Shown here: one piece after another, positions 1 to 64,000 of the stretch
Position numbering within the stretch: the stretch's first letter is position 1
Layout of the letters: every line of letters starts with the position of its first letter
Origin: an uncultured Bdellovibrionales bacterium
GTDB taxonomy: Bacteria > Patescibacteriota > Minisyncoccia > Moranbacterales > UBA1568
Direction of reading: 5' to 3'
Assembly (NCBI GenBank): GCA_964612055.1
Contig: CAZTBI010000002.1
Location: forward strand, 80,296-144,295
Length of the DNA stretch: 64,000 bases
Made by a program: the position numbers and the translations under genes
Notes under the pieces: model-generated
The model's database searches: none
What the model saw: the letters and a program-made list of their open reading frames with translations, nothing else
Told to the model about the DNA's origin: nothing

Positions 1-1153
1 AGGGCTTGAAGGATGATCCTGGCTGACGATCACGGATAGCGACATTCACGTTACCATCGATAGAGTCATCAAAGTAGTCTTTGGAACCAACCATGGCGAG
101 TACCTGACCAGTTTTTGGATCCATAGCTACCAAAGCAGCATTAGAGGCTTTCCATCGGATATTTTTGGCGGCGCCTTCTCGGACAGCTTGTTCAGCAGCC
201 TCTTGTTTTTCCCAGTCGAGGGTGGTGATAACCTTGAGACCGCCCTGTTCTACAGCCTGATCGCCATACTTTTGCTGTAAGTAATCTTTGATATACATGA
301 CAAAATGCGGTGCGGCGATGATGTCTTTTTGAGGGAGGATCTTGTCGAGAGTTGGGGTCTCAATAGCGGTATTGGCTTGTTCTTCAGTGATATACCCGAG
401 CTTCATCATGGTACGAAGTGCGTAGTCTTTACGCCCAACGAGGGCATCGAGGTGAGATCCATAAGGAGAATAGTAAGCTGTGGCCTGAGGAAGGGCAGAA
501 ATAAGAGCCGCCTCATCAAGGGTGAGCTCTCGAGCCGGTTTGCCAAAAAAGGTCTGAGCAGCCGCCTCAATACCATAGGCATTGGAACCGTACGGGATTT
601 CATTTAAGTACATGGCCAAAATTTCGTCCTTGGAGAACTTCGTCTCCATTTCGATAGAGAGAATAACCTCCTTGATCTTGCGCGTGAGAGTTTTTTCGTT
701 GGTGAGGAGAGAGTTTTTGACAAACTGCTGTGTGATGGTCGATCCTCCCTGAGACTTCTCAAGGGTGATAATGTCGTTTAAAATGGATCGAATGATGGAG
801 GTAATCTTGATGCCGTGGTGGCTGTAGAAATCCTGATCCTCGAGGCTAATGGTGGCGTACTTAATAACATCCGGCATGTCAGAAAAAGGGATAATCGTAC
901 GTTTTTCCTCGCCATGCACCTCATAGAGAAGGTGGGTCCCGGTGCGGTCATAGATTTTGGTTGATTCTACGATGGCACGCTTGCTGATTTCGCCGGTATT
1001 CGGGAGATCTTTGGCAATATAGGCAAAGATAGAGCCAACTACCACAAAGCCAATGCCAAAAACGATCATTCCTATTCGGAAGAGTGTTCTCCAGATATGA
1101 TTTTTTGGCTTATCAAGGCCTGGAACTTGGCGTTTTCTGTGAAAAAATTTCAT
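1..1153 (-). CDS. Class A penicillin-binding protein (PBP1A-like); 5' part only, gene runs off the left window edge
   Basis: Minus-strand ATG at 1151-1153 gives MKFFHRKRQVPGLDKPKNHIW, then a TM helix (IGMIVFGIGFVVVGSIFAYIA). GT51 transglycosylase motifs follow: EDQDFYSHHGI, GGSTITQQ, RKIKE. No stop codon within the window. Confidence 0.8.
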   Translation of the reverse strand, partial: MKFFHRKRQVPGLDKPKNHIWRTLFRIGMIVFGIGFVVVGSIFAYIAKDLPNTGEISKRAIVESTKIYDRTGTHLLYEVHGEEKRTIIPFSDMPDVIKYATISLEDQDFYSHHGIKITSIIRSILNDIITLEKSQGGSTITQQFVKNSLLTNEKTLTRKIKEVILSIEMETKFSKDEILAMYLNEIPYGSNAYGIEAAAQTFFGKPARELTLDEAALISALPQATAYYSPYGSHLDALVGRKDYALRTMMKLGYITEEQANTAIETPTLDKILPQKDIIAAPHFVMYIKDYLQQKYGDQAVEQGGLKVITTLDWEKQEAAEQAVREGAAKNIRWKASNAALVAMDPKTGQVLAMVGSKDYFDDSIDGNVNVAIRDRQPGSSFKP

Positions 1154-1246
1154 AGAGTAATCAAGGGAAGTATCTCTATTGTATATCACAAAAAAAGGAA
1201 AATTGGAAGTCTCACTCAGCGAGCACAGGAGAGGCTGAGAGTTTTT

Positions 1247-2254
1247 TTATCGAGTCTTGAGTTTAGGGAAGATGCTTTTAAGAATTTCACTCGAAACATC
1301 GATGCCTTTACCTTCTACGAGCGGCTTCTCGTGCATGTTGTAGAAGGGATTGGGGTTAATTTCAATGATAACGTAGTCACTTTTGGCTGAAGAAATATCA
1401 TGAGCGAAGAAGTCTATGCCCCCATAGGTGAGACCAACAGCTTCAATGGCCCGTGCACATATATCTTTAAAATGAGGATGCATTTCCTTTGTGCGTTCAA
1501 TGGCCCTTCCACCGTCAGACATATTGAGATTGTTTCTGAGTTTGAAGAAATGCCCTTTCGGAAGAACCGATTTGAGAGTCAGTGAATGAAGTCGCAGAGT
1601 CTCTTTTGCAGTTTTATCAAGTTTAATTTCGAAACCAGGAAGTCTTTCAGCATCGAAGCGTTTAATAAGCTCTTCTATAGTAGAAGCTCCATCGCCAGTT
1701 ATCCCTGCAGAAATTTTCTGTACACACGAAAGAACCTTTCCTTGAAACACTAAGACGCGGTATTCATTCGCAACGAACATTTCTTCGATAAGGAATCTGA
1801 CCCGTGGGCGCTTTCCATATGCCCCTTTGGCGTGAGCTATGGCGACACGAAGTTCTTGAGGAGAAGCAATATCCCAGGTCACCCCTTTTGCTAAGGAGCC
1901 ATCAACAGGTTTGCAGATAAGAGGATATTTGAGCTTCCTTTCTTGGACAAGTCTGAGGGCTTCTTGGAGAGAAGTGGCTGTAAGTCCTTTAGGCGTCTTT
2001 ATATTTGAGGCATTGAGAACGGTTTTCGTAACTTCTTTATTTGTTGTGAGGTTTCCCATTCTTTTATAGATAGGAAGATTCCTTTTATAACAAAAAATAG
2101 CTCTTCCTCCATACTCAAGTTTCAGGATAGGGACCCCACCTTCCTCAATCATTTTTATTTGAATACCAAGTTCCACGGTCTTCTTCAGGAATGATTTAAA
2201 CCCTCCGTGCTTGATGTTTCTAATATATTCTTTTACAGTCATACTTTTATTCAA
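1247..2254 (-). CDS. ATP-grasp family ligase (RimK/cyanophycin-synthetase-like)
   Basis: 335 aa. ATP-grasp motifs KPVDGSLAKGV and EINPNP. Last gene of the operon with the two upstream minus-strand genes. Confidence 0.7.
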   Translation of the reverse strand: MNKSMTVKEYIRNIKHGGFKSFLKKTVELGIQIKMIEEGGVPILKLEYGGRAIFCYKRNLPIYKRMGNLTTNKEVTKTVLNASNIKTPKGLTATSLQEALRLVQERKLKYPLICKPVDGSLAKGVTWDIASPQELRVAIAHAKGAYGKRPRVRFLIEEMFVANEYRVLVFQGKVLSCVQKISAGITGDGASTIEELIKRFDAERLPGFEIKLDKTAKETLRLHSLTLKSVLPKGHFFKLRNNLNMSDGGRAIERTKEMHPHFKDICARAIEAVGLTYGGIDFFAHDISSAKSDYVIIEINPNPFYNMHEKPLVEGKGIDVSSEILKSIFPKLKTR

Positions 2255-2302
2255 AAGTTTAAAATCAACTTAGACGGCAGGTGTATAAAAGGGAATGAGA
2301 AA

Positions 2303-3697
2303 TTATTTGTTGATATCAATGAGAAATTTTCTCAAATGTTTTCTTCCTATGATGACAGGATATGTAAGGTGCCCACGGTCAATGCAAGAAACTTTAGCAG
2401 GCATTGTAACAGAATCAATAGTAAGCGTGACGAGAATCACTGGACGATAAGAATGTCCGTGAGACGATTTGACAGAGAAGGTATCTGCAAGATCCGGAAT
2501 ATCTTTAAAAAGTTTTTCACGTTCTTCCTTGGAGAGTTCGTTCACTATATCACGGCCAGCTATTTTTTCTTCGAATGTCTTAAGAACATCTTCAAATCCG
2601 AGCTCCTTTGCTAATGTAATATCGATAGAGGTGGAGTCGGCCCCGGTGTCGATTTTGGCCTCGACTTCAATTTCTTTGCCATCCTTTCCAATTAGCTTTA
2701 CTTTTTCAACGCCTCCAATAACGCGTTTACCAGAAAGCTCCTCGATTTCCTCCTCGATTTCTCCGCCGAAAAGATTTTGTCCCACGCGCATGCCACGTTC
2801 CGTTGACTTGATTTTCAGTCCAGCTACTCGCTTGAGGCGGCTTTTCAGCCCGGCCAAGTTAGCGAGCTGGATGGAGAGTCCTGGCCGAGCGTTGAGCTCC
2901 AAGATAACCGGTCCACGATCGCGGTCGATAGCAATATCGGCGCCAAGAAATCCCAGACCTGAAAGCGTCTGTGCTTCGACGGACATGCGTAAAATTTCTT
3001 TCCAATAGGGGATCTTGATACCAGAGAGCACCAGTCGTGTATCAGGGACATATTCGATCAAGTGACCCTTGCCGATGATGGCAGTCGTAGTAGTACCGGT
3101 AGCAAGGTCGATACCGACACCGATGGCTCCTTGCTGGAGATTAGCTTTGCCATCAGAGGCCTTGGTCGGTAGGCGGAGCATAGCCATGACAGGCACATGA
3201 TTGAAAACGATAACACGGATATCGGGAATACCTTTGTAGCTGTACGGTTTAAAAAGTTTCAAGAGTGTGAGGCGTTCTTCGAAAAAGGCGATATCCGGTG
3301 TGTTGGCCAAAGAAAACGAGCCATCAAGAATGTTTCTAATATGTGATTTCAGGTCTTCGACAGTAATGATAGAGCCATTGGCTTTGACCCAGGCGTCCTC
3401 ACGACCCTTCTTTTTGGCGTAGACAACGATGATGCCCTCACCGCCAAAACCACGGTTTGGTTTCAAGGCAAAACTACTAGGGAGTGAATTCCAATCAAAC
3501 TGCTCGAGCTCCTCATGGGTCTTTATCTTCGCAATGAGGGCTGAGACACCGAGGTTGTTTTTTTTCAGGAGACGTTTGCAGAGCAGCTTGTTGTCAGCGA
3601 TCTCCATCCCGCGCTTGCGGTTATTCGGTCGGATGTACTCCAAATTCCGGGCATTCATGCCGAGGAGCAACCCACTTTTTTTGAGGAAATCGAACAT
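2303..3697 (-). CDS. alpha-L-glutamate-ligase-like ATP-grasp protein fused to a C-terminal retropepsin-like (RimB/PF05618-like) domain
   Basis: 464 aa. N-terminus MNARNLEYIRP...KPNRGFGGEGIIV is a TIGR02291-like ATP-grasp. C-terminal about 110 aa contains IDTGADSTSI, the D-T-G-A aspartic protease motif. Confidence 0.7.
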   Translation of the reverse strand: MFDFLKKSGLLLGMNARNLEYIRPNNRKRGMEIADNKLLCKRLLKKNNLGVSALIAKIKTHEELEQFDWNSLPSSFALKPNRGFGGEGIIVVYAKKKGREDAWVKANGSIITVEDLKSHIRNILDGSFSLANTPDIAFFEERLTLLKLFKPYSYKGIPDIRVIVFNHVPVMAMLRLPTKASDGKANLQQGAIGVGIDLATGTTTTAIIGKGHLIEYVPDTRLVLSGIKIPYWKEILRMSVEAQTLSGLGFLGADIAIDRDRGPVILELNARPGLSIQLANLAGLKSRLKRVAGLKIKSTERGMRVGQNLFGGEIEEEIEELSGKRVIGGVEKVKLIGKDGKEIEVEAKIDTGADSTSIDITLAKELGFEDVLKTFEEKIAGRDIVNELSKEEREKLFKDIPDLADTFSVKSSHGHSYRPVILVTLTIDSVTMPAKVSCIDRGHLTYPVIIGRKHLRKFLIDINK

Positions 3698-3740
3698 ACA
3701 AGACAGAAAACAAAAAAGAAATCAATGGACAAGTGATTGT

Positions 3741-4400
3741 CTATTGAAGGTGACGAATAATTTTCCGGAAGCGGAGAAATTCGGTAATACGGAGACCGGT
3801 CCACTTACCAAGCGAGAAGTTGATAAGAAAAGTGAAAAGAATAATCCATGGGAAATGGAGCACCAGCGTCGTGAGGAAATCCCAACTGATAAGGTAGTAA
3901 CCAACAACGGAGATGATGAGTGTTTCGACAGCGAGAACAAGTGCGATCTTGCTTCCTTTCTCGATCTGAGTCGCGACGAATTTCTCCGCCAGCGTGATCA
4001 TGATGAGGAGCGGAAAGATCGAAACAGCGGCCAGTCCAGTGCGACGATACATACCTCCGATAACGAGGACACCGAGAATAGCGAGTGACACAATAGAAAC
4101 GGTGATGGCGACGCGGGGAAGATAGAGGAGTCGGAACTGTTTCATGAGGAGGCGAGACAGTGTCCCGACGAGGATGACCGAGACGAAGATAGCGATGCCG
4201 TATTTGATGCCATTGGGATCAAAGGCGAGGAGGGCAAAGGTGATGATGGAGGGGGTGTAGATGCCAAAGGCCTTGATCCCAATAACCTGACGAAAAAAAG
4301 CAACCAAGGTCACGACGATGGGTAACATCAAAAGAAGGGCCACGGTTTGGAGTGGTACTCCCTGCTCCACAATAAAGTTGATGAGTGGATGGTAGGACAT
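3741..4400 (-). CDS. Polytopic membrane protein, 7TM_transglut-like (no transglutaminase domain)
   Basis: 219 aa with about 6-7 predicted TM helices. First gene of the ATP-grasp operon. This architecture is characteristic of PF14402 gene neighbourhoods. Confidence 0.55.
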   Translation of the reverse strand: MSYHPLINFIVEQGVPLQTVALLLMLPIVVTLVAFFRQVIGIKAFGIYTPSIITFALLAFDPNGIKYGIAIFVSVILVGTLSRLLMKQFRLLYLPRVAITVSIVSLAILGVLVIGGMYRRTGLAAVSIFPLLIMITLAEKFVATQIEKGSKIALVLAVETLIISVVGYYLISWDFLTTLVLHFPWIILFTFLINFSLGKWTGLRITEFLRFRKIIRHLQ

Positions 4401-4430
4401 AGAGTATGAGTGATAAAAATCACGAAATAA

Positions 4431-4922
4431 CTAGGAGTTTTTGATCGCTTCCATTTTTCTTCGGCTCGCATGACACAGGGCAATGGCGAGGGCATCTGCG
4501 GTGTCGTCTGGTTTTGGTATTGAGGGGAGTTTCAAAAGAGCCTTCACCATCAATTGTACCTGACTCTTATCGGCTCGCCCATAATTTGTCAACGCCTGTT
4601 TCACTTCGAGCGGAGTGTAACCGAAAATACTAACACGTAAATTCTCTAAAGTCAAGAGGATAACGCCGCGAGCTTGGGCAACAGAAATAATGGTTTTTTG
4701 ATTCTTAAAGAAGAACAATTCTTCGACCGCGGCTTCCTCTGGTTTATAGCGTTTGATAATAGCCTTCAGATCGTCGGCAATTTCTGCCAAGCGTTTTTCT
4801 GGCGCTAGTTCTTTGTCGGTACTGATATGTCCAAAAGCAATGGAAGTTGTTTTCCCGCCCACACTCTCTATTACGCCCCAGCCCACCGTTGCGGTGCCGG
4901 GATCAATACCGAGAATTCTCAT
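4431..4922 (-). CDS. ruvC: Holliday junction resolvase RuvC
   Basis: MRILGIDPGTATVGWGVIE catalytic N-terminus. The ORF track's alternative start at 4937 adds 5 aa. Confidence 0.9.
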   Translation of the reverse strand: MRILGIDPGTATVGWGVIESVGGKTTSIAFGHISTDKELAPEKRLAEIADDLKAIIKRYKPEEAAVEELFFFKNQKTIISVAQARGVILLTLENLRVSIFGYTPLEVKQALTNYGRADKSQVQLMVKALLKLPSIPKPDDTADALAIALCHASRRKMEAIKNS

Positions 4923-4949
4923 AAAAGAGTTTTTCAAAAGTCGCCAAGA

Positions 4950-5669
4950 CTAGGCGCGGTTGTCCCAGACGCGCTGAACATCAGGATGATCATCCAAGGT
5001 TTCGAGGAGTTTTTCTAAAGCAGGCAGATCGTTTTCAGCAGGGGTAGCCATTTGTGACGGGACATAGCCAAGCTCGGCACTCTCGCACACAAGATTCTTG
5101 CCGCGGAAGTATTCTTCAACAGACTGGAGCTTATCAATAGCGGTGATGACGACAAACACTTCGTCGGTAGTGAAAAAATCATCAGCACCGGATTCGAGCG
5201 TTTCCGTCTCTAGAGTTTCGGCAGAATGTTTTTCGAGTAAAAAAGTAATGAGGCCAACGCGACGAAACATGAAACTGACAGCGCCGGTGGGAACGAATTT
5301 TCCATTGCCCTTTGTGAGGATACTCTTCACTTCACTGACGGTGCGGTTCTTGTTGTCGGTAGCGGTCTCAATGAGGAGGGCGACTTGGCCGGGACCGTAG
5401 GCTTCGTAGGTGAGCTCCTCGATTTTGGCGCCGTCTTTCAGTTCGCCGGTACCGCGTTTGATAGCCCGATCGATATTGTCTTTGGGCATGTTGACGGCTT
5501 TGGCGGCATCAATAGCCATCTTGAGTGAGTAGTTGTTATCGGGATTTCCGCCACCAGCGGCAGCCGCGATGATGATATTGCGTCCATACTTGGTAAAAAC
5601 AGCAGCGCGTTTGGCATCGTTCAATCCTTTTTGGCGATGGGTAGTAGCCCAGTGTGAGTGTCCTGACAT
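4950..5669 (-). CDS. yebC: YebC/PmpR family DNA-binding transcriptional regulator
   Basis: 239 aa beginning MSGHSHWATTHRQKG, the typical DUF28/YebC N-terminus. Confidence 0.9.
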   Translation of the reverse strand: MSGHSHWATTHRQKGLNDAKRAAVFTKYGRNIIIAAAAGGGNPDNNYSLKMAIDAAKAVNMPKDNIDRAIKRGTGELKDGAKIEELTYEAYGPGQVALLIETATDNKNRTVSEVKSILTKGNGKFVPTGAVSFMFRRVGLITFLLEKHSAETLETETLESGADDFFTTDEVFVVITAIDKLQSVEEYFRGKNLVCESAELGYVPSQMATPAENDLPALEKLLETLDDHPDVQRVWDNRA

Positions 5670-5858
5670 AGTGTTTGTAGCGCCCTTGATTTCTGGCGCA
5701 TTTCTTTGTCAGAGCTTTACGGTGCGCGACACCGTACTTTTATTAGTACGGCTTACTGCGCTCCGCAGCTCTTTCGCGAACTGCATCCAGAAACCAAGGG
5801 CTTGAATGGTGCTTAGATCAAGAAGTATTCTATCGGAATTTTCAAAAAAAGAAAAGAC

Positions 5859-6440
5859 TTACCGTTTTTTGTTGAAGACTGTTGCCATGTCGCGTATGTC
5901 GTCTTGGGCGGCCTGACGAGAAAGCGTCATGACATGATCTTTGACAGCGAAAGGATCGCCGACCTGACGAAAGGTAAAGCGTTCTTCTTCGGCAGCGGTC
6001 TGTACATAGACATCGCCAAAATTGAGGATAGTTGGGATGAGGCCATTGACGGAGCTCGTCACATCTTGGACGCGAGAAAAACGAAGCTCGCTAATACGAC
6101 GAGTGAAAAGTCCTCTTTGCTCAATATTCACAATGCGTTCGTTGGTAATAATCCAGACATCAAAGTAGTAATCAATCCAGACCAAGAAACTGTAGAGCCA
6201 AATAAAAAGAAGAAGAGTATTTTGAACAAAGAGAAAGAACGGCCAATTTTCTTCAGTGAGAGCTTCTGGGAAAAGGGTTGGGAGAAAGGCAATGCTTCCC
6301 ATAAGGAAGAAAGAGAGGAGGAGTACCATCCCAAGATGCATAACAATATTGAACCAGTGACGGTGAATAATCCGGAGGACGGTCTCGTTTTCATGTTGCC
6401 CCTGAAAGTGGTGGCGGCCAAGTGGCGTGGAAGGAGACAT
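5859..6440 (-). CDS. Membrane protein with bacterial PH (YdbT/DUF304-like) domain
   Basis: Two TM helices followed by a PH-like region (ITNERIVNIEQRGLFTRRISELRFSRVQDV). Confidence 0.55.
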   Translation of the reverse strand: MSPSTPLGRHHFQGQHENETVLRIIHRHWFNIVMHLGMVLLLSFFLMGSIAFLPTLFPEALTEENWPFFLFVQNTLLLFIWLYSFLVWIDYYFDVWIITNERIVNIEQRGLFTRRISELRFSRVQDVTSSVNGLIPTILNFGDVYVQTAAEEERFTFRQVGDPFAVKDHVMTLSRQAAQDDIRDMATVFNKKR

Positions 6441-6445
6441 AGTCT

Positions 6446-6670
6446 TTAGAATGACGATTGAAGAGGCAGCATTTCTTCGAGTGGGAGTGAAAAAAAGAGA
6501 AGAGCATTCGTAAACAAAAGTATACCGAGAACGCTCATAAAAAGAAGAGTGCCAAACAGAGCTACCTTACGGTTGAGGGAGTAACGGAGTAAATGAAAAA
6601 CAACAAACAACCCAGTGATGACGAAACTCAAAAAAAGAAACGTATAGAGAAGACCAAAAACAAAACGCAT
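6446..6670 (-). CDS. Small hypothetical membrane protein
   Basis: 74 aa with two hydrophobic helices, tightly packed between ruvB and the PH-domain gene on the same strand. Confidence 0.4.
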   Translation of the reverse strand: MRFVFGLLYTFLFLSFVITGLFVVFHLLRYSLNRKVALFGTLLFMSVLGILLFTNALLFFSLPLEEMLPLQSSF

Positions 6671-6719
6671 AGGGAATATTTTTTGTTGACCTCGTTATTG
6701 TATCATCGCCCGATGATGC

Positions 6720-7751
6720 CTACAATAATTTTTCTTGATGATTTTTTGGCATCGCTATATCGAGATGCTTGTAACCATGTTCTGTGACGACGCGGCCACG
6801 CGGAGTGCGAGCCAGGAATCCGAGCTGGATCAAGTACGGTTCGTAGACGTCTTCGATGGTCTGTATCTCTTCGCCAGTAACGGCCGCGAGTGCCTGGATA
6901 CCGGCGGGACCACCTTTGAACTTATGGATGAGGGTGTGAAGAATGTGACGGTCAGTTGGTTCGAGACCGAGATGGTCAATTTCGTACAGATCGAGCGCTT
7001 CACGGGCAAGGTCCCCGGAAATGGTAGGGACATCTTTTACTTCCGCATAATCGCGGACGCGTTTCAAAATGCGATTCGCCACGCGGGGAGTTTGGCGGCT
7101 ACTTCTGGCAATCTCTTCTGCTCCTGATACATCGAGACCAATACCAAGAATACCCGAGGAGCGCTTTACGATCTTTTCGATATCTTCCGGAGTGTAGAAT
7201 TCTAGTCTGTGAGTCGAGCCAAAGCGATTGCGCAGGGGATTGGAAAGCGATCCCAGTCTGGTAGTGGCACCAATCAGGGTGAAGCGGGGGAGATCAAGCT
7301 GGATGGTTCGGGCGGCTGGTCCTTTGCCGATGATGATATCGAGTTTGTAGTCTTCCATGGCTGGATACAAGACTTCTTCGATCATTTTATTGAGTCGGTG
7401 AATTTCATCAATAAAGAGGACGTCACCGGGTTCGAGATTAGTGAGGATAGAGCCGAGGTCACCTACTTTTTCGATGGCCGGTCCCGAAGTCACCTTGATA
7501 CCGACACCCATTTCTTTGGCGATGATGTGAGCAAGAGTTGTTTTTCCGAGTCCTGCTGGACCATAGAGAAGCACGTGATCAATATTTTCAGAGCGTTTCT
7601 TGGCGGCTTGAATAAAGATATCGAGATGGCGCTTGATCTTGTCCTGGCCAATATATTCTCCGAAATTTTGTGGCCGAAGGGTGTTATCCAGGTTCTGATC
7701 TTCAGCAGCCTTTTCTGGCTCTAGAGGGGAAGAAGTTTCAGCGTGAATCAT
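6720..7751 (-). CDS. ruvB: Holliday junction branch migration ATPase RuvB
   Basis: Walker [12 protein letters not shown], sensor motifs and a RuvB C-terminal domain. Confidence 0.95.
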
Positions 7752-7812
7752 AGGAATAAATGCTTGAATAAGGGAAAAAGTGACGTTTACTACAGTTTCA
7801 GTATAGCACTAG

Positions 7813-7841
7813 TTGACAAAGATTCAAAGACATGCTATTAT
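7813..7841 (+). promoter_or_regulatory. sigma70-type promoter for the candidate sRNA (TTGACA-N17-TATTAT)
   Basis: -35 TTGACA at 7813-7818, 17-nt spacer, -10 TATTAT at 7836-7841. Confidence 0.55.
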
Positions 7842-7846
7842 CAGGG

Positions 7847-8080
7847 GTCGCTTAAAAAACAAGTCCGCCTATTTCGATAGGACTGCTTCACATGTAGACA
7901 ATTGGGGATTTCTATCTTTTATCCTCAATCACGGGAACTGTTGCCAAGATCCGGGTAGGGTGGTTTCGGCTGCGCTATACCTCGACACTTTTCCTTTCCT
8001 CGTGCTCCCATGCTTGAGGATTTGTCTACAGCTGAAGCAGTAGCGATAGAAAAACCCCTCCATCTCGGAGAGGTTTTTTG
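7847..8080 (+). ncRNA. Candidate structured small RNA (rod-like, 6S-like or novel); no protein-coding potential
   Basis: Delimited by the consensus promoter and an intrinsic terminator. 5' GGGGTCGCT (7844-7852) pairs with AGCGA...CCCC (8042-8058). 18-bp helix 7882-7901/8022-8041 with a 2x2 internal loop, coaxial with 8-bp helix 7921-7928/8014-8021. UUCG-tetraloop hairpin at 7868-7881. Confidence 0.45.
8055..8080. terminator. Bidirectional intrinsic terminator
   Basis: Hairpin CCTCC-ATCTC-GGAGAGG followed by T7 on the + strand and preceded by A5. Serves the + sRNA and the minus-strand pilB-like gene ending at 8098. Confidence 0.55.
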
Positions 8081-8097
8081 TTTGGAGATTCCTATTA

Positions 8098-9867
8098 CTA
8101 TTTTCCGCGACCGCCGCTTTTCTCAAGAGTTTCTTGGATACCAACATCGGAAAGGATGTCATCGTAGAGGCTTTGGAGGGATTCTTCTTTGCCGGCGCTG
8201 TTCCAAACCTCATCCATGGTGGTGATACCGTCGATGACTTTCAGTATCCCATCCTGGCTCATCGTGAGCATGCCATCTTCTATCGCTGCTTTGCGAATTT
8301 CGTTTTCGAGCGCTCCATCAGAAATAAGTCCAGCCATTTTTTCATTGACGGGAAAGACTTCAAAAATACCTTTACGGCCTCGGTAACCGTTTAAGTTACA
8401 CTCACTGCACCCCACAGGTTTGTAGAGGGTGGGGATATCATCCGGAACCTTGACTCCTGCCTTTGGCGAAATGAAAGAGAGAATTTTTTTGATAGCATCA
8501 ACGGTTTTTTGGGCCGGAGCATAGGCCACTTTGCACTTGGGGCAGAGGATGCGTACCAAGCGCTGGGCGATAAAGATAGTCACGCCCGTAGCAATGGATG
8601 ATGGTTTCGATCCGAGTTCCAGGAGACGAGCGATCGATGCGGCGGCGCTATTGGTGTGAAGAGTGGAGAAAACTAAGTGACCGGTGAGCGCTGCGTTAAT
8701 CGCGATATCAGCTGTTTCCTCATCACGAATTTCTCCCACCAAGATAACGTCAGGATCCTGACGGACGATAGCGCGCAGTCCTTGCGCGAAGGTGTAGTTT
8801 TTGTCTTTGGAGACTTCTGTCTGAACGATACCGGGAAGCACGTATTCTATCGGATCTTCGATGGTAATAATCTTGAGTGATTTATCATTCACGCTATTCA
8901 AAAGGCTGTAGAGAGTGGTCGTTTTTCCGGAACCCGTTGGTCCGGTATTTAGGATCATGCCAAAAGGCTTTTCGATTTGTCGTTTCACTTCATCGTACGC
9001 CCGACCGCGAAGCCCGAGTTCTTCGACTGGCACAAAGGCTTCTTCGCCAGTGAGGAGCCGCATGTTGATGCTTTCGCCGTTATTGCCAGGAATGATGTTG
9101 ACGCGGATATCGATGTGGTGCTCTCCGAGTTCTGCAGAAAAATGACCATCTTGAGAACGATTGCGAATATTGATTTTCATTTTCGCCATCATCTTCACTC
9201 GGGAAAGCGCTAACTGATAGACGGACTTAGGAAGGTTCCCGACTTCTTGTAAGACGCCATCAATACGGTAGCGCAGACGAACATTTTCTCCGAAAGGCTC
9301 GAAGTGGATATCGCTTGAGCGGAGTTTGTAAGCACCGGCGAGAATGATTTCCAAAATGCGGGAAGTAGGAATGCTGGAAGAATCTTTGTTCAGCTGTAAG
9401 AGGTCTCCGAAATCTTGTTCAAATTTTTCGAGGTCAGGGCCAGAAAGAGAAACGTGCATGAAGTCGAGACTTTCGATCAAAGGTTTCTTTTCGTACTCCA
9501 TCCAAACTTTTTCGAGTGATGGTTGTGAAACAAGAAAGAAGTCAGCTTCTAGGTCATGGCTCTTGGCAAAGGTATCGAAGAACTCCAGGGCCTCAGCATT
9601 CTTTGGATCAGTGATGGCGACACGGAGCTTTGGACGTTCTTTCTGAAAGATGACCGCTCCCAGGCGTTTCGAATCCTCCTCCGAGAGCATGAGCACTGCT
9701 TCTTGGTCAAGAGGGAAGATAGAAAGATCGAGGTAGCGCATGCCAAGCTCGCTTGCAGTACGAGCGGTAGTTTCTTCTATAGACTGCGAACGCATTTTAT
9801 CGAGAACGCCCTGAGTTTTTTCGTCAGAAACGGTATGCGTCGGTTCTTGATGAACAACCTTGACCAT
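8098..9867 (-). CDS. pilB: GspE/PilB-family type II/IV secretion ATPase (copy 1)
   Basis: 589 aa. N-terminal T2SSE_N-like region, Walker A GPTGSGKTTT, and a tetra-Cys motif CPKC...CSEC. Confidence 0.9.
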   Translation of the reverse strand: MVKVVHQEPTHTVSDEKTQGVLDKMRSQSIEETTARTASELGMRYLDLSIFPLDQEAVLMLSEEDSKRLGAVIFQKERPKLRVAITDPKNAEALEFFDTFAKSHDLEADFFLVSQPSLEKVWMEYEKKPLIESLDFMHVSLSGPDLEKFEQDFGDLLQLNKDSSSIPTSRILEIILAGAYKLRSSDIHFEPFGENVRLRYRIDGVLQEVGNLPKSVYQLALSRVKMMAKMKINIRNRSQDGHFSAELGEHHIDIRVNIIPGNNGESINMRLLTGEEAFVPVEELGLRGRAYDEVKRQIEKPFGMILNTGPTGSGKTTTLYSLLNSVNDKSLKIITIEDPIEYVLPGIVQTEVSKDKNYTFAQGLRAIVRQDPDVILVGEIRDEETADIAINAALTGHLVFSTLHTNSAAASIARLLELGSKPSSIATGVTIFIAQRLVRILCPKCKVAYAPAQKTVDAIKKILSFISPKAGVKVPDDIPTLYKPVGCSECNLNGYRGRKGIFEVFPVNEKMAGLISDGALENEIRKAAIEDGMLTMSQDGILKVIDGITTMDEVWNSAGKEESLQSLYDDILSDVGIQETLEKSGGRGK

Positions 9868-9924
9868 ACGAAGAGAGTAAATAGCTTAACTCTTTCTATT
9901 GTAGCGCAATTCTCGATGCGTAAG

Positions 9925-9958
9925 CAAAAAAACTGCCCAGCATCTGTGGGCAGTTTCT
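9925..9958 (-). terminator. Intrinsic terminator after the DHH gene
   Basis: On the minus strand, CTGCCCACAGATGCTGGGCAG hairpin followed by TTTTTTT. Confidence 0.55.
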
Positions 9959-9977
9959 TGGAAATCGTTTCGAAAAT

Positions 9978-11123
9978 CTACTTTGTTATCAAAAGATCTT
10001 GCAATCTGGCAATCGCCAACTGCTCAGCTTCCTCGAGGGTGTTGGCAGGAAGAGTGAATTCGAGTGTATCACCATGGAGAGCTCCTTCTTTGAAACGCTC
10101 GGCGAGGAGTGACAAGCTTTCTCCGTTTGCTGCCTTGATCAAGCCTTTTATCTGGAGGTGGCTTTCTGGGTAGAGAATCATGAAGAAGTTACCCGAAGAG
10201 TAGTTGCTGCGAATCTTTTCCAATACTCGTGGTAGATCAGGAGTGGCTGCTCTTGATTGAACCAGGTCTTCGACAGTGACGAGGGCCCAGATAAGCTTGA
10301 GACTTTCGTTCCATTTGACGCCGGCCATGACACGCCCCCAAAGTTTGAGAAGATGGAGCGGTTGGGTCTTGTAGAGCGAACGGATGATCTTTTGTTGATC
10401 GGCGCCTTTATCCATGAGCCGTGAAGCGATCTGGAGCGCTTTTGGTGTGGTATTTTTTTTCTGAAAACTCTCTGTGGCACTGATGATGCCGGCAAGCAGG
10501 CTCTCGCTCTCCTTCTCTCCCAAGCTCCCGAGAGTATTTTTTTCAAGAATCTCTGCCAAGATTTCGGCAGTGGAGGAGGCGGTGATATCAACCAAGTTTA
10601 TCTGACCAAAGAGTTCGTTGTCGGAATGGTTGTCGATATTGATGATAGGAAGCTCGTAGAAAATATCAGGATTTTCTTCATATACTTTCCCGAGGTGCTC
10701 CTTGTCTGGAGAGCCGATGACGATAGCGAGATCGAATTTGAATTTTGCCGGAATGAAAGAAAAGTCTCGTGGATCGATAGCGCCGTTTTCTGGAGTGAGG
10801 TAAATACGGAGTTCATCAGCGCCGGTCTCGGTCCGGACATTCATGATCTTGTTGCGTGTGGTACTAAACGACAAGACGAAATCTCGAGCCCCAGTAATCG
10901 ATGGCAGGAGATTTTCAGGTTCACCGATAAAGGCGAGCGTTTCTTTGTCTCCCGTAATATTTTCTCCTGCAACGAAGGCTTCTTTCCCGACATTTTTCAG
11001 GAAAAAAGCGAGTGCAAAAGCAGAGGCGACAGCATCGCGGCTCGGGAACTGAGGAAGAATAATCAATGGGGCAGTGGTCTTTTTGAGGAGTTCTTCAAAT
11101 TGCTGGGAGGGGGTGAGGGACAT
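9978..11123 (-). CDS. DHH-family phosphoesterase (NrnA-like oligoribonuclease/pAp phosphatase)
   Basis: DHH motif (NIDNHSDN) and DHHA1-like C-terminus. Start chosen at MSLTPSQ; the ORF track's 11225 start would leave only 14 bp before divergent tsaE. Confidence 0.75.
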   Translation of the reverse strand: MSLTPSQQFEELLKKTTAPLIILPQFPSRDAVASAFALAFFLKNVGKEAFVAGENITGDKETLAFIGEPENLLPSITGARDFVLSFSTTRNKIMNVRTETGADELRIYLTPENGAIDPRDFSFIPAKFKFDLAIVIGSPDKEHLGKVYEENPDIFYELPIINIDNHSDNELFGQINLVDITASSTAEILAEILEKNTLGSLGEKESESLLAGIISATESFQKKNTTPKALQIASRLMDKGADQQKIIRSLYKTQPLHLLKLWGRVMAGVKWNESLKLIWALVTVEDLVQSRAATPDLPRVLEKIRSNYSSGNFFMILYPESHLQIKGLIKAANGESLSLLAERFKEGALHGDTLEFTLPANTLEEAEQLAIARLQDLLITK

Positions 11124-11239
11124 ACTGCCTTCGTTGGTTGAAATTGATAAGTAGTCAAAGGTACCAAAGACTGGGCGTCGTGTCAACTTGAGGGCGCTTT
11201 CTGGCCAAAAGGCCTGATTTGGCATAGGATGAAATCATT

Positions 11240-11683
11240 ATGGATCAGTACTCTACGACGCATTCTGCCGAAGAAACCCGGGCTTTTGGAAAAAAGCTTG
11301 CAGGGGAAATTGTTCCTGGGACGACTCTCTGTTTACAGGGAGATTTGGGCGCGGGCAAGACGACTTTGGTACAGGGCTTGCTTGAGAGCCTTGGTGCCGA
11401 GCGGCCGTATGTCAGTCCGACATTTGTTATCATGAAGCAGTATGATCTGCCTGCGCCAAGCGCGACTGGTATACGGCGTATCTATCATGCTGATGCCTAT
11501 CGGGTAGAGGAAAAAGATTTTCGCGAGATCGGTTTTGCCGAATGGTGCGCTGACGATGAAGGCCTGGTGATTCTTGAGTGGCCGGAACGCATTTCTAATA
11601 TGCTGCCTCAAAAAAGAATCGACGTTACGCTACAATCTCTTTCTGAAACCGAGCGAGAAATTTCTCTGAAAGAAAACTCCTAA
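11240..11683 (+). CDS. tsaE: tRNA threonylcarbamoyladenosine biosynthesis ATPase TsaE
   Basis: 147 aa with P-loop GDLGAGKTT, YjeE family. Confidence 0.85.
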   Translation: MDQYSTTHSAEETRAFGKKLAGEIVPGTTLCLQGDLGAGKTTLVQGLLESLGAERPYVSPTFVIMKQYDLPAPSATGIRRIYHADAYRVEEKDFREIGFAEWCADDEGLVILEWPERISNMLPQKRIDVTLQSLSETEREISLKENS

Positions 11684-11699
11684 AGCACCCTCTTGTTCT

Positions 11700-14312
11700 A
11701 TGGAAAAGAAGAAAAAAATCTTGGTCCTCCTTGATGGGAATGCGCTCATCCACCGGGCCTATCATGCCTTGCCGCCTTTGACGACCAAAAATGGTGAAAC
11801 CGTGCAGGCGGTCTATGGCTTTACCATGACCCTTCTGTCGGTACTGGAAAAGTTTCATCCAGAATATATCGCGGCCACATTCGATTTGAAGGGGCCGACC
11901 TTTCGTGATGACATGTACGCTGACTACAAGGCGACTCGTACCGCCGCACCCGATGATCTCTATGCACAGATTCCACGGGTGAAAGAATTGGTGCAGGCTT
12001 TCAATATCCCGATTTATGAAAAGGAAGGGTATGAAGCAGATGATTGTGTCGGAACACTCGCGAGGCAAGCGGAGAAAGAAGGGGTCCAAGTGATTATTGT
12101 GACCGGTGACAGCGATGAACTACAGTTGGTCACTGAAGATGTTAAAGTCTTCATGCTCCGCAAGGGTATCAAGGATATCGCACTCTACGATGAAGAAGCG
12201 GTACAGAAAAAGTATGGCTTTAGTGCCAAGCAGATTCCGGATTACAAGGGCTTGGCTGGTGATTCATCGGATAACATCCCCGGAGTGACTGGTGTAGGCG
12301 CGAAGACAGCCACTGATCTTTTGCAGAAATTTGGAACCCTTGAGAATATTTATGAACACTTAGACGAAGTCAAAGAATCGGTGCGGAAGAAGCTGATAGC
12401 TGATAAGAAGAATGCTTTTCTTTCGAAGGAGCTTGGTACCATTCATCTTGAAGCGCCGGTACGTTTGGATTTGCTGGCCTGCGTGGCCAAGGATTATGAC
12501 AAGAGCGTGGTGACCAAGATGTTTCAGGAACTCGGGTTTTTTAGCTTGATCAAGCGTCTTTCTGGGAGCGAAGCCGTGGAGAGTAATCACAAAGAGACGA
12601 AGTCGAGGAAGATGAAGGAAAAGGAATTAAAAACGAAAGAAGAGCTTGCGACATTTTTTAAGAACATAGCCGGAAAAAAAGTAGCGCTCTCAGTCAAAAA
12701 GGAAACAGCATCGCTTTTTGGGGTCGGGCTGCAATCACTTCACATTTCTTCTTCGCCAGAAGAAAGCGTGGCGATAATTTGGAATGAGGAGAATAAGAAA
12801 AGTATCCGTACTTTTCTCGAAGATGAGCACCAGCCAAAGGTGGTCTATGATGCCAAAATGCTCATGCATCTTTTTCAGAAAGAGGGGATTGCTTTGCGAG
12901 GAGTCGTTTTCGATGTCATGCTCGCTGCCTACCTTCTCAATTCCGGGAGCAATGTAGAGCTTGATTATCTGGTCTTGGTTGAGTACAGCGAGGAACCGCC
13001 GTATTTTGAGGCGCCATATATTTTCAGACTCGAAGGTCGCTATCAGGAAAAGCTTGACGAGGTAAGTTCGACGCAGAAAAAGGGAAAGACGGTGCGTACC
13101 GTGCTGGAGGAAATTGAAATGCCACTTTTGCCGATACTCTTTGCCATGGAAGAGCGGGGCGTAATCTTGAATACCAAAAAATTCAAAACTCTCTCCGATG
13201 AACTTGGAAAAGAACTCGCTTCGTTGGAAAAGGATATCTACACGTTTTCGGGACGGGAATTCAATATTAATTCACCGAAGCAGCTGTCAGAAATTCTTTT
13301 CAAGGATTTGAACATCCCGACGACCAATATTAAAAAAACGAAGACCGGCATCTCGACCGCCTCTTCCGAATTGCAGAAGTTGCAGGAATATCCCATCGTG
13401 CAGAAGATCGAACACTACCGCGAACTGTTCAAACTAAAGACAACCTACCTTGATGCCTTGCCGACGCTCGTGGATGAACATTCGCGTCTTCACACGACCT
13501 ACTATCAGGCAGTAGCGGCGACCGGACGTCTTTCATCGTCGGATCCGAATTTGCAAAATATTCCAGCCCGCGGGGAGTGGAGCGAGCGCGTGCGCGGCGC
13601 CTTTGAACCAGAACCGGGGTATGTGTTTGTCGGGGCGGATTACTCACAGATCGAGTTACGAGTTATGGCTCATCTAAGCCAAGATAAAGAGCTTCTCATG
13701 GCCTTCAAGAATGGTGAAGATGTACATAAGGCAACGGCCTCGGTGGTTTTCAAAGTGAAGGGAGAAGAAGTGACATCTGATATGCGCCGTCAGGCCAAGG
13801 TCTTTAACTTCGGCATTCTCTACGGCATGGGAGCCTACGGATTGTCGCAAGCAGCCGAGATTGATCAAAAGACGGCCGCGGAATTCATCGTCGAATATTT
13901 CAAGAAGTTTGCTGGTGTGAAAAAATTCATCGAAGAGATGAAAGAAGGGGCGCGCAAGCATCACTATGTAGAAACTGAAGTAGGGCGCCGGCGCTACACG
14001 CCAGAAATCGAGAGTCAGAATTTTCAGGTGGCCCACGCCGCTGAACGGATGGCGATCAATATGCCGGTGCAGGGACTGGCAGCGGATATCATGAAGCTTG
14101 CCATGCTCACGGTGCAAAAATTGATCGAACATGATTTCAAGGAGAGTGTGGTGATGGTGCTGCAAGTGCACGATGAACTGATCTTTGAAGTAAAAGACGG
14201 ACAGGCGGAAAAGTTTGCCGAAGCAGTGAAGAAAGTCATGGCCGAAGCTTATCCGCTCAGCGTCCCGCTTCTTGCTGAAACTGAGATTGGGAAGAGCTGG
14301 GGAGAGATATAG
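11700..14312 (+). CDS. polA: DNA polymerase I
   Basis: 870 aa. 5' nuclease domain (LLDGNALIHRAYHAL) plus family A polymerase motifs (RRQAKVFNFGILYG, VHDELIFEV). Confidence 0.95.
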   Translation: MEKKKKILVLLDGNALIHRAYHALPPLTTKNGETVQAVYGFTMTLLSVLEKFHPEYIAATFDLKGPTFRDDMYADYKATRTAAPDDLYAQIPRVKELVQAFNIPIYEKEGYEADDCVGTLARQAEKEGVQVIIVTGDSDELQLVTEDVKVFMLRKGIKDIALYDEEAVQKKYGFSAKQIPDYKGLAGDSSDNIPGVTGVGAKTATDLLQKFGTLENIYEHLDEVKESVRKKLIADKKNAFLSKELGTIHLEAPVRLDLLACVAKDYDKSVVTKMFQELGFFSLIKRLSGSEAVESNHKETKSRKMKEKELKTKEELATFFKNIAGKKVALSVKKETASLFGVGLQSLHISSSPEESVAIIWNEENKKSIRTFLEDEHQPKVVYDAKMLMHLFQKEGIALRGVVFDVMLAAYLLNSGSNVELDYLVLVEYSEEPPYFEAPYIFRLEGRYQEKLDEVSSTQKKGKTVRTVLEEIEMPLLPILFAMEERGVILNTKKFKTLSDELGKELASLEKDIYTFSGREFNINSPKQLSEILFKDLNIPTTNIKKTKTGISTASSELQKLQEYPIVQKIEHYRELFKLKTTYLDALPTLVDEHSRLHTTYYQAVAATGRLSSSDPNLQNIPARGEWSERVRGAFEPEPGYVFVGADYSQIELRVMAHLSQDKELLMAFKNGEDVHKATASVVFKVKGEEVTSDMRRQAKVFNFGILYGMGAYGLSQAAEIDQKTAAEFIVEYFKKFAGVKKFIEEMKEGARKHHYVETEVGRRRYTPEIESQNFQVAHAAERMAINMPVQGLAADIMKLAMLTVQKLIEHDFKESVVMVLQVHDELIFEVKDGQAEKFAEAVKKVMAEAYPLSVPLLAETEIGKSWGEI

Positions 14313-14320
14313 GGAAACAA

Positions 14321-14352
14321 AAAACCGTCCGCCAGCTGGCGGACGGTTTTAC
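14321..14352. terminator. Bidirectional intrinsic terminator
   Basis: Perfect hairpin CCGTCCGCC-AGCT-GGCGGACGG flanked by A7 and T4. Confidence 0.7.
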
Positions 14353-14360
14353 TTCAGATT

Positions 14361-14651
14361 CTAATGAAGTGTTCCCCTCATAAGCTCTTGAAGTCTTTTG
14401 TGTGCTGCTTCAAGTTTCGCTTTGTAGTCAGGATCATCTCCAAGCTCTGGTTTCTGTAAGACTGCTTCAGAGAGTCTATCCAAAACACCGTCGAGATCCT
14501 CTAGTTCTGCTTCTCCAATTTGACGAACGATTTCTTGGCGCTGCACGTGTGCCGCTAGTCCTGTCGAGTTCTCGGGATCCTGCTTTTTAGGATCAAGATG
14601 AAAATTTTCTCGAGGTTGCTTCCATTCTTCGGTTGGTAGCTCCAAAGACAT
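14361..14651 (-). CDS. Hypothetical small acidic protein
   Basis: 96 aa ORF with clean terminator downstream; no recognisable domain. Confidence 0.4.
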   Translation of the reverse strand: MSLELPTEEWKQPRENFHLDPKKQDPENSTGLAAHVQRQEIVRQIGEAELEDLDGVLDRLSEAVLQKPELGDDPDYKAKLEAAHKRLQELMRGTLH

Positions 14652-14801
14652 ACTTTTTATATTACTGTTTACGTATAAAAAGAAAAAAGAACCGTGTCCA
14701 CCCGGTTCTTTTGCTTCTTTTACTCTCCTAGTATAGCAGAAAAAGAGGTGAAAGTCAATGAAAATACGCTTATGCTATGCTAGAACTATTCAAAGAGTTT
14801 T

Positions 14802-15653
14802 ATGCCAGAATTACCAGAAGTTCAAACTGTCGTATCGCAGCTCGATCGGAAAATTTCCGGGAAGGTGATTATTTCAGTATGGAGTGATTGGCAAAAAAAG
14901 ATCCTTACTCCCTTTGTTGAATTTTCGAAAAGACTCAAAGGTGCCAAAGTGCTCGGTGCGCGCCGTCTCGGGAAACATATTGTCATTGATCTCGATAATG
15001 AGTATTCCATTGTGGCGCATCTCAAGATGACAGGGCACTTTCTTGTCAAAGATAAGAGCAATCGAGAGGATCCTGCTTTCACAGAAGATCCCATTAATGG
15101 CTATATCCATCACATTGTTACTTTTACTGATGGGACGACGCTGGAATTTTCTGATATGCGAAAGTTTGGTTGGTTGCGTCTTGTGGAAACTAAAGAAGTA
15201 GAGAAGCTTAAAAGTATTGCGGAACTGGGGATTGATGCTCTATCACCCAAACTTACCTCTGTTCACTTTCGAGAATTACTTCTGAAACGAAAAAAGCGGC
15301 CAGTGGGAGGAGTATTACTTGAACAAAATCTTATTGCTGGGATCGGCAATATCTACCGGAGCGAAGCGCTCTTTTTAGCTGGGATACTCCCAACTCGGAA
15401 AATTGAGACACTCAAGAAAGAGGAGTGGCAAAAATTGCTTCCAGCCATCAAGAAAGTGCTGCGCCATGCGGTGAAGCTGCGCGGGACGAGTGACGGTGAT
15501 TTCCGTGATACCGATGGCCTCCAAGGACGCTTTAAGCGGGTACTCTATGTCTATGGCCGGACCGGAAAGCCTTGTAAGAAATGTGATACAATAATAGAGC
15601 GTAAAAAGATAGGCAGTCGGAGCATTTTCTTGTGCCCTCACTGCCAGAAGTAA
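14802..15653 (+). CDS. mutM: Formamidopyrimidine-DNA glycosylase (Fpg/MutM family)
   Basis: N-terminal MPELPEV catalytic motif, H2TH region and a C-terminal C4 zinc finger (CKKC...CPHC). Confidence 0.9.
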   Translation: MPELPEVQTVVSQLDRKISGKVIISVWSDWQKKILTPFVEFSKRLKGAKVLGARRLGKHIVIDLDNEYSIVAHLKMTGHFLVKDKSNREDPAFTEDPINGYIHHIVTFTDGTTLEFSDMRKFGWLRLVETKEVEKLKSIAELGIDALSPKLTSVHFRELLLKRKKRPVGGVLLEQNLIAGIGNIYRSEALFLAGILPTRKIETLKKEEWQKLLPAIKKVLRHAVKLRGTSDGDFRDTDGLQGRFKRVLYVYGRTGKPCKKCDTIIERKKIGSRSIFLCPHCQK

Positions 15654-15671
15654 TTTGTTGAATTTTGATGT

Positions 15672-16868
15672 ATGAGTTCGAAACAAAAGCTGGTTATTTT
15701 TCTTGTTGCTGTGGTGCTGACAGGAATTATTGGGTACTTTGTTTTTGGTAATAAAGAGGCGCGCAAGCCGATCGAGCTCAATGGGAAGAACCAATCACTC
15801 CCTGGTACGATCTCAAGTGGCCCAGCCAATACCGGTCCAGTGGGTGCTATCAGTGGTGTCTCCTGTGAAAATTGGAACCGCCGCCCAGTCGCTGTCATGC
15901 AGCCAGTTGATGCTCAGGCGCGTCCAGTCGCTGGTTTTTCTCAGGCCGACATGGTGTTTGAGATGCCTAACCCTGCCGCTGGTATTTTCGTGACCCGTCT
16001 CATGGGTATCTATCAGTGTGGAAGTCCGGAAGAAATTGGATCCATTCGCAGTGCTCGTCATGACTACATCAGCGTAGCCAAGGGCCTGGATGCGATCTTT
16101 GTCGGATGGGGAGGTTCTGCCTTCGCTTTGAAGAAGCTCGATGATGGCATAATCGATAACCTCGACTGTAACGATCAGGGCGGTCATAGCGGCAGCAAGT
16201 ATTGTTTCCGCAAAGAACGCACTGGACTGATGCGTATCGAAGACACCGGCTATATCAAGTTTGCAAAAATTTTGGAAGCCGCCAAAGACTTCGGGTATCG
16301 TACCGAAAGTAAGTTTGCTGGTTATCCGCACCAGGAGGACAAGCCGCTCGATCAGCGTCCTAATGGTGGGCACCTCCGTATCGGCTACCCAGGGATTATG
16401 GAGGCAGAGTATGACTATGATCGTGACAGCAACAGCTACAAGCGTACCTGGGGAAGTGTTCCAGATACTGATCGTACTACCAAAGAGCGCCTGGCTCCGA
16501 AAAATATCGTCGTAGCCATTGCCGAAAACGAACAGATCTTGGCTGAAGTTGATTACAAAGGGCGGGGCGTGCAAGATCCATGGGAGGGTCTGGAGGATTG
16601 GGAAAAGGTTGGGCCAAGAAACATTTCTGGTCGCTACAATAACCTTCAGTTCGGTGATCCATGGTTTGATACCAAGGACAGCGGTAGCGCCTACTTCTAT
16701 ATGAATGGCGAGCAGAAACAAGGGATGTGGCGCAAGGATAAGTCGAGCGCCGAGAGCAAACTTGCCTTCTTCGATGAGGCGAATAACGAAATCAAGTTTG
16801 TGCCTGGTCAGATCTGGGTAGAAGTCATGGTTCCTGGCCAGAAGTTTGAATGGACCCCGGCGCAATAG
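15672..16868 (+). CDS. DUF3048-domain protein (YerB-like), membrane-anchored/secreted
   Basis: N-terminal TM helix. RPVAVMQPVDAQARPVAGFSQADMVFEMP matches the DUF3048 N-terminal signature. Confidence 0.65.
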   Translation: MSSKQKLVIFLVAVVLTGIIGYFVFGNKEARKPIELNGKNQSLPGTISSGPANTGPVGAISGVSCENWNRRPVAVMQPVDAQARPVAGFSQADMVFEMPNPAAGIFVTRLMGIYQCGSPEEIGSIRSARHDYISVAKGLDAIFVGWGGSAFALKKLDDGIIDNLDCNDQGGHSGSKYCFRKERTGLMRIEDTGYIKFAKILEAAKDFGYRTESKFAGYPHQEDKPLDQRPNGGHLRIGYPGIMEAEYDYDRDSNSYKRTWGSVPDTDRTTKERLAPKNIVVAIAENEQILAEVDYKGRGVQDPWEGLEDWEKVGPRNISGRYNNLQFGDPWFDTKDSGSAYFYMNGEQKQGMWRKDKSSAESKLAFFDEANNEIKFVPGQIWVEVMVPGQKFEWTPAQ

Positions 16869-16889
16869 GATTTTCCCATAGAAAAAGCA

Positions 16890-16915
16890 AAAACGGACTC
16901 CCAGTCCGTTTTTTG
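16890..16915 (+). terminator. Intrinsic terminator
   Basis: CGGACTCCCAGTCCG hairpin followed by T6. Confidence 0.6.
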
Positions 16916-16947
16916 TTATACTAGAACTATTCTAGAAATATGAAAGT

Positions 16948-17913
16948 ATGATTCTCTTTCTCCACGGCGAAGATGATTTCCTGATCGGGCGACGCAAACG
17001 CGCGCTTGTTTCAGCTTTTATCAAAAAATACCAAAACGCCGAAGTCTTCACTTTTGATTTTGAGGACCAGGGAACCGCTCAAGATGTGGCGCGGGCGCTC
17101 GCGTCATGCGAGGGCGGGTTGTTTGCCAATGAAAAAATAGTGGTTTTTCTTCACCCCTTTTCACTTGGGGAAGTAGGGGAGAAATTGCTCATTAATTTTC
17201 TCAAAGAACAGGCAGCGGCAATACCAGAACGAACTATCCTCCTCTTTGTGCAGAGTGGCAAGATAAAGAAAACGCATCCAGTGACGAAAGTTCTTCTCTC
17301 AAAAATGGACAAAGAAGAGGTCTACGATATTCTCGACGAACGAGCGCTTCGCACTTTGATCACCAAAGAACTCGCTCTGTTAAACGAAAAAGTTTCTTTT
17401 GAAGCAAACGCACTGCCTCTTTTTCTGACACTGACCGGAGGGAATACAGCCCGCATGATGACTGAGCTTGAGAAGTTAGCGACGTTTAAAAATGAAGGCG
17501 TGATTACAGTAGAGGATATCGAGACACTGTGTGTGTTACCAGGAGAAAATAATATTTGGCATGCTCTTGATACCCTCGGTCGGGGTGATCGTAAACAAGC
17601 GACCCTTCTTTTTCGGAGAGAAACGGAAAAAGGAGAGGGCGTGTATCCGGTTCTTGCCATGTGCGCTTGGCAGGTGCGACGACTCCTTCTCATCCGCGAA
17701 GCCTTTGATCGTGGCATCAGACGTCCCTCTGATATCGCTTCCGCGACCAAGCTCCCGCCTTTTACGGTGCAGAAAGCCATGGCAACGATAGAAGTCCTTT
17801 CTCTTCCACGACTGAAGCATGGTCTCACGCTCCTTTCTGATATCGATACCGCTCTCAAGCAAGGCAAGGCCGACCCAGAAACTTCCCTCGATCTCTTCGT
17901 ATGGAAGTTTTAA
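16948..17913 (+). CDS. holA: DNA polymerase III delta subunit
   Basis: 321 aa with HolA-like N-terminal clamp-loader fold (MILFLHGEDDFLI) and delta C-terminal domain. Confidence 0.7.
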   Translation: MILFLHGEDDFLIGRRKRALVSAFIKKYQNAEVFTFDFEDQGTAQDVARALASCEGGLFANEKIVVFLHPFSLGEVGEKLLINFLKEQAAAIPERTILLFVQSGKIKKTHPVTKVLLSKMDKEEVYDILDERALRTLITKELALLNEKVSFEANALPLFLTLTGGNTARMMTELEKLATFKNEGVITVEDIETLCVLPGENNIWHALDTLGRGDRKQATLLFRRETEKGEGVYPVLAMCAWQVRRLLLIREAFDRGIRRPSDIASATKLPPFTVQKAMATIEVLSLPRLKHGLTLLSDIDTALKQGKADPETSLDLFVWKF

Positions 17914-18002
17914 GTGGGTGTTGGGTGGAGAATTTAAAAAAGGCTTAAAAAAGCAATTTTTTATTATCCTGAGTGAGGGTTAGAACCTGATATACTATTT
18001 GT

Positions 18003-18620
18003 ATGGAAGAAGTTATAAAGAAATTTGGAAAACTATATAGGACTACTCCCGAAACCCTCAAAATGGGCATTCATTACGCGCTCGGAAAAGAAGCGGCAAA
18101 AAGATTTGCTGGCAAGCAAAAAATCGCTGATGTGTGTACGGGGGCTGGTTTTATGGCGGTCTGTTTAGCGGAAGTAGTAAAAGAAATTACTGTTGTAGAT
18201 ATAGATCAGTCGCACTTACAGCTAGCAAAAGAAAATTCGAAAATAGCAGGCTATGATAATAAATTTAGATTTATAGAGGGCGATATAATGGACGATAAGA
18301 TTTTAAATCAACTCGTTGGCGTAGAAGCAATCTATTCAGACCCTGAGTGGGTGTTACCAGGTCACTGGAAGGGAGACCACGTAAGCAGTATCTTTGAAAT
18401 GAGTCCTCCTATCGACAAATTATTCAACCAGTTAGAAAAAATCACAAAGAATATTGCTATACGACTCCCTAAAGAAACAGAAATAAAACAACTTGAGAGC
18501 TTTCCTGCTCATGAAGTAGAAATGGCTTATCTTGACGGGAAACCTAAAGCATACACTGTCTACTTTGGGGATTTGATTAGAAAAGAGGGCATAACAAAGC
18601 TCGAGGTAGAAACTACGTAA
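18003..18620 (+). CDS. Class I SAM-dependent methyltransferase (RNA cap-guanine-N2/Trm-like small MTase)
   Basis: Motif I DVCTGAGFMAVCLA and acidic motif II VVDID. Visibly lower GC than flanking genes. Confidence 0.6.
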   Translation: MEEVIKKFGKLYRTTPETLKMGIHYALGKEAAKRFAGKQKIADVCTGAGFMAVCLAEVVKEITVVDIDQSHLQLAKENSKIAGYDNKFRFIEGDIMDDKILNQLVGVEAIYSDPEWVLPGHWKGDHVSSIFEMSPPIDKLFNQLEKITKNIAIRLPKETEIKQLESFPAHEVEMAYLDGKPKAYTVYFGDLIRKEGITKLEVETT

Positions 18621-18704
18621 ACAAATCAGGAACATAGAAACATTCTTTCTCCTGCATCGCCGTTCGAACTTCATCCAATAGGTGGAGCGCAAAAGTAAAG
18701 GCAC

Positions 18705-18731
18705 AAAAAAAAGAGCCTAGAGGCTCTTTTT
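18705..18731. terminator. Bidirectional intrinsic terminator between the methyltransferase and rpsT
   Basis: AGAGCC-TAGA-GGCTCT hairpin flanked by A7 and T5. Confidence 0.6.
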
Positions 18732-18750
18732 ACATTTCTTCTACTCTAAG

Positions 18751-19023
18751 CTACTTCTTCTCGCTGGCTTTCTTGACGAGAGCGTTGAGACGAGATTTCT
18801 TGCGAGCGGCGGTGTTTTTCTTGATGACCTTTTTCTGAGCGGCTTTGTCGAGAGCCTTGATAGCCTTCTTCAATTGCTCCTGGGCTTCATCAACTTTACC
18901 GGAAGCTACAGCCTCACGGGTTTTTTTAACAGCGCTTTTTACCACACCAGTCACCACTTTGTTGCGGAGGGTGTTCTTGGCAGTGACGCGCATGTACTTC
19001 TTGGCAGCTTTCTTGATTGGCAT
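18751..19023 (-). CDS. rpsT: 30S ribosomal protein S20
   Basis: 90 aa, lysine/alanine-rich, with MPIKKAAKK...RNK motif. Confidence 0.9.
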   Translation of the reverse strand: MPIKKAAKKYMRVTAKNTLRNKVVTGVVKSAVKKTREAVASGKVDEAQEQLKKAIKALDKAAQKKVIKKNTAARKKSRLNALVKKASEKK

Positions 19024-19156
19024 ACGGCTTATTCAAAACTTAAAATTCAAACGAGAGTAAAAACGTGAATCTGAGACCTCTCTTTTGTATCACGGATGCG
19101 GTTTTTTGGCAAGAATGAGCGATAAATGTTAGAATGACGGAACAAAACACTGCTCT

Positions 19157-19729
19157 ATGATTGCTCAATTGGAGGGAAAAATTGCTGGTATCCGGGGAAA
19201 TGCGGTTATTCTCATGGTGGGGGGTGTAGGTTACCAGGTAGCGGTTTCTGCCTACACTTTAGGGAAATTGGCTGGCCGGGAGCAGGTGATGCTCCATATT
19301 CATACCCATGTTAGGGAGGATATGCTGGCGCTCTATGGCTTTCTTGATGAAGAAGAGCTTTATATGTTCGAGCTCCTCATTTCTGTCTCTGGTATCGGAC
19401 CAAAAGTCGGACTCTCCATCTTGTCTATCGCTGATGTCAAAACGATCCGTTTGGCGATCGTGAACAAGGATCCGAACATTTTGACCCGTGTCTCTGGGGT
19501 TGGAAAAAAGACGGCGGAAAAACTCATTGTAGAATTACAGAATAAAGTGACAGCGGTAGCAGGCGACGAAGACGGCGACGCTGCTTCTTCGCAAGATGCC
19601 TTGGAAGCGCTGACATCCCTCGGATATTCGGTCACCCAGGCTCGTGAGGCACTCAAGCTCGTACCGGCAGACGTCACCGATGTCAGTGCTCGGATCCGCG
19701 CTGCTCTCAAAAATCTTGGTAAGAAATAG
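19157..19729 (+). CDS. ruvA: Holliday junction DNA helicase RuvA
   Basis: MIAQLEGK N-terminus, HhH motifs (GIGPKVG, GVGKKTAEK) and C-terminal domain III. Confidence 0.95.
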   Translation: MIAQLEGKIAGIRGNAVILMVGGVGYQVAVSAYTLGKLAGREQVMLHIHTHVREDMLALYGFLDEEELYMFELLISVSGIGPKVGLSILSIADVKTIRLAIVNKDPNILTRVSGVGKKTAEKLIVELQNKVTAVAGDEDGDAASSQDALEALTSLGYSVTQAREALKLVPADVTDVSARIRAALKNLGKK

Positions 19730-19741
19730 GGAAGATATTGT

Positions 19742-20665
19742 ATGGGAGAAAAAAAAGAATTCCTCCAGTCTGAAGACTGGCTTCATTTTCAAGAGGCGGC
19801 CGGGAAAGAAGTCGTCCCTTTTTCAGGTGACGACTTTTCAGCGAATGGTATTGCGCACACTCTCCCTCTCGTAGGGAAGTATCTTTATATTCCCCGTGGG
19901 CCACAAACAATCAACAAAGAGATTATCGAAAAACTAATCGAGACAGCGAAAGAGAGAGGAGCCAAGTGGATTCGTGTGGAGCCAGATAAAGAAATCTTGG
20001 AGGAAATAAAGAAGAGTACTTCATACACCGTGGTGAGAGCACCGCATGATATGCAGCCGCGTGAGATCTTCAAGATTGATATTACACTCTCGGAAGAAGT
20101 GCTCCTTGCCAACATGAAATCAAAAACTCGCTACAATATTCGTCTGGCCGAAAAGCGTGGCGTCAAGATTTTTACCACCCGGGAGGAAAAATACAGACAG
20201 GCATTTCTTGATCTTATTACAGCGACTTCTGGCCGCAAGGGGATCACTTCGCATCCGAGAGGATACTACGAAACATTTTTTAGTGTTTTTCCAGAGGAAG
20301 TGTGTCGTCTCTTTGTCGCTGAATATGAGGGTCAGGTTCTGGCAGCTAATCTCGTTATATTCTACGGTGACACGGTGATGTATTTGCACGGTGGATCAAG
20401 CGATCTCCATCGTGATACCATGGCACCATTCCTCCTTCAGTGGGAAACCATCGAGCAAGCCAAAAACGAAGGCTATCATTTTTATGATTTTGGTGGCGTG
20501 AAAACAGAATCACCAGACTCCTCATGGGCGGGTATTACGCGTTTCAAGACAGGCTTTTCCCCGAAGACGGAGCCGACTCTCTATCTTGGCACCTACGATA
20601 TTGTCCTTGCTCCGTTTTCGTATACCCTGTATCGTATGCTTCAGAAGTTGAAAAGTTATCTCTGA
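19742..20665 (+). CDS. FemAB-family aminoacyltransferase (peptidoglycan interpeptide bridge formation)
   Basis: 307 aa FemX/MurM-like: YNIRLAEKRGVK, LHGGSS. Confidence 0.75.
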   Translation: MGEKKEFLQSEDWLHFQEAAGKEVVPFSGDDFSANGIAHTLPLVGKYLYIPRGPQTINKEIIEKLIETAKERGAKWIRVEPDKEILEEIKKSTSYTVVRAPHDMQPREIFKIDITLSEEVLLANMKSKTRYNIRLAEKRGVKIFTTREEKYRQAFLDLITATSGRKGITSHPRGYYETFFSVFPEEVCRLFVAEYEGQVLAANLVIFYGDTVMYLHGGSSDLHRDTMAPFLLQWETIEQAKNEGYHFYDFGGVKTESPDSSWAGITRFKTGFSPKTEPTLYLGTYDIVLAPFSYTLYRMLQKLKSYL

Positions 20666-20672
20666 CATTTCC

Positions 20673-21941
20673 ATGAAGCGTTTTCTCTCACAACTCCTGC
20701 CACAGGGAGTAAAAAATGTATACCACCTAGCTCAGGCTATATTTGCCTGTGTAGTCTTTGGTTTTCCTGGAAAAAAATTGCGGGTGATCGGCGTGACCGG
20801 GACAAATGGAAAAACCACGACCTCGCAGTTTATCGCGCGTATCCTCTCTGCTTCTGGGAAAAAAGTGGCGCTTGCTTCGACCATTAATTTTCAGATTGGC
20901 GAAAGAGTCTGGGTGAACAGTTCGAAGTTCACGACTATGTCGCCGTGGAAACTCCAGAAATTTTTGCGTGAAGCGGTAAGCGAGGGTTGTGAGTACGCTG
21001 TGATCGAAACTTCGTCGCACGCTCTTGATCAAAACCGAGTGTGGGGAATTCCTTATGAGATCGCCGTCATGACCAATGTGACGCGTGAGCATCTGGATTA
21101 TCATGAGACCATGGAGCGTTACCGTGAAGCCAAGTGTCGACTCTTTCGGCGCGCCAAGAAAGCAGTAGTTAATCTCGACATGGAGGAACCAGCCTATTTC
21201 TGTGGTACGGAAGAGAAGGCGTTGACTTATAGTACCAAAAATCCTCAAGCTCATCTGTTAGCAATTGATGTCACTCTTGATTTCAAAGGCACAGAATTCA
21301 CGATTGATGAAAGACGTTTCCATCTCCAGATTCCCGGACTCTTCAATATCGAAAACGCCCTGGCAGCGCTCGGAGTAGCGCGCTTGCTTGAGATTGATTT
21401 TGAAATTGCGAAAGAAGCCTTGGCAAGTGTGGTTGGTGTCTCGGGACGTATGGAATTGGTGCCGAACCATATTAATGCCGATATCCTGATTGATTACGCC
21501 GTGACGCCTGATGCTTTTGAAAAACTTTACGCTTCGATCCTTCCGCTTAAGATTCCTGGCAGCCAGATCATCCATGTTTTTGGCGCCTGCGGGGAACGTG
21601 ATCGGGGCAAGCGGCCGCACATGGGAGAAATTGCCAGCTCCTATGCTGATATTATTATTCTGACCAACGAAGATCCGTATCATGAAAACCCCGAGCAGAT
21701 CATCGATGATATCGAGCAGGGTGTCAGTAAGAAAAAAGATAAAACCTATTTCCGTATTTTTGATCGCCGTGAAGCGATTCACAAAGCGCTCTCTATGGCT
21801 GAAATCGGTGATATCGTGCTCATCACCGGCAAGGGTGCCGAAGTGACGATGGCTTTCGGAGACCAGCGTGTCCCGTGGAGCGAGCGTCAAGTAATCGAAG
21901 AAGAATTACAAACGTTACAAAAGAAAAACGCGGCCGTGTAA
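20673..21941 (+). CDS. murE: UDP-N-acetylmuramoyl-tripeptide synthetase MurE
   Basis: Mur ligase P-loop GVTGTNGKTTT, central and C-terminal domains. Confidence 0.9.
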   Translation: MKRFLSQLLPQGVKNVYHLAQAIFACVVFGFPGKKLRVIGVTGTNGKTTTSQFIARILSASGKKVALASTINFQIGERVWVNSSKFTTMSPWKLQKFLREAVSEGCEYAVIETSSHALDQNRVWGIPYEIAVMTNVTREHLDYHETMERYREAKCRLFRRAKKAVVNLDMEEPAYFCGTEEKALTYSTKNPQAHLLAIDVTLDFKGTEFTIDERRFHLQIPGLFNIENALAALGVARLLEIDFEIAKEALASVVGVSGRMELVPNHINADILIDYAVTPDAFEKLYASILPLKIPGSQIIHVFGACGERDRGKRPHMGEIASSYADIIILTNEDPYHENPEQIIDDIEQGVSKKKDKTYFRIFDRREAIHKALSMAEIGDIVLITGKGAEVTMAFGDQRVPWSERQVIEEELQTLQKKNAAV

Positions 21942-21974
21942 GGGTCGCGCTTGTTGGCAGGTTCTGCCGCTGGT

Positions 21975-22406
21975 TTACGCAAAGAGTCCAACCGCGTACC
22001 ACTGGGGTTCCTGCAGATCGTCCCAGGAGAGTTTTTGATTGGTCGGGATGTCTCCTTTAGTCCAGCCACCAAAGTCAGGGTGTCCGGTTCCCTGGTCGTT
22101 TGGGTCCTTGTACTCATAGACCCAAACGAACATCTGGTCCCCTTGCTTTTTGGTTGCTCGAAGCCATTGAGTACGGACTCCTGTTCCGCATGTATAGCGA
22201 ACGGGATGTAGCCGGTACAACTTGACGTTGTCTACGTTCCAAACCGGCGGCAGTTCATCGGGAGTGGTAGTCGAGTCAGTGATGAGGCGCCACACGTACC
22301 CGCGCTCTGGCCAGAAACCGATGATCAGTGTTGCCGCGAGTATGCACCAGGTGATCCAGTCGATACTTGAAACAATATGAAATGCTGTCTCCATGATGTC
22401 CTCCAA
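21975..22406 (-). CDS. Hypothetical membrane-anchored protein (GC-rich orphan)
   Basis: 143 aa with an N-terminal TM helix. Higher GC than surroundings. Preceded by promoter module P3. Confidence 0.45.
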   Translation of the reverse strand: MEDIMETAFHIVSSIDWITWCILAATLIIGFWPERGYVWRLITDSTTTPDELPPVWNVDNVKLYRLHPVRYTCGTGVRTQWLRATKKQGDQMFVWVYEYKDPNDQGTGHPDFGGWTKGDIPTNQKLSWDDLQEPQWYAVGLFA

Positions 22407-22466
22407 AAGAGGGGTTGTGGGGCGGGGTCGGTGAAAACGAAAACAGTTGTAAAACTACGATTTATA

Positions 22467-22495
22467 ATTATACACCTAAAGGTGTGAAATGTCAA
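22467..22495 (-). promoter_or_regulatory. Promoter module P3 (TTGACA-N9-TTTAGGTG-TATAAT)
   Basis: Minus strand: -35 TTGACA (22490-22495), 17-nt spacer ending TTTAGGTG, -10 TATAAT (22467-22472). Confidence 0.55.
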
Positions 22496-22512
22496 CCTCA
22501 GAAAGGATCTTC

Positions 22513-22977
22513 TTACAACTGAGGAATGGAGAGCTCGGGAGAGAAAATTCGAATGAGGAGGAGGGTGAGGAAGAGACCGACGAAAGCGCCGCCGATCACT
22601 TCACTGATGCGGTGCCCGACACGTTCTTTCAAACGAGGAAACTGTTCTTTAGGGATCTTCAATTGTTCTACGAGCATGTTCAAGTAGCGCCCCTGATCGC
22701 CTAGGTACATACGGATACGAGCGGCGTCATCGATCACGATGAAGGCGAGGACGGCCGAGAGAGCAAAAGCACCGGAATGGATGCCCTCGTAGTAGGCGAC
22801 GCTGGTCAAGAGTGAAACCACGAGACTGGTGTGGGCACTCGGCATGTGGCCGTGGGTGAAAGCGTACTCAATGTTGAAACCGTGTTTGTACGTGTAGAGA
22901 GCAAATTTGATGACCTGAGTCAGGACACCGACGGTAATCGGAATGAGAAACACCAGATAAGATTGAAGCGCTTCCAT
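22513..22977 (-). CDS. Divergent PAP2-family (acid phosphatase/vanadium haloperoxidase-related, DUF212/YuiD-like) membrane protein
   Basis: 154 aa, 4 TM helices, motif HGHMPSAHTS. Confidence 0.7.
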   Translation of the reverse strand: MEALQSYLVFLIPITVGVLTQVIKFALYTYKHGFNIEYAFTHGHMPSAHTSLVVSLLTSVAYYEGIHSGAFALSAVLAFIVIDDAARIRMYLGDQGRYLNMLVEQLKIPKEQFPRLKERVGHRISEVIGGAFVGLFLTLLLIRIFSPELSIPQL

Positions 22978-23116
22978 AGGATTGGCTTATAATTTAGAAA
23001 AAGGCTTTTTCTTACCGAAAGTATAGCACATATTTGCAGGAAATCTGAGATTTTGGCGAGTTGCAAAATCCCCCAGATTTGCTACCGTAAAGAGGTAAAC
23101 CTTTGAATACAAAGCT

Positions 23117-23668
23117 ATGAGTGTGCCGCTGATCCTTTTAGTGGTTGTTGGAATTGCCGTGTTGTATGTAGTAGCAGTCTACAATGGTCTAGTACGTTTG
23201 CGGAATCGTGTGAGTGAAGCCTGGAGCGATATTGATGTCCAGCTCAAGCGTCGGTATGATCTCATTCCGAATTTGGTGAGTACGGTAAAGGGGTATGCGG
23301 CTCACGAAAGTGGAGTGTTCCAAAAAGTGACCGAGGCTCGCGCCAACGCGATGCAGGCTGGATCGACCCAGGCCAAGGCGCAGGCCGAGAATATGCTGTC
23401 GGAAACCTTGAAGAGTCTGTTTGCGGTAGCTGAAGCCTATCCAGATCTCAAGGCGAATCAGAATTTCTTGGAATTGCAGCGTGAACTTTCTGACACGGAG
23501 AACAAGATTCAGGCCTCACGTCGTTTCTACAACGGTAATGTCCTGGAACTGAACAACAAGATCGATATGTTCCCGTCAAACATCATTGCCGGCGCCTTCA
23601 ACTTTGGGAAGAAGGAATTCTTCGAAGTCGCTGAGGCGGAAAAAGAACCGGTCAAAGTGCAGTTCTAG
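23117..23668 (+). CDS. lemA: LemA family protein
   Basis: N-terminal TM helix then [27 protein letters not shown], the LemA signature. Confidence 0.9.
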
Positions 23669-23749
23669 TCCCTGTACCGAAGGTCAAAAAACTGCTATAC
23701 TCGTGGCGCGTCCAAGACAATCGGTCGCGCCACTTTATTTCTCAAAACT

Positions 23750-24643
23750 ATGGCAACGCTCTACGCGGAACATGATAAAAATATTCGCCTGACGTGGGTG
23801 TACATCACGCTTTTTCTGGTACTGGTTATCGGTGTGGGGTATGTGTTTGCTGGCGCTTATGGTGACAGTACCATTCTCTATGTAGCGGTGGCGTTTTCAG
23901 TGCTCATGAGCGTCGCGTCGTACTGGTGGAGCGACAAGATTGTGCTTTCCATGAGCAATGCCCACGAACTGTCGTTTGCAGAAAACAAAGAGATCTACCG
24001 CTTGGTAGAAAACCTCTGTATTACTGCCGGACTGCCGCTGCCGAAAATTTACATCATCGACGATAGCGCCTTAAATGCTTTTGCTACCGGCCGTGATCCA
24101 AAGCACGGTGTCATCGCTCTCACTACTGGCATCATTTCCCATTTGGAGAAATCAGAACTCGAGGGCGTGATTGCTCACGAACTCTCTCATATTGGCAATC
24201 GTGACACGCTCGTTTCGACGGTGGTGGTGATCTTGGTTGGTTTCATTGCGCTTCTCGCTGATTGGTTTCGCCACTTTGCTTTTTTTGGTGGCCGCGATCG
24301 TGATGAGCGAGGTGGTCAGGCGCAGGCTATTTTCATGATTCTTGGTATTATCCTTTCGATTCTGGCACCACTGGCCGCACTCCTTATGCAACTCGCTATC
24401 TCTCGGAAGCGCGAGTCGCTGGCCGACGCCTCGGGAGCGCTTCTCACGCGTTACCCCGAAGGACTGGCCCGAGCACTCGAAAAGATTTCACAGGACAAAG
24501 AGCCGCTTGAGGTCGCCAATCGCGCCACCGCACCGCTCTATATTGCCAATCCCTTCAAGGCAAAAAAACTGAGCAAACTGTTTATGACCCATCCGCCAAT
24601 CGAAGAACGCATAGCAGCGCTTCGTGGCATGGAGGTGAAGTAA
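23750..24643 (+). CDS. htpX: Zinc metalloprotease HtpX (M48)
   Basis: HELSH zinc-binding motif, 4 TM helices, C-terminal MTHPPIEERI. Confidence 0.9.
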   Translation: MATLYAEHDKNIRLTWVYITLFLVLVIGVGYVFAGAYGDSTILYVAVAFSVLMSVASYWWSDKIVLSMSNAHELSFAENKEIYRLVENLCITAGLPLPKIYIIDDSALNAFATGRDPKHGVIALTTGIISHLEKSELEGVIAHELSHIGNRDTLVSTVVVILVGFIALLADWFRHFAFFGGRDRDERGGQAQAIFMILGIILSILAPLAALLMQLAISRKRESLADASGALLTRYPEGLARALEKISQDKEPLEVANRATAPLYIANPFKAKKLSKLFMTHPPIEERIAALRGMEVK

Positions 24644-24647
24644 TGCT

Positions 24648-25088
24648 ATGCCCTCTCCGTACCAAGAATTTGTCCGCAAAGCGAAAGAACGCTACGAGGA
24701 GAATAAGAAAAAAAAGCTGCTGCCAAAAGGAGGGATCGAGTTTACGTCGCATGCTCGCTACAAGATGACGCAGTATGGTCTGTCTGAACAGAAGGTGAAA
24801 GGGATTATCAGAAATCCTAAACGGACCGAGAAAGGCATCGCTCCGAAGACCGCAGCCATGATGCAGCCGGTGTCTTCCAAGATGATCGATGGTAAAGAAA
24901 TTTGGAAACAAGAAATTTGGGTCATGTTTGTAAAGAAGAAAGCGAAGATCGGGATGGGGAGTATCGGAGGGGAACAGCTGCGCATCATCAGCGCCTGGCG
25001 GTATCCAGGAGTCAGTCCGAAGCGCAGCCCGATTCCAGAGGAGATTTGGCAGGAGCTTGAGAGTGGGGGTATAATGGAAGCAGAGTAA
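24648..25088 (+). CDS. Hypothetical basic protein
   Basis: 146 aa. Preferred over the low-complexity antisense ORF at 24582-25181. Confidence 0.35.
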   Translation: MPSPYQEFVRKAKERYEENKKKKLLPKGGIEFTSHARYKMTQYGLSEQKVKGIIRNPKRTEKGIAPKTAAMMQPVSSKMIDGKEIWKQEIWVMFVKKKAKIGMGSIGGEQLRIISAWRYPGVSPKRSPIPEEIWQELESGGIMEAE

Positions 25089-25105
25089 ACAAGTAATAAA
25101 AATGT

Positions 25106-25621
25106 ATGGAACAGACAGGTAATACGCAGAATTCGGGAGAGCCATCTGCCCCAGTGGCAGCGTCGACGGAGGGGGGATCAAAGACGGGTTCTGATATGAA
25201 GGGTTTACTCAAGCAGCTAGAAGCTTTCCTCGATGATTGCATGATCAAAAAAGCTCCGTTTCAGATTCCGATGAATGGCAAGGAAATTTTGGTAAAGATT
25301 ACTCCGTACTTGGTGATCCTCGGTATCCTCATGGCTGTTCCAGCTACTCTGCTTGCGCTTATCGTTTCTCCGGTCGCCTTTTTTACTGGGAGTGGATTAT
25401 ATGTAGTGGGAATGTTGTTTGCCCTCGCCGCACTCGTGCTCGAAGCCATCGCCTTGCCGGGTTTGTTCAAGCGAACGCACTCTTCTTGGAATATGCTGTT
25501 CTACGCTTCGGTGGTCAGTGTCATCGGTAACCTGGTGAGTCTGAATCTTGTCGGCGCTGTCATCGGCGCTGTCATCGGTTGGTACATCTTGTTTCAGATC
25601 AAGGAGCTTTACAAGAACTAG
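25106..25621 (+). CDS. Hypothetical integral membrane protein
   Basis: 171 aa with a disordered N-terminus and 3-4 TM helices. Followed by a terminator. Confidence 0.5.
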   Translation: MEQTGNTQNSGEPSAPVAASTEGGSKTGSDMKGLLKQLEAFLDDCMIKKAPFQIPMNGKEILVKITPYLVILGILMAVPATLLALIVSPVAFFTGSGLYVVGMLFALAALVLEAIALPGLFKRTHSSWNMLFYASVVSVIGNLVSLNLVGAVIGAVIGWYILFQIKELYKN

Positions 25622-25640
25622 GGTCCTTCTTAAGAGCCAG

Positions 25641-25670
25641 AAAAACGAGGTTGAAAAGCCTCGTTTTTTG
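25641..25670 (+). terminator. Intrinsic terminator
   Basis: AAAACGAGG-TTGAAAAG-CCTCGTTTT hairpin followed by T6. Confidence 0.65.
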
Positions 25671-25828
25671 TTTTCAAAATGGTTAATTATGCTTTATACA
25701 AGCCAAATATAGGAACAATAATCTTGACCCCGTTAGAGTAATGTCTAAACCTTGCTTTATCTCAGAGAAAGTATCAAGCAAGAAACTGAATAAAGACCTT
25801 ATGTAAGCCATGAAACACTCTAACGGGG

Positions 25829-25857
25829 TTGACAAAAGAGTGTTTTAGGTGTATTAT
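25829..25857 (+). promoter_or_regulatory. Promoter module P1 (TTGACA-N9-TTTAGGTG-TATTAT)
   Basis: -35 at 25829-25834 and -10 at 25852-25857. Abuts one arm of a 12-bp inverted repeat. Confidence 0.55.
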
Positions 25858-25942
25858 GTACTGTTGCAGGTTTGAATAAAACTCTGTGGCACCATTCATA
25901 GTCCGGACTCCGCTGAGTCTATTTCCAACCAGGAGAAAAACC

Positions 25943-26278
25943 ATGAGCCTTGCTCGCGTCACCCGCATTTTCGTCTTATTTGCCATTTTCTTGTGGCTCT
26001 TTTCGCTCCTCGGCTGTGCCGTGGTCAGCGAGACGCGGACCGTCAAGAACCCAGACGGCTCGACCACCACGACCGACTCCAAGCGTGTCGAGTACCGCCC
26101 CAGCTACTCCTATGCCTACGTCGCACCGGTCGTTCCTTACGGCGTGTATGTTCCGCCGGTGTACGTGGCGCCGCAGTATCACTCCGGCCAATGGGCATTG
26201 CCCATCTGGACGAACGGTGTCCCGGTGTGCCGAGGTGGACGAGCCCGACTGATCAATCGTCGGTGCTACTTCTACTGA
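25943..26278 (+). CDS. Hypothetical lipoprotein (GC-rich orphan)
   Basis: Start chosen at MSLARV: SD AGGAG sits 7 nt upstream. Lipobox LLGC. Tyr/Pro/Val-rich mature part. Confidence 0.5.
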   Translation: MSLARVTRIFVLFAIFLWLFSLLGCAVVSETRTVKNPDGSTTTTDSKRVEYRPSYSYAYVAPVVPYGVYVPPVYVAPQYHSGQWALPIWTNGVPVCRGGRARLINRRCYFY

Positions 26279-26412
26279 AGGGCTCACGGCTTCCATCGAA
26301 CGGCCTACTTTGCAATCTTGCGAAGTAGGCCGTTTCACTTTTTTATACGCAGTACCTGAACAAATCCCTTCTTTTCATATATACTGAGGATATATCAAAA
26401 CAAAAACTCTTT

Positions 26413-27840
26413 ATGAAACAAACGAAAATTGTCGCGACTGTTGGTCCAGCTTCAGAATCTAAAGAGATGTTGCGGGCTATGGTACAGGCAGGGATGAATG
26501 TGGTGCGTCTGAATTTTTCTCATGGCGAACATGCTTGGCACCGAGAAATTATCAATCGGGTACGCGAGCTTTCTCATGAACTAGAGGTCCCGATTGGTAT
26601 CTTGGCTGATATGCAGGGACCACGTATTCGAACCGGCGTTGCCGCGGAGCTTCCAGTAAAAGCCGGTGATACGGTACGAGTGAGTGATGTTTCCAAAATA
26701 GAAACGTTGCATGAGATGAAAGAAGCGGTGGTCGTACTCGATATGCCCGGTATTACTTCTGGTCTTCAAACTGGCCACGCTATTTTGATCGAAGATGGAC
26801 TGATTGAGCTGACAGTCACGAAAGTAGAGAAAGGTTTCGTCGAAGCCGAGGCGAAGAACGATGGTATCATCAAAAATCGCAAAGGGGTTATCCTGCCGGA
26901 TTCTGTTTTGAAACTAGCGATTCTCTCAGAAAAAGATTTAAAAGATCTCCATTTTGTCTTGGAAGAAGGCGTGGATTTCGTGGGGCTGTCATTTGTCGGA
27001 TCAGTGGAAGATATAGAGAGTGTCCGGCAAGAGATGAAGAGAATGGTTGGAGAAAAAACGCGCCTGCCACAGATTGTCGCCAAGATCGAACGCAAAGAGG
27101 CGATCAAGAATTTGGCTGCCATCATCAAGGCTACTGATGCTGTGATGGTAGCGCGTGGCGATCTCGGTATTGAAATGCCAGAAAGTGAAATTGCGATTCT
27201 CCAAAAACAGATTATCGCGGAGAGTCTAAGGGGAGCGAAACCAGTGATTGTGGCAACCCAAATGATGAAGTCGATGACCGAGAACCCGCGTCCGACCAGG
27301 GCTGAAGTCAGCGACGTTTCCAATGCGGTCATTGATCATGCTGATGCAGTGATGCTTTCGGAAGAGTCAGCTATGGGAAAGTATCCGGTTGAGACGATTG
27401 CCATGATGGCGGAAATTATTGAGAAAACAGAAGAGTCACCATTTGATGATCTCTACCAGACGCTTGATCTTAATTTCAAGAATGAGTACGCGGTCATGAT
27501 TCGGAGTGTCTATGAACTGGCCAAGAGTTTTCATACCAAAGCCATTGTTCTTCTTTCGATGAGTGGTTTCACGGCGCGCCTGCTCTCACACTTCCGTCCG
27601 GACAGTCGAATTCTCGTCGCAACCAATAGTCGGCAAACCTGGAATGAACTCTCGCTCGTGTGGGGGATTGATCCCTACCTCTTTGAAGGCGATCAGAATC
27701 TCGATCGTTTTGCTGATCGGGTGATGAAAGAAGCGAAGAAAGATGGCAAGCTCGCGAGCGGTGATCAAGTCGTTGCTTTTCATGGTCGTACCCCAGATCA
27801 AGAGACCTTGAAGCTTGTCGGAATCCGGGAAGTCCGCTAG
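26413..27840 (+). CDS. pyk: Pyruvate kinase
   Basis: MKQTKIVATVGPAS N-terminus and MVARGDLGIE active-site region. Confidence 0.95.
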   Translation: MKQTKIVATVGPASESKEMLRAMVQAGMNVVRLNFSHGEHAWHREIINRVRELSHELEVPIGILADMQGPRIRTGVAAELPVKAGDTVRVSDVSKIETLHEMKEAVVVLDMPGITSGLQTGHAILIEDGLIELTVTKVEKGFVEAEAKNDGIIKNRKGVILPDSVLKLAILSEKDLKDLHFVLEEGVDFVGLSFVGSVEDIESVRQEMKRMVGEKTRLPQIVAKIERKEAIKNLAAIIKATDAVMVARGDLGIEMPESEIAILQKQIIAESLRGAKPVIVATQMMKSMTENPRPTRAEVSDVSNAVIDHADAVMLSEESAMGKYPVETIAMMAEIIEKTEESPFDDLYQTLDLNFKNEYAVMIRSVYELAKSFHTKAIVLLSMSGFTARLLSHFRPDSRILVATNSRQTWNELSLVWGIDPYLFEGDQNLDRFADRVMKEAKKDGKLASGDQVVAFHGRTPDQETLKLVGIREVR

Positions 27841-27933
27841 ACTATCCCTTGCTCTCAGAGAGAGCATTTGGTGAGGTGGCCCCAGCCCGAGGCTGGTCCG
27901 CCTTGGGCGGAGAGCGTTAATCGTACTTAAAGC

Positions 27934-28018
27934 GGAAAGGTGGCCGAGTGGCTGAAGGTACTCGCTTGGAAAGCGAGCAACTCGCAAGGGTTCGCGGGTT
28001 CGAATCCCGCCCTTTCCG
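27934..28018 (+). tRNA. tRNA-Ser (anticodon GGA)
   Basis: Acceptor GGAAAGG/CCTTTCC, D-arm GCCGAGTGG, anticodon loop TTGGAAA, long variable arm, T-loop GGTTCGAATCC. No encoded CCA. Confidence 0.85.
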
Positions 28019-28065
28019 CTTTGAGTAGGAAATATAAAGTGTTCGAATCCCTCCTCTTCCGCCAA

Positions 28066-28098
28066 AGAAAAAATGACGTCCTCGTGGCGTCATTTTTG
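28066..28098 (+). terminator. Intrinsic terminator after the tRNA
   Basis: ATGACG-TCCTCGTGG-CGTCAT hairpin followed by T5. Confidence 0.6.
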
Positions 28099-28107
28099 TT
28101 TTACTAC

Positions 28108-28136
28108 TTGACTTTTCTTTGATTTAGGTGTATAAA
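28108..28136 (+). promoter_or_regulatory. Promoter module P2 (TTGACT-N9-TTTAGGTG-TATAAA)
   Basis: -35 at 28108-28113 and -10 at 28131-28136. Confidence 0.55.
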
Positions 28137-28282
28137 ACTACTTCGAGGGGTTGTTTAAAAATATATGGTTTTGCCGTGGTTCCCTGATATTTTCCCTTGT
28201 AAAAGGCTTGATTGCAGGGAACTGTGGCAAAACTCATCCGAGAATTGCTTGAACAGTTCTTTCGGTAGACAGGAGGCGTTTC

Positions 28283-28822
28283 ATGGACAAGTCGACTTTG
28301 GGTGGTATTTCCGGCGGGATCTATCAGGTCATGCCGGTCACCATTGGCGGGGTAGCGAAGAGCGAGTTCCCGGCCTGGGTGCGCTCAGTGTGCGAGCTGA
28401 GCTCTTGCGCTGAGCAGGTGATGAGGAGTTCGCAGTTTGGCGTCCTGCCGAAACGGCAAGAGCGGATGCAGATCCTGCTCTCGGCCCGGCAATTGGGCTG
28501 GATCAGGAATCCGACGCTTACGGAGCTTTTCAGTACGGAGTTCCTCAAGCAGTGGAGTCTGGCCAATCTGGCTGGTCACGACATCAGTCTGAATTCGGCC
28601 GAGGTCGGGCCGCATCTGGCCATCCAGTACCAGGATCAGCCGGTGGTGGGCAGGGTGGCCATTGCCATGGACCCGATCGTCTGGTCCACGCTCAAGTACC
28701 CAGCACTCTTCCTTCTTGAGCGGACGAGCGAGACGACCTTGATGCTCATGGCCGATTGGCTCGATCACGAAGACGATATCCCGCTCGATCTCCCCTTCGC
28801 GTTTTGGCTCAAGTTGCGCTAA
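28283..28822 (+). CDS. Hypothetical protein (GC-rich orphan, about 60% GC)
   Basis: 179 aa. Strong SD AGGAGG 7 nt upstream. Terminator downstream. Confidence 0.5.
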   Translation: MDKSTLGGISGGIYQVMPVTIGGVAKSEFPAWVRSVCELSSCAEQVMRSSQFGVLPKRQERMQILLSARQLGWIRNPTLTELFSTEFLKQWSLANLAGHDISLNSAEVGPHLAIQYQDQPVVGRVAIAMDPIVWSTLKYPALFLLERTSETTLMLMADWLDHEDDIPLDLPFAFWLKLR

Positions 28823-28838
28823 GGCAACAGTGTCTCAT

Positions 28839-28876
28839 CCCGTGCTGGTTCGTAAACCGGCACGGGCTTTTTTTAT
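28839..28876 (+). terminator. Intrinsic terminator
   Basis: CCCGTGCTGG-TTCGTAAA-CCGGCACGGG hairpin followed by T8. Confidence 0.7.
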
Positions 28877-28951
28877 TACCAAATGAAGTGAATGAAGCGA
28901 AAGTTTACTTTCGTTTCTGAGCGAGTGCCGGTAAAAACGGGTGAACACCCG

Positions 28952-29266
28952 TTACAAATGTTTTTCGCCCCAGGTATTCAAAGCGCAGATAAGTGGTGAG
29001 AGACTTTTGCCACGTTTCGAGAGTGTATATTCTACTCGTGGCGGAACTTCCGGATAGACTTTTCGGATCACGAGTTCATCTTTTTCCAGTTCGCGCAGTG
29101 ATTGGATGAGCATCTTTTCGCTGACACCTGGGATAAGCTTTTTCAATTCCCCGTAACGCTTTTTGCCATCCGAGAGATGCCACAGAAGAATGGTTTTCCA
29201 CTTGCCGACAATCATACGGAGGGTCTTTTCGATCGCGCACGATGCTTTATCTTTGGCTTTTTTCAT
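28952..29266 (-). CDS. HxlR-family (MarR-like wHTH) transcriptional regulator
   Basis: 104 aa: CAIEKTLRMIVGKWKTILLWHL...PPRVEYTLSKRG. Confidence 0.85.
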   Translation of the reverse strand: MKKAKDKASCAIEKTLRMIVGKWKTILLWHLSDGKKRYGELKKLIPGVSEKMLIQSLRELEKDELVIRKVYPEVPPRVEYTLSKRGKSLSPLICALNTWGEKHL

Positions 29267-29366
29267 AGGATTCTGAGTAATTCTATACTTACTAATATGT
29301 AGGTACTTGCATTTTAGTATGCTTCCGTATAAAATGCAAGAGCATTATTCTTAACTATAAAAATAT

Positions 29367-29939
29367 ATGCTCAAAGTTAAAGTTATCTTAGGCAGTACCC
29401 GCGAGGGACGCCATGGAGAAAAAGTCGGGAACGTTATCAAGAAACTGGCAGAAGTACAGCCGGGGTGGGAGGTGGAATGTTTGGATTTAAAAGCATTGCA
29501 ACTGCCGATGTACGAGGATGCTACCTCGCCAAGCTTCCGAGAAAGTATTGATGGTTTGCCAGAAGTGGTGCAAGAATGGTCACGCAAAATCGATGAAGCT
29601 GATGCCTACATTATTATCACACCGGAGTATAATCATGGGTATCCAGCACCGCTCAAGAATGCTATCGATTGGTTGTTTAAGGAGTGGAACCGTAAACCAG
29701 TTGGCTTCGTGAGTTACGGAGCTATGCTCGGAGGTGGTCGAGCTGTGGAACAATTGCGCCAGGTAGTGGCAGAACTTCATATGACGTCTATTCGTTCACA
29801 AATGTTTTTCCCGATGGTGTGGGAAGCGTTTGAGGAGAATGGTGAACCGAAAGCGGAGGGGACCGCTGAACGAGCCAAGCACTTCTTCGAAGAATTGACC
29901 TGGTGGAGTGAGGCGCTTCAGGTAGCACGAAACAAGTAA
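29367..29939 (+). CDS. NAD(P)H-dependent FMN reductase family oxidoreductase
   Basis: 190 aa PF03358-like: KVILGSTREG, IIITPEYNHGYPAPLKNAIDW. Divergent from the HxlR gene. Confidence 0.8.
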   Translation: MLKVKVILGSTREGRHGEKVGNVIKKLAEVQPGWEVECLDLKALQLPMYEDATSPSFRESIDGLPEVVQEWSRKIDEADAYIIITPEYNHGYPAPLKNAIDWLFKEWNRKPVGFVSYGAMLGGGRAVEQLRQVVAELHMTSIRSQMFFPMVWEAFEENGEPKAEGTAERAKHFFEELTWWSEALQVARNK

Positions 29940-29960
29940 GAAGAGAGAAAGGACAAATAT

Positions 29961-30677
29961 ATGCAAACCGTTTTTCACGAAGCAACATCACGAGGCTATG
30001 CCAAACACGGATGGCTCGAAACCCATCATTCTTTTAGCTTTGCCTCTTACTATGATCCGGCACGCATGGGCTTTGGAGCGCTGCGGGTGTTAAACGATGA
30101 CGCGATTGCACCGGGAGCGGGCTTTGGTGAACACCCTCATGACAACATGGAGATTATCACCATCCCACTCTCTGGTGCTTTGAAGCATCAGGACAGTATG
30201 GGCAATAGCGCCGTCGTGACAGAAGGAGAAGTGCAGGTGATGAGTGCGGGCACTGGTGTGGAGCATGCGGAATTTAATGCCTCGACAACTGATCCATTGA
30301 CGCTCCTCCAGATTTGGATTCTCACTGTCAAGGAAAATGCGACTCCACGTTATGATCAAAAACGTTTTGATTTGGCACAGTTCCGCAATACTTTTTTTCA
30401 GGTGGTGGGAAACATGGAAACGGAAGGGATCCTTGGAATTCATCAAGATGCCCGATTGTCCCTCGGTCGTTTCGAGGCGGGCCAGGAAGTCGTTTATCCG
30501 CTTCCTACCTCGGGACACGGGGTGTACTTTTTCGTGATCGATGGCGAGGCGACGATCGCAGGGAAGAAACTTGCGACGAGAGATGCTTTGGGTGTCTGGG
30601 ATACAGAACAAGTCACGGTACAGGCGGAAAAAGAGGTCTTTCTTCTGGCGATTGAGGTACCGCTGAGTGAAGCATGA
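29961..30677 (+). CDS. Pirin family protein (cupin)
   Basis: HPHDNMEIITI metal-binding motif; bicupin length of 238 aa. Confidence 0.85.
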   Translation: MQTVFHEATSRGYAKHGWLETHHSFSFASYYDPARMGFGALRVLNDDAIAPGAGFGEHPHDNMEIITIPLSGALKHQDSMGNSAVVTEGEVQVMSAGTGVEHAEFNASTTDPLTLLQIWILTVKENATPRYDQKRFDLAQFRNTFFQVVGNMETEGILGIHQDARLSLGRFEAGQEVVYPLPTSGHGVYFFVIDGEATIAGKKLATRDALGVWDTEQVTVQAEKEVFLLAIEVPLSEA

Positions 30678-30717
30678 GAAGTGCTATACTGAAAAGGTAA
30701 GTAGTAACCTTTCGCGT

Positions 30718-31029
30718 ATGATGGGATTGGCAGGATTCATGGATTTCATCCGTAAGCAGGGGGTGGTAGGTTTGGCAGTTGGTTTCATTTTAGGAGGTGC
30801 CATTTCCAAGGTAGTAACAGCGCTTGTGACTGATATTATCAATCCACTCCTCTCTGTTTTCTTGGGCGCGGCTGATGGATTGAAGCAAGCACATCTCAGT
30901 GTCGGGGGCGTGGAGATTCTCTGGGGCGATTTCCTCAGTGTCACGATTGATTTCCTGATTATTGCCATGGTGGTGTACTACGGGGTGCGGGTCTTGGGGC
31001 TAGAGCATCTCGATAAGAAGAAAGACTAG
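30718..31029 (+). CDS. mscL: Large-conductance mechanosensitive channel MscL
   Basis: MMGLAGFMDFIRKQGVVGLAVGFILGGA pore-helix signature. Start taken at MMGL (30718). Confidence 0.8.
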   Translation: MMGLAGFMDFIRKQGVVGLAVGFILGGAISKVVTALVTDIINPLLSVFLGAADGLKQAHLSVGGVEILWGDFLSVTIDFLIIAMVVYYGVRVLGLEHLDKKKD

Positions 31030-31095
31030 ACTGTTCAAAACTCTTCCTTTTTTGGGAGAGTTTTTCTGTCTTCAAAAATATAATTAAAAACGACT

Positions 31096-32247
31096 ATGGC
31101 ACAGAAAAAGAAAAAAGATATTGGGAAGGCGTCGCTGGCACTGCACAAAAAGCTTCGTGGCAAGGTGAGTATTATGCCGAAAATCCAGGTCAAGAATAAA
31201 CAGACGCTCAGTCTGGTTTATACGCCGGGCGTTGGAGCGGTCTCAACGTACCTCGCTTCGCATAAGGAGAAATTGGCGGAGTACACGATGCAGGGGAATA
31301 CCGTCGCTGTTATTTCTGATGGTTCAGCAGTATTGGGATTGGGGAATATTGGGCCAGAGGGAGCGCTTCCAGTTATGGAAGGGAAGGCTTTACTTTTTAA
31401 AGCGCTTTCTGGAATCGATGCTCTTCCGATTGTGCTTGCCACTCAGGATACCGAGGAGATTATTCAGACGGTGAAAAATATTGCGCCAGTTTTTGGTGGG
31501 ATTAACCTCGAGGACATTGCCGCTCCGCGTTGTTTCGAAATTGAAAGACGTTTACAGGAAGAGCTCGCTATTCCGGTATTGCACGATGACCAGCATGGTA
31601 CAGCGCTGGTTGTTTTGGCTGGACTGATCAATGCCCTGAGAGTTGTGAAGAAACAAGCGAAAAAGATACGTGTTGTCATCGCTGGGGCGGGAGCTGCTGG
31701 GACGGCTATTGCTGAACTCATCATGCTCTTTGGTGTTGGAGATGTCACCATGCTTGATAGTCAGGGAGTTCTTTACCGTGGACGAAAGGGTCTTGATAAA
31801 GAAAAAAAGACGCTGGCAGAGAAAACAAATAAGACCAATATCTCCGGCGGTCTCGACGAAGCGCTGCTCGGAGCTGATGTCTTCATCGGCGTATCAAAGG
31901 GGGATACTGTAACAGCAAAACAGGTGGCCAGTATGGCTCCGAAATCCATTGTCTTTGCTTTGGCAAATCCAGTTCCAGAAATTATGCCGGATATCGCCAA
32001 GCAGGCCGGCGCTTTCGTGGTGGCTACCGGCCGATCGGATTTCGCGAATCAGATCAATAATTCCCTTGGCTTCCCGGGCATCTTCCGTGGCGCTCTTGAT
32101 CATAAAGTGCGCAGGATCACGGACAGCATGCTTATTCAGGCCGCAAAAAATTTGGCTGCTTTGGTGAAACAGCCCACCCCTCTACATATCGTTCCGGATA
32201 CGTTTGATACAAGAGTGGTCAAGGCGGTAGCAAAAGCTATTCGTTAA
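31096..32247 (+). CDS. NAD(P)-dependent malic enzyme (short form)
   Basis: SLVYTPGVGAVS, GAGAAGTAIA Rossmann motif and FALANPVPE. Confidence 0.9.
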   Translation: MAQKKKKDIGKASLALHKKLRGKVSIMPKIQVKNKQTLSLVYTPGVGAVSTYLASHKEKLAEYTMQGNTVAVISDGSAVLGLGNIGPEGALPVMEGKALLFKALSGIDALPIVLATQDTEEIIQTVKNIAPVFGGINLEDIAAPRCFEIERRLQEELAIPVLHDDQHGTALVVLAGLINALRVVKKQAKKIRVVIAGAGAAGTAIAELIMLFGVGDVTMLDSQGVLYRGRKGLDKEKKTLAEKTNKTNISGGLDEALLGADVFIGVSKGDTVTAKQVASMAPKSIVFALANPVPEIMPDIAKQAGAFVVATGRSDFANQINNSLGFPGIFRGALDHKVRRITDSMLIQAAKNLAALVKQPTPLHIVPDTFDTRVVKAVAKAIR

Positions 32248-32332
32248 AGAAATCTTTAGCAAAAGGAAGAAAGGTGTCATGAAAGTGACACCTTTCTGTG
32301 TTATAATGGAAGCATATTTTTAACGGAAGTCT

Positions 32333-32896
32333 ATGGAAAATGTATCTGCTCCCATTCCCCAAGCGAATAGTCCGAAGAAATCAAGTTTTATCAAGTGGTC
32401 CTTGGTGTTTGCTATTGCTATTGTGACCAATCTTTTCATTACGTATGCGGTGCAGGTACTCTACCCGGAGCCTCAGTATGAAGATTTTTGTCCACAAAAA
32501 CAGGTCAACAAGGCCCTTTCTGATGAAGCAACCTGCGTCTCAATGGGTGGACAGTGGAATGAAAATGTCATGAATGAAAAAGCTCCTTTTCCTGAGCCGG
32601 CTGGCTACTGCAACGAGGACTTTACTTGTAGTCAAACGTATCAGGATTCCTACAGTCTCTACAATCGTAATGTTTTCGTCGTCTTTGTTGTTGGGGGTGT
32701 CATTCTTTTAGCAGGGAGCGTCTTTTTGACGGGTTCTTCAGCCGCTTCCCTCGGTCTTTCCTTTGCTGGAGTGCTCGCCCTTATCATTGGTTCGATCCGC
32801 TACTGGTCTGATATGGATGATATTTTGCGAGTCGCGCTTCTCGGCATTGCTTTAGGCTCGCTTCTCGGCATTGCTTGGAAGAAGTTTCGCGATTAA
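32333..32896 (+). CDS. Hypothetical membrane protein with Cys-rich ectodomain
   Basis: 187 aa. TM near the N-terminus, 6 Cys in the extracytoplasmic segment, two C-terminal TM helices. Confidence 0.45.
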   Translation: MENVSAPIPQANSPKKSSFIKWSLVFAIAIVTNLFITYAVQVLYPEPQYEDFCPQKQVNKALSDEATCVSMGGQWNENVMNEKAPFPEPAGYCNEDFTCSQTYQDSYSLYNRNVFVVFVVGGVILLAGSVFLTGSSAASLGLSFAGVLALIIGSIRYWSDMDDILRVALLGIALGSLLGIAWKKFRD

Positions 32897-32906
32897 TCTT
32901 TTCTTT

Positions 32907-33509
32907 ATGGCTGAAAAACAAAATACAGGAGAAGTCGTTAGTATGGAAGAGGGAGAAAAAATCGCCACTGTGAGACCTTCCCGACAGCCGTTTTTTGGAA
33001 CACTTCTTTTTAGTGTTTTGGTTCTTATTATCCTTGTTGCCGTCGGATTACTGAGTTGGTGGGGATATCGTGGCTGGCGTTTTACCGAAGAGAGATCGAC
33101 GCTGCCTTCAATCGCGAGTTTGGAAGTGGTACCGGAAACACAAGAAAACACAGCGCCCGAGGAGGTAGCGAAACCAGTGGAACAGGCGCCAACTGCCTCG
33201 AAAGAGGAAGCTTTGAAAAAGGTTCAGGCGATAGATATAAAGGTAATGAATGGTGGTGCGGCTAAGGGAAGCGCTGGAATACTGGGTGAATCGCTAAAGA
33301 AAGGTGGCTACACCAAGGTTTCCGTGGGCAACACGACAGGAAATTATACAGGAACAGTTATCTATTTTGCTTCGGGCCTCGATCAAGAGGCGGCTACTCT
33401 CAAAGAAACACTCGTGAAGACGTATCCAAAGGTAGAAACGAAAGCAGCCCTTGCTGAAAATAAAGAGACATCCCTTTCGCCGCTCACGGTGATTCTCGGG
33501 AAGGAATAG
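32907..33509 (+). CDS. LytR_C (LytR/CpsA/Psr C-terminal) domain membrane protein
   Basis: N-terminal TM helix. C-terminal IKVMNGGAAKGSAG...TVIYF is typical of the LytR_C domain. Confidence 0.6.
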   Translation: MAEKQNTGEVVSMEEGEKIATVRPSRQPFFGTLLFSVLVLIILVAVGLLSWWGYRGWRFTEERSTLPSIASLEVVPETQENTAPEEVAKPVEQAPTASKEEALKKVQAIDIKVMNGGAAKGSAGILGESLKKGGYTKVSVGNTTGNYTGTVIYFASGLDQEAATLKETLVKTYPKVETKAALAENKETSLSPLTVILGKE

Positions 33510-33544
33510 AAGAAAAAAAGACAAACATCAACACGGTAGTCCGT

Positions 33545-35092
33545 ATGCACATTCGTACCAAGGTATTCCTGTCCGTTGGAGGAACGTTGCTCGTCCTCTT
33601 TTTTGCTGTGTATACTATTTTGTCGTATGTTCTTGAGGCGGACTTTCTTGATTTGGAGAAGCGTTCCGTTGAAGAAAATGTGCGCCGTGTTTCTGACGCG
33701 CTTGATAATAAGGTTGATGATTTGGTAGTGAAGGTCTCTGATTGGGGGCAGTGGGATGATACCTATGCTTTTGTGCAGGATGGCAACCAGGATTATATCG
33801 ACGCTAATCTTCAGGACGTTGCTTTGGAACTCCTCCATATCCAGTTTGTGGTAATTGCTAATGAGGAAGGCGAGATTCTGTTTAAGAAAGAAATTGATCA
33901 GGAAGGGAAAGACGTCCCTTTCTCAAATGATTTCGAACAGTATATCAAGACCCACCCCGTATTGACGACGCATACTGACGGACAGAGTGTGCATCCGGGG
34001 GTCATCACGCTTCCTGAGGGAGTTATTGTGAATGTGGCGCGAGCCGTTACTTCGAGTGACGGCCTCTCTCCGGTAGAGGGGACGATTATGTTTGCTTTTT
34101 TTATCGATGATGAAGTAACTGAAAAGCTTGCTGAACTCACGCACCTCGAGGTAGTGCTGAAACGTTATGAAGAGGCACTTGTTGATCCCGAATTCTCTTT
34201 GGCTGCTGAGAATTTGAAGAGTGAGCAAGAGGTATTCACAGCACCAAGAAAGGAGAGTGACACATTGGTTCGGGGATTTGCGCTGAAAGAGGATATTGAT
34301 GGTAAGAAGGCCTTGATTATTGAGGCGACTATGGAGCGTTCAGTATATGAGCGTGGTAAGCAAAGCCAGGCGCTCTTTGCAAAGATCATGATGGGCGTAA
34401 GTGTAGTGGTTATCGTAGTTGTGATTTCCCTTTTTGAATACCTTGTCTTGCGGCGATTATTTTATCTCGACAAGGCCGTTGAGAACGTGAGTCGGAGTAA
34501 GGGTAACGAAGTACACATTGCTCTTCCAGGGAAAGATGAATTCTCAAGTTTGGCCGACCGTATCAATACCATGCTCGTGACGCTTCGTGAGATGGAGGTA
34601 AAAAAACGAGAGAGTGAAAAACGTTTTCGTACCGTTGCTGACGCGGCACCAGTAATGATTTGGATGTCAGATATCGAAGGAAAGTATACCTACGTCAACC
34701 GTCCTTGGCTTGATTTTACGGGGCACACCCTTGAAGAAGAGTTGGGTTTTGGATGGCAGGCAAGTATTCATCCGGATGGTTTGAAGAATGTGATAGAGGC
34801 GTATCAGGGAGCTTTTGCCAAGCAAGCACCCTATAGTGTTGAATATCGACTGAAGCAAAAAAATGGTACCTATGGCTGGGTCTTTGCTCGGGCTATTCCT
34901 CACTTTGCCCTTGATCAGACCTTTCTCGGGTATATTGGCTCCTGTGTTGATATTACTGAAATTAAGCGAATCGAAGAACAGAAACAAGAGTACATAGAGG
35001 AAATGGAAAGTATGAATCGTATTATGGTGGAGCGGGAACTCAAGATGATAGAGTTGAAGGAGAAAATAAAGAAATTTGAAGATCATGCCTAA
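33545..35092 (+). CDS. Membrane sensor protein with extracytoplasmic domain and a cytoplasmic PAS domain (no kinase core)
   Basis: Two TM helices bracket a roughly 250-aa extracytoplasmic region, followed by a PAS fold (MIWMSDIEGKYTYVNRPWLDFTGH...). Confidence 0.7.
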   Translation: MHIRTKVFLSVGGTLLVLFFAVYTILSYVLEADFLDLEKRSVEENVRRVSDALDNKVDDLVVKVSDWGQWDDTYAFVQDGNQDYIDANLQDVALELLHIQFVVIANEEGEILFKKEIDQEGKDVPFSNDFEQYIKTHPVLTTHTDGQSVHPGVITLPEGVIVNVARAVTSSDGLSPVEGTIMFAFFIDDEVTEKLAELTHLEVVLKRYEEALVDPEFSLAAENLKSEQEVFTAPRKESDTLVRGFALKEDIDGKKALIIEATMERSVYERGKQSQALFAKIMMGVSVVVIVVVISLFEYLVLRRLFYLDKAVENVSRSKGNEVHIALPGKDEFSSLADRINTMLVTLREMEVKKRESEKRFRTVADAAPVMIWMSDIEGKYTYVNRPWLDFTGHTLEEELGFGWQASIHPDGLKNVIEAYQGAFAKQAPYSVEYRLKQKNGTYGWVFARAIPHFALDQTFLGYIGSCVDITEIKRIEEQKQEYIEEMESMNRIMVERELKMIELKEKIKKFEDHA

Positions 35093-36782
35093 GAAAATTT
35101 CTTCCCAGGAGAAGACCGGTGCCACTTCAGAAGAAGTGGTGTTTCCGCTTTCTAGTCCAATTGATGTCGAGGATTTGCAGAAGCGCAATCGCTTTCTCGA
35201 AGATACGAGGCGCGCTGTTTTCAATATTCTGGAAGATGTTTCTTCTTCGGAAAAAGAGTTGGAACGAAAGACAGAGGATCTCCAAAAATTTCGTCAGGCA
35301 GTCGATACGAGTTTTGACCACACGGTTATTACTGATGCCGATGGTCGCGTCTTGTATGCTAACCGCGCTGCTCAGATGATGACGGGGTTTTCTGAAGAAG
35401 AGATGATTGGGGCAACACCAGCACTTTGGGGAAAGCAGATGCCCAAAGAATTCTACGAAACATTTTGGCGTGCTATTAAGACAGAAAAGAATAGTTACGC
35501 TGGCGAGTTAACGAATAAACGTAAAGACGGCACGAAGTATCTTTCGAGCCTCCGTGTGGCACCGGTACTTGATGAAAAGGGAGGGGTGAAATTTTTCGTT
35601 GGCGTAGAACGTGATATTACTGAAGAGCGGAAGTCGCAGCTTCGTATTGTTCGGCATGCTGCCGAGCTTGAAAAAGCCAATGTTCATATCGCTGAAGAAA
35701 AGGAACGTGCCGAAAGCGTCCTTCGTTTTTTGAAATCGATCGGCGAAGGAGTGTTTGCGACTGATGAGAAGCGTCAAATTATTTTCATGAATGAAGCAGC
35801 TGAGCTTATGTCGGGCAGAGTTTTTGAAGGTGTCGGGAAGGGGCTTGTGAGTGATGACCTTGTTTTTACCCACAAAACACACTCTGGATCACAAAAGATA
35901 CATATTGCTAAGCTTGCTCTTGAAAAGAAAAGAACAGTCACCTTTCCCAACAAAACATTCATTCTCCGTGAGGAGAAGGAGATCCCTATTTCTGGAACCT
36001 GCTCCCTGATTCGTGATGAACATCAGGAAATTATCGGTACCATTACGGTTTTTCAGGATATTACCAAGAAGCATGAGCTGGATCAGATGAAAGACAGCTT
36101 TCTTTCGGTAGCGGCGCATCAGCTGCGTACACCGCTTGGAAGTATGCGTTGGAGTATGGAACTCCTCTTAAATGGTGATCTCGGGAAGCTTCCCAAAGAT
36201 GCGCAAGAGGTAGTGCAGCAGATTTATGACAACAGTCAGCGCATGATTCTTTTGGTGAATGACCTCTTGAATGTGGCACGTATGGATCAGAGTAAGGGGC
36301 GAGAGGAGAAGAAGTCTATGGATATAGGTGTCATTCTCGAGGAAGTTGTAAAAACACTGCATCCAGAAGCGGAAAAACGTGGTCTCAAGCTCTCTTTGAA
36401 GAAGCGAAAGAAGTCTTTCCCTGAGGTTGTTGTGCCGCCGAAGCATTTTTATGAGGCGATCGAGAACCTCATTTCGAATAGTATTAAATATAATAAAAAA
36501 GACGGAAGTGTCACGGTAATACTCGAAGAAGAAAAGAATGGCCTTTCGATTACTATTGCTGATACGGGTATTGGTATTCCAAAAGACGCACAATCGAAAA
36601 TGTTCTCTAAGTTTTTCCGCGCCCAGAACGCCGTGCTCAAAGAAACAGAAGGTAGTGGCCTCGGTCTTTCTGTGGTAAAATCGTATCTGGAAGAGGCGGG
36701 AGCTACAATTCGTTTTGAAAGTGAAGAGAACGTTGGCACGACCTTTTTTGTGAAACTCCCTTTTCAGCCGCTGAACTCATAG
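35085..36782 (+). CDS. Cytoplasmic PAS-PAS sensor histidine kinase (HisKA + HATPase_c)
   Basis: H-box SFLSVAAHQLRTPL, N/G-boxes (NSIKYNKKDGSV, DTGIGIP, GSGLGLS). ATG at 35085 overlaps the upstream stop (ATGCCTAA). Confidence 0.8.
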   Translation: MPKKISSQEKTGATSEEVVFPLSSPIDVEDLQKRNRFLEDTRRAVFNILEDVSSSEKELERKTEDLQKFRQAVDTSFDHTVITDADGRVLYANRAAQMMTGFSEEEMIGATPALWGKQMPKEFYETFWRAIKTEKNSYAGELTNKRKDGTKYLSSLRVAPVLDEKGGVKFFVGVERDITEERKSQLRIVRHAAELEKANVHIAEEKERAESVLRFLKSIGEGVFATDEKRQIIFMNEAAELMSGRVFEGVGKGLVSDDLVFTHKTHSGSQKIHIAKLALEKKRTVTFPNKTFILREEKEIPISGTCSLIRDEHQEIIGTITVFQDITKKHELDQMKDSFLSVAAHQLRTPLGSMRWSMELLLNGDLGKLPKDAQEVVQQIYDNSQRMILLVNDLLNVARMDQSKGREEKKSMDIGVILEEVVKTLHPEAEKRGLKLSLKKRKKSFPEVVVPPKHFYEAIENLISNSIKYNKKDGSVTVILEEEKNGLSITIADTGIGIPKDAQSKMFSKFFRAQNAVLKETEGSGLGLSVVKSYLEEAGATIRFESEENVGTTFFVKLPFQPLNS

Positions 36783-36806
36783 TCTTTATTCGTAGATTTT
36801 CTTCTT

Positions 36807-37184
36807 ATGGTAGCAAATAAATATGTTCTTGTTGTTGAGGACGACCCGTTTTACTCAAAGATTTACAAGACCAAGTTGGCCAAGGAAAAGATAGAGTCGC
36901 AAATCGTGAGTAACGGTAATGAGGCCTTGAAAGCGGTGCAAGCTCTTGCGCCAGGCCTTATTTTGCTTGATCTTATTATGCCAGGGAAAGATGGCTTCGA
37001 GACCCTAGCAGAGCTAAAAAGTGATCCAGCGCTTCAGGGCATTCCTGTGATCGTGCTTTCAAACTTGAGTCAGGAGGAAGATATTCAGCGTATTATGGAT
37101 CTTGGAGCGGCAGAATACTTAGTCAAAGCCAATGTTCCGATTCAGGAAGTTATTGATAAAGTGAAGCATAATCTCGGGCTGTAG
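36807..37184 (+). CDS. Single-domain response regulator (CheY-like receiver)
   Basis: 125 aa: VLVVEDD, phospho-acceptor D in LLDLIMPGKDG, K in LVKAN. Confidence 0.85.
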   Translation: MVANKYVLVVEDDPFYSKIYKTKLAKEKIESQIVSNGNEALKAVQALAPGLILLDLIMPGKDGFETLAELKSDPALQGIPVIVLSNLSQEEDIQRIMDLGAAEYLVKANVPIQEVIDKVKHNLGL

Positions 37185-37190
37185 GATTTT

Positions 37191-38888
37191 ATGAAAGATA
37201 TCCTCACGCATGACGAGCTGAAAATGCTCTTGCTCGATGCTGGAGTAGTCGAGGAAAAAGATTTGGAGCTAGCCGAAGAACGGCTCAAAAGTGAAGGGGG
37301 AACATTTTCTCAGGCTGTCTTGTGGTACAACTTAGTCTCAGATGAAGAGCTTGGCAAATTGATAGCTGATGCTCTTCATGTACCTTTTGTTGTCTTGGAG
37401 CAGAAGTTCATTTCCAAAGAAGTACTTGAGATAGTGCCGGAAGTGGTAGCAAGAAAACACCGGGTGATTGCTTTTGCTCTCGATACCGAGGGAGTCCATG
37501 TCGCTATGACTGATCCTCGGAATCTTGAAATGCAGAGTTTTTTGGAAAAAAAGACGGGCCTTCCGGTACGAGTCTATCTGGCCATGGAGCGTGACATGGA
37601 AAATGCCTTTATGTTGTATCGGCAGGAAGTCGCTGAAGCTTTTGAAGAGCTCATCTTGTCCGATATCAAGGAAGCCGGAAAAGAGAGTCATGAGACTGAC
37701 CCGCCTATCATCCGCATTGTTGATACACTGCTCTCGTATGCGTATCAGAATCGCGCCTCGGATATTCATCTTGAGCCTCGGGAGCGCGATATGTTAGTCC
37801 GGTTTCGTATTGATGGTGTGCTCCATGACATCGTCAAGCTTCCGCCCGAACTGCACCCACAAATTATTTCTCGTATCAAAGTACTTTCTAAGCTCCGTAT
37901 TGATGAGCACCAGACACCTCAGGATGGTAAGGTCAGTTTTCCTATCGAAGGAAGTGAGGCGCTTGATGTTCGTGTTTCAATCATTCCAACGACTGAGGGG
38001 GAGAAGGTGGTGCTCCGTCTCCTCTCGGAGCGGTCTCGGCAGTTTTCTTTGACGAATCTTGGCTTTTCTTTTCAAGGGCTTGATCTAGTGAAGGCAGCTT
38101 ACGAGAAACCGTACGGCATGATTCTCGTCACTGGACCAACGGGTTGTGGTAAAACGACAACACTGTACTCTATTTTGAAGCTTTTGAACCGACGCCATGT
38201 GAATATCGTGACTATTGAAGATCCGGTGGAATATGATATGGAGGGCGTCAATCAAATTCAAGTAAATGCCGAAGCAAAGCTGACTTTTGCCACAGGGCTT
38301 CGGAGTATTCTTCGCCAAGATCCCAATGTGATCCTGGTAGGAGAAATTCGTGATAACGAAACAGCGGATATCGCCATTAACCTTGCCATGACGGGACACT
38401 TGGTGCTCTCGACGCTCCATACGAATAATGCTGCCACCGCTATCCCACGACTCATCGACATGGATATCGAACCGTTCCTTATTTCCTCTACCACGAACGT
38501 GATTGTGGCACAACGCCTCGTGCGAAAGATCCACCAGGCCTGTCGTGTCAGTGAAGAGGTGCCGAGTACGGAGCTTGCTCTTCGGGTAGGTGCAGAGATG
38601 TTCGAGAAAGTTTTCGGAAAGCCATCACCAGAAAAAAGCATTCGCCTCTATCATGGCAAGGGGTGCAAAGCGTGCCACGATACTGGTTACGAAGGGCGCA
38701 GTGGTATATTTGAAGTCTTGGTACTGAGTGATGATATTCGTAAGGCTATTGTAGATCGTCGCGATGCCAATATCATCGAGGGGCTCGCGGCAGCATCTGG
38801 AATGCGGACGATGTTTGAGGATGGTCTTATAAAAGTTCAAGAAGGAGCGACAACGATTGATGAAATTTTGCGTGTCACCAAGGAATAA
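37191..38888 (+). CDS. pilB: Type IV pilus assembly ATPase PilB (copy 2)
   Basis: 565 aa, T2SSE_N domain, Walker A GPTGCGKTTT, only 3 of the 4 zinc-motif Cys retained. Confidence 0.9.
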   Translation: MKDILTHDELKMLLLDAGVVEEKDLELAEERLKSEGGTFSQAVLWYNLVSDEELGKLIADALHVPFVVLEQKFISKEVLEIVPEVVARKHRVIAFALDTEGVHVAMTDPRNLEMQSFLEKKTGLPVRVYLAMERDMENAFMLYRQEVAEAFEELILSDIKEAGKESHETDPPIIRIVDTLLSYAYQNRASDIHLEPRERDMLVRFRIDGVLHDIVKLPPELHPQIISRIKVLSKLRIDEHQTPQDGKVSFPIEGSEALDVRVSIIPTTEGEKVVLRLLSERSRQFSLTNLGFSFQGLDLVKAAYEKPYGMILVTGPTGCGKTTTLYSILKLLNRRHVNIVTIEDPVEYDMEGVNQIQVNAEAKLTFATGLRSILRQDPNVILVGEIRDNETADIAINLAMTGHLVLSTLHTNNAATAIPRLIDMDIEPFLISSTTNVIVAQRLVRKIHQACRVSEEVPSTELALRVGAEMFEKVFGKPSPEKSIRLYHGKGCKACHDTGYEGRSGIFEVLVLSDDIRKAIVDRRDANIIEGLAAASGMRTMFEDGLIKVQEGATTIDEILRVTKE

Positions 38889-38908
38889 TTTTTTCGACAT
38901 TCTATAAT

Positions 38909-39952
38909 ATGGTTTCCCATCTTGAGAAGTTGCTCTTCACCAGAGAATTGGCAGTGCTCTTAAAGAGTGGCGTGCCACTCGGAGAAGCGCTCGAATCTTT
39001 GAAAGATAAGACGGGTAGGGGGTCACTCCGTAAGGTTATTGAGGGGCTCTTGGCTGATATAGAGAATGGCCAGTCTTTCTCTCAGGCGCTCGCTCGCTTT
39101 CCGAAAGTTTTCGATGCTCTTTCGGTGAATCTGGTAAAAATTGGTGAAACCTCCGGAACCCTCAAGGAAAATCTTGATTTCTTGGCTCACCAGCAAGAGA
39201 GTTCTTACACACTGCGTAAAAAGATTCAGGCTATTTTACTCTATCCGACCGTTGTTTTTGGTATGGCACTGCTCCTCTCAGCTTTGATTAGTGTTTTTAT
39301 CTTGCCCAAGCTTATTCGTCTTTTTGAATCATTTCATGTGACCTTGCCGTGGACGACGCAGGTATTGCTTGCCGTCGCGCATTTTATGCAGTCTTACGGC
39401 ATCCTCTTTTTCTCAGTGCTCTTTCTTTTCATACTGGTTTTCCGATTTACGGTAGGGCTCTCCTTTGTCCGTCCGTATTGGCACGCGCTTCTCTTGCGTC
39501 TGCCTGTTTCAGGAGAGCTCTCTCGTTATATTGCTATTGCTCACTTCTGTCGCGATGTTGGAACGATGCTAAAGAGCAGCCTTCCTGTTTTGGAAGCTCT
39601 GACAGTTGAGGAGCAGGTCATGGAGAATCGCGCCATGGCTCGTTTGGTGAAGGGGCTTGCTGTAGCTGTTTCTCAAGGGAAAACGCTCTCCGATGAGCTC
39701 ACAAAAGCATCCTACGCTGTTATTCCAGCAATCGCAGTGAAGATGATTGCCTCAGGCGAAAAGACAGGGAAACTTGATGAGACACTCTTGTACCTCGAAA
39801 GTTTTTTTGAAGCAGAGGTTGATCGCAAGATAAAAAATATGACTGTCTTGTTTGAGCCAATACTCCTTCTCGTCATCGGGGGTATTGTGACTTTCCTCGC
39901 CCTCGCTATCTTGACACCCATCTACTCCCTGACAGGATCAGTGAAACGGTAA
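38909..39952 (+). CDS. pilC: Type IV pilus inner-membrane platform protein PilC (GspF family)
   Basis: 347 aa with GspF-repeat organisation and 3 TM segments. Confidence 0.85.
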   Translation: MVSHLEKLLFTRELAVLLKSGVPLGEALESLKDKTGRGSLRKVIEGLLADIENGQSFSQALARFPKVFDALSVNLVKIGETSGTLKENLDFLAHQQESSYTLRKKIQAILLYPTVVFGMALLLSALISVFILPKLIRLFESFHVTLPWTTQVLLAVAHFMQSYGILFFSVLFLFILVFRFTVGLSFVRPYWHALLLRLPVSGELSRYIAIAHFCRDVGTMLKSSLPVLEALTVEEQVMENRAMARLVKGLAVAVSQGKTLSDELTKASYAVIPAIAVKMIASGEKTGKLDETLLYLESFFEAEVDRKIKNMTVLFEPILLLVIGGIVTFLALAILTPIYSLTGSVKR

Positions 39953-39975
39953 GAGAATATTGTCCTTGAGATATT

Positions 39976-40434
39976 ATGAAGCTTTCTGGCTTTACACTGA
40001 TTGAAGTGATCCTTATGATCGCTCTCATGATTTTCATCGGTATCATCGCTTCCCCTTTCTATGGGAACTTTTTGTTTGGACAGGAAGCGGATAGGGCCGC
40101 TACCGAACTTCGGGAAAGTCTCACGAAAGCCCGTTTTTACAGCATGATGGGAAAGGGGAATGATCAGTGGGGCGTAGCGTTTGATACCAATCGCATTATT
40201 CTCTTCAAGGGTAGTTCCTTCGGTGGTCGTGACCCAGTGTTTGACGAATCATATCCACTTCATGATCTGGTGACTTTGACAGGACTCAGTGAAGTTGTTT
40301 TTGATCGAGGGACGGGTGCGTCAAGTAGTCAGCCAACAATCACCATTACTCTGTATGGGAATAGTGACACGCCGACGACGCACACGCACACACTGACAGT
40401 GAATGCCGCTGGCGTTGTTGATGAGACTCTCTAG
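39976..40434 (+). CDS. Prepilin-type (pseudopilin) protein
   Basis: N-terminal class III signal G^FTLIEVIL. Confidence 0.8.
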   Translation: MKLSGFTLIEVILMIALMIFIGIIASPFYGNFLFGQEADRAATELRESLTKARFYSMMGKGNDQWGVAFDTNRIILFKGSSFGGRDPVFDESYPLHDLVTLTGLSEVVFDRGTGASSSQPTITITLYGNSDTPTTHTHTLTVNAAGVVDETL

Positions 40435-40440
40435 CAATAT

Positions 40441-40908
40441 ATGAAAACTTTTTTTCGTGGATTTTCTACACTCGAGATCCTCCTTGCTGGAGCGGTGTTT
40501 TCGGTATTTTCATGGGGAGTGATTGAGGTGACCCTGACCGCTCTTCAGGCAGATCGTTTGGGGCGAGAAACAACAGTAGCAACAGGGTATGCTGTAGAAG
40601 GTCTTGAGGCAGTGCGAGCGATCAAGGAGGAAAATTTCGATGATCTGGTACCAACAGATGCTACCGGCATAGCAAAGCAAGACGGATTCTTTGTTTTTGA
40701 CGGAACGGAGAATGTTTTTGACGGAATATATACTCGGACCATTGTGATCGAAGCTGGGAAGCGAGACGAGGGTGGCAATATCACGGAGGGTGACGGGAGT
40801 GATGATGTCGACACGGTCCGCGTCAGGGTGACGGTATCTTGGCAGCTCAGTCCAACGCGCAACGATTCAGTGGTACTCGAAACGTATTTCACTCGTTGGC
40901 ATATCTAG
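40441..40908 (+). CDS. Prepilin-type minor pilin
   Basis: N-terminal G^FSTLEILLAG. Confidence 0.75.
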   Translation: MKTFFRGFSTLEILLAGAVFSVFSWGVIEVTLTALQADRLGRETTVATGYAVEGLEAVRAIKEENFDDLVPTDATGIAKQDGFFVFDGTENVFDGIYTRTIVIEAGKRDEGGNITEGDGSDDVDTVRVRVTVSWQLSPTRNDSVVLETYFTRWHI

Positions 40909-40911
40909 GGT

Positions 40912-41439
40912 ATGAAAAGTATGAAAAAAAGACTTCGCGGGTTTACCTTTATTGAAGTGATACTGTATATCGGTCTGTTCTCGCTTCTTGGAACGGCACT
41001 CCTTACTTTTGCTTGGGATATCCTCAAACTTTCTCATGAGGGGAACACGGAACGTCTCGTGACAGAAGGGGGGCGCTTTGCGGTAGAGCGTATGAAGTAC
41101 AGTATGAGACAAGCAGCCGGTGTTGATACCGAGGCCTCTGTTTTTGATAGCGCCGATGGAAGGCTGGTCATTAATCAGTTCGGGAGCAGTGATACACTCA
41201 CCTTCGAACTTCAGAATGGGAAAGTAGTGATGCAGGAATCAGGGCAAGATGCTATCGTGCTTCAGCCTCAGAATACTCAGACGACAGCGCTCCTTTTTGA
41301 ACGATCCTCCCCCTCTGATCAATCAGTGGAGTATATTACAGTGACACTCACTCTCGAAACTTTACTTCAGGCGCCGCTCGAGTACGCTTCTAGTACGACT
41401 TTTGAAACAGGGGTGGTCATAAGAAATCTTGGTCTATGA
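40912..41439 (+). CDS. Prepilin-type minor pilin
   Basis: N-terminal RG^FTFIEVILYIGL. Confidence 0.75.
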   Translation: MKSMKKRLRGFTFIEVILYIGLFSLLGTALLTFAWDILKLSHEGNTERLVTEGGRFAVERMKYSMRQAAGVDTEASVFDSADGRLVINQFGSSDTLTFELQNGKVVMQESGQDAIVLQPQNTQTTALLFERSSPSDQSVEYITVTLTLETLLQAPLEYASSTTFETGVVIRNLGL

Positions 41440-41828
41440 AACAGGTACATCTTCGTGGCTATATAGCGATCATGACAGTGCTGGCACTGTTGGTGTTTTC
41501 GCTTTCTCTCTTGATAAGCGTCCCATACCTTTCCATTGGAGGTATTCAGGAGGCAGCTGTTTTTTCGGAGAGCGAGACAGTTTACGCCGCTCTCGAAGGA
41601 TGCGCAGAAGACGCCCTGCTTTTGAGTGTGAGAGACGAAAACTATACAGGCGGTACCTATACGTATCTCGGAGCAACGTGTGAAGTAAGTATTGAAAAAA
41701 ACGATCCATTGTGGACACTCTCTCTTACGGGGAGTAGGTACAGTGTGACACGGGTATTGCGGGTTATCGTAGAGCGTACGCCTGGTACCCCTGGAACACT
41801 GACACTTCAAAGTTGGCTGGAAGAGTGA
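41436..41828 (+). CDS. Minor pilin-like protein (GspK/PilX-like, lacks Glu5)
   Basis: N-terminal RGYIAIMTVLALLV hydrophobic segment. 4-bp overlap with the upstream pilin gene. Confidence 0.5.
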   Translation: MKQVHLRGYIAIMTVLALLVFSLSLLISVPYLSIGGIQEAAVFSESETVYAALEGCAEDALLLSVRDENYTGGTYTYLGATCEVSIEKNDPLWTLSLTGSRYSVTRVLRVIVERTPGTPGTLTLQSWLEE

Positions 41829-41869
41829 AAAACCGGTACAATAGAGGAGCCTATTGAAGATTTTTACGT

Positions 41870-42634
41870 ATGTTTTCAAAAAAACACCCAGCGCTTTTTA
41901 TCAGTAGTGGCTTTATAGAACCAGGAAACGTTACTGTTTCCAAAGAACTTCTTTTTGAGGGGAGCGAGGCGTTGCCATATGACAGAGAAACGTTTCGTCA
42001 GACACTCAGTCAGGCCCTTACTTCTCCTTACAAAAAAGCGCGCCTTGTTCTTTCTGAGGAACTCGTTTATGTAACGACCCTTCTGTTTCCGGTTGGTACG
42101 AAGCTCACTCGAGAACTCGTGAGAAGTCGGGCGGAGGAGACGATCCCGGAGGATCTTCGTGCCACGGCATGGGATTTTCGCACCATGCATTACAAAGAAA
42201 CGATCGGAGAAGCAGGGAGTGTCTTGGTACAGGTAGCGGTAGTAGAAGGGGGATTTTCTGATATTTTAAGCAAAACGTTGGCGGAGCAGGATTTTTCTGT
42301 TGAAGCGATTTTACCGGAATCCTCGGTTCTTGCCTCCCTCGTCGCTGACAAGGAGGGGGTGACAGTGATTGTGGAACAAGATCGTGAACGAATACTCTTT
42401 ATTGCCTGTGAGTCGCATCTCGTTCTTTCTACTCAGACGAAACAAGGAGTATTGGAGTACCCTTCCCTCAAGGCATTCCTCCTCTTTGTTTCCAGTGTCC
42501 TTGAGAAGAAAATAGAGAGTATCATTCTTTCGCATGTTACTGATGCAGAATTGAAAGACAGACTTGAAAAGGATGGGTATATGTACGAAGAGCAGTCGCT
42601 CAATCCTTTCCTTTGCTCGGGGCATTTTTTCTGA
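41870..42634 (+). CDS. Hypothetical pilus-locus protein (possibly PilM-like assembly factor)
   Basis: 254 aa, no TM helix. Position between minor pilins and major pilin. Function inferred from context only. Confidence 0.3.
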   Translation: MFSKKHPALFISSGFIEPGNVTVSKELLFEGSEALPYDRETFRQTLSQALTSPYKKARLVLSEELVYVTTLLFPVGTKLTRELVRSRAEETIPEDLRATAWDFRTMHYKETIGEAGSVLVQVAVVEGGFSDILSKTLAEQDFSVEAILPESSVLASLVADKEGVTVIVEQDRERILFIACESHLVLSTQTKQGVLEYPSLKAFLLFVSSVLEKKIESIILSHVTDAELKDRLEKDGYMYEEQSLNPFLCSGHFF

Positions 42635-42737
42635 AAGTTTCCGGGAAAGATGAGCGAGTGCTCAATTTGAATACTTTTTCCAAGGCTCCAGAGAGATCAT
42701 GGTGGCAGAGAGTCTTCCAAAAAGAGCGCCATAAGGC

Positions 42738-42766
42738 TTAGACAATTCTTGGGAAACTGGTATCAT
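42738..42766 (+). promoter_or_regulatory. Putative promoter of the major pilin gene (TTAGAC-N17-TATCAT)
   Basis: Hexamers at 42738-42743 and 42761-42766. Confidence 0.35.
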
Positions 42767-42794
42767 ACAAATAGGCTTTTCTTTCCGGTTTTTT

Positions 42795-43277
42795 ATGCAG
42801 CACAAAAATATTTTCTCATCCCGCAAGAAGGGTTTCACATTGATTGAAATCCTTTTAGTGATTGGCATCATTGCTGTTTTGGCGACAGTGGTGATTGTTT
42901 CGCTTGATCCGGCCACTCGTTTTCAAAATGCCCGCGACGCCAGGCGTTTAGCCGATATCCAGAGCATTCTTTCTGCGACACAGCAGTATATCGTGGATAA
43001 CAGAGGCTCTCTCCCGAGCGGACTCGACACTACAGAGAAACAGATTGGTACTGGTACCTCGGGCTGTACTCTGACGGATGGTATCTGTAGTGCCAATACT
43101 ACGTACTGTCTTGATTTAGAGACGACGCTAGCGCCTTATTTGAAGGACATGCCCTATGATCCCGAGAACGGTAGTGCCGCTCAAACTCACTACACGGTCG
43201 TTGTTGATAGCAACAATATCGTAACAGTGCGCGCTTGCGATTCTGCCGATACGACTATTGATGAGGTCTCGCGATAG
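42795..43277 (+). CDS. pilA: Type IV major pilin (PilA-like)
   Basis: KG^FTLIEILLVIGIIAVLATVV class III signal with Glu5; C-terminal Cys pair. Confidence 0.85.
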   Translation: MQHKNIFSSRKKGFTLIEILLVIGIIAVLATVVIVSLDPATRFQNARDARRLADIQSILSATQQYIVDNRGSLPSGLDTTEKQIGTGTSGCTLTDGICSANTTYCLDLETTLAPYLKDMPYDPENGSAAQTHYTVVVDSNNIVTVRACDSADTTIDEVSR

Positions 43278-43297
43278 ACATCCCTTGTTTTCATGTC

Positions 43298-44371
43298 ATG
43301 AAGCAGTTACTGCGCCACCTTTCTTTTTTCGGCCGTTACTTCTTTCCGAGGGCTGGTTTATTGCTTTTTTTTGTTTTGCCAGCCAGTACAAATTACCAAC
43401 TCAAGGATTTTGGCTACGGTGGCGGCGGTACGTCGAGTAGTGCTTCGAGTAATTATGCTATCGAGGGCATTGTTGGAGAGCAGGATAGTACAAAACTGAG
43501 TGGCACGACCTACGATCTTGGTCCAGGATTAGAATTTACCAATCAGGCCAATGTGCCTCCAGCTCCGACTTTCACCAATCCGAGTAGCTACTATAATAAA
43601 CTAAAAATAGTTTTGAGTACGGGCAGTAATCCGAGTGATACCAAGTTCGCCATTGCTATCAGTACTGATAGCTTTGTGAGTGATACTCGTTATGTCCAAG
43701 ATGACGATACCGTCGGAAGTGCTCTTGGTGCTGAGGACTATCAAACCTATACCAACTGGGGCGGGGCAAGTGGAGAACTTATTATCGGCCTCCTCTCAAA
43801 TACCACTTACACGGTAAAGGTCAAAGCTATGCAGGGGAGTTTCACGGAGACGGGCTATGGGCCAACGGCATCGGCGGCTACAATTAGTCCAACGCTGACA
43901 TTTGATATTGATGTAGCCGCTACCGATGTCGATAATAGCGTGACGACACTTGATTTGGGGAGTCTCCTTGCTGGTACCGTAGTAGATAGTGCTGAGAAGA
44001 TCTGGGTGGATTTTATAACCAATGGTGAGGGGGGTGGCCGGGTGTATGTGTATGGCAGTAACGCTGGTCTTGCCAGTACTCGCGCGGCCTACACTATTAG
44101 TGCTGTGACGGGGAATCTGACTGCTTTGACGGAAGGATTCGGTGCTCAGGGTTCGACAGCGACTAATGGTCTTTCGGAAGCGACACTTTATGATCAAACA
44201 GGGAATACGGTTGGTACGGTGGATACGGCGATTCGGGAAATATTTACTGCCACGGCTCCCACAACCAGCGGTCGAGGATCATTTCTCCTCAAAGCAAAGT
44301 CTGGAGCGGTGACACCGGCTGCGAATGATTATACTGAAACGTTGACGGTTATTGCTTCTGCGAGTTTCTAG
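43298..44371 (+). CDS. Secreted Thr/Ser/Gly-rich surface protein, WxL-like C-terminus (paralog 1)
   Basis: Signal peptide. Ends ...ANDYTETLTVIASASF, matching the distal WxL motif pattern Y-T-x-T-L-T-W with W replaced by V. Confidence 0.6.
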   Translation: MKQLLRHLSFFGRYFFPRAGLLLFFVLPASTNYQLKDFGYGGGGTSSSASSNYAIEGIVGEQDSTKLSGTTYDLGPGLEFTNQANVPPAPTFTNPSSYYNKLKIVLSTGSNPSDTKFAIAISTDSFVSDTRYVQDDDTVGSALGAEDYQTYTNWGGASGELIIGLLSNTTYTVKVKAMQGSFTETGYGPTASAATISPTLTFDIDVAATDVDNSVTTLDLGSLLAGTVVDSAEKIWVDFITNGEGGGRVYVYGSNAGLASTRAAYTISAVTGNLTALTEGFGAQGSTATNGLSEATLYDQTGNTVGTVDTAIREIFTATAPTTSGRGSFLLKAKSGAVTPAANDYTETLTVIASASF

Positions 44372-44393
44372 TAAAAATTGAATAATCTTTTTG

Positions 44394-44422
44394 ACAGAGG
44401 GCTTTTTTTGTGCTATTATGGA
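44394..44422 (+). promoter_or_regulatory. Consensus promoter (TTGACA-N17-TATTAT) for 44496 gene
   Basis: -35 at 44394-44399 and -10 at 44417-44422. Confidence 0.5.
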
Positions 44423-44495
44423 TAAGTAGGGAAAGAGAGTTTCTGGTTTTTTCTTAGAAAATTTTAGAAAAATAAAAATAAAATAAGCTATCGCT

Positions 44496-45539
44496 ATGGT
44501 ACGAACTGAAATTCAAAGAACAGTCATGCTGGGAATCTTCTCTCTCTTGGTTGTCCTCGCGCTTCCGATATTTTTCATCAACAAGGCCCAGGCAGCAGGC
44601 TTGACTCAGGCCATGGTGCGTCCTGATCGCCTGGCTGCTTCTACCACGACTGGTGGTATGGTATGTGCTAAATCTACGACCACCGCTGTTGAGACAACAG
44701 TCAAAGTGACGTTTCCCACAGGCTTTACCGTAAACAGCACTGCCTCCAACTGGACAGTCACGACGACAGATATCCCTGCCGATGCTACTGCCTGGATTGG
44801 TATCGGGACCGCCTCCCTGGTCTCTGGTCAGGATGTCACGTTTCCGAGTGGTAACATGGTTGTAGGGACACTGTATTGCTTCAACTTTGCTGCCTCAAGT
44901 ACTCTTACGACGAGTACTGCCGGGAATGACAAGACAGGAGTTATTACAACGCAGCTGGCTGGTCCGACGACTATCGATAGTTCGAGTTACGCGCTCTCTA
45001 TTGTTTCGAATGATCAGATTGTTGTGTCGGCTACTGTCCCAGCCACCTTTACTTTCAGCTTGAGTGCCAACACGGACTCCATCGGTACGTTGTCAACAAC
45101 CACCGCCTCTTCTTCTGGTGTGACTGCTACTATCGCGACCAATGCCGCTGCTGGTTGGGTGGCGTGGGCAAAGAGCGCGAACGCTGCTTTGAACTCGGCT
45201 TCAACTGGAGCGACTATTGCGACAGCAGGTACTCTCAATAATGCTCCAACAGATCTCGCCTCCTCTACTGGCTATGTCCTGGATGTGAACGTTACGACAG
45301 ACAGTGGTACCGGTACCGGTACAGTCTCTCAGGCTTCAGATTATGGCGCAGAATACAATGGCACCAACTCGACTTCAGGAGGAACGCTTTCAACTACCTT
45401 TCAGCCGATTGCCGCTTCGAGTGGTACAACCGATGGTGATGTGCTGACTCTCATTGAGCGAGCAAAGATCAGCGCTGTCCAGGCTGCCGCTACCGATTAT
45501 ACCGATACTCTGACAGTTGTTGCTGCCGGTCGTTTCTAA
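44496..45539 (+). CDS. Secreted Thr/Ser/Ala-rich surface protein, WxL-like C-terminus (paralog 2)
   Basis: Signal peptide (cleavage after AQA). Ends ...ATDYTDTLTVVAAGRF; proximal ATFTFSL motif. Confidence 0.6.
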   Translation: MVRTEIQRTVMLGIFSLLVVLALPIFFINKAQAAGLTQAMVRPDRLAASTTTGGMVCAKSTTTAVETTVKVTFPTGFTVNSTASNWTVTTTDIPADATAWIGIGTASLVSGQDVTFPSGNMVVGTLYCFNFAASSTLTTSTAGNDKTGVITTQLAGPTTIDSSSYALSIVSNDQIVVSATVPATFTFSLSANTDSIGTLSTTTASSSGVTATIATNAAAGWVAWAKSANAALNSASTGATIATAGTLNNAPTDLASSTGYVLDVNVTTDSGTGTGTVSQASDYGAEYNGTNSTSGGTLSTTFQPIAASSGTTDGDVLTLIERAKISAVQAAATDYTDTLTVVAAGRF

Positions 45540-45647
45540 AAGGGATTTAAACCGAAAAGATAGGCCTCCTTCCTTATGAAGGAGGTTTTTGTTTTCCCTC
45601 CCAGTAGCCATTTTTTAGAGGAATGCGCTATAATAGAAACATCTTTT

Positions 45648-46730
45648 ATGAAAATCTCCCATTCTTCCTTATTGAATAAGACGGCTTTGCTCGGCCTGTT
45701 TTTTGTCTTCTCTTTCCTCTTGCCACTTCAAGCACGAGCTCAGACGAACCAAGATTCGATCGAAGCGGGTCTCCGCCTTGTGACCTCTCCATTGCCTATC
45801 AGCTTGGTGACCGAGCCAGGGACCTCGATCTCAACTGATCTCAAGATAAAGAATGGTGGTGCAGCAGAAGAGCGTCTCCAGGTGACACTCATGAAATTTC
45901 GGGCCTATGAAGAGTCTGGAAAACCACAGCTTTTAGAGCGAGAAGCTGGAGACGACTTTCTTGATTGGGTTCATTTTTCAGAATCAACCTTTACGCTCGC
46001 TCCGAACGAATGGAAAACAATTACCGCTACCTTTGAGGTGCCACCTACCGCCTCCTTTGGTTACTACTATGCTTTTGTGTTCTCTCGATCCGGGGAAGGG
46101 ACAATGCTCCAGGAAAGAGAAACGGCCATTGTTGGCGGTACGGCCGTTCTCGTGCTCCTCGAGGCTCGTGTTCCCAATGCTCTGAGACAGGTAGAAGTTG
46201 CTGAGTTTTCTCTCGACAAAAAGTTCTACGAGTTTCTTCCAGCGACCTTCTCCGTACTGTTGAAAAACTCTGGTAATGTCCATGTGGCACCTCGGGGCAA
46301 CATCTTCATTGATCAGGGAACAACACATGACGTTGCTATTCTCGAGATTAACCACGAGAAGGGGAGTATTCTTCCTCAATCAAACCGTGCCTTTGAGACA
46401 ACTTGGGAAGATGGTTTTCCGCTCTATGTCGACAAGCTTGAAGATGGAAAAACGGTGCGTGATGAAGAAGGAAATATCATGCAAACTCTCAAGTGGGACT
46501 GGAACAATGCCTCCAAGCTTCGTTTTGGTAAGTACACCGCCAAGATGCTCTTGATCTACGATGACGGACAGCGTGATATCCCGATCGAAGGAGAAGTGTC
46601 TTTCTGGGTGGTGCCTTGGAGGATTATTGGACTGGCTCTCTTCAATATACTGCTCATCGTAGGGTTGATCCTCTACGTGATTCGTCTGCGTCGTAAGTTA
46701 AAGCGTTTGAACTATGAAGAAAAGAAATAA
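45648..46730 (+). CDS. Membrane-anchored cell-surface protein, DUF916/DUF3324-like architecture (copy 1)
   Basis: Start chosen at MKISHSS. Signal peptide ...LPLQARA, a beta-rich ectodomain of about 300 aa, C-terminal TM helix plus basic tail (RLRRKLKR). Confidence 0.65.
   Translation: MKISHSSLLNKTALLGLFFVFSFLLPLQARAQTNQDSIEAGLRLVTSPLPISLVTEPGTSISTDLKIKNGGAAEERLQVTLMKFRAYEESGKPQLLEREAGDDFLDWVHFSESTFTLAPNEWKTITATFEVPPTASFGYYYAFVFSRSGEGTMLQERETAIVGGTAVLVLLEARVPNALRQVEVAEFSLDKKFYEFLPATFSVLLKNSGNVHVAPRGNIFIDQGTTHDVAILEINHEKGSILPQSNRAFETTWEDGFPLYVDKLEDGKTVRDEEGNIMQTLKWDWNNASKLRFGKYTAKMLLIYDDGQRDIPIEGEVSFWVVPWRIIGLALFNILLIVGLILYVIRLRRKLKRLNYEEKK
45704..46628 (+). repeat. Tandem direct repeat copy 1 (925 bp, 100% identical to copy 2)
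   Basis: Identical to 46776-47700 at a 1072-bp period. The ORF track shows identical sub-ORF translations in all frames. Confidence 0.9.
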
Positions 46731-47799
46731 AAATTTCCTTAGAGAGAAAACGATAGGTGCAATTTTTGTGCTTACTGTCTTCTCTTTCCTCTTGCCACTT
46801 CAAGCACGAGCTCAGACGAACCAAGATTCGATCGAAGCGGGTCTCCGCCTTGTGACCTCTCCATTGCCTATCAGCTTGGTGACCGAGCCAGGGACCTCGA
46901 TCTCAACTGATCTCAAGATAAAGAATGGTGGTGCAGCAGAAGAGCGTCTCCAGGTGACACTCATGAAATTTCGGGCCTATGAAGAGTCTGGAAAACCACA
47001 GCTTTTAGAGCGAGAAGCTGGAGACGACTTTCTTGATTGGGTTCATTTTTCAGAATCAACCTTTACGCTCGCTCCGAACGAATGGAAAACAATTACCGCT
47101 ACCTTTGAGGTGCCACCTACCGCCTCCTTTGGTTACTACTATGCTTTTGTGTTCTCTCGATCCGGGGAAGGGACAATGCTCCAGGAAAGAGAAACGGCCA
47201 TTGTTGGCGGTACGGCCGTTCTCGTGCTCCTCGAGGCTCGTGTTCCCAATGCTCTGAGACAGGTAGAAGTTGCTGAGTTTTCTCTCGACAAAAAGTTCTA
47301 CGAGTTTCTTCCAGCGACCTTCTCCGTACTGTTGAAAAACTCTGGTAATGTCCATGTGGCACCTCGGGGCAACATCTTCATTGATCAGGGAACAACACAT
47401 GACGTTGCTATTCTCGAGATTAACCACGAGAAGGGGAGTATTCTTCCTCAATCAAACCGTGCCTTTGAGACAACTTGGGAAGATGGTTTTCCGCTCTATG
47501 TCGACAAGCTTGAAGATGGAAAAACGGTGCGTGATGAAGAAGGAAATATCATGCAAACTCTCAAGTGGGACTGGAACAATGCCTCCAAGCTTCGTTTTGG
47601 TAAGTACACCGCCAAGATGCTCTTGATCTACGATGACGGACAGCGTGATATCCCGATCGAAGGAGAAGTGTCTTTCTGGGTGGTGCCTTGGAGGATTATT
47701 CTCGGAACACTCGCACTCGCACTCTTTGCTTTCTTAGGGGTTCGTTCGACACTTCAGAATATCTGGAAGAAAATAGCGAAAAAAGATACGGTATCATGA
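46714..47799 (+). CDS. Membrane-anchored cell-surface protein, DUF916/DUF3324-like (copy 2, different N- and C-termini)
   Basis: Identical central 308 aa. Distinct signal peptide and a distinct C-terminal TM/tail (GTLALALFAFLGVRS...). Confidence 0.65.
   Translation: MKKRNKNFLREKTIGAIFVLTVFSFLLPLQARAQTNQDSIEAGLRLVTSPLPISLVTEPGTSISTDLKIKNGGAAEERLQVTLMKFRAYEESGKPQLLEREAGDDFLDWVHFSESTFTLAPNEWKTITATFEVPPTASFGYYYAFVFSRSGEGTMLQERETAIVGGTAVLVLLEARVPNALRQVEVAEFSLDKKFYEFLPATFSVLLKNSGNVHVAPRGNIFIDQGTTHDVAILEINHEKGSILPQSNRAFETTWEDGFPLYVDKLEDGKTVRDEEGNIMQTLKWDWNNASKLRFGKYTAKMLLIYDDGQRDIPIEGEVSFWVVPWRIILGTLALALFAFLGVRSTLQNIWKKIAKKDTVS
46776..47700 (+). repeat. Tandem direct repeat copy 2
   Basis: See copy 1. 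Confidence 0.9.
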
Positions 47800-48731
47800 A
47801 GTTTTTTTCATTTTTCATTTTTTCATTTTTTGCCCTTACCCTTGTTTCTGTTCCCGGGAAGAGCATTGCTCAGAGTGAGCAAAGAGGTCTTTCGGTGAGC
47901 CCGGTTTTTCAAGAAGTTGTTTTTGGAGCAGAAGATGTCCAGGCTGAATTTTCGGTGACTTTGAAAAACGAGACAAAGGAAGCGGTAACCATGTATCCCT
48001 CGGTCGTTGATTTCGGCTCTTTGGATGAGAGCGGGGGAGTGGCTTTTCTTGGACAATCTGAAAATTTGGAACGCAAGTATTCTTTGGCTTCATGGATGCG
48101 ACCAGAAAAAGACGTGCTGTCTCTCGATCCTGGCGAAACGGAAGAATTGCAGGTAGTGATAGAAAACAGAGAAACGCTCTCACCGGGCGGACACTATGGA
48201 GCGGTACTGTTTAAAATAGGCGATGAAGCTGGTGTTTCAGAAAAAGAGAACCAAGTCGCTGTTCAGCAACTGGTGTCGGTGCTTGTTTTTGCCAAGAAGC
48301 AGGGTGGAGAGGTGTATCACCTTGAACTCGGGGAAAGTACCTGGTCTAAAAATCTCTTTGCCACGCCTTCTCGAGTAGAGCTGCGCTTCCAAAACCCTGG
48401 GAACATTCATGTTGTGCCACGAGGCACAGTGACACTGACGGATCCTTCGGGGAGAAAAGTAGCTAAAGGTGTTATCAATCAAGAATCAGGGTTTTTACTT
48501 CCGGAAACACTCCGTACCTACCCGGTGAAACTCCAAAACCTTTCCCGAGAGTTCATTCCAGGAAAATATACCCTCACCATAGCCTATCGTTACGACGGAA
48601 AAGAGGATGTCGTAGTGAGAGAAATGAGTCGCGTCATTTTCCCTTGGCAGGGATTGGCAGGGATTGCCTGTATATTAGCAATTTTGTATGGGAGACGTCT
48701 CTTGAGAAGAAAGTCTTCCTTTGGAAAGTGA
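47778..48731 (+). CDS. Membrane-anchored cell-surface protein, divergent third DUF916-like paralog
   Basis: Start chosen at MKFFSFFIF. Signal peptide, same domain order (NxxVxxxPRG, KYTxxxxxxYDDG), C-terminal TM plus RRLLRRK tail. Confidence 0.6.
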   Translation, partial: EKRYGIMKFFSFFIFSFFALTLVSVPGKSIAQSEQRGLSVSPVFQEVVFGAEDVQAEFSVTLKNETKEAVTMYPSVVDFGSLDESGGVAFLGQSENLERKYSLASWMRPEKDVLSLDPGETEELQVVIENRETLSPGGHYGAVLFKIGDEAGVSEKENQVAVQQLVSVLVFAKKQGGEVYHLELGESTWSKNLFATPSRVELRFQNPGNIHVVPRGTVTLTDPSGRKVAKGVINQESGFLLPETLRTYPVKLQNLSREFIPGKYTLTIAYRYDGKEDVVVREMSRVIFPWQGLAGIACILAILYGRRLLRRKSSFGK

Positions 48732-48777
48732 ATCACTTTCCAAAGCATCTTTTAGTGAGGGAAAACAAAGAAAAAGC

Positions 48778-49389
48778 ATGTCAAAAAGAGAGAATACTTG
48801 GTTTACAATGATACACGCACAGAAGAAAAGCCTTTGGGGAGGGTTTTTCGTAACGCTCCTCGTAGTCGGACTGTATTTTCTCTGGCACTTCATGAATGAA
48901 AAGGCTACTGGAGTAGTTTATCAGATAGAAAAGGACATATTTTCTTCTGACAAGGAGCAAGAGATAAGGCTCTATAAAGGGAAATATGTTCATTTTTCTT
49001 CTGCCGGGACATACGAAGAAAAGACTCATGAGATACCTGAGAAAGGTCCAATCAAAGAGAGCATTCTCCTTGCAACATCAGGATCAGACTGGAAAAGAAT
49101 AGCGGTAACAGTTGCTTCTCGAGGCACCGATGATCTTTCAAGTGACCCGTCATTTCAGATGCGTGCTCATGCTCCAGGGGAATATGAAAAAAGCTCATTT
49201 TCTCAGTCGCAAGCACCTTTTTCCGGCGTTTTTTTTGAAAAAAACACGCAACCATTCGAAAGAACAGCTTTTTTTGCTTTGGATGAGTATATAGTGAGTA
49301 TTTCAGCGACATCCCTCTTGAGATCTGATGGGTTGGAAACGGAACTCTCCGAAATTATTTCAAGTCTGCAATTTGAATCAGGGCAGTAA
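48778..49389 (+). CDS. Hypothetical membrane-anchored protein
   Basis: 204 aa from MSKREN; single N-terminal TM helix. Confidence 0.4.
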   Translation: MSKRENTWFTMIHAQKKSLWGGFFVTLLVVGLYFLWHFMNEKATGVVYQIEKDIFSSDKEQEIRLYKGKYVHFSSAGTYEEKTHEIPEKGPIKESILLATSGSDWKRIAVTVASRGTDDLSSDPSFQMRAHAPGEYEKSSFSQSQAPFSGVFFEKNTQPFERTAFFALDEYIVSISATSLLRSDGLETELSEIISSLQFESGQ

Positions 49390-49458
49390 GAAAAACCCTC
49401 TTGACTTCAAGAATGTTTCTTTGCGAAAATCGCTTATTCTTGCTATTCTAGAAGCATA

Positions 49459-52400
49459 TTGAGTCGGGGTGAGCCGACGCAGATGTTTTTTTGTATGCCA
49501 TTCTCACCGAGAAATCTCAAAACAAAAAAAATATACAACGGCTACAAGAATTTTTTCTTGCTGCCCCTCTTTTTTACAGGTATTGCTCTTGTAGCGTTTT
49601 TTTCGTCTCCTGATGTTTTCGCCGCTACTGGTATCAACGAGGAAATTAGTTTCCAAGGGAAGGTAGTCAATGATGATGGTACCAATGTTGCCAATGGTAA
49701 CTACGATTTTGTTTTCAAGCTCTACACCGTCTCTTCAGCTGGGACAGCAGTCTGGACCGAAACTCGAACGGGTGGCAATCAGGTGACGGTGACTGACGGT
49801 ATTTTTCAGGTCAATCTTGGTTCGGTGACGACTTTGCCAGGATCAGTTGATTTCAATACCGATAACATCTATCTCGGTATCGAGTTTAATAGCGATGGTG
49901 AAATGTCACCCCGGGTTCATTTTACGGCTGCCCCCTATGCCATGAATGCGGCCAAGGTAGGAGGGCTGACGGTGACTGATACTACGGGTACGCTGACGAT
50001 TCCGAATGGCAAGACGATTTCTTTTGCTGATGATTTTACAACGTCTGGAGCTTTTGCAACGACACTGACTGCGACGGCGACAACTAACGTCACGCTCCCA
50101 ACGACAGGGACACTAGCGACATTGGCAGGGAGCGAAATATTCACGAACAAAACTATTGGTTCTACCGGGCTGGTCTTTTCTGGCGCGACGACGGATATTA
50201 CCACTGCCTCAAACGAAGATCTGACTCTTACGGCAGCTGGTTCAGGAGATATCGTGTTGGTACTTGATTCAGGTACTTTTGTGAATCTGACTGGTGGCGC
50301 TGATGGAACAGCGGCGTTGACACTGGCGGCTGGTGATCTGACGCTCACTGACGGTGATCTCATTGTGACGGCTGGGGATGTGAATTTCACTTTGGATGTT
50401 GCCGATACATTTAATATCGTTAAGTCTGGGGCCAACGCTGGTGATGTCGCCAACATCACTGCCTCGTCGGTCAATGCTCTTGATGGCTTGCAGATTGATC
50501 TCACAGCGACGACTGATTCTGGAGCAGACAATGTCACGGGTCTTGATCTTGCCTGGACAGAATCTGCGGATGCTGATGTCTGGACCGCTCTCAATCTGCC
50601 GAATACCACAACAACGAATTCCTCCACGAGGGCTTTTGTTATAGGGACGGGATATGACACTATTCTTGATACCGCTGCCCTCGATATTTCTGGAGCAGGA
50701 GTGATTTCTGGGGCGACGGGAATTTCGACGACTACTCTTACGGCATCATCCACTATCGCTGCCAATGGCGGTATTACCTTCGATGCTTCCACAGATACGT
50801 TGGGTGCTTTTACAATGGCTGGCACACTCGATGCCAATGCTAATATCCTGACCAATATTGGAAACTCGGGTACGGATTTCGTAGCCTCGACGGGCGCACT
50901 GACCTTGGCTGGAGTCTTGACGGCCAATGGTGGTATTAGTTTGTCGGCCAGTCAGTCTCTCACAGCAGTAGCTCTTTCATACATTGACCTTGGATCTATC
51001 ACTCATGGTACGACTGCGGTGCAGGGTCTGCGTCTCCCTCAAGCGGCTTCGGCTAGTCCGTCGAGCCCGAGTTCGGGCGAGGGCTATCTCGCTTGGGATG
51101 CGAGCGGCAATCAACTCATTTACTATACGGGAAGTGCTTGGTCCACGATTTCAGGTGGCAGTGGCTACAATCTGATCAAGGATGAAGCAAGCAGCCTAAC
51201 CGCTCGAACGACGTTAGCTTTTCTTGGATCAGGAGTGTCCTGTGCCGACAATGCTTCACAGACAGAGTGTACTATTTCTGGCGGTGGTTCGAGTGATTTA
51301 CAAACCACGTATGGCAATGATGCTGATGGATCTGATGCGACGATTTCTCTTACGACGGCTGATGATTCACTTATTTTTACAAACCCAACCTCCTCTGGTA
51401 CCGACAGCGCCTTCCTCCTCCAAATTTCTCAGCAGCACACGACTGCTGGCGTCGTAGCGCTCGATATCACACAGTCATCCAGTGGAGCAAATGGTCTCAA
51501 TCTTACTGCGAATGCTATCGATACCGAGACGGCTCTAGCAGTGACAGCGAATACGCTCACTTCTGGCTTCGGTCTCAGTATCGCTTCCTCATCAGCGGCT
51601 CTTACGGGAGCATTGCAATCGATCACACTTTCCGGTTCCAATGCCAGTAACACGGGTTCGCTCCTCGCCCTTGATAACACGGGCACCTCCAATGCCAATA
51701 CTTCGCTCTACATCAAGCACTATGCGACTGGTACCAACAATCTGGCCTTCCGCATCGATGACGTCTCTGGTGATACCACGCCGTTTGTGGTTGATGGTAC
51801 CGGGGCAGTAGGTATCGGAACGACAGCACCAACGAGTTTGTTCGAACTCTATGGTACTGGAGCGGCTGACATTGTCGGTACCCTGACCGCCCCTGACGCG
51901 ACGTACGATCCCATTTTCAAATTCCGCACCGGTTCGACTCCGGCCGTTATGTTCTCGATGGGTGTTGATAACTCTGATTCAAGTAAATTCAAGATCTATT
52001 CTGGTGATGGCCTAGGAAGTGGTGATGAATTCGTCATTGATGCCGGTGGCGTGACGACTATTGCCAACCTCAATCTTGGAGCTACCAGTTTTGACGAAGA
52101 CGCCGGTATTGTTTCTTGGATGGATATGTCGGTGACTGCATCATCAGCAGTAGACAGTATCCAGAGTTATTCGGCGCTCATTGATGGCAATAGTCTTCTC
52201 ACGGTTTACGCTGAATCTGATGGCGCTGACGGTATTCAGGATAAGCGTATTCAGATTGGTGAGGGCGGAGCTGGCTCGACGGGCCCAACGCTTTTGGCTC
52301 TCGATGTGAAATCAGATACGAGCGATCCAGCGGGTTTCGAGGGTGCCATGTACTACAACACGTTCGATAATGTTTTCCGCTGTTACCAGAATAGTGGCTG

Positions 52401-55400
52401 GACGAACTGTATTGGGTCGGGTGGTTCATCGGATCTTCAGGCAACGTACGGTAATGATGCCGACGGTTCCAACGTCACTATTTCCCTGACCTCGGCGGAT
52501 GACGGCATCGTTTTCAGTAACCCAGCTTCTTCTGGTACTGACAGCGCCTTTACCTTCAAAGTAGAACAGCTGAATACCGGTATCGATAACGACGCTTTGT
52601 ATATCGACAATCGTGGAACAGGGGATGGGCTGCGGATTGATGATGAATCTGGCGATACCACGCCGTTTATTGTCGACAAAGATGGTCGGGTGGGTATCGG
52701 GACGAGTTCCATTAGCGCTGCCGCTGCGACGGAACGTCTCCTTCAGGTTGGGTCAGAAACAAACCGAGGAAATAGTGTGACATACGGTGAAGTGGTAACA
52801 AAAGGTCAGCGCGACATCACGGCGCTTACCAATATTAAGGATATCTATGTGTACGACACCACGGCTGATAGTGATGGTGGTCGCTGGATTGACTGGGCGA
52901 CGACCGATAAATTGTCGTGGTATACGGAGACGCTTGATGATGGCCCGAATGACCCGTGCAATATTGCCTCTGATGATCGCTGTTACAAGGCCTCGTTCCC
53001 GCGCAAGGCTATTTTGGTCGTAACGACCGATGCTCTCTATATTTTCGATGCCCAGGACAACACCTTGTGGATGAAGTTTAGTCAGAACGCCTCTGGATAT
53101 GCGCTTGGTATTGATACTAACAATGATCCTTCGTCAGTGAGCGCTTTGAACGGGGTGATCTATGTGGGAACCAATGGAGTCTCAGCTGGAGGGCTTTATG
53201 CATTTGATTTTACGACAGATCGGATGTGGAAATATGACTCTACCGATCGTAGTCAAGGTGATGTTGGTATAGGAAGTCGCAACAGCGCTGTAACATATAA
53301 TTCTGATAATAATACCCAGTTTGATCTTGGTAATGATACCGGTTGGGATGCTGTGAATGATGTATCAGTTGCTACGATGCAGTTTAGTACCACGGCCATT
53401 GCTATCGGTACTACCACGAACATTGGTCCGGGCAATGGTTCAACGCTCGTGGCTGTGGCTACTGATTCAGGACTGGGAGTTATTAATCTTTCTAGACAAC
53501 GTTATGTCGCTTATTCGGATGCTACGGATGATAACTACAATGCCGTCGTAATTACACGGACCGCTAAACTGTATGGCTTGAATAATACCCTAGACCAAGC
53601 AGAAAAGTGGATTAATATTGATCAGGATCAGGTGAGCGAAGAAAATGGAACGCCTGATAAGGTGTGGGATCAAGCTTCTACGCCTGCGCTTTCTAAAACT
53701 CAGCCTGCAATCAGTAGTGGGGCACCAGATGCGCTCGAGGTAGTGGAGCGTGGCTCGCTTGCGGACGGTGGTTTGCTTTCGACAGCTGCCGCTGCTGGTT
53801 CTTCAGACCTTATCTATGTTGGTACTGACCAGGGTTTGACAGAAATCCATGATCATTCGACCCCAGCTTCTGGTTGGTCAAAATTTTTCAATACTACTAA
53901 GCAGTCAGCGCTCATGCCGGGAACTATCAAGCGTGCCCATATGATGGATGATGCTTCTGGAGATTTGACAGATGATAGTTTCCGAGTAAATACCATGGCG
54001 CCCATTGGGGGCGTAACCTATGGAATCAATGGTGCGCGAGGAAAAGCAGTGACGCTCAATGGTACGAGCGGATTCTTCTGTTCAGATAATGGTGGAGCAA
54101 CTTGTGCTGTAGATACTGATGACAATATGAGCACAACCGCTTGGAATATGCAGATGTGGTTTAAGCATTCTGTAACTCAGGCAGGGACTGATGTTTTGTA
54201 TAGCCGCTGCTACAATACAACCCCGGCTGCTGCCGCTGCCTGTGTAACAGTCTATATGACGAGCACTGGTACTATGGTTGCTGCTTATGATGATGATGCT
54301 ACTTGGACAGCTTACTCCTCGTACGATGCTATGCTCACCTCGACACGGACGTATAATGACAATCAATGGCATCATATGGTTATGGCTCGTGATAACGCCA
54401 ATGACCTCCATTTCTTTATTGATGGCACGCCGATTGTTTCAAATAATGCGACTGGATCGACGCTGACACTTGATGCTAGTCAAATCGTATCGATCGGAGC
54501 GGATTGTAGCGTAGGAGTGGCCTGTGCGACAGGGGCCAATTTCTGGGATGGTTCCATAGATGACTTTACCTTTAGTCAGGGTACGACAACAGTAGATGCG
54601 TTGACGGGAGCGCAGGCACGCCGTCTCTATAATGATGCTCGGCCTCTTTTGAACAAAAAAGTAATCACGGTTACTGATGCTACTACCGCTACCTCTACCA
54701 CGATAGGTGATTCAGGAGAAACATGGATTCCGAATGAATTTTCGAGTCAGATTGTAGAAATTACGAGCGATACCGGAGCGGGTCAGACACGTCGCATCGT
54801 TGCTAATACGACAACAACATTAACTGTTTCCCCAGCCTTTTCGACAGTACCAGACACGACTTCAGATTTCGAAATCAATCCGGAAATTTTGTACGGCGCT
54901 TCGAATACTGTGACAGCCATCGGTGTCACGGGAGAGTCAGCCATGGGCGAAGCGCGTCAGTTGTGTGTAGGTACGAATAGCACGACTGACACGGGTGGTG
55001 TCACGTGTCTTAACCATCAAGCTGGGCCGAACCTGGTAGCTGACATGTATCACGGAGACTCGGAACAGACCGATGATAGTGGTGCGGAATGGACGGGCAC
55101 GGACTATGATGATATCCAATCTATTGATATCTCCGGTCGTGCGATGGTAATTGGCTCCATGGCGCACCTCTGGACAGAAACGGAAGATGTTCGTCTAGGA
55201 CAAGGAATGGATTATCTTTCCAATAAGATATTTGATTTGACTAACGTGGTAAAGAACCTTGGTATGCAGACCCTTGCTGGAAGTGGTAGCATGGAAATTG
55301 GTTTAACCGGTGGCGCTGACTTGGCTGAGCATTATTATTCGAACGAAGTTCTTACTGCGGGAGAGGTGGTAGCGATCGACAAGAGTCTTGTCGCGGGGAT

Positions 55401-56880
55401 CAAAAAAACGACCGGTGCCTATCAAAAAGATGTGCTTGGTATTGTCGCTACCGAACCAGGGATTATTCTTGGTGGAGCAGCTGAGAACTCCTATCCCGTT
55501 ACCCTGGTCGGACGTGTCCCAGTCAAAGTGACCAATGAGAACGGTCCAATCTATGCCGGTGATCGGCTGACATCAAGCGTGCGTCCGGGCTCTGCCATGC
55601 TTGCTACACAGGCTGGTCGAGTGCTTGGTGCGGCTCTGGCTGATGCTGTCGACTGGACAGTCTGTGAAGGGGAAAACCCACAGGATACCAATGCCTTGCT
55701 CTGTACGACTGTTATGGTGTTCATCAATCTGACGGATTATTCTGGTCAGTCGGTGGAACTGGCTATGGCAGAGCGTAATGCTGAATCCGATGGGCTTTCT
55801 GATATGGCAGCGCTCGATAGTATCGAACAAGGGCTCGGATCCGATAGCGCGAGCATCCGTCTCTCAAGAAACATGCCGACCAAGCAGGAAAAAATCCTCG
55901 ATTTCTTGAAGGATCTCGACGCCAAGCAAGTGGCCTCTGGTCAATCACTCTCAGAAGTCTTTACGGGACGAGTGGCCGCTTCTCGTGAGGTGATCACCCC
56001 GACTCTCTATGCCGATCAGATTTTTGCCAAGAGTATCAAGGCTGACTCTATCGAAGGGCTGGAGATCTTCACGAATCAGATCAGTAGTTTGGAAGAAAAA
56101 TATGCTGGTCTCGATGCGAAAGAAAGTGATTCATCAGAAACAACCGATACTGTGAAAGAACAGTTGGCTCTTGCCATGAAGAAACTTTCGGCTGATACAC
56201 TCATACTCAGGCTCGATGGCAGTATCTTGGGTAAACTTTCTGTGAATGGCGCGCTCAAGGTTGGTGAGACAGCAGAGTTTGGTGGAGAGACAGTCTTTGT
56301 GAAGCTTGCCAGTTTCTTGGACAAGACGATTTTCAAGGGAATGGTTTCATTTGAAAGTACACCAACCTTTGCCAGTGATACGGCTGGTTTCGCGGTGATT
56401 GCCAAGGATGCCCGGAGAGTACGCGTGGTATTTGATACACCGTACGAGAAGCAGCCGATCGTAACGGTCTCACTTACCCGCGAAGAGTCGCCACTGCTTT
56501 CTGAAGCCGATGAAGATTTGAAAAAGGATATTGCACTTTTGGAAGAAGAGTATGTAGGAGCTGTCTTCAAAGAAAATGTCCGTTATGTGGTGACGGAAAA
56601 ATCAGCCAACGGATTTACCGTCGTTCTTTCCGAAAAAGCAGCTCGTGACCTCCAGTTCTCTTGGGTAGCGCTCTCAGTGGATAAGGCTAAATCATTTAGT
56701 TCAGAACCGGAAGGGGAGGAAGAGGTGCTGCCACCGGCTGATCCGACAGAAGAGATTCTTCCGGCTGAAGAGGAAGTCGAGGGGACAGAGGAGATCCCGC
56801 CTCTTGAAGAGGAAAAGACCGAAACTTTGCCTTTGCCTGATGTTCCAGAAGCGCCGGCAAAGATCGAAGACTTACCATAG
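49459..56880 (+). CDS. Giant (2473 aa) secreted/surface protein with Thr/Gly/Ser-rich beta-repeat regions, LamG-like (Laminin_G_3) domain and acidic Glu/Pro-rich C-terminal tail
   Basis: N-terminal signal/TM (LLPLFFTGIALVAFF). Repeated module ...GGSSDLQ(T/A)TYGNDADGS... appears twice. LamG_3-like segment (WNMQMWFKH...NQWHHMVMARD...LHFFIDG...FWDGSIDDFTFS). Tail EEEVLPPADPTEEILPAEEEVEG. Confidence 0.75.
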   Translation: MSRGEPTQMFFCMPFSPRNLKTKKIYNGYKNFFLLPLFFTGIALVAFFSSPDVFAATGINEEISFQGKVVNDDGTNVANGNYDFVFKLYTVSSAGTAVWTETRTGGNQVTVTDGIFQVNLGSVTTLPGSVDFNTDNIYLGIEFNSDGEMSPRVHFTAAPYAMNAAKVGGLTVTDTTGTLTIPNGKTISFADDFTTSGAFATTLTATATTNVTLPTTGTLATLAGSEIFTNKTIGSTGLVFSGATTDITTASNEDLTLTAAGSGDIVLVLDSGTFVNLTGGADGTAALTLAAGDLTLTDGDLIVTAGDVNFTLDVADTFNIVKSGANAGDVANITASSVNALDGLQIDLTATTDSGADNVTGLDLAWTESADADVWTALNLPNTTTTNSSTRAFVIGTGYDTILDTAALDISGAGVISGATGISTTTLTASSTIAANGGITFDASTDTLGAFTMAGTLDANANILTNIGNSGTDFVASTGALTLAGVLTANGGISLSASQSLTAVALSYIDLGSITHGTTAVQGLRLPQAASASPSSPSSGEGYLAWDASGNQLIYYTGSAWSTISGGSGYNLIKDEASSLTARTTLAFLGSGVSCADNASQTECTISGGGSSDLQTTYGNDADGSDATISLTTADDSLIFTNPTSSGTDSAFLLQISQQHTTAGVVALDITQSSSGANGLNLTANAIDTETALAVTANTLTSGFGLSIASSSAALTGALQSITLSGSNASNTGSLLALDNTGTSNANTSLYIKHYATGTNNLAFRIDDVSGDTTPFVVDGTGAVGIGTTAPTSLFELYGTGAADIVGTLTAPDATYDPIFKFRTGSTPAVMFSMGVDNSDSSKFKIYSGDGLGSGDEFVIDAGGVTTIANLNLGATSFDEDAGIVSWMDMSVTASSAVDSIQSYSALIDGNSLLTVYAESDGADGIQDKRIQIGEGGAGSTGPTLLALDVKSDTSDPAGFEGAMYYNTFDNVFRCYQNSGWTNCIGSGGSSDLQATYGNDADGSNVTISLTSADDGIVFSNPASSGTDSAFTFKVEQLNTGIDNDALYIDNRGTGDGLRIDDESGDTTPFIVDKDGRVGIGTSSISAAAATERLLQVGSETNRGNSVTYGEVVTKGQRDITALTNIKDIYVYDTTADSDGGRWIDWATTDKLSWYTETLDDGPNDPCNIASDDRCYKASFPRKAILVVTTDALYIFDAQDNTLWMKFSQNASGYALGIDTNNDPSSVSALNGVIYVGTNGVSAGGLYAFDFTTDRMWKYDSTDRSQGDVGIGSRNSAVTYNSDNNTQFDLGNDTGWDAVNDVSVATMQFSTTAIAIGTTTNIGPGNGSTLVAVATDSGLGVINLSRQRYVAYSDATDDNYNAVVITRTAKLYGLNNTLDQAEKWINIDQDQVSEENGTPDKVWDQASTPALSKTQPAISSGAPDALEVVERGSLADGGLLSTAAAAGSSDLIYVGTDQGLTEIHDHSTPASGWSKFFNTTKQSALMPGTIKRAHMMDDASGDLTDDSFRVNTMAPIGGVTYGINGARGKAVTLNGTSGFFCSDNGGATCAVDTDDNMSTTAWNMQMWFKHSVTQAGTDVLYSRCYNTTPAAAAACVTVYMTSTGTMVAAYDDDATWTAYSSYDAMLTSTRTYNDNQWHHMVMARDNANDLHFFIDGTPIVSNNATGSTLTLDASQIVSIGADCSVGVACATGANFWDGSIDDFTFSQGTTTVDALTGAQARRLYNDARPLLNKKVITVTDATTATSTTIGDSGETWIPNEFSSQIVEITSDTGAGQTRRIVANTTTTLTVSPAFSTVPDTTSDFEINPEILYGASNTVTAIGVTGESAMGEARQLCVGTNSTTDTGGVTCLNHQAGPNLVADMYHGDSEQTDDSGAEWTGTDYDDIQSIDISGRAMVIGSMAHLWTETEDVRLGQGMDYLSNKIFDLTNVVKNLGMQTLAGSGSMEIGLTGGADLAEHYYSNEVLTAGEVVAIDKSLVAGIKKTTGAYQKDVLGIVATEPGIILGGAAENSYPVTLVGRVPVKVTNENGPIYAGDRLTSSVRPGSAMLATQAGRVLGAALADAVDWTVCEGENPQDTNALLCTTVMVFINLTDYSGQSVELAMAERNAESDGLSDMAALDSIEQGLGSDSASIRLSRNMPTKQEKILDFLKDLDAKQVASGQSLSEVFTGRVAASREVITPTLYADQIFAKSIKADSIEGLEIFTNQISSLEEKYAGLDAKESDSSETTDTVKEQLALAMKKLSADTLILRLDGSILGKLSVNGALKVGETAEFGGETVFVKLASFLDKTIFKGMVSFESTPTFASDTAGFAVIAKDARRVRVVFDTPYEKQPIVTVSLTREESPLLSEADEDLKKDIALLEEEYVGAVFKENVRYVVTEKSANGFTVVLSEKAARDLQFSWVALSVDKAKSFSSEPEGEEEVLPPADPTEEILPAEEEVEGTEEIPPLEEEKTETLPLPDVPEAPAKIEDLP

Positions 56881-56954
56881 CTACCTCTTGAAAGAAGCCC
56901 CGAAAATGTTCTCGGGGTTTTTCTTTGCAGCGAATATTTACTGATGTTAGAATA

Positions 56955-57941
56955 ATGAGCATGAATAGGCTTCATCTCACCACTTTTCTTATCTTTATTA
57001 CTGGCCTGGCTCTGGGTGTTTTTGTGGCGCCTTTTTTGCCGAAAGAAGCTTCACTTGAAATAGGGTCAAAGCAGGTGCGACAGTTTGGAGGTTATACCTA
57101 CACCAATCCCTTATTGGAGTGTGAAGTAGCCGAAGGCGTGATCGATGCTCGCCAAGAGAACTTTCATCATGACGTCGAGGCATTTGTTACTCATTTGCAG
57201 GAGGAGCAAGGTCTTTCTGATGTGGCAGTATACTTTCGTGATTTAAACAATGGTCCGACGTTTGGTATGCGCCAGGAAGATGAGTTCTTCCCGGCATCAC
57301 TGCTCAAGGTGCCGGTGATGATGGCCTACTATCATTGGTCAGAAGAGGAGCTCACTCTTCTACAGGAGAAAATCCTTTATGAAGCCCCGAAGGACTTCGG
57401 AGTCATGACCACAATCAAGCCGCGCGAGGAATTACGAGAAGGGCAGATGTATACGGTCGAAGAACTTGTCCGACGGATGATCGTGTATTCGGACAATCAA
57501 GCTCTCGGACTCCTGACGAGTCGTCTGCCTTTGGAAAAAATGAAAGATCTTTTTACCATGCTCGGAGTAGGGGATGACGTCCTGTCTGATCCCGATGCCA
57601 AGTTGACGGTCAAAGAATACGCTGCTTTTTTTCGCATCCTCTTTAACAGCTCTTACTTGTCTCGGGAGAATTCAGAAAAAGCGCTGACGCTTCTCGCTTC
57701 TACTGACTACCATGACTCTTTGCCAGCAGGCGTTCCAGAGGGAATTCCGGTGGCGCATAAATTTGGTGAAGCGGGAACAGGGGATGTTGAGCGCCAGCTT
57801 CATGACTGCGGCATTGTCTATTTCCCGAATCATCCCTACTTGGCCTGTATCATGACTCGAGGACATGATACAGAAATGCTCAAAGACGTTATTCAAAGGA
57901 TCTCTCAATTTATGTACGTCAGGATTGACGAGCAATACTAG
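56955..57941 (+). CDS. Class A beta-lactamase-like serine hydrolase, membrane-anchored
   Basis: N-terminal TM helix. S-x-x-K (SLLK) and SDN motifs, plus KFG in place of KTG. Confidence 0.6.
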   Translation: MSMNRLHLTTFLIFITGLALGVFVAPFLPKEASLEIGSKQVRQFGGYTYTNPLLECEVAEGVIDARQENFHHDVEAFVTHLQEEQGLSDVAVYFRDLNNGPTFGMRQEDEFFPASLLKVPVMMAYYHWSEEELTLLQEKILYEAPKDFGVMTTIKPREELREGQMYTVEELVRRMIVYSDNQALGLLTSRLPLEKMKDLFTMLGVGDDVLSDPDAKLTVKEYAAFFRILFNSSYLSRENSEKALTLLASTDYHDSLPAGVPEGIPVAHKFGEAGTGDVERQLHDCGIVYFPNHPYLACIMTRGHDTEMLKDVIQRISQFMYVRIDEQY

Positions 57942-57965
57942 AGACTTTTTTTTGCGACCAGTATC

Positions 57966-58781
57966 GTGTATACTAGAGATACATTTATGCCTCCACGAAC
58001 TGCGCGGACAACTCGTTTGAAAATGACAGCCGAATCAGCGCCTACACCAGGAGTGCCAGTTTCTGTTTCGAGAGAAAAATCTCTTCTCCCGGCTGTCATG
58101 GTACTTTCGACATTGCTGCTCATAGCACTTTCTGTGGCCGGGTATTTCTATTACCAGTATCGTCATTCGGCTCAGGTTGCTGATGCCAAGGAGATTGCCG
58201 ATCTTTCTCAAGAAATCGGTGCTGTCATGATGCTACCAGAAGGAGAGGTACCGACGCTCGCTACGGTGACAGACCGAGAGAAGCTCGCAGAGCAAGCATT
58301 TTTTGAGAAGGCCGAGAACGGTGACAAAGTCTTAATCTATAGTCAAAGTGGCCGGGCTATTCTCTATCGTCCCAGTATCAAAAAAATTATCGATGTGACA
58401 ACGGTCAACGTCAATACGCCGGCACCGGTAGCTGAGAACAGCGCTGTTACCGAGACTGTTCCAGAACCTCAGGTTGAGCCGGAAATACCAGTTATTCCAA
58501 GTATTGTACGGCTGGCGCTTTTTAATGGCTCGACGACACTTGGTATAACCAATGCCAAGGAAAAAGAACTCACCACTGCTTATTCAAATATCGCCGTAGT
58601 TTCCAAGGATGCGGCTAAGAAGAATGATTACGAAAAAACAGTGGTTGTAGATGTTACTGGAAAGAATACTGATATGGCCGCAAAGATAGCAGCCACTTTG
58701 GGTGGCAGTGTCTCGAGCCTTCCAGATGGCGAAGTAGCCCCATCCGATGCCGATATCATGGTCATCATAGGCCAGGAATAA
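57966..58781 (+). CDS. LytR_C-domain membrane protein (paralog of 32907-33509)
   Basis: TM helix, Pro/Glu-rich linker, C-terminal LALFNGSTTLG...VVVD LytR_C-like domain. Confidence 0.55.
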   Translation: MYTRDTFMPPRTARTTRLKMTAESAPTPGVPVSVSREKSLLPAVMVLSTLLLIALSVAGYFYYQYRHSAQVADAKEIADLSQEIGAVMMLPEGEVPTLATVTDREKLAEQAFFEKAENGDKVLIYSQSGRAILYRPSIKKIIDVTTVNVNTPAPVAENSAVTETVPEPQVEPEIPVIPSIVRLALFNGSTTLGITNAKEKELTTAYSNIAVVSKDAAKKNDYEKTVVVDVTGKNTDMAAKIAATLGGSVSSLPDGEVAPSDADIMVIIGQE

Positions 58782-58886
58782 GGGAAGTAATCCAGTTTTT
58801 TACCATCCATCCCCGGTTTTTCCGGGGATTTGCTTTCCCAAGGCATTTAGCGCTACCCTGGAATAAAGACCTATTATAGGAAATGC

Positions 58887-60707
58887 ATGTCAGACTCAAC
58901 CATCGAAGAAATTAAGGCTCGGCTCAATATTGTTGAGCTCATCGGCACCTATGTGCGTCTGGAGAAGTCCGGTGCCCACTACAAGGCTTGCTGTCCGTTT
59001 CATCAGGAACGCACGCCGTCTTTCATGGTGAACGAAGAGAAGAATATGTGGCACTGCTTTGGCTGCGGCAAAGGTGGTGATGCCTTTGCCTTTGTTATGG
59101 AAATCGAAGGACTGAGCTTTCGTGAGGCCCTGACCTTACTTGCGGAAAAGGCAGGCGTGGAACTTCCAAAATACCAGGCTACTGATCCGGAGCAGAAAGA
59201 AAACAAGGATCGACTCTTTGCGCTTTTGGAATTGGCCACCAAGTTTTACGAAAAGCAGCTCTGGGATGGGGCAGGGAAGGAAAAAATCCTGGGCTATTTG
59301 AGGGGACGAGGACTGTCCGATGATAGTATCAAAAGTTTTCGTCTTGGCTATGCCCCAGATGGCTGGCGTCACGGACTCGATTTCTTTACCAGTAAAGGTT
59401 TTTCAGTAGGAGAGATGGAACAAGTCGGACTAGTCCTCAAGCGCGAAGGAGGAAGCGGCCACTATGATCGCTTCCGTGATCGGATCATGTTCCCTATCTT
59501 TGATATCTTTGGTCACGTCATCGGCTATTCAGCGCGGGTGGCTCCGGGCGGCGATGAAACCCAGGCCAAATATATCAATACTCCCGAAACAGCGATTTAT
59601 CACAAGAGTCGGGCACTCTATGGATTGTTTCATGCCAAGCAGGCGATGAAGCAGGCAGGGATGACGGTGATCGTTGAGGGTAATATGGATGTGATTGCCA
59701 TGCATCAGGCCGGGATCGGACATACTGTAGCTGTGTCTGGGACTGCACTCACTGCTGAACAGCTCACCCTCATGAAACGCTATGGCAACGAAGTGCGACT
59801 GTTCTTTGATATGGACGGCGCTGGTCAGAAAGCGGCTCGCAAGAGCGCAGAGCTGGCTTTGGAAAAGGAGCTCCAAGTGTCCGTAGTGGCGCTCCCTTTT
59901 GGGAAAGACGCTGCCGATATGGGAAAAGATGATGCCGAGAAATTGCGAGAAGTGGTGGCTCAGGCGGTGCCAGCACTTGGCTATTTTCTTTCAACAAGTA
60001 TTCAAAAACAGGATATTACTACGGCTACTGGCAAGCGTCAGGTCGTCGATGATTATGCCGAGTTGTTACAATCAGTAAAAAATCCTATCGAACGATCAGA
60101 AGCTATCAAGGCACTGGCTCGGGCACTCGATATGGAAGAGCGTTTGGTAGCGGGAGTGGTCAATAAGCTTTTTCTCGAACAGACACGGCGCGATGGGCCA
60201 GCACCACTTCTAGCGCCAGAAGATCCTTTTCGAGATCAGCATACGTTTGGGAAGCGTTCAGAATTACTTCGTGAAGAGCTGATGGCACTTATGTATGTCG
60301 ATGCGACACTGCGTAAGAATCTTTTGCAACAGATTACCGAAAAAGATCTCCAATTCTTTTTCGAACAGCACCCGCTCTTTTTCTTTCTTGTTCAATCAGG
60401 AAGTGATCATGACCCATTGTCACTGATAGAAGACAAGGAGCTGAAAAGTGAGGCAGCTCGTCTCAACTTTCGTATTCTCGAATCACCGGAAGTTTCTGTG
60501 GCAGAAGGGGAGGAGCGACACAAGATTTTTTCTGACATGGCTGATCGTTATCTGGCCGATCTCTATACCGAGGTAACGAAGCGTGAGAAATTGCTTTCTT
60601 TGGAAAAGGCGTTGGGTGTTGCTCGTGAGAAAAAAGACAAAGAACTTGAAAAAAAGCTTTTGGCTGAATTTTCGGCTATTTCTGGAGGAGGACCTGCCTC
60701 GGTATAG
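58887..60707 (+). CDS. dnaG: DNA primase DnaG
   Basis: Zinc ribbon CCPFHQERTPSF...CFGCG; TOPRIM region (VIVEGNMDV). Confidence 0.95.
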   Translation: MSDSTIEEIKARLNIVELIGTYVRLEKSGAHYKACCPFHQERTPSFMVNEEKNMWHCFGCGKGGDAFAFVMEIEGLSFREALTLLAEKAGVELPKYQATDPEQKENKDRLFALLELATKFYEKQLWDGAGKEKILGYLRGRGLSDDSIKSFRLGYAPDGWRHGLDFFTSKGFSVGEMEQVGLVLKREGGSGHYDRFRDRIMFPIFDIFGHVIGYSARVAPGGDETQAKYINTPETAIYHKSRALYGLFHAKQAMKQAGMTVIVEGNMDVIAMHQAGIGHTVAVSGTALTAEQLTLMKRYGNEVRLFFDMDGAGQKAARKSAELALEKELQVSVVALPFGKDAADMGKDDAEKLREVVAQAVPALGYFLSTSIQKQDITTATGKRQVVDDYAELLQSVKNPIERSEAIKALARALDMEERLVAGVVNKLFLEQTRRDGPAPLLAPEDPFRDQHTFGKRSELLREELMALMYVDATLRKNLLQQITEKDLQFFFEQHPLFFFLVQSGSDHDPLSLIEDKELKSEAARLNFRILESPEVSVAEGEERHKIFSDMADRYLADLYTEVTKREKLLSLEKALGVAREKKDKELEKKLLAEFSAISGGGPASV

Positions 60708-60796
60708 GACGGGTTTACCTCGGCTTTAGACGGGCTTTCCTCGTGAGCCAGGATTTGCTATGATACAATACCTTTAGGAAAAGAGTCGTTCTCGTA

Positions 60797-62173
60797 ATGT
60801 TTTTAATCAGTATGCCTATGGCATCGAAGAAAATGAAGAAACCCATGAAAAAAGCGAAAAAGCCGGCCAAAAAAGCCGTGAAGAAAGCGGTCCACAAGAA
60901 GGCTGTTTCCAAGAAGAAGCCTGTGAAAAAGGTGGTGAAAAAGCCGGCCAAAAAATCTCCTCTTAAGAACAAGAAGAAAGTGGCCAAGAAATCACCTAAA
61001 AAGACAGCTCACAAAAAGGTTGCTCCGAAGAAAAAGGCGGTAAATAAGAAAGATCAAACAGAGGCTAAGAAGAATGCTTTTGACGAGCTTTTGTTTCGTG
61101 GCAAGCAGCGTGGTTTTGTGACAGAAGATGAAATCATTCACATCTTGCCTGATGTCGAGCAGGATTTGGAGAATCTCGAGAATTTGTATGAGCGTCTTGA
61201 AACGTCCGGGATCCGCGTTGTCGGGTCAGAAGAAATGCTCAAGCTTGAGACCGATAAAGTGGCCGAAAATTTTGGTAAGAAAAAAACAACAAAAGCCACC
61301 AAGCCCAAAGATAAGGTTATGGAGATGGGCGATGAAGGGGATGGTACTTCGGACCTGGTACAGATGTACCTGAAAGAAATTGGTCGTGTCGCGCTCCTTA
61401 CCGGTGAAGAAGAAATGCGCTTGGCTCGTTTGATTGAGAAGGGCGATTTGAATGCCAAGCAGCGTCTGACCGAGGCCAACCTACGTCTCGTGGTATCCAT
61501 TGCCAAGAAGTATGTCGGCCGCTCGCATAACCTTTCCTTACTCGATCTTATTCAGGAGGGAAATATTGGACTGTTTCGTGCCGTGGAGAAATTCGACTAC
61601 CGCAAGGGGTTCAAGTTCTCGACCTATGCTACCTGGTGGATTCGCCAAGCGATTACCCGTGCTTTGGCTGATCAGTCACGCACTATTCGTATTCCGGTCC
61701 ACATGGTAGAAACGATCAACAAGTACGCTCAGGTGACTCGTCGTTTGGTGCAGGAGCTGGGTCGCGAGCCATTGGCCGAAGAGATTGCTGCTGAAATGAA
61801 TATGGAAGTGGAAAAGATTCGTCACATCCAAAAAATTTCTCAGGAAACAGTGTCGCTTGAAACTTCTGTTGGAGATAACGAAGACGACAGCGTGCTCGGT
61901 GACTTTATCGAGGATACTGAGACCGTGATGCCAAACCAAGCTGCGTCACGCAAACTGCTGCGCTCTCATATTGCTGATATCTTGAGTGAACTGACGCCTC
62001 GTGAGCAGAAGATTTTGCGCATCCGCTTTGGACTGGAGGATGGCGTGACTCATACCCTCGAAGAAGTAGGGCAAGAATTTGGTGTCACTCGCGAGCGTAT
62101 CCGTCAGATCGAAGCCAAGGCGTTGGAAAAGATTCGCGAACACGAGCACTTGAAGAAATTGAAAGACTACTAG
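60797..62173 (+). CDS. rpoD: RNA polymerase sigma-70 factor RpoD with lysine-rich N-terminal extension
   Basis: Regions 1.2 to 4 are present ([44 protein letters not shown]). The N-terminal roughly 100 aa are a KKA/KKP-rich low-complexity tail. Start codon uncertain. Confidence 0.9.
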
Positions 62174-62208
62174 GGATTGACTTTCTCTTCTCAAATACGC
62201 TATCCTAA

Positions 62209-62237
62209 CTCCTCCCCAATGTGGGAGGAGTTTTCTT
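62209..62237 (+). terminator. Intrinsic terminator after rpoD
   Basis: CTCCTCCC-CAATGT-GGGAGGAG hairpin followed by TTTT. Confidence 0.6.
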
Positions 62238-62252
62238 ACAAACCACCAATCA

Positions 62253-62750
62253 GTGACGGAGGAACTTGAAATGGATCAAGCTATCATTCGCTACCACCGG
62301 ACTTTTTCCTCGGAGGATGCTGTCACCGCGGCGAGCGCCATAAGTGGCATCCGTTTCCTTTTGAAGGGGTATGACCTGAATCGCGAAGAGAGGTATCAAT
62401 GGGAAATAGGGAGGCATGACCGTGTCCTCGAAGTCTTTGAAGTCGGGGGCCCAGAAGCTACCCCAGGGTCGTTTGTGGCCACGCTTCACTATTTGCAGCA
62501 GCAGGGGGTTGTCTCTTGCGTGTCGGTAGTTTTGGCGTTGGATCAAGACCGCATTCAGGGCGCTGACATGCTCCTCAAGGAGTTCGGCTTTTTGAGTGGT
62601 CCACTCATTCCTCATCAAGGGGCATGCTCAGACCGCCTGTACGCCGGCTTCCATGATCTCATTTCCCCGAGCGTTGATTGGTTCAGGATCCGCCTCTGTA
62701 TCGATCCGCCGTCAGATGCACGCCCTGCTGGTGGGACAGCGAAACAGTAG
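62253..62750 (+). CDS. Hypothetical protein (GC-rich)
   Basis: 165 aa ORF ending just before a perfect palindromic terminator. Confidence 0.4.
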   Translation: MTEELEMDQAIIRYHRTFSSEDAVTAASAISGIRFLLKGYDLNREERYQWEIGRHDRVLEVFEVGGPEATPGSFVATLHYLQQQGVVSCVSVVLALDQDRIQGADMLLKEFGFLSGPLIPHQGACSDRLYAGFHDLISPSVDWFRIRLCIDPPSDARPAGGTAKQ

Positions 62751-62767
62751 AAACCAGAACATCTCAA

Positions 62768-62803
62768 GCCTGGGAGCGAATTCGCTCCCAGGCTTCTTTT
62801 TTT
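62768..62803 (+). terminator. Intrinsic terminator
   Basis: GCCTGGGAGCG-AATT-CGCTCCCAGGC hairpin followed by a T-rich run. Confidence 0.7.
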
Positions 62804-62845
62804 ACCCAAGTGCGCTATGATAAGGAAAACTACTCTTTTATATCT

Positions 62846-63328
62846 ATGGCCCATATTCATACCGAACCCGGACAGATTGATTTCACTGCTGATACCTTTG
62901 TCGTTTTTGTGCTGGAAAAACGGGTCTTGATTCGCTATCACGATAAGCATGATATGTGGTTGGTGCCTGGAGGACATATCGAATTGAATGAAACACCACC
63001 AACTGCCGCTCTCCGTGAAGTCAAAGAAGAAACCGGACTCGATGTTATTCTTTGGAAGGGGAATCAGCTTTTTGAATACTCAAACGAGCGCTATACCGAG
63101 CTTATCCCGCCGGTAGCTTCCAGTGTCCACGATATCATGTCAGGGCATCGCCACGTCAGTTTGGTCTATTTCGCCACTTCCTCTACTATGGAGATAGTGG
63201 AGCCTGATGGGGAAGAAAAAAGTCGAGGTTACCTCTGGCTAACCAAGGCAGAGCTTCTGGCTCATCCGGACATCCACGAAACCATAAAATGGTACGGAGT
63301 CAAAGCTCTGGAAACCCTCGCTCCTTAA
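62846..63328 (+). CDS. NUDIX hydrolase
   Basis: Nudix box GGHIELNETPPTAALREVKEETGL. Start taken at MAHIHTE. Confidence 0.8.
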   Translation: MAHIHTEPGQIDFTADTFVVFVLEKRVLIRYHDKHDMWLVPGGHIELNETPPTAALREVKEETGLDVILWKGNQLFEYSNERYTELIPPVASSVHDIMSGHRHVSLVYFATSSTMEIVEPDGEEKSRGYLWLTKAELLAHPDIHETIKWYGVKALETLAP

Positions 63329-63348
63329 CACTCTTGAAGGAGTTCATC

Positions 63349-63954
63349 ATGAACTGGTACTTGCAAGGTCTTGCGAGTGCCACGGAAGAGGCACTCCATC
63401 TGGTTGATAACGCAGTAGCTTTGGGAGATGATTCGAATTTCTCCTGTCCACTCCCTATTCCTCAAGAGGTGCGTGCGAACCTCGTGGTACTGTTGATTGA
63501 ATATATTTCTCTCGATGGAGCGCACCACTTTGGGCAACTAGTAGTCCACAAAGGTATCGAGCGTGCTGTCAGGGAAATCTTTGAAATCCTTCTCTTCCTC
63601 CGTTTCCCTATTGCCAACATGGCGCCCATTTCTTCTTACGGATGGAATGACGAAGCTTCGATGGCGGCGAACAACACCAGTGCTTTTAATTATCGGAACA
63701 TTGGTGGCGGTGACAGGGAGAGGCTCTCTTGGCATGCGTATGGATTAGCCATTGATATCAACCCACTTTTCAATCCTTGCCTGAAAGATGGAACGGCAGT
63801 TCCTTCGGGAGCCTTCTACCAACCACTGCGCCCAGGGACGATCACGGCCAATTCAGATATCGTGGCACTTTTCCGAGCCTATGGGTTTGAATGGGGTGGT
63901 GCCTGGGAAACTCCAAAAGATTACCAACACTTCCAGTTCCCGTATCAATTTTGA
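63349..63954 (+). CDS. Peptidase M15 family (VanY/D-Ala-D-Ala carboxypeptidase-like, LAS metallopeptidase)
   Basis: SWHAYGLAIDIN and DYQHF zinc-ligand motifs. Start at MNWYLQ, with GGAG SD upstream. Confidence 0.7.
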   Translation: MNWYLQGLASATEEALHLVDNAVALGDDSNFSCPLPIPQEVRANLVVLLIEYISLDGAHHFGQLVVHKGIERAVREIFEILLFLRFPIANMAPISSYGWNDEASMAANNTSAFNYRNIGGGDRERLSWHAYGLAIDINPLFNPCLKDGTAVPSGAFYQPLRPGTITANSDIVALFRAYGFEWGGAWETPKDYQHFQFPYQF

Positions 63955-64000
63955 AGGCGATCGTACTTCGGTCGTCTTTTTCTTTTTTTCCTTAGTATTG

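Follow-up and report, generated by a model that had tools for sequence, protein, structure and literature searches.

An invariant promoter block, possibly an offset extended −10 element, in front of small, fast-evolving genes of Moranbacteria

What is the significance of an identical 11-mer, TTTAGGTGTAT, that recurs inside three strong promoters in front of three unrelated genes? The question is raised by a 64,000-nucleotide stretch of bacterial DNA (the window), in which the original prediction had pointed to three promoters of identical geometry sharing this sequence, and had attributed it to a dedicated regulator, to an extended −10 or TG-like element, or to a mobile promoter cassette capturing foreign genes. 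Both the sharing and the geometry hold: exact copies of the 11-mer are located at 22470–22480 (minus strand), 25844–25854 (plus) and 28123–28133 (plus), and in all three it comprises the last eight bases of a 17-bp spacer (TTTAGGTG, hereafter the block) and the first three bases of the −10 in a promoter of the form TTGAC(A/T)-N17-TATAAT-like. No further copy exists in the window, even with one mismatch allowed, and no further site was found in the 10 kb leftward of it, on the dnaA side.

22467–22495, minus strand: site 1 promoter; −35 TTGACA (22495–22490), spacer TTTCACACC + TTTAGGTG, −10 TATAAT (22472–22467)
25829–25857, plus strand: site 2 promoter; −35 TTGACA, spacer AAAGAGTGT + TTTAGGTG, −10 TATTAT
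28108–28136, plus strand: site 3 promoter; −35 TTGACT, spacer TTTCTTTGA + TTTAGGTG, −10 TATAAA

All three −35 hexamers are at or near TTGACA, and a −10 of the form TAnnnT follows 17 bp later at sites 1 and 2; TATAAA at site 3 lacks the final T, as it does in all orthologs of this site, and with no T at −7 is below optimum. A Shine-Dalgarno (SD) sequence and an ORF lie within 72–146 nt downstream of each promoter. The TG of the block occupies −14/−13 and abuts the hexamer (GGTG directly followed by TATAAT), so that the canonical TG at −15/−14 is missing. As had been noticed for two of them, other consensus-like promoters of the window (at 7813, 14758 on the minus strand, 32279 and 44391) lack the block; they carry the canonical TG at −15/−14, with TGC or TGT preceding the hexamer. 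Because the other strong promoters of the same genome place TG in this way, the three sites constitute a distinct promoter class.

Comparison with relatives indicates that the block is under constraint. The site 1 promoter is conserved in L007, L228 and L009 (TTGACTTTTCTTATATTTAGGTGTATAAT), and that of site 3 in L001–L005, L226 and L009 (TTGACAAAATATCTATTTAGGTGTATAAA), with the variant TTTCAGGTGCATAAT in L012. In the slot orthologous to site 2, between hyp146/hyp171 and pyruvate kinase, L017, L020 and L021 keep TTTTAGGTGTATAAT exactly, and variants are present in L009 (TTTAGGTATATAAT) and L012 (TTTAAGAGTATAGT). The block stays fixed where other spacer bases vary, at site 1 in L009, at site 3 in L009 and L226, and at site 2 in L017, L020 and L021. 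Pyruvate kinase is 68–78% identical in the last three genomes, a distance at which the −10 region of its own promoter has changed; 14 nt are invariant across lineages with only 68% identical pyruvate kinase, and the slot 2 ORFs of different genera have no detectable homology to one another. Judged from these comparisons, orthologous promoters keep the block unchanged where the other spacer bases, and even the ORF behind the promoter, have changed.

The natural abundance of block variants in viral contigs, counted as matches and clusters, served as a form of "natural mutagenesis".

TTTAGGTG: 94 matches, 46 clusters
TTTACCTG: 58 matches, 30 clusters
TTTAGTGG, canonical: 56 matches, 31 clusters
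TTTAGGAG, T of the TG changed to A: 18 matches, 11 clusters
TTTGAGGT: 16 matches, 5 clusters
GTTGTAGT: 4 matches, 2 clusters
TTTAGGTC, G of the TG changed to C: 3 matches, 3 clusters

Composition-matched permutations of the block gave 2 and 5 clusters, and changes in the TG next to the hexamer reduce abundance from 46 clusters to 11 or 3, which suggests that what matters in the block is the T-run together with the TG abutting the −10.

We consider it somewhat better than an even chance (probability of roughly 0.55) that the block is an offset, extended −10-like element read by the ordinary sigma-A holoenzyme, and that the three sites represent a single, conserved type of promoter. Of the original suggestions, that of an extended −10 or TG-like element is the one that gains support, from the fixed register relative to the −10, the lack of a second half-site and the fall in viral abundance with changes in the TG. 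A dyad or tandem partner was sought in the spacers, where AGGTGT/ACACCT occurs at chance level (4 found against 1.9 expected, and 2 against 3.0); the palindrome ACACC-TTTA-GGTGT is present at site 1 and absent from the other two sites. Each site would be a full-consensus promoter of the sigma-70 family (−35 TTGACA/T, 17-bp spacer, TATAAT-like −10) with the last eight spacer bases fixed, in which the T-run and TG would provide an extended −10-like contact, one base off the canonical TGn register, for region 3.0 of sigma-A. RpoD, the product of the sole sigma gene in the window, has a canonical region 3.0. We infer that the block is contacted by RNA polymerase itself and that expression of the three genes is high; the predicted outcome is a maximal-strength and probably constitutive promoter. 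This reading does not account for the AGG of the block.

Extended −10 (TGn) promoters of sigma-70 and the TRTG motif that is reportedly found in the "−16 region" of Gram-positive promoters (Voskuil & Chambliss 1998; Mitchell et al. 2003) share with the block a short element with TG just upstream of the −10, a preceding T-rich tract and a fixed register; a dependence of natural abundance on the TG, for which the viral counts are indirect evidence, would fit the same comparison. The differences are that here the TG at −14/−13 abuts the hexamer, instead of lying at −15/−14 with one spacer base, that an extra AGG is conserved in Patescibacteria and that the element is combined with a perfect −35, unlike classical extended −10 promoters, which often lack one. 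In SP6-type phages, the RNA polymerase promoter is ATTTAGGTGACACTATAG, with which the block has 8–9 nt, (A)TTTAGGTG, in common; however, the initiation core CACTATAG is absent and the block is embedded in a perfect −35/−10 bacterial promoter, and the resemblance (ATTTAGGTG) is regarded as coincidental.

Each promoter heads a stand-alone unit consisting of a structured leader, a small ORF and a terminator.

22395–22466, minus strand: g1 leader, 72 nt
21975–22394, minus strand: g1, orphan 139-aa ORF with an N-terminal TM helix and SD GGAGGA
25858–25942, plus strand: g2 leader with two hairpins, at about 25866–25890 and (GGACTC-N4-GAGTC) about 25906–25921
25943–26278, plus strand: g2, 111-aa lipoprotein precursor with lipobox LLGC, Pro/Tyr/Val-rich, two C-terminal Cys; GC 0.60
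26298–26335, plus strand: g2 intrinsic terminator, 17-pair stem and T-run, conserved in L007 and L009
27934–28018: tRNA-Ser upstream of site 3, accompanied by tRNA-end remnants
28168–28233, plus strand: g3 leader hairpin, GTTTTGCCGTGGTTCCCTG...CAGGGAACTGTGGCAAAAC
28283–28822, plus strand: g3, 179-aa cytoplasmic protein with a conserved AEVGPHLAIQ motif; GC3 0.78
28839–28866, plus strand: g3 intrinsic terminator

The start of g1 is most likely the ATG at 22394, behind GGAGGA, rather than the TTG at 22406. That the three genes are hypothetical and mutually unrelated was borne out: the proteins have no similarity to each other, none belongs to a Pfam family at its cut-off, and sequence searches against Pfam and PDB returned nothing above threshold. 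Only two homologs of g1 were found among 5.8 billion proteins; its ortholog in L009 is 29% identical, with flanks approximately 80% identical at the DNA level. The g2 coding sequence is 48–81% identical to that of L228, with promoter, leader and flanks at 99–100%. The coding parts of g1 and g2 are hypervariable behind a constant promoter. Among the window, L009, L012 and L017, compared by eye and unscored, both stems of the g2 leader are retained through changed bases. In the g3 leader, an ACAGTTC located downstream could serve as an alternative pairing partner of GAACTGT, and the stem base TTGCC...CTGTGGCAA is retained even in 33–42% identical homologs without the promoter motif; as these base pairs are invariant, they offer no proof of covariation. 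Rfam has no match to the leaders in the window and 19 loci (only tRNA, rRNA and LOOT matched), and the sole above-threshold match in the window is the tRNA at 27934–28018. In the sigma-A model, these would be autonomous monocistronic units whose lineage-restricted, fast-evolving products are predicted to be membrane-anchored (g1), a lipoprotein (g2) and cytoplasmic with a lectin-like fold (g3); purifying selection would keep the promoter in fixed chromosomal slots, and the cargo ORF behind it would diverge or be exchanged.

The promoter would, moreover, be characteristic of Patescibacteria, especially Moranbacteria. A genome scan yielded at least 120 matches to the 29-nt pattern, which is strongly over-represented in Patescibacteria MAGs. 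Among the matches listed, 39 records belong to CPR groups, Moranbacteria accounting for at least 12, and a further 10 are "Bdellovibrionales" bins that are mislabelled; one of these, L021, shares synteny with the window, and two others, L036 and L068, look like Moranbacteria loci. The window is itself Moranbacteria. In CPR-rich DNA sampled regardless of the motif (734 kb), TG lies at −14/−13 in two of 53 strong promoter-like sites, both AGGTG, and the canonical TG in 16 of the 53. The motif is not in front of ordinary housekeeping genes, as would have told against the original prediction, in Patescibacteria, where 40 of 43 CPR downstream ORFs are Pfam-less, many have a signal peptide or TM segment and none encodes an rRNA, r-protein or tRNA; it is in front of such genes in Clostridia, where the identical pattern precedes rpoB, recA, rpsL, infC, typA and tRNA genes. 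Normal sigma-A can therefore use this sequence. The pattern is also enriched in phages of unrelated hosts.

These distributions bear on the strongest alternative, which we regard as possible but considerably less probable, namely that TTTAGGTG is recognised by a Patescibacteria-wide factor that co-ordinates the expression of small, hypervariable, largely envelope-targeted orphans. The factor could be a sigma-A paralogue or group-2-like sigma with an altered preference at −16 to −13, or a monomeric repressor or activator. Such a regulon would agree with the discreteness of the class from canonical TGn promoters in the same genomes, with the invariance of the 14 nt, with the near absence of the promoter before recognisable housekeeping genes in CPR, with the different promoter class that serves 16S rRNA in a relative (TTGACA-N14-TGCTATACT), and with the perfect-consensus core elements, which typify repressor-held promoters. 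In E. coli, bases at −13/−14 discriminate sigma-S from sigma-70, and by analogy those just upstream of the −10 could define a subclass read by a close sigma paralogue; here, however, phyla that have an ordinary sigma-A use the same sequence. The use of the sequence by clostridial housekeeping genes and its enrichment in phages argue against a dedicated factor, as do the lack of a dyad or tandem half-site and the zero-offset register to the −10, which is what a polymerase contact predicts. The sole sigma gene of the window is canonical, and no regulator candidate is conserved beside the units; an HxlR gene near g3 pairs divergently with FMN reductase. For a DNA pull-down directed at the block, the target sequence is TTTAGGTGTATAAT. 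In its most elaborate form, which is slightly more doubtful still, TTTAGGTG-TATAAT would define a Patescibacteria-wide regulon under a sigma paralogue or small accessory protein, with fixed "expression slots" of constant promoter and leader and fast-turnover cargo; taken jointly and just as tentatively, that cargo would be small secreted, lipoprotein or lectin-like proteins with a protected GC3-rich composition.

Far less probable are moron-like mobile cassettes, in which foreign, GC-richer units were inserted repeatedly or a mobile promoter captured genes. The claim that the genes are GC-richer than their neighbours stands for g2 (GC 0.60, GC3 0.75, z = 4.2) and g3 (GC 0.59, GC3 0.78, z = 4.7), both more than 4 SD off in GC3, and is only marginal for g1 (GC 0.53, GC3 0.60, z = 1.7; the neighbouring DUF212 gene has GC3 0.65). 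Phage "morons" are likewise monocistronic units of deviant GC that carry a strong promoter and a terminator of their own and encode small proteins of unknown function, and cassettes would also suit the position of site 3 downstream of tRNA-Ser with its tRNA-end remnants, the unrelated ORFs of slot 2 and the small mobile hairpin elements that adjoin sites 1 and 2. The units, however, are chromosomal and their position is identical in all relatives examined, with synteny down to 53% protein identity and no prophage context. High GC3 is retained in every ortholog over this divergence, a span at which one would expect amelioration; it is equal to the genome-wide GC3 of the GC-richer relative L012, and in g3 it is constant (0.78–0.82) across genomes with background GC3 from 0.49 to about 0.75. 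On synteny and GC3 constancy, recent horizontal acquisition was rejected, and the genes are, on this evidence, vertically inherited. No integrase or transposase was found near the three units and no repeats flank them; since the 180-nt flanks, aligned with MAFFT, are similar only within the 29-nt promoter, there is no shared mobile module. In view of synteny, of promoters at empty sites without any mobile element and of GC3 retention, the idea of a promoter cassette capturing foreign genes is not supported, and synteny already largely refutes it. Codon adaptation as a simple cause of the high GC3 can also be set aside: codon use in g2 and g3 reflects a general rise in G3 and C3 that includes the rare CGG and AGG, and because this differs from the bias of rpsT and rpoD, high expression does not simply explain it. 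The high GC3 more plausibly reflects selection or repair acting on highly expressed genes than a foreign origin.

That the sharing arose by chance, or by a recent local duplication of a single promoter, is very improbable and is refuted by the comparative data: the three sites do lie within 6 kb, and triplication of the 11-mer is by itself insignificant because 149 other canonical 11-mers occur at least three times in the window, but the case rests on the same register inside three −35/−10 pairs and on conservation in orthologs, the block is over-represented in the clade, and the adjacent nine spacer bases are unrelated, which argues against recent duplication.

To our knowledge, almost nothing is known of transcription signals in the mostly uncultured candidate phyla radiation. 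The 14-nt signature, which is conserved throughout this group, is a selective mark of genes that are small, evolve fast, lack a Pfam match and are mostly envelope-directed, and would be a sequence handle for what are probably the most highly expressed lineage-specific proteins, candidate host-interaction factors. If the block is an ordinary polymerase contact, it represents a modest refinement of promoter grammar; if it defines a regulon, it would amount to a conserved platform from which these episymbionts express proteins for host interaction or surface variation. A literature search found neither the motif nor promoter classes of Patescibacteria described, the only match being an incidental one, to a Thermotoga pilin promoter (AAGGTGTATAAT).

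A separate observation concerns the hairpin elements, which are MITE-like and inserted exactly at the −35 TTGAC. The one abutting site 2 lies outside the promoter proper:

25724–25833, plus strand: MITE-like hairpin, TTGAC-CCCGTTAGAGT...ACTCTAACGGG-GTTGAC(A)

Its 13-nt arms are 100% complementary, and the empty counterpart, ...ctcTTGACAaaag, is present in L009, L012 and L017. Because promoters exist at empty sites, these elements did not bring them. Generally, such elements have terminal inverted repeats of 12–18 nt, direct TTGAC flanks, no coding capacity, and filled and empty sites in close relatives; metagenomes contain at least 104 unique sites, 88 with a partner arm, of which 73 are preceded by TTGAC. 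Since they insert into −35 hexamers and regenerate them, these hairpin elements may merit attention in their own right.

The 64-kb window contains exactly three copies of the 11-mer TTTAGGTGTAT (22470-22480, minus strand; 25844-25854 and 28123-28133, plus strand) and no further ones at one mismatch; at 3/3 sites it comprises the final 8 spacer bases (the spacer being 17 bp) together with the initial 3 of the -10 hexamer, which bears out the original prediction of an identical 11-mer in identical geometry at three promoters. The nine -35-proximal spacer bases are unrelated among the sites, and beyond the 29-mer the flanking sequences fail to align.

Promoters and the genes behind them (window coordinates)
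22467-22495, minus strand, site 1 promoter: TTGACA-TTTCACACC-TTTAGGTG-TATAAT
25829-25857, plus strand, site 2 promoter: TTGACA-AAAGAGTGT-TTTAGGTG-TATTAT
28108-28136, plus strand, site 3 promoter: TTGACT-TTTCTTTGA-TTTAGGTG-TATAAA
21975-22394, minus strand, g1: N-terminal TM helix, start moved to the ATG behind GGAGGA
25943-26278, plus strand, g2: lipoprotein precursor, lipobox LLGC
28283-28822, plus strand, g3: cytoplasmic protein

A three-copy 11-mer is unremarkable in itself, because 149 canonical 11-mers are present at least three times in the window; its recurrence in the same register in three promoter pairs, taken together with the comparative data, is beyond chance. The consensus-like promoters at 7813, 14758 (minus strand), 32279 and 44391 have TG at -15/-14 (..TGC or TGT, then the hexamer) and form a class separate from sites 1-3, here termed class ii, in which TG abuts the -10; as had been stated, the remaining consensus promoters lack the motif, those at 7813 and 44391 carrying the canonical TG instead. 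The next 10 kb beyond the window's left edge contain no class-ii site.

Behind each of the three promoters come a 72-146-nt leader, a good Shine-Dalgarno sequence and a single small ORF, with a strong intrinsic terminator after g2 and after g3. The genes are hypothetical and mutually unrelated, as first described: none has a Pfam family above cut-off, the three proteins share no similarity, and their homologs form only 2 (g1), 6 (g2) and 11 (g3) clusters among 5.8 billion proteins, making them extremely narrow families. The claim that all three are GC-richer stands for g2 (GC3 0.75) and g3 (0.78), strong outliers from the 57 other ORFs of the window (0.494 +/- 0.061), and only marginally for g1, which at 0.60 is no outlier. 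The composition of g2 and g3 appears to be a maintained, ancestral-like state, because GC3 is constant in orthologs and because of the pattern of codon usage. Orthologs of g3 have a GC3 of 0.78-0.82 against backgrounds of ~0.49 (window), ~0.58 (the related contig L009) and ~0.75 (the related contig L012); given this constancy, and since neither g2 nor g3 is an outlier at all in L012, recent import was rejected as the source. Simple translational selection was rejected as well, since G3 and C3 are both raised and A3 lowered, the rise including CGG and AGG, codons that rpsT and rpoD avoid.

Comparison of related loci suggests that purifying selection acts on the promoter block and not on its cargo. 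Site 1 reads TTGACTTTTCTTATATTTAGGTGTATAAT in L009; at site 3, TTTAGGTGTATAAA is kept in L009 and L226 next to a changed proximal spacer, and the L012 sequence is TTTCAGGTGCATAAT. The site-2 slot drifts to TTTAGGTATATAAT in L009 and TTTAAGAGTATAGT in L012 and holds TTTTAGGTGTATAAT in all three of the MAG contigs L017, L020 and L021, where the rest of the spacers differs and pyruvate kinase shares no more than 68-78% identity with the window's, a distance at which the -10 region of the kinase's own promoter has changed. Slot 2 invariably holds an ORF for a small exported protein, GC-richer than the genome around it (111, 82, 207 and 132 aa), with no homology detectable between genera. L228 and the window have 94% DNA identity, rising to 100% over the promoter and leader of g2 and falling to 48-81% over its coding region. 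The coding region stands out as a sharply bounded island of divergence (25944-26340 in the window, 5001-5400 in L228), which would reflect either allele replacement or a lipoprotein under diversifying selection. The g1 protein (21975-22394) is 29% identical to its counterpart in L009 (2877-3311), against ~80% for the flanking DNA, and the g1 slot is non-coding in L017 and occupied by an amidase-like ORF in L020.

An exact pattern scan for TTGAC-N10-TTTAGGTGTATWAW, with one genome per species, gave at least 120 matches. Among the matches listed, at least 39 record titles name groups of Patescibacteria (the candidate phyla radiation, CPR), at least 12 of them Moranbacteria, and at least 10 more come from TPA bins under a Bdellovibrionales label, among them L021, which is syntenic with the window, and L036 and L068, which look like Moranbacteria loci; Clostridia make up most of the remainder. 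As Patescibacteria account for only a few percent of the species, and for fewer still of the bases, in such collections, the pattern is strongly enriched in this group. At 40 of 43 Patescibacteria loci no Pfam family matches the first ORF after the motif; this first ORF often encodes a TM or signal-peptide protein and is usually GC-richer than the locus. The 44 Clostridia loci matched 84 Pfam families, including RpoB, RecA, S12, IF-3, TypA/BipA, RNase J and ArgG, and some Clostridia matches stand before tRNA genes. Placement before housekeeping genes, which the original prediction would have counted against itself, is thus almost absent at the Patescibacteria loci and present in Clostridia. 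A 734-kb set of CPR-rich metagenome DNA that had been gathered for a different purpose contained 53 strong promoter-like sites, 16 with the canonical TG and only 2 with TG at -14/-13, both of them AGGTG. The density of AGGTG-type promoters is roughly one per few hundred kb, so that the three promoters in 6 kb of the window are a local cluster. The searchable literature yielded no prior description of the motif or of Patescibacteria promoter classes.

Two further arrangements were seen. In the Paceibacterota locus L039 (5080-7760), three promoters of the class-ii type whose spacers are almost identical (TTGACTTTGRTGTRG...) lie within 2.6 kb directly after a tRNA, each before a small membrane ORF, as a tandem array of units. 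In two Patescibacteria MAGs (L018 7744-7820, and L100), a conserved non-coding stretch of ~70 nt (tctttgacaattgatttg.gaat..aagccgtagctttaag.gtgtaaaat), for which Rfam has no match, directly follows class-ii promoters and may encode a small RNA.

A viral-contig collection was used as natural mutagenesis at constant composition.

Variants of the block in viral contigs (matches/de-replicated clusters)
TTTAGGTG, the block itself: 94/46
TTTACCTG, GG to CC: 58/30
TTTAGTGG, canonical register: 56/31
TTTAGGAG, T-14 to A: 18/11
TTTAGGTC, G-13 to C: 3/3
TTTGAGGT, permutation: 16/5
GTTGTAGT, permutation: 4/2

Judging from these counts, natural promoters appear to favour a T-run with TG abutting the hexamer as much as the canonical TGn, and AGG contributes little in phages. 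The block has no second half-site, always stands at zero offset to the -10 and, in the Clostridia, also precedes housekeeping genes. The RpoD of the window (60797-62173) has the canonical region-3.0 residues, those that read TG. The most economical reading, to which we assign a probability of roughly 0.55, is that the ordinary holoenzyme would make an offset extended -10-like contact with the block, giving very strong promoters. The extended -10 or TG-like element proposed at the outset thereby survives in part: a TG abutting the -10 is favoured in the viral contigs, but out of the canonical register. Class-ii promoters may likewise be compared to extended -10 or Gram-positive -16-region promoters, although their TG lies at -14/-13 and not at the defining -15/-14. 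That a sigma paralogue or accessory factor dedicated to these promoters reads the block is less likely; it stays a live rival because polymerase contact does not account for the near-restriction of the offset TG in Patescibacteria to AGGTG, for the avoidance of housekeeping genes there by class-ii promoters, or for the GC3-rich cargo. As for the housekeeping genes, the 16S promoter of L036 reads TTGACA-N14-TGCTATACT.

The other proposal, a small mobile promoter cassette capturing foreign genes, is contradicted by the same gene order in relatives and by the GC3 kept in orthologs. The order murE, g1 (minus strand), DUF212 (minus strand), LemA, HtpX, hyp146, hyp171, g2, pyruvate kinase, tRNA-Ser, g3, HxlR (minus strand), FMN reductase, pirin, MscL is found in the related contigs L007, L228, L009, L012 and L226, and its central part in L017, L020 and L021, MAG contigs identified by title or by their features as Candidatus Moraniibacteriota. 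From this shared order, the source of the window is a Moranbacteria-like member of the Patescibacteria. The g1-g3 units resemble phage morons in autonomy and deviant composition but differ from them in mobility.

The -35 TTGAC of strong promoters is the exact insertion point of hairpin MITE-like elements with terminal inverted repeats (TIRs), and the direct TTGAC flanking them regenerates the -35 hexamer.

Hairpin elements
Window 25724-25833, before site 2: TIR CCCCGTTAGAGT; absent in L009, L012 and L017
L007 5851-6012 and L009 about 3400-3560, a different element, before site 1: TIR CCCCGCACCTTTT; absent in the window and L228
L036 4768-4899, a third element, before the 16S rRNA promoter: ends as in the L007/L009 element (CCCCGCACCTTTT)

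Filled and empty sites vary among close relatives, and since empty sites already carry class-ii promoters, the elements were rejected as their source. The end of the L007/L009/L036-type element together with the -35, AAAAGGTGCGGGGTTGACA, occurs at no fewer than 104 unique sites in metagenomes. Among the matches listed, the partner arm lies 3-282 nt upstream at 88 of 104 unique sites, preceded by TTGAC at 73 of these 88, and a -10-like hexamer follows after 16-18 nt at 82 of 104. A resemblance of the class-ii promoter block to the SP6 promoter (8-9 nt identity) was judged coincidental.

Elsewhere in the window, an AT-rich (GC 0.39) methyltransferase gene of 205 aa at 18003-18620, between holA and rpsT, is probably a recent insertion, as it is missing at that position in L007. 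The genes dnaN-dnaA-rnpA-yidC lie ~5-10 kb from the window (left edge / L230), which probably places it beside the replication origin.

The tRNA-Ser region (27860-28065) is a mosaic, in which an intact tRNA-Ser is inserted between 5' and 3' remnants of an ancestral one.

Parts of the mosaic
5' part, ggtgaggtggcc: fragment of the ancestral tRNA-Ser(GGA), intact in L009 and L012
Middle: ~50 nt, then a complete tRNA-Ser of a different type (27934-28018), flanked by 11 additional complementary bases
3' part, gttcgaatccctcctcttccgcca: 3' fragment

More tRNA-end remnants are found in L012 (3820-3960), and several metagenome contigs break at ~28035. The leader of g3 contains a long hairpin (28168-28233), for which Rfam has no match and whose pairs are invariant, without covariation. 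Its base, TTGCCryrG...CTGTGGCAA, is conserved in all g3 homologs, including those of only 33-42% identity that occupy unrelated loci (L223, L224). Immediately 5' of the Shine-Dalgarno sequence, GAACTGT/ACAGTTC could pair instead, which suggests that this leader may act as a switch.

Follow-up and report, generated by a model that had tools for sequence, protein, structure and literature searches.

The window, that is, the whole 64-kb stretch of DNA that was analysed, carries two adjacent surface-protein genes, A and B, with an identical central part, a diverged third paralog, gene C, and, upstream, the genes of two secreted proteins, P1 and P2. The features of the locus are as follows (positions in the window):

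43298-44371, forward strand: P1, a secreted protein of about 350 aa (open reading frame list)
44496-45539, forward strand: P2, a secreted protein of about 350 aa (open reading frame list)
45562-45634, forward strand: terminator-like hairpin (45562-45588), then promoter-like TAGCCA-18-TATAAT (45605-45634), both from a consensus scan only
45648-46730, forward strand: gene A, alpha-type paralog, 360 aa (open reading frame list and orthologs)
45704-46628, forward strand: repeat copy 1, homogenised core, exactly identical to 46776-47700
46629-46775, forward strand: non-homogenised spacer, 147 nt, without a second copy after repeat copy 2
46714-47799, forward strand: gene B, beta-type paralog, 361 aa (open reading frame list and orthologs)
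46776-47700, forward strand: repeat copy 2, homogenised core, exactly identical to 45704-46628
47796-48731, forward strand: gene C, diverged third paralog, 311 aa (sequence comparison)

Proteins of the A/B family begin with a signal peptide, continue with two beta-sandwich domains of the PapD/Ig-like kind and end in a C-terminal transmembrane helix with a short tail in the cytoplasm. In gene A, the signal peptide and the two beta-sandwich domains are followed by a transmembrane helix and a basic tail (...LYVIRLRRKLKRLNYEEKK); gene B has the same ectodomain with its own transmembrane helix and tail (...FAFLGVRSTLQNIWKKIAKKDTVS). In the AF2 model of the gene B product (pLDDT 81), a helix formed by the signal peptide precedes the two beta-sandwich domains, and residues 326-357 make up the C-terminal helix. 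The mechanical open reading frame of gene A spans 45576-46730, but since its orthologs keep MKI(S/P)H(S/P)SLLNKTALL from the ATG at 45648, this ATG is the likely true start. Genes A and B overlap by 17 nt (46714-46730), and the start of gene C overlaps the stop of gene B (ATGA). Gene C is about 25% identical to A and B and alike in architecture. The hairpin and the promoter-like site lie directly upstream of gene A, and the TATAAT context is kept in the related strains L085 and L086; these two elements suggest that A-B-C forms its own transcription unit. A further terminator-like hairpin (48719-48745, consensus scan only) overlaps the 3' end of gene C and its stop codon.

Direct sequence comparison of the two repeat copies revealed 925 nt without a mismatch at an offset of 1072 nt, and at neither end does the exact match continue for even one more base. 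The pair is the sole long repeat within the 64-kb window, and no inverted repeats were found in it. Therefore, chance is excluded as the source of the identity. The tract comprises 308 full codons in both genes (residues 22-329 of gene B) and includes the final 13 signal-peptide residues and the whole ectodomain up to PWRII, copy 1 ending 15 nt beyond the P of a conserved PWR motif that marks the ectodomain/membrane junction. The positions of the repeat and the 308 common codons had been given correctly in the original prediction, and the comparison of A with B also bore out the differing C-terminal transmembrane helices and tails it described. Its statement that the signal peptides differ applies to their N-terminal parts, but not to the last 13 residues, which lie inside the repeat. 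Encoded in the spacer are the transmembrane helix and the tail of gene A, both alpha-type, and the N-terminal signal-peptide region of gene B.

Perfect identity in an assembled genome could be an artefact, if the second copy or the identity itself resulted from repeat expansion, from a strain chimera or from the collapse of a diverged pair. Consistent with this, the gene-position collection has no entry for the exact protein products of genes B and C, and in many public contigs the sequence breaks off within this gene (L016, L021, L023, L050, L052, L055 and L082). Bubble popping in short-read assembly is able to erase a few SNPs; a few real differences between the window copies could have been collapsed in this way, and exact identity in short-read MAGs may be inflated. 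However, the spacer joins the end of one core to the start of the next, so at least two copies must exist in the DNA. It encodes a sensible conserved alpha tail and beta signal peptide and is 92-95% identical to that of the sister species L001, with about 85% identity in the core. The Logan contigs (k = 31) of two runs from the source sample, SRR16481186 and SRR16481187, match the window at 100% and both end at position 45733, i.e. k-1 = 30 nt into the repeat (repeat start + 29), as for a true branch of the read graph, and contigs of related strains break at the homologous place. Moreover, the structure recurs in assemblies from many projects whose contigs are named in the NODE_, k141_/k127_ or contig_ style; some of these contigs, apparently from long reads, have two to three copies: L041 and L042, whose contig names suggest long reads, have two and three tandem copies that are 99.1-99.8% identical and differ by clean substitutions. 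Copies that do differ, in L003, L042 and L030, were kept by their assemblies. With some 20 independent assemblies alike and the Logan contigs of two runs ending as at a real branch, the collapse or expansion that the original prediction had considered is very unlikely. At this locus, assemblies of Moranbacteria from short reads are broken or may be collapsed, with several public contigs ending within the core, and neither copy numbers nor single-copy calls from MAGs can be relied on.

The original prediction had called for a comparison with related strains, and in this comparison tandem A/B-type genes were found in about 20 related species, mostly in Moranbacteria MAGs from independent assemblies. 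The exact core runs in L001, L002 and L003 are 925, 898 and 629-852 nt long, respectively, and from genome to genome 12-30% of the core nucleotides differ. Among GTDB species representatives, a scan detected cores of 880-990 nt with 99-100% identity in L004, L005, L007, L008, L010, L015, L018, L030-L033, L035, L041, L042, L047 and L061. Core tracts with at least 99% identity are thus present in about 20 species-level genomes, where Wang & Chen (2018) took at least five species to mean recurrence. At the protein level, the cores within a genome are 98-100% identical in all 21 multi-copy Moranbacteria-type genomes, compared with 59-95% to the best other genome; the difference between species is 5-45% of amino acids. 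In Saccharimonadia-type loci, the cores still cluster by genome, but more weakly (68-83%), and in L081 and L062 they cluster by position, so conversion is dispensable there. Related species have one, two or three copies, and given this range, copy-number variation is plausibly enabled by the repeat. Many species possess a single beta-type gene; the pair is not universally maintained. We also considered single-copy relatives as hybrids formed by deletion or collapse from core to core, with an alpha signal peptide and a beta tail, and rejected this for L009 and L012, whose signal-peptide region matches beta slightly further than alpha; this weakly suggests that they are genuine beta-only loci.

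The transmembrane helix and the tail define three anchor classes that are conserved across species:

Alpha anchor class: ..LYVIRLRRKLKRL..
Beta anchor class: ..FxFIGxRSTxxxxWRKxF..
Gamma anchor class: ..IPxxPALxVYFFMKWRMKK..

The beta gene is always the last one and adjoins the diverged paralog C. In the 21 multi-copy Moranbacteria-type genomes, tails within one genome are 10-36% identical; same-class tails from different genomes are 28-97% identical (at least 50% in most pairs), and this conservation holds in some genome pairs whose cores are only 55-60% identical. In a nearest-neighbour test, the nearest relative of the core was a same-genome paralog for 55 of 57 genes, as concerted evolution predicts, with paralogs within a genome closer than orthologs. 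For the tails, the nearest relative belonged to the same genome in 0 of 55 cases and to the same class in 52 of 55, the latter count being partly circular, as the classes and the test use the same residues; the independent facts are the 0 of 55 and the conserved gene order. The positional orthology of anchors and tails from species to species makes the A/B paralogs older than the split of at least 20 species. The tail classes, the place of the beta gene next to gene C and the synteny of the cluster in L002 and L003 all show duplication before speciation. Indeed, the identical ectodomains on different membrane anchors noted in the original prediction proved to be a conserved, defining feature of the family.

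The original prediction was headed as a tandem duplication, with very recent origin as one of its alternatives. To apply to the whole family, this would require a very recent event here and a separate recent one in each related species, the youth of the copies accounting for their identity. The lack of any difference across 925 nt and the copy number of one to three among species would agree with it. However, simple duplication of a 1072-nt unit would have repeated the 147-nt spacer after copy 2, where it is not repeated, and the sequences flanking the tract (helix, tail and part of the signal peptide) have diverged strongly between A and B, while each has ancient positional orthologs in other species. 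It is implausible that twenty-odd duplications arose independently with identical end-points, and the mosaics of L003 and L062 described below indicate conversion rather than recent duplication. We regard this scenario as highly improbable, and the recent duplication as originally proposed is refuted by the age of the paralogs.

In contrast, the ongoing gene conversion that the original prediction had offered as another possibility is strongly supported: cores cluster by genome and tails by class, mosaic tracts occur, and synonymous sites are homogenised. In 19 of 23 pairs, exact identity ceases on the 3' side 6-31 nt downstream of the P in the PWR motif; in L030, L041, L042 and L062 the run ends earlier, through single substitutions or a partial patch. 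The 5' end of the tract is variable and falls within or upstream of the signal peptide. Two pairs are mosaics with sharp boundaries, as expected of conversion tracts: in L003, 629 exact nucleotides stand beside a region that is 81-96% identical, and in L062 the pair, with 77% amino-acid identity, contains an exact patch of 363 nt. Between the cores of the window and L001, there are 95 synonymous and 20 non-synonymous differences (dS 0.74, dN/dS 0.04), but the paralogs within the window or within L001 show zero differences in the core, synonymous sites included. Since this absence of paralog differences coexists with a dS of 0.74 between genomes, the core identity is not due to selection at the protein level. 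The pooled within-genome difference is roughly 0.1% or less, compared with a dS of 0.74 between sister species, from which we infer that a site undergoes conversion orders of magnitude more often than mutation. Gene C takes no part in conversion. We are highly confident that the locus represents long-lasting concerted evolution by gene conversion between ancient tandem paralogs, confined to the ectodomain.

Two further properties of the core were analysed. No sign of GC-biased conversion was detected, as core GC and GC3 relative to the locus background were alike in converting and single-copy genomes (Mann-Whitney p = 0.92-0.99). The idea that the core evolves faster than its surroundings was rejected, as nucleotide identity between the window and L001 is about 85% in the core and in the upstream gene alike; the spacer is more conserved than both.

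The most probable course of events is the following. A and B are old tandem paralogs, and their surface-protein family occurs in Moranbacteria and other Patescibacteria. Through homologous recombination between the direct repeats that encode the ectodomain, one copy is repeatedly overwritten with the other, by non-reciprocal gene conversion and probably occasional unequal exchange, so that the cores evolve in concert and are identical or nearly so within every genome; homogenisation would depend on the recombination machinery. The tract halts where homology halts, at the 3' side always at the ectodomain/membrane junction and at the 5' side at variable points. The class-specific anchors are therefore never homogenised and remain under purifying selection of their own. 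The outcome is one ectodomain presented on two (elsewhere one or three) membrane anchors, produced from the translationally coupled unit A-B-C.

Tandem-repeat surface proteins are typical substrates of programmed variation, and the repeat might accordingly serve cassette switching, phase variation or a diversity-generating mechanism. However, the copies are identical, so nothing is varied, and inverted repeats are absent from the window. Neither a recombinase nor a reverse transcriptase was present among the neighbouring genes scanned, no Rfam element was found nearby, and a dN/dS of 0.04 indicates purifying, not diversifying, selection. Such a role is exceedingly improbable.

In Campylobacter, flaA and flaB are adjacent, near-identical tandem flagellin genes that are kept alike by intragenomic recombination. 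Their gene-specific flanks are different promoters, i.e. regulatory, whereas the gene-specific parts of A and B are protein anchor modules; they also belong to another protein family and another phylum than A/B.

Long-lasting recurrent concerted evolution is reported to be rare in prokaryotes: a survey of 682 species identified 26 genes (PMC6053082), and the cases include tuf, flagellin, psbA/psbD and amo/hao (Wang & Chen 2018, PMC6053082). Like these, A/B combine within-genome paralogs that are closer than orthologs, duplication before speciation, occurrence in many species and near-complete identity, the last of which means that the concerted process is still running. A/B genes are absent from the 26 genes of this survey, and its tables include no Patescibacteria; our literature search on concerted evolution in Patescibacteria found nothing specific. 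In contrast to the surveyed cases, A/B are adjacent direct repeats 147 nt apart and have only the ectodomain homogenised, the anchors being preserved; they encode a cell-surface protein and have no part in core metabolism or translation. Salmonella tufA/tufB (Paulsson et al. 2017, PMC5485169) and E. coli rRNA operons (Gifford et al. 2020, PMC8022953), where the measured conversion rates are high enough to outpace mutation, likewise recombine non-reciprocally between repeats at least about 1 kb long, with tracts extending to the end of homology. There, the repeats are dispersed and the entire gene is homogenised, whereas the A/B homology block is internal and tandem. Since it is tandem, deletion or amplification by unequal exchange is also expected. 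A clean case of concerted evolution is thus added for uncultured Patescibacteria, and conversion of the ectodomain only, with three distinct ancient anchors, lends itself as a natural experiment on the way in which selection and the limits of homology divide up a gene. As a practical consequence, phylogenies of the A/B family will wrongly imply many recent duplications.

The designation of the genes as DUF916-like in the original prediction holds as remote, sub-threshold similarity and fold resemblance, but not as family membership at the curated threshold. The architecture corresponds to that of WxLIP proteins (360 and 361 aa compared with about 337-365 aa; AF2 pLDDT 81), but neither PF06030 (PGBD) nor PF11797 (HBD) was matched at the curated threshold. 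Against Pfam, A and B matched fn3_5 only, below threshold; PF06030 appeared weakly in 4 of 33 A/B homologs, and in the gene C family 8 of 10 orthologs had a sub-threshold match to PF06030 (WxLIP_PGBD) with 16-25 bits, the cut-off being 27.3. No PF11797 match was obtained, an NCBIfam search gave no match, and a search of PDB sequences with the A/B family profile retrieved no WxLIP, only a spurious dephospho-CoA kinase match. In fold comparison, PapD-like, ASH and MSP domains scored as well as WxLIP. P1, P2, A, B, C and D lack W-x-L and LPxTG motifs, so the neighbourhood does not contain the at least two WxL proteins with two Trp-x-Leu motifs each that characterize WxL gene clusters (PMC9772566, PMC10599100). 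Reading through the A, B and C sequences by eye revealed no copy of the conserved NQIDKxxxYFDLK motif of WxLIP. WxLIP proteins (DUF916/PGBD - DUF3324/HBD - transmembrane helix; Hassan et al. 2023, PMC10599100; PDB 9i1y, 9i25) are known from Firmicutes WxL clusters, whereas the host of A/B is a patescibacterium. The PapD-like chaperones of chaperone-usher pili (CsuC, CfaA, YadV and FimC) are soluble periplasmic proteins of diderms and usher-dependent; A and B are membrane-anchored, no usher is evident, and at 10-14% sequence identity the resemblance is one of fold only. A and B would function as membrane-tethered WxLIP/PapD-like adaptors for the neighbouring secreted proteins.

These neighbours, P1 and P2, are alike only in a C-terminal module of about 50 aa ending in DYT[ED]TLTV..A..F. 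They had no match in Pfam or PDB, a P2 profile search of PDB sequences gave nothing relevant, and the AF2 model of P2 was poor (pLDDT 47) and unfit for fold search. The order of P1/P2 and the surface-protein cluster is conserved in L002 and L003, and the A/B/C cluster also holds a giant surface protein of 2473 aa. P1 and P2 can be regarded as candidates for clients, putatively of a WxL-like kind, or for partners of the A, B and C proteins.

Homogeneity itself might be under selection, with conversion as mere means and lineages with drifting cores being eliminated, for example if identical ectodomains were needed for co-assembly or for the same fast-co-evolving partner (P1/P2). That the pattern has persisted in at least 20 species, and in weaker form also in Saccharimonadia-type loci, would fit, as would the tails conserved in each class, the conserved cluster with P1/P2 and the giant surface protein, and the enrichment of published long-lasting cases for members of complexes (PMC6053082). 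On the other hand, neutral conversion between 0.9-kb direct repeats 147 nt apart suffices, and synonymous sites are homogenised too. Furthermore, many species have a single copy, cores cluster by position in L081 and L062, and the partner role of P1/P2 is putative, the P2 model having failed. We consider selected homogeneity possible, but rather unlikely. A wider reading, in which homogenisation is part of a modular envelope system of Patescibacteria that deliberately places one ectodomain on two or three anciently distinct anchors with a tethered-adaptor role, is speculative and, in our view, improbable. The same holds for its components: that membrane-tethered PapD/WxLIP-like adaptors or chaperones assemble or hold P1/P2, both with the C-terminal DYTxTLTV strand module, and the giant protein on the surface is a doubtful proposal, and that gene conversion keeps the ectodomains of the anchors co-adapted to P1/P2 and the giant protein is equally conjectural.

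Conversion between A and B apart, the locus is a conserved, uncharacterised surface-protein cluster and a candidate envelope or attachment apparatus in these episymbiont-like bacteria. The cluster adjoins the type IV pilus operon.

Self-comparison of the window reproduced the predicted perfect repeat in two adjacent surface-protein genes: positions 45704-46628 and 46776-47700 agree at all 925 nt (0 mismatches), at an offset of 1072 nt, and no further base matches at either end of the run. A repeat finder reported it as the sole long repeat in the 64-kb window and found no inverted repeats there. Programmed variation is effectively excluded as an explanation. The two genes, A and B, are followed by a third paralog, C:

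Gene A: ORF 45576-46730, likely start ATG 45648, same strand as B
Gene B: 46714-47799, same strand as A
Gene C: 47796-48731, diverged third paralog, ~25% identity

A and B overlap by 17 nt, and B and C by ATGA. The identical tract spans the last 13 residues of the signal peptide and the whole ectodomain up to PWRII. As predicted, the signal peptides, transmembrane helices and tails of A and B differ, the signal-peptide difference being located in the N-terminal regions. By consensus match only, a terminator-like hairpin (45562-45588) follows the stop of the upstream gene P2, and a promoter-like TAGCCA-18-TATAAT (45605-45634) lies 14 nt before ATG 45648. Since both precede this ATG, and the peptide is conserved among orthologs from this codon on, it is the likely start of gene A; 45576, where the ORF begins, is probably not used as a start. 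A second strong hairpin (48719-48745, likewise a consensus match only) overlaps the stop of gene C, and these matches suggest a separate unit of the three genes A, B and C.

The same tandem pair is present in three independently sourced relatives: the sister species L001 (JGI), L002 (NCBI GCA_018060865.1) and L003 (ENA). Exact core runs within a genome reach 925 nt in L001, 898 nt in L002 and 852, 629 and 621 nt in L003; between genomes (window, L001-L003), the cores differ by 12-30% of nucleotides. Scanning one genome per GTDB species yielded 79 loci, each of which was then self-compared, and tandem cores of 880-990 nt with 99-100% identity were found in L004, L005, L007, L008, L010, L015, L018, L030, L031, L032, L033, L035, L041, L042 (three copies), L047 and L061. 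By their C-terminal helix and tail, the proteins divide into three anchor classes that are kept across species:

Alpha class: helix/tail ..LYVIRLRRKLKRL..
Gamma class: helix/tail ..IPxxPALxVYFFMKWRMKK..
Beta class: helix/tail ..FxFIGxRSTxxxxWRKxF.., always the last gene, adjoining C

Copy number among species is 1-3, and single-copy genomes with classifiable tails have the beta type. L009 and L012 (genes at 5977-7038) possess a single beta-type gene, though they are close relatives of the two-copy L002. These genes are not obvious hybrids from core-core deletion or collapse, as their signal-peptide region matches beta slightly further than alpha. Named homologs of the A/B family are 'Candidatus Moranbacteria/Moraniibacteriota' MAG proteins; many GTDB representative MAGs with a Moranbacteria-type locus (among L004-L082) are titled 'uncultured Bdellovibrionales', 'Gammaproteobacteria', 'Burkholderiaceae' or 'Limnocylindria', which are probably unreliable submitter labels.

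In all 21 multi-copy Moranbacteria-type genomes, the cores within a genome are 98-100% identical in amino acids and the tails only 10-36%. Same-class tails across genomes are 28-97% identical (at least 50% in most pairs); L041, for instance, has an alpha tail 70% identical to that of L001, and its core reaches no more than 59% identity with other alpha-type cores. The nearest neighbour of a core was a same-genome paralog for 55 of 57 genes; among the tails of 55 genes, none had its nearest neighbour in its own genome, and 52 had it in their own class. These identities and counts indicate that the A/B paralogs are much older than the species and that their cores have been homogenised repeatedly, i.e., concerted evolution. 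A recent duplication, one of the origins proposed in the original prediction, is effectively excluded by this age of the paralogs.

Ongoing gene conversion, another of the proposed origins, accounts well for the comparison with L001. The core shows 95 synonymous and 20 non-synonymous differences between the two species (dS 0.74, dN/dS 0.04), against 0 differences between the two copies within either genome. Since synonymous sites are identical within a genome, selection at the protein level is no explanation. That core homogeneity is itself selected, as opposed to being a neutral consequence of proximity and homology, appears unlikely. Nucleotide identity between the window and L001 is ~85% for the core, likewise ~85% for the upstream gene, and 92-95% for the 147-nt spacer between the cores (46629-46775); core evolution is neither unusually fast nor slow in this comparison.

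In 19 of 23 pairs the exact run stops, on the 3' side, 6-31 nt beyond the P codon of the conserved PWR motif, and the class-specific anchor sequence begins exactly there; in L030, L041, L042 and L062 the run is ended earlier by substitutions or a partial patch. The 5' end is variable, usually within the signal peptide, and upstream of or at the start codon in L010, L032, L041 and L047. Mosaics occur as well: in L003, 629 exact nt between A and B adjoin a stretch of 81-96% identity, with 852 nt exact between B and the third copy, and L062 has a 363-nt exact patch inside a 77% identical pair. In the most distant, Saccharimonadia-type loci, pairs are 56-83% identical, and in one case (L081 vs L062) the cores group by position, the pattern expected of old paralogs without conversion.

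Run ends, mosaics and synonymous identity agree with known bacterial gene conversion. In tuf genes, tracts begin anywhere in the homology and extend until its bounds (PMC5485169), and in E. coli each rRNA operon undergoes conversion at 8.6e-6 per donor and generation (PMC8022953), rates of this kind far exceeding per-site mutation rates. The mechanism is thus very probably frequent non-reciprocal recombination between the ectodomain cores of ancient tandem paralogs, in which the heterologous, separately conserved anchors would limit the conversion tract; unequal exchange probably adds to the 1-3 copy variation among species. Concerted evolution by gene conversion is already well known. A systematic survey found long-lasting recurrent cases in only 26 prokaryotic genes, none from Patescibacteria or from the A/B family (PMC6053082), to which the A/B pair would be an addition. 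Its significance lies in the module-limited conversion, with one ectodomain on two or three ancient anchors and cores near-identical in ~20 species.

An assembly artefact, the remaining option of the original prediction, is effectively excluded too. The spacer physically links core end to core start and encodes a conserved alpha tail and beta signal peptide; therefore, at least two copies exist. The architecture recurs in many projects under SPAdes-like (NODE_), MEGAHIT-like (k141_/k127_) and long-read-like (contig_, up to 652 kb) names, assemblers being assigned from contig naming conventions. Among the long-read-like contigs, the two copies in L041 differ by 2 substitutions over 952 nt, and the three in L042 by 6 clean substitutions, besides homopolymer indels resembling sequencing errors. 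Compared with its paralogs, the third L042 copy (8097-9124) is interrupted by two one-base deletions in homopolymers; these are probably sequencing errors and not a sign of a pseudogene. Two Logan k=31 contigs from the source sample (L083 and L084; runs SRR16481186 and SRR16481187) match the window at 100% and end alike at 45733. This point is exactly k-1 = 30 nt inside the repeat, the stop characteristic of a real branch where the repeat begins. Related-strain contigs (L085, L086) end at the homologous position, so that independent k=31 contigs from four sequencing runs all end within the alpha signal-peptide region. Collapse may have removed a few real SNPs between the window copies, and the true copy number may be above two; neither would leave a novel junction that shows without read depth or long reads. 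Public MAG contigs ending inside the core (L016, L021, L023, L050, L052, L055, L082), including the 1112-nt L021 with little beyond the core, suggest that the locus routinely breaks short-read assemblies of Moranbacteria. In practice the pair bears on MAG assembly and on the phylogeny of the A/B family.

For gene B, AF2 (alignment of 33 sequences, mean pLDDT 81) modelled a helix for the signal peptide, two beta-sandwich domains and a C-terminal helix (residues 326-357). Among 33 A/B homologs, fn3_5 was sub-threshold in all and PF06030 weak in 4; in the paralog C family, PF06030 was consistent yet sub-threshold (8/10, 16-25 bits, cut-off 27.3). Pfam gave no PF11797 match for A/B/C proteins and homologs, and a PDB sequence search with the A/B family gave no relevant match. 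Sequence similarity is thus remote, and the predicted 'DUF916-like' character extends no further than the sub-threshold PF06030 matches and the two-sandwich build of the model, with nothing at the Pfam cut-off or by PF11797. WxL clusters are defined by one WxLIP together with two WxL proteins that bear double Trp-x-Leu motifs (PMC10599100, PMC9772566); W-x-L and LPxTG motifs were absent from the locus proteins scanned (P1, P2, A, B, C and the further protein D). A, B and C resemble WxLIP or PapD-type two-Ig-domain adaptors in build, but lack these hallmarks of membership. By analogy they would work like such adaptors, and they may be distant relatives; P1 and P2, secreted ~350-aa proteins encoded upstream, are purely hypothetical, putative clients.

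The genes upstream of the surface-protein cluster are a sensor kinase paired with a response regulator, and a type IV pilus operon (PilB-like T2SSE, PilC-like T2SSF, several N-methyl pilins). The directly adjoining region 33545-43277 comprises a CHASE4/PAS sensor, a PAS histidine kinase, a small ORF (36807-37184), whose L083 counterpart has a Response_reg domain, and the pilus operon. Then follow P1, P2, A, B, C, a ~200-aa ORF, a 2473-aa surface protein and a beta-lactamase-family gene. The order from P1 to the very large protein is kept in L002 and L003; the beta-lactamase-family gene comes next in L002 only, and L003 has inserted genes and an 1148-aa protein. The gene for the 2473-aa protein (49459-56880) contains an internal repeat (51751-51794 / 52633-52676, period ~882 nt), and the peptide ...SSDLQ(T/A)TYGNDADGS..ISLT(T/S)ADD... 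is present twice in the protein.

P1 (43298-44371) and P2 matched no family. They have in common a C-terminal module of ~50-52 aa (44213-44368 and 45381-45536; 38% identity), ending DYT[ED]TLTV(I/V)A...F, which may be an anchoring or assembly strand, and are otherwise unrelated. Tandem duplication also affects P2 (44496-45539), in 15 of 73 related loci, and homogenisation of the copies varies, from 99.3% over 668 nt in L029 (3976-5889) to 95.7% in L010 (2959-4856) and 80% in L005 (2658-4854). Therefore, the P2 family too duplicates and converts in some species.

Follow-up and report, generated by a model that had tools for sequence, protein, structure and literature searches.

A candidate self-processing, glycan-binding surface fibre encoded by a giant gene of Candidatus Moranbacteria

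To our knowledge, how members of the CPR (Patescibacteria) recognize and grip their hosts is largely unknown beyond a few Saccharibacteria. In the latter, certain adhesins with lectin domains, as well as type IV pili, have been reported to be required (PMC10633639). Here we ask what is encoded by a giant chromosomal gene of Candidatus Moranbacteria that is located, within the analysed 64-kb stretch of DNA (hereinafter the window), next to type IV pilus genes. The ORF (49459-56880, + strand) is open for 2473 codons from the mechanical TTG start at 49459, and translation probably begins at the first ATG (49483). All residue numbers below, unless stated otherwise, are counted from this ATG, residue n beginning at nucleotide 49483+3(n-1).

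49483..56880, + strand: giant gene, a CDS of 2465 codons and a stop

The description of a giant 2473-aa protein encoded in one ORF, given in an earlier note on this DNA, thus stands with respect to the intact ORF, with the likely product shortened to 2465 aa. An independent gene call from another assembly and contig (P0001) also comprises 2465 aa and is 100% identical over the full length, P0002 (2474 aa) is 85% identical, and intact relatives of greater or smaller length are present in further assemblies, one of them a complete 1.2-Mb genome. Nothing suggests that the gene is broken or chimeric.

We propose, with a probability of roughly 0.6, that the product is a Sec-exported, trimeric, N-terminally anchored, glycan-binding and self-processing surface fibre of Candidatus Moranbacteria (Patescibacteria/CPR), most likely built on the plan of phage tail fibres and Bdellovibrio MAT fibres. 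The protein begins with a signal peptide and an N-domain, continues with a stalk rich in Thr, Ala and Gly that bears a fibre module twice, and then comprises, in this order, a 7-bladed beta-propeller, a LamG domain, a third beta domain, a gp12-type chaperone module, a helical linker, an H-type-lectin-like domain and a Glu/Pro tail. The lectin folds agree with the earlier note, in which the protein was considered a candidate adhesin or lectin, but that description was incomplete, having missed the MAT-related N-domain, the propeller ahead of LamG, the phi29-gp12-type autochaperone/autocleavage module with the H-lectin-like domain behind it, and the mosaic build of the family.

The N-terminal features are the following.

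49483..49623, + strand: signal peptide, aa 1-47, read from the sequence by eye
49624..50268, + strand: conserved beta-rich N-domain, aa 48-262, delineated by the NF053851 match and homologue coverage

On inspection, the N-terminus (MFFCMPFSPRNLKTKKIYNGYKNFFLLPLFFTGIALVAFFSSPDVFA|A) resembles a signal peptide, with a Lys-rich n-region, the hydrophobic core FFLLPLFFTGIALVAFF and a likely cleavage site VFA|A. In addition, 16 of the 17 cysteines fall into eight close pairs (587/596, 967/976, 1159/1167, 1533/1541, 1576/1587, 1675/1681, 1828/1842 and 2061/2074). Such a pattern of paired cysteines is expected of exported proteins and, together with the signal peptide, suggests that the giant protein is exported. 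The adjacent domain shows similarity to the NCBIfam profile NF053851, Bdello_MAT_N (aa 47-124 against profile positions 9-85 of 162, E-value 2.4e-7), with a score of 30.7 bits that is statistically significant but lies below the curated cut-off of 60, so that membership in the MAT family is not reached. Among six relatives tested with this profile, two matched and four did not. The N-domain itself was found in approximately 110 of 120 homologues, and a search with a CPR N-domain profile retrieved 306 proteins, all the named ones of which come from Patescibacteria (Gottesman-, Moran-, Levy-, Nomura- and Saccharibacteria as well as Parcubacteria). Judging by these matches, including the sub-threshold though significant one, the N-domain appears to be widespread in the CPR and akin to its counterpart in the Bdellovibrio MAT fibres.

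The MAT fibres are trimers that are exposed on the cell surface, bind prey and share an invariable N-domain (Caulton et al. 2024, PMC10769870), which has been proposed to hold the fibre on the cell (PMC10769870); CPR or Patescibacteria are not mentioned in the main text of that paper (PMC10769870). In the giant protein, the N-domain is presumed to be the cell-proximal anchor. The likeness to MAT fibres extends over a related beta-rich N-domain placed immediately behind the signal peptide, a presumed long fibre with a common junction motif (the match to 8ojn/Bd3182 described below), distal domains, lectin folds included, that are swapped within the family, a putative chaperone-protease, functionally analogous to S74, in the C-terminal part, and a source organism that lives on other bacteria. 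In contrast to MAT fibres, the giant protein has an N-domain that scores at half the family cut-off, is about 2.5 times longer, contains a chaperone of the gp12/G2 beta-tulip type rather than S74 (which is present in one relative), continues behind the chaperone with a linker, then an H-lectin-like domain and finally a tail, carries as its head a conserved block of propeller, LamG and beta domain instead of a small tip, and belongs to a patescibacterial lineage.

The region between the N-domain and the propeller contains a stalk and a duplicated module.

50269..51237, + strand: Thr/Ala/Gly/Leu-rich stalk, aa 263-585, defined by composition, with low homologue coverage and variable among relatives
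51238..51828, + strand: fibre module copy 1, aa 586-782, comprising a Cys loop, block A, an insert of ~110 aa and block B (RIDDVSGDTTPFVVDGTGAVGIGT)
52378..52710, + strand: fibre module copy 2, aa 966-1076, a shorter copy without the insert

Smith-Waterman local alignment of aa 541-800 with aa 921-1100 (ORF numbering) yields a score of 244, compared to 47 +/- 9 (maximum 81) for 200 shuffles; a self-BLASTP search of the giant protein returned the identity match only. Block A (GGSSDLQxTYGNDADGS...SSGTDSAF; nucleotides 51280-51429 and 52417-52566) is identical between the copies in 35 of 49 residues, and block B (RIDDxSGDTTPFxVDxxGxVGIGT; 51751-51828 and 52633-52710) in 19 of 26. The two segments that had been described as near-identical are therefore a real duplication, but with 71% identity in block A at the protein level and 70% at the DNA level (over 131 nucleotides), they are not near-identical. 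The further suggestion that the modules upstream of these segments are related (GYLAWDAS... versus GAMYYNTF...) holds only at the level of a motif, with ~7 of 24 residues matching by eye in a region that the best local alignment does not cover. Third codon positions account for 26 of the 39 nucleotide differences between the block A copies, which implies an old rather than recent duplication maintained under purifying selection. A target of a diversity-generating retroelement (DGR) was considered and rejected: the mismatches between the repeat copies show no adenine-specific bias, and no further repeat copy was found in the 64-kb window. Among the 120 relatives, block A is present once in 41, twice in eight and three times in two, so that the number of modules is a variable feature of the family. 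A short stretch encompassing block B and its surroundings (aa 750-795) matches the PDB sequence 8ojn with an E-value of 0.0076; this entry covers residues 632-922 of the MAT fibre Bd3182 (PMC10769870). The stalk and the two modules would form an elongated, probably trimeric shaft.

Three consecutive beta-rich domains follow.

52810..53934, + strand: seven-bladed WD40-like beta-propeller, about aa 1110-1484, modelled fold
53992..54579, + strand: LamG/ConA-like jelly-roll, about aa 1504-1699, from the fold and the HMM matches of relatives
54664..55272, + strand: third beta-rich domain, aa 1728-1900, and the long helix behind it, aa 1905-1930, from AF2 secondary structure and pLDDT

A beta-propeller is also combined with a lectin domain in GH33 sialidases, a candidate that we rejected: the propeller is not a six-bladed one that ranks with sialidases. 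In the Pfam scan, no glycosidase or lyase family was detected in the giant protein. The jelly-roll that had been noticed in the sequence at 53.9-54.6 kb is supported by several lines of evidence. The segment is modelled as a two-sheet jelly-roll of the Laminin_G_3/ConA-like lectin superfamily, the giant protein scores 21.3 bits with Laminin_G_2, just under the threshold of 22.9, and a profile of 41 full-length relatives, compared with PDB sequences, yields only weak matches, all to LamG domains (neurexin, laminin LNS). The domain scan and structure prediction that had been proposed as a check thus gave a split answer: the fold is that of a jelly-roll, but PF13385 (Laminin_G_3) has no match at E<=1 in the giant protein itself. 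The orthologous segments of P0028 and P0049, which map onto aa 1544-1697 of the giant protein, score 47.7 and 46.2 bits with Laminin_G_3 (threshold 27.6). Membership in the LamG family accordingly holds at the level of the modelled fold and in the HMM scores of the orthologs, not in the protein's own HMM score, and in comparison with other LamG/ConA-like lectins (PF13385, the clostridial neurotoxin HCN, AbnA domain 4), the domain of the giant protein stays below the Pfam thresholds. For the third beta domain, no specific fold match of the AF2 model was identified. As modelled, the three folds are those expected to make up the head, where the propeller, LamG and the third domain would bind ligands.

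The part of the protein that follows the long helix starts with a module of the phage-fibre type.

55312..55329, + strand: GADLAE motif, aa 1944-1949, with predicted autocleavage at A1945|D1946, from conservation and the gp12 alignment
55312..55752, + strand: beta-tulip intramolecular-chaperone domain of the phi29 gp12 (Peptidase_G2) type, aa 1944-2090

All of the close relatives compared (60 of 60) carry GADLAE unchanged, and the D, E and Y of the motif region are invariant in alignments of 66 and 41 sequences. A domain-only profile aligns A1945-D1946-L-A-E1949-x-Y of the giant protein with S691-D692-F-A-E695-Y of phi29 gp12, with an E-value of 0.029 that indicates borderline sequence similarity; the crystallised C-terminal fragment of gp12 (3gqh) starts at the same Asp, D692. 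The Asp and Glu that mark the cleavage boundary of gp12 (S691|D692-x-x-E695) are both in place, and the domain has the beta-tulip autochaperone fold. This link was found with the domain-only profile and the fold search, not with the full-length profile of 41 relatives. When compared with D4 of gp12, the pre-neck appendage or tailspike of phi29 (MEROPS/Pfam Peptidase_G2, PF11962), the module is alike in fold and cleavage motif and differs in having only 20% sequence identity, in being missed by Pfam, and in its internal position within a cellular, Sec-exported protein.

No match to Peptidase_G2 (PF11962) or Peptidase_S74 was found in the giant protein with Pfam; the relative P0102 scores 25.2 bits with Peptidase_G2 (threshold 25) at the same position. 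In another relative, P0113, a Peptidase_S74 domain is located in exactly the slot of the G2-type module and is followed by the same distal half. That two unrelated chaperone-proteases of fibres, G2-type and S74, occupy this slot is strong circumstantial evidence of a chaperone-protease function. The chain is probably cut at A1945|D1946, as the conserved motif predicts, and the beta-tulip module would drive the folding of the trimer. Reportedly, the study of the phi29 gp12 structure by Xiang and coworkers in 2009 described the release of D4 as ATP-dependent and is said to have assigned catalytic roles to D692 and E695. ATP is absent outside the cell; an ATP-dependent release in the style of gp12 could not apply to the Sec-exported giant protein. 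In general, intramolecular chaperones of fibres and spikes aid trimerisation and then release themselves (PMC9128512), and D4 of gp12, described as an autochaperone, has been noted to be homologous to adhesins of bacteria (bioRxiv 10.1101/216911).

The chaperone module, at aa 1944-2090 of 2465, is not at the extreme C-terminus, being followed by about 370 residues.

55753..56349, + strand: helical linker, possibly a coiled coil, aa 2091-2289, low-confidence predicted helices
56350..56712, + strand: H-type-lectin-like beta domain, aa 2290-2410, tentative fold assignment
56713..56877, + strand: disordered acidic Glu/Pro tail, aa 2411-2465, from composition and pLDDT <50

A model of aa 1940-2465 shows two confident domains, with low-confidence helices between them and a disordered tail. 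The linker contains a conserved IKAxSIEGLEI motif, with A248, I251 and G253 (segment numbering) invariant. The second confident domain is named H-lectin-like by comparison with H-type lectins (Helix pomatia agglutinin, the C-domain of discoidin I; PF09458), the score of the H_lectin Pfam family (PF09458) being below threshold on the giant protein itself. In the tail proper (aa 2411-2465), Glu accounts for 31% and Pro for 20% of the residues; the previously reported Glu/Pro tail is confirmed, but the last 60 aa contain 52% Glu plus Pro (19 E, 12 P) rather than about 35%. Relatives have, at the position of the tail, either Pro-rich tails of other sequence or Peptidase_M23 and/or SH3_3 domains (after the C-domain, Peptidase_M23 in P0097 and P0103; SH3_3 in P0103 and P0086). 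The internal location of the chaperone, together with the M23 and SH3 domains that relatives carry behind it, suggests that the C-terminal end has a distal location and a function of its own instead of merely being discarded; enzymes placed after the chaperone fit poorly with a piece that is simply thrown away.

These observations are also the basis of a different reading, namely that the protein is a delivery device, in which a gp12-type cut frees a trimeric C-terminal "warhead" onto the wall of a target cell. The warhead would consist of the beta-tulip, the coiled coil and the H-lectin, plus M23 or SH3 in relatives, and the version with an acidic tail found here would carry no cargo or serve binding alone. 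Consistent with such a device, the variable slot is always after the C-domain, whether filled by M23 (P0097, P0103), SH3_3 (P0103, P0086) or a Pro-rich tail, the distal half is retained even where S74 replaces the G2-type module, and the residues of the cleavage site are invariant; we nonetheless regard this possibility as unlikely.

Under the preferred reading, that of a self-processing surface fibre, the parts would work together as follows. The conserved N-domain would lie beside the cell and anchor the fibre. After Sec export, three chains would fold into the fibre with the aid of the beta-tulip module, the stalk with its two module copies giving the elongated, probably trimeric shaft that displays the 7-bladed propeller, LamG and the third beta domain as a putative ligand-binding head. 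The beta-tulip module, recognized by its fold and motif, would act as the chaperone and cut the chain at A1945|D1946, yielding a mature fibre of ~1900 aa and a C-terminal piece of ~520 aa. This piece, comprising the beta-tulip, the helical linker, the H-lectin-like domain and the acidic tail, might remain attached or come free. Glycans on another surface may be bound by the H-lectin-like domain and by the head with its propeller and LamG, and the protein likely serves the glycan-dependent adhesion of the bacterium to other cells or surfaces.

Both ends of the protein are constant among relatives and the middle is swapped. Homologue coverage, computed over 120 relatives, falls into four zones, namely the conserved N-domain, the variable stalk, a core (aa ~1040-1900, about 68 homologues) that includes LamG and is not the most variable part of the protein, and the C-terminal module (aa 1944-2410), which is present in about 110 of the 120 and has the same start point in all relatives. 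LamG, which the earlier note had suggested as a possible determinant of the host or substrate, thus lies in a conserved region. The swapped middle or C-terminal cargo includes Kelch, M23, SH3, collagen and neurotoxin-type binding domains. With the 526-aa C-terminal region (aa 1940-2465) as the query, 15,059 cluster representatives at 50% identity were found at E<=1e-3, 3,989 at 1e-10 and 639 at 1e-30; when the clusters of ten distant C-domain relatives were consulted, organism names were almost entirely lacking, with a single Gottesmanbacteria entry. Where a source names these proteins at all, they are almost always "hypothetical"; the family is large and essentially unannotated. Our literature search, which was incomplete in coverage, found no description of the family, and an earlier description is possible. 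The parts are individually familiar; it is the combination, the internal autochaperone and the CPR-wide distribution that offer a testable handle on how episymbionts attach.

A bolder generalization, which goes well beyond the preferred reading and which we consider doubtful at present, is that an unannotated and very large family of MAT-like fibres for interaction with hosts exists in Patescibacteria, with an internal phage-type autochaperone, in which self-cleavage releases or arms a trimeric H-lectin head (with or without M23/SH3) at the target wall, an attachment-and-attack fibre underlying episymbiosis. The giant protein is a testable candidate for the means by which ultrasmall CPR bacteria grip other cells; a MAT-like anchor combined with lectin folds and a phage-fibre maturation module lends itself to concrete tests, and in metagenomes the range of hosts or substrates might be read from the swapped cargo domains.

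The genomic context bears on the two remaining alternatives. Type IV pilus genes are located upstream (PilB-like at 37191, PilC-like at 38909, pilins at 40912 and 42795), dnaG and rpoD are found further downstream, and the immediate neighbors are the following.

43298..49389, + strand: six upstream accessory genes, secreted or membrane-anchored, with weak Pfam matches and conserved flanking
43298 and 44496, + strand: two Thr/Ser-rich secreted proteins
45576, 46714 and about 47793, + strand: three proteins with an N-terminal signal, a C-terminal TM and weak WxLIP_PGBD/fn3_5 similarity
48721, + strand: 222-aa membrane protein
56925..58781, + strand: Beta-lactamase2-family protein and LytR_C protein, downstream, which also adjoin the giant gene in other genomes

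The envelope-related neighbors (LytR_C, beta-lactamase/PBP-like and WxLIP-like, whose Pfam relatives bind peptidoglycan) would be compatible with a structural envelope protein, S-layer-associated or part of a matrix, whose lectin-like domains hold the cell's own wall polymers, with no recognition of other cells. The same can be said of the single copy of the gene (neither a second N-domain nor a second C-domain is present within the 64-kb window) and of the core, which is conserved and not hypervariable. However, mosaic swapping of cargo is typical of receptor-binding fibres, and the chaperone module, being that of phage fibres, points to a fibre as well, so that a purely structural role seems quite improbable.

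That the gene is not cellular, encoding instead a tail fibre or tailspike of prophage or phage origin that acts as a depolymerase, is contradicted by the lack of any PHROGs match at E<=0.1 and by the housekeeping neighborhood, in which DnaG, RpoD, type IV pilus and envelope genes keep their order in the complete 1.2-Mb genome; the signal peptide and the failure to detect a glycosidase or lyase family likewise speak against this origin, which we consider very improbable. The surface fibre that we favor probably acts in concert with the type IV pilus encoded next to it and with the conserved envelope proteins of the neighborhood. The locus is syntenic across other Patescibacteria genomes: homologues of the accessory genes are neighbors of the giant gene in L001, L002 and L003, the same gene order is found in the complete 1.2-Mb Moraniibacteriota genome CP064975.1, and in two more distant genomes the accessory homologues still flank the giant gene in a rearranged form.

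The giant gene, which encodes a 2465-aa predicted surface fibre, is flanked by an accessory gene set in four genomes, namely in the window and at the loci L001, L002 and L003 of other genomes, with variable gene order. The arrangement in the window is as follows:

37191-43277, + strand: type IV pilus gene cluster, directly upstream of the accessory genes
43298-49389: accessory genes upstream of the giant gene
56925-58781: accessory genes downstream of the giant gene

The accessory set comprises two Thr/Ser-rich secreted proteins, both of which end in ...DYTxTLTV..., WxLIP-like membrane proteins, LytR_C and Beta-lactamase2. This layout is reminiscent of Gram-positive WxL surface-protein loci; no WxL domain was detected. 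The pilus cluster encodes a T2SSE ATPase, which carries an MshEN domain, together with a T2SSF platform protein; it also includes two or more N_methyl pilins.

The accessory cluster additionally contains tandem paralogues:

45576-46730, + strand: N-terminal signal, weak fn3_5 match, C-terminal TM segment
46714-47799, + strand: N-terminal signal, weak fn3_5 match, C-terminal TM segment
~47793-48731, + strand: third, diverged paralogue (about 23-25% identity), weak WxLIP_PGBD match

The first two genes overlap by 17 nt and their products share 93% identity across 341 aa; this pair looks like a recent gene duplication.

Two motifs stand out within the giant protein:

52855-52893, + strand: D-x-D-x-G-x-W motif, YDTTADSDGGRWI (aa 1125-1137), invariant in 60 relatives
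54664-54900, + strand: opening part of the third beta domain (aa ~1728-1806), containing a W-x-P-N-E-F-...-G-x-G-x-G-Q-T-R-R-I-x-x-N-T-x-T-x-L-T-V motif that is kept in relatives

The D-x-D-x-G-x-W motif sits in a loop region where the propeller begins, with a conserved Cys pair (1159/1167) downstream, and could be a metal-binding loop. At the position of the Glu/Pro tail, after the C-terminal module, the relatives P0097, P0103 and P0086 carry Peptidase_M23 and/or SH3_3 domains. Elsewhere in the family, the central part of the protein or the slot of the predicted gp12-type chaperone holds Kelch repeats, collagen, Toxin_R_bind_N or Peptidase_S74.

The giant gene also entirely encloses an ORF on the opposite strand:

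49935-50927, - strand: 330-aa ORF

This ORF most likely arises as a side effect of the Thr/Ala/Gly-rich codon composition rather than representing a gene.
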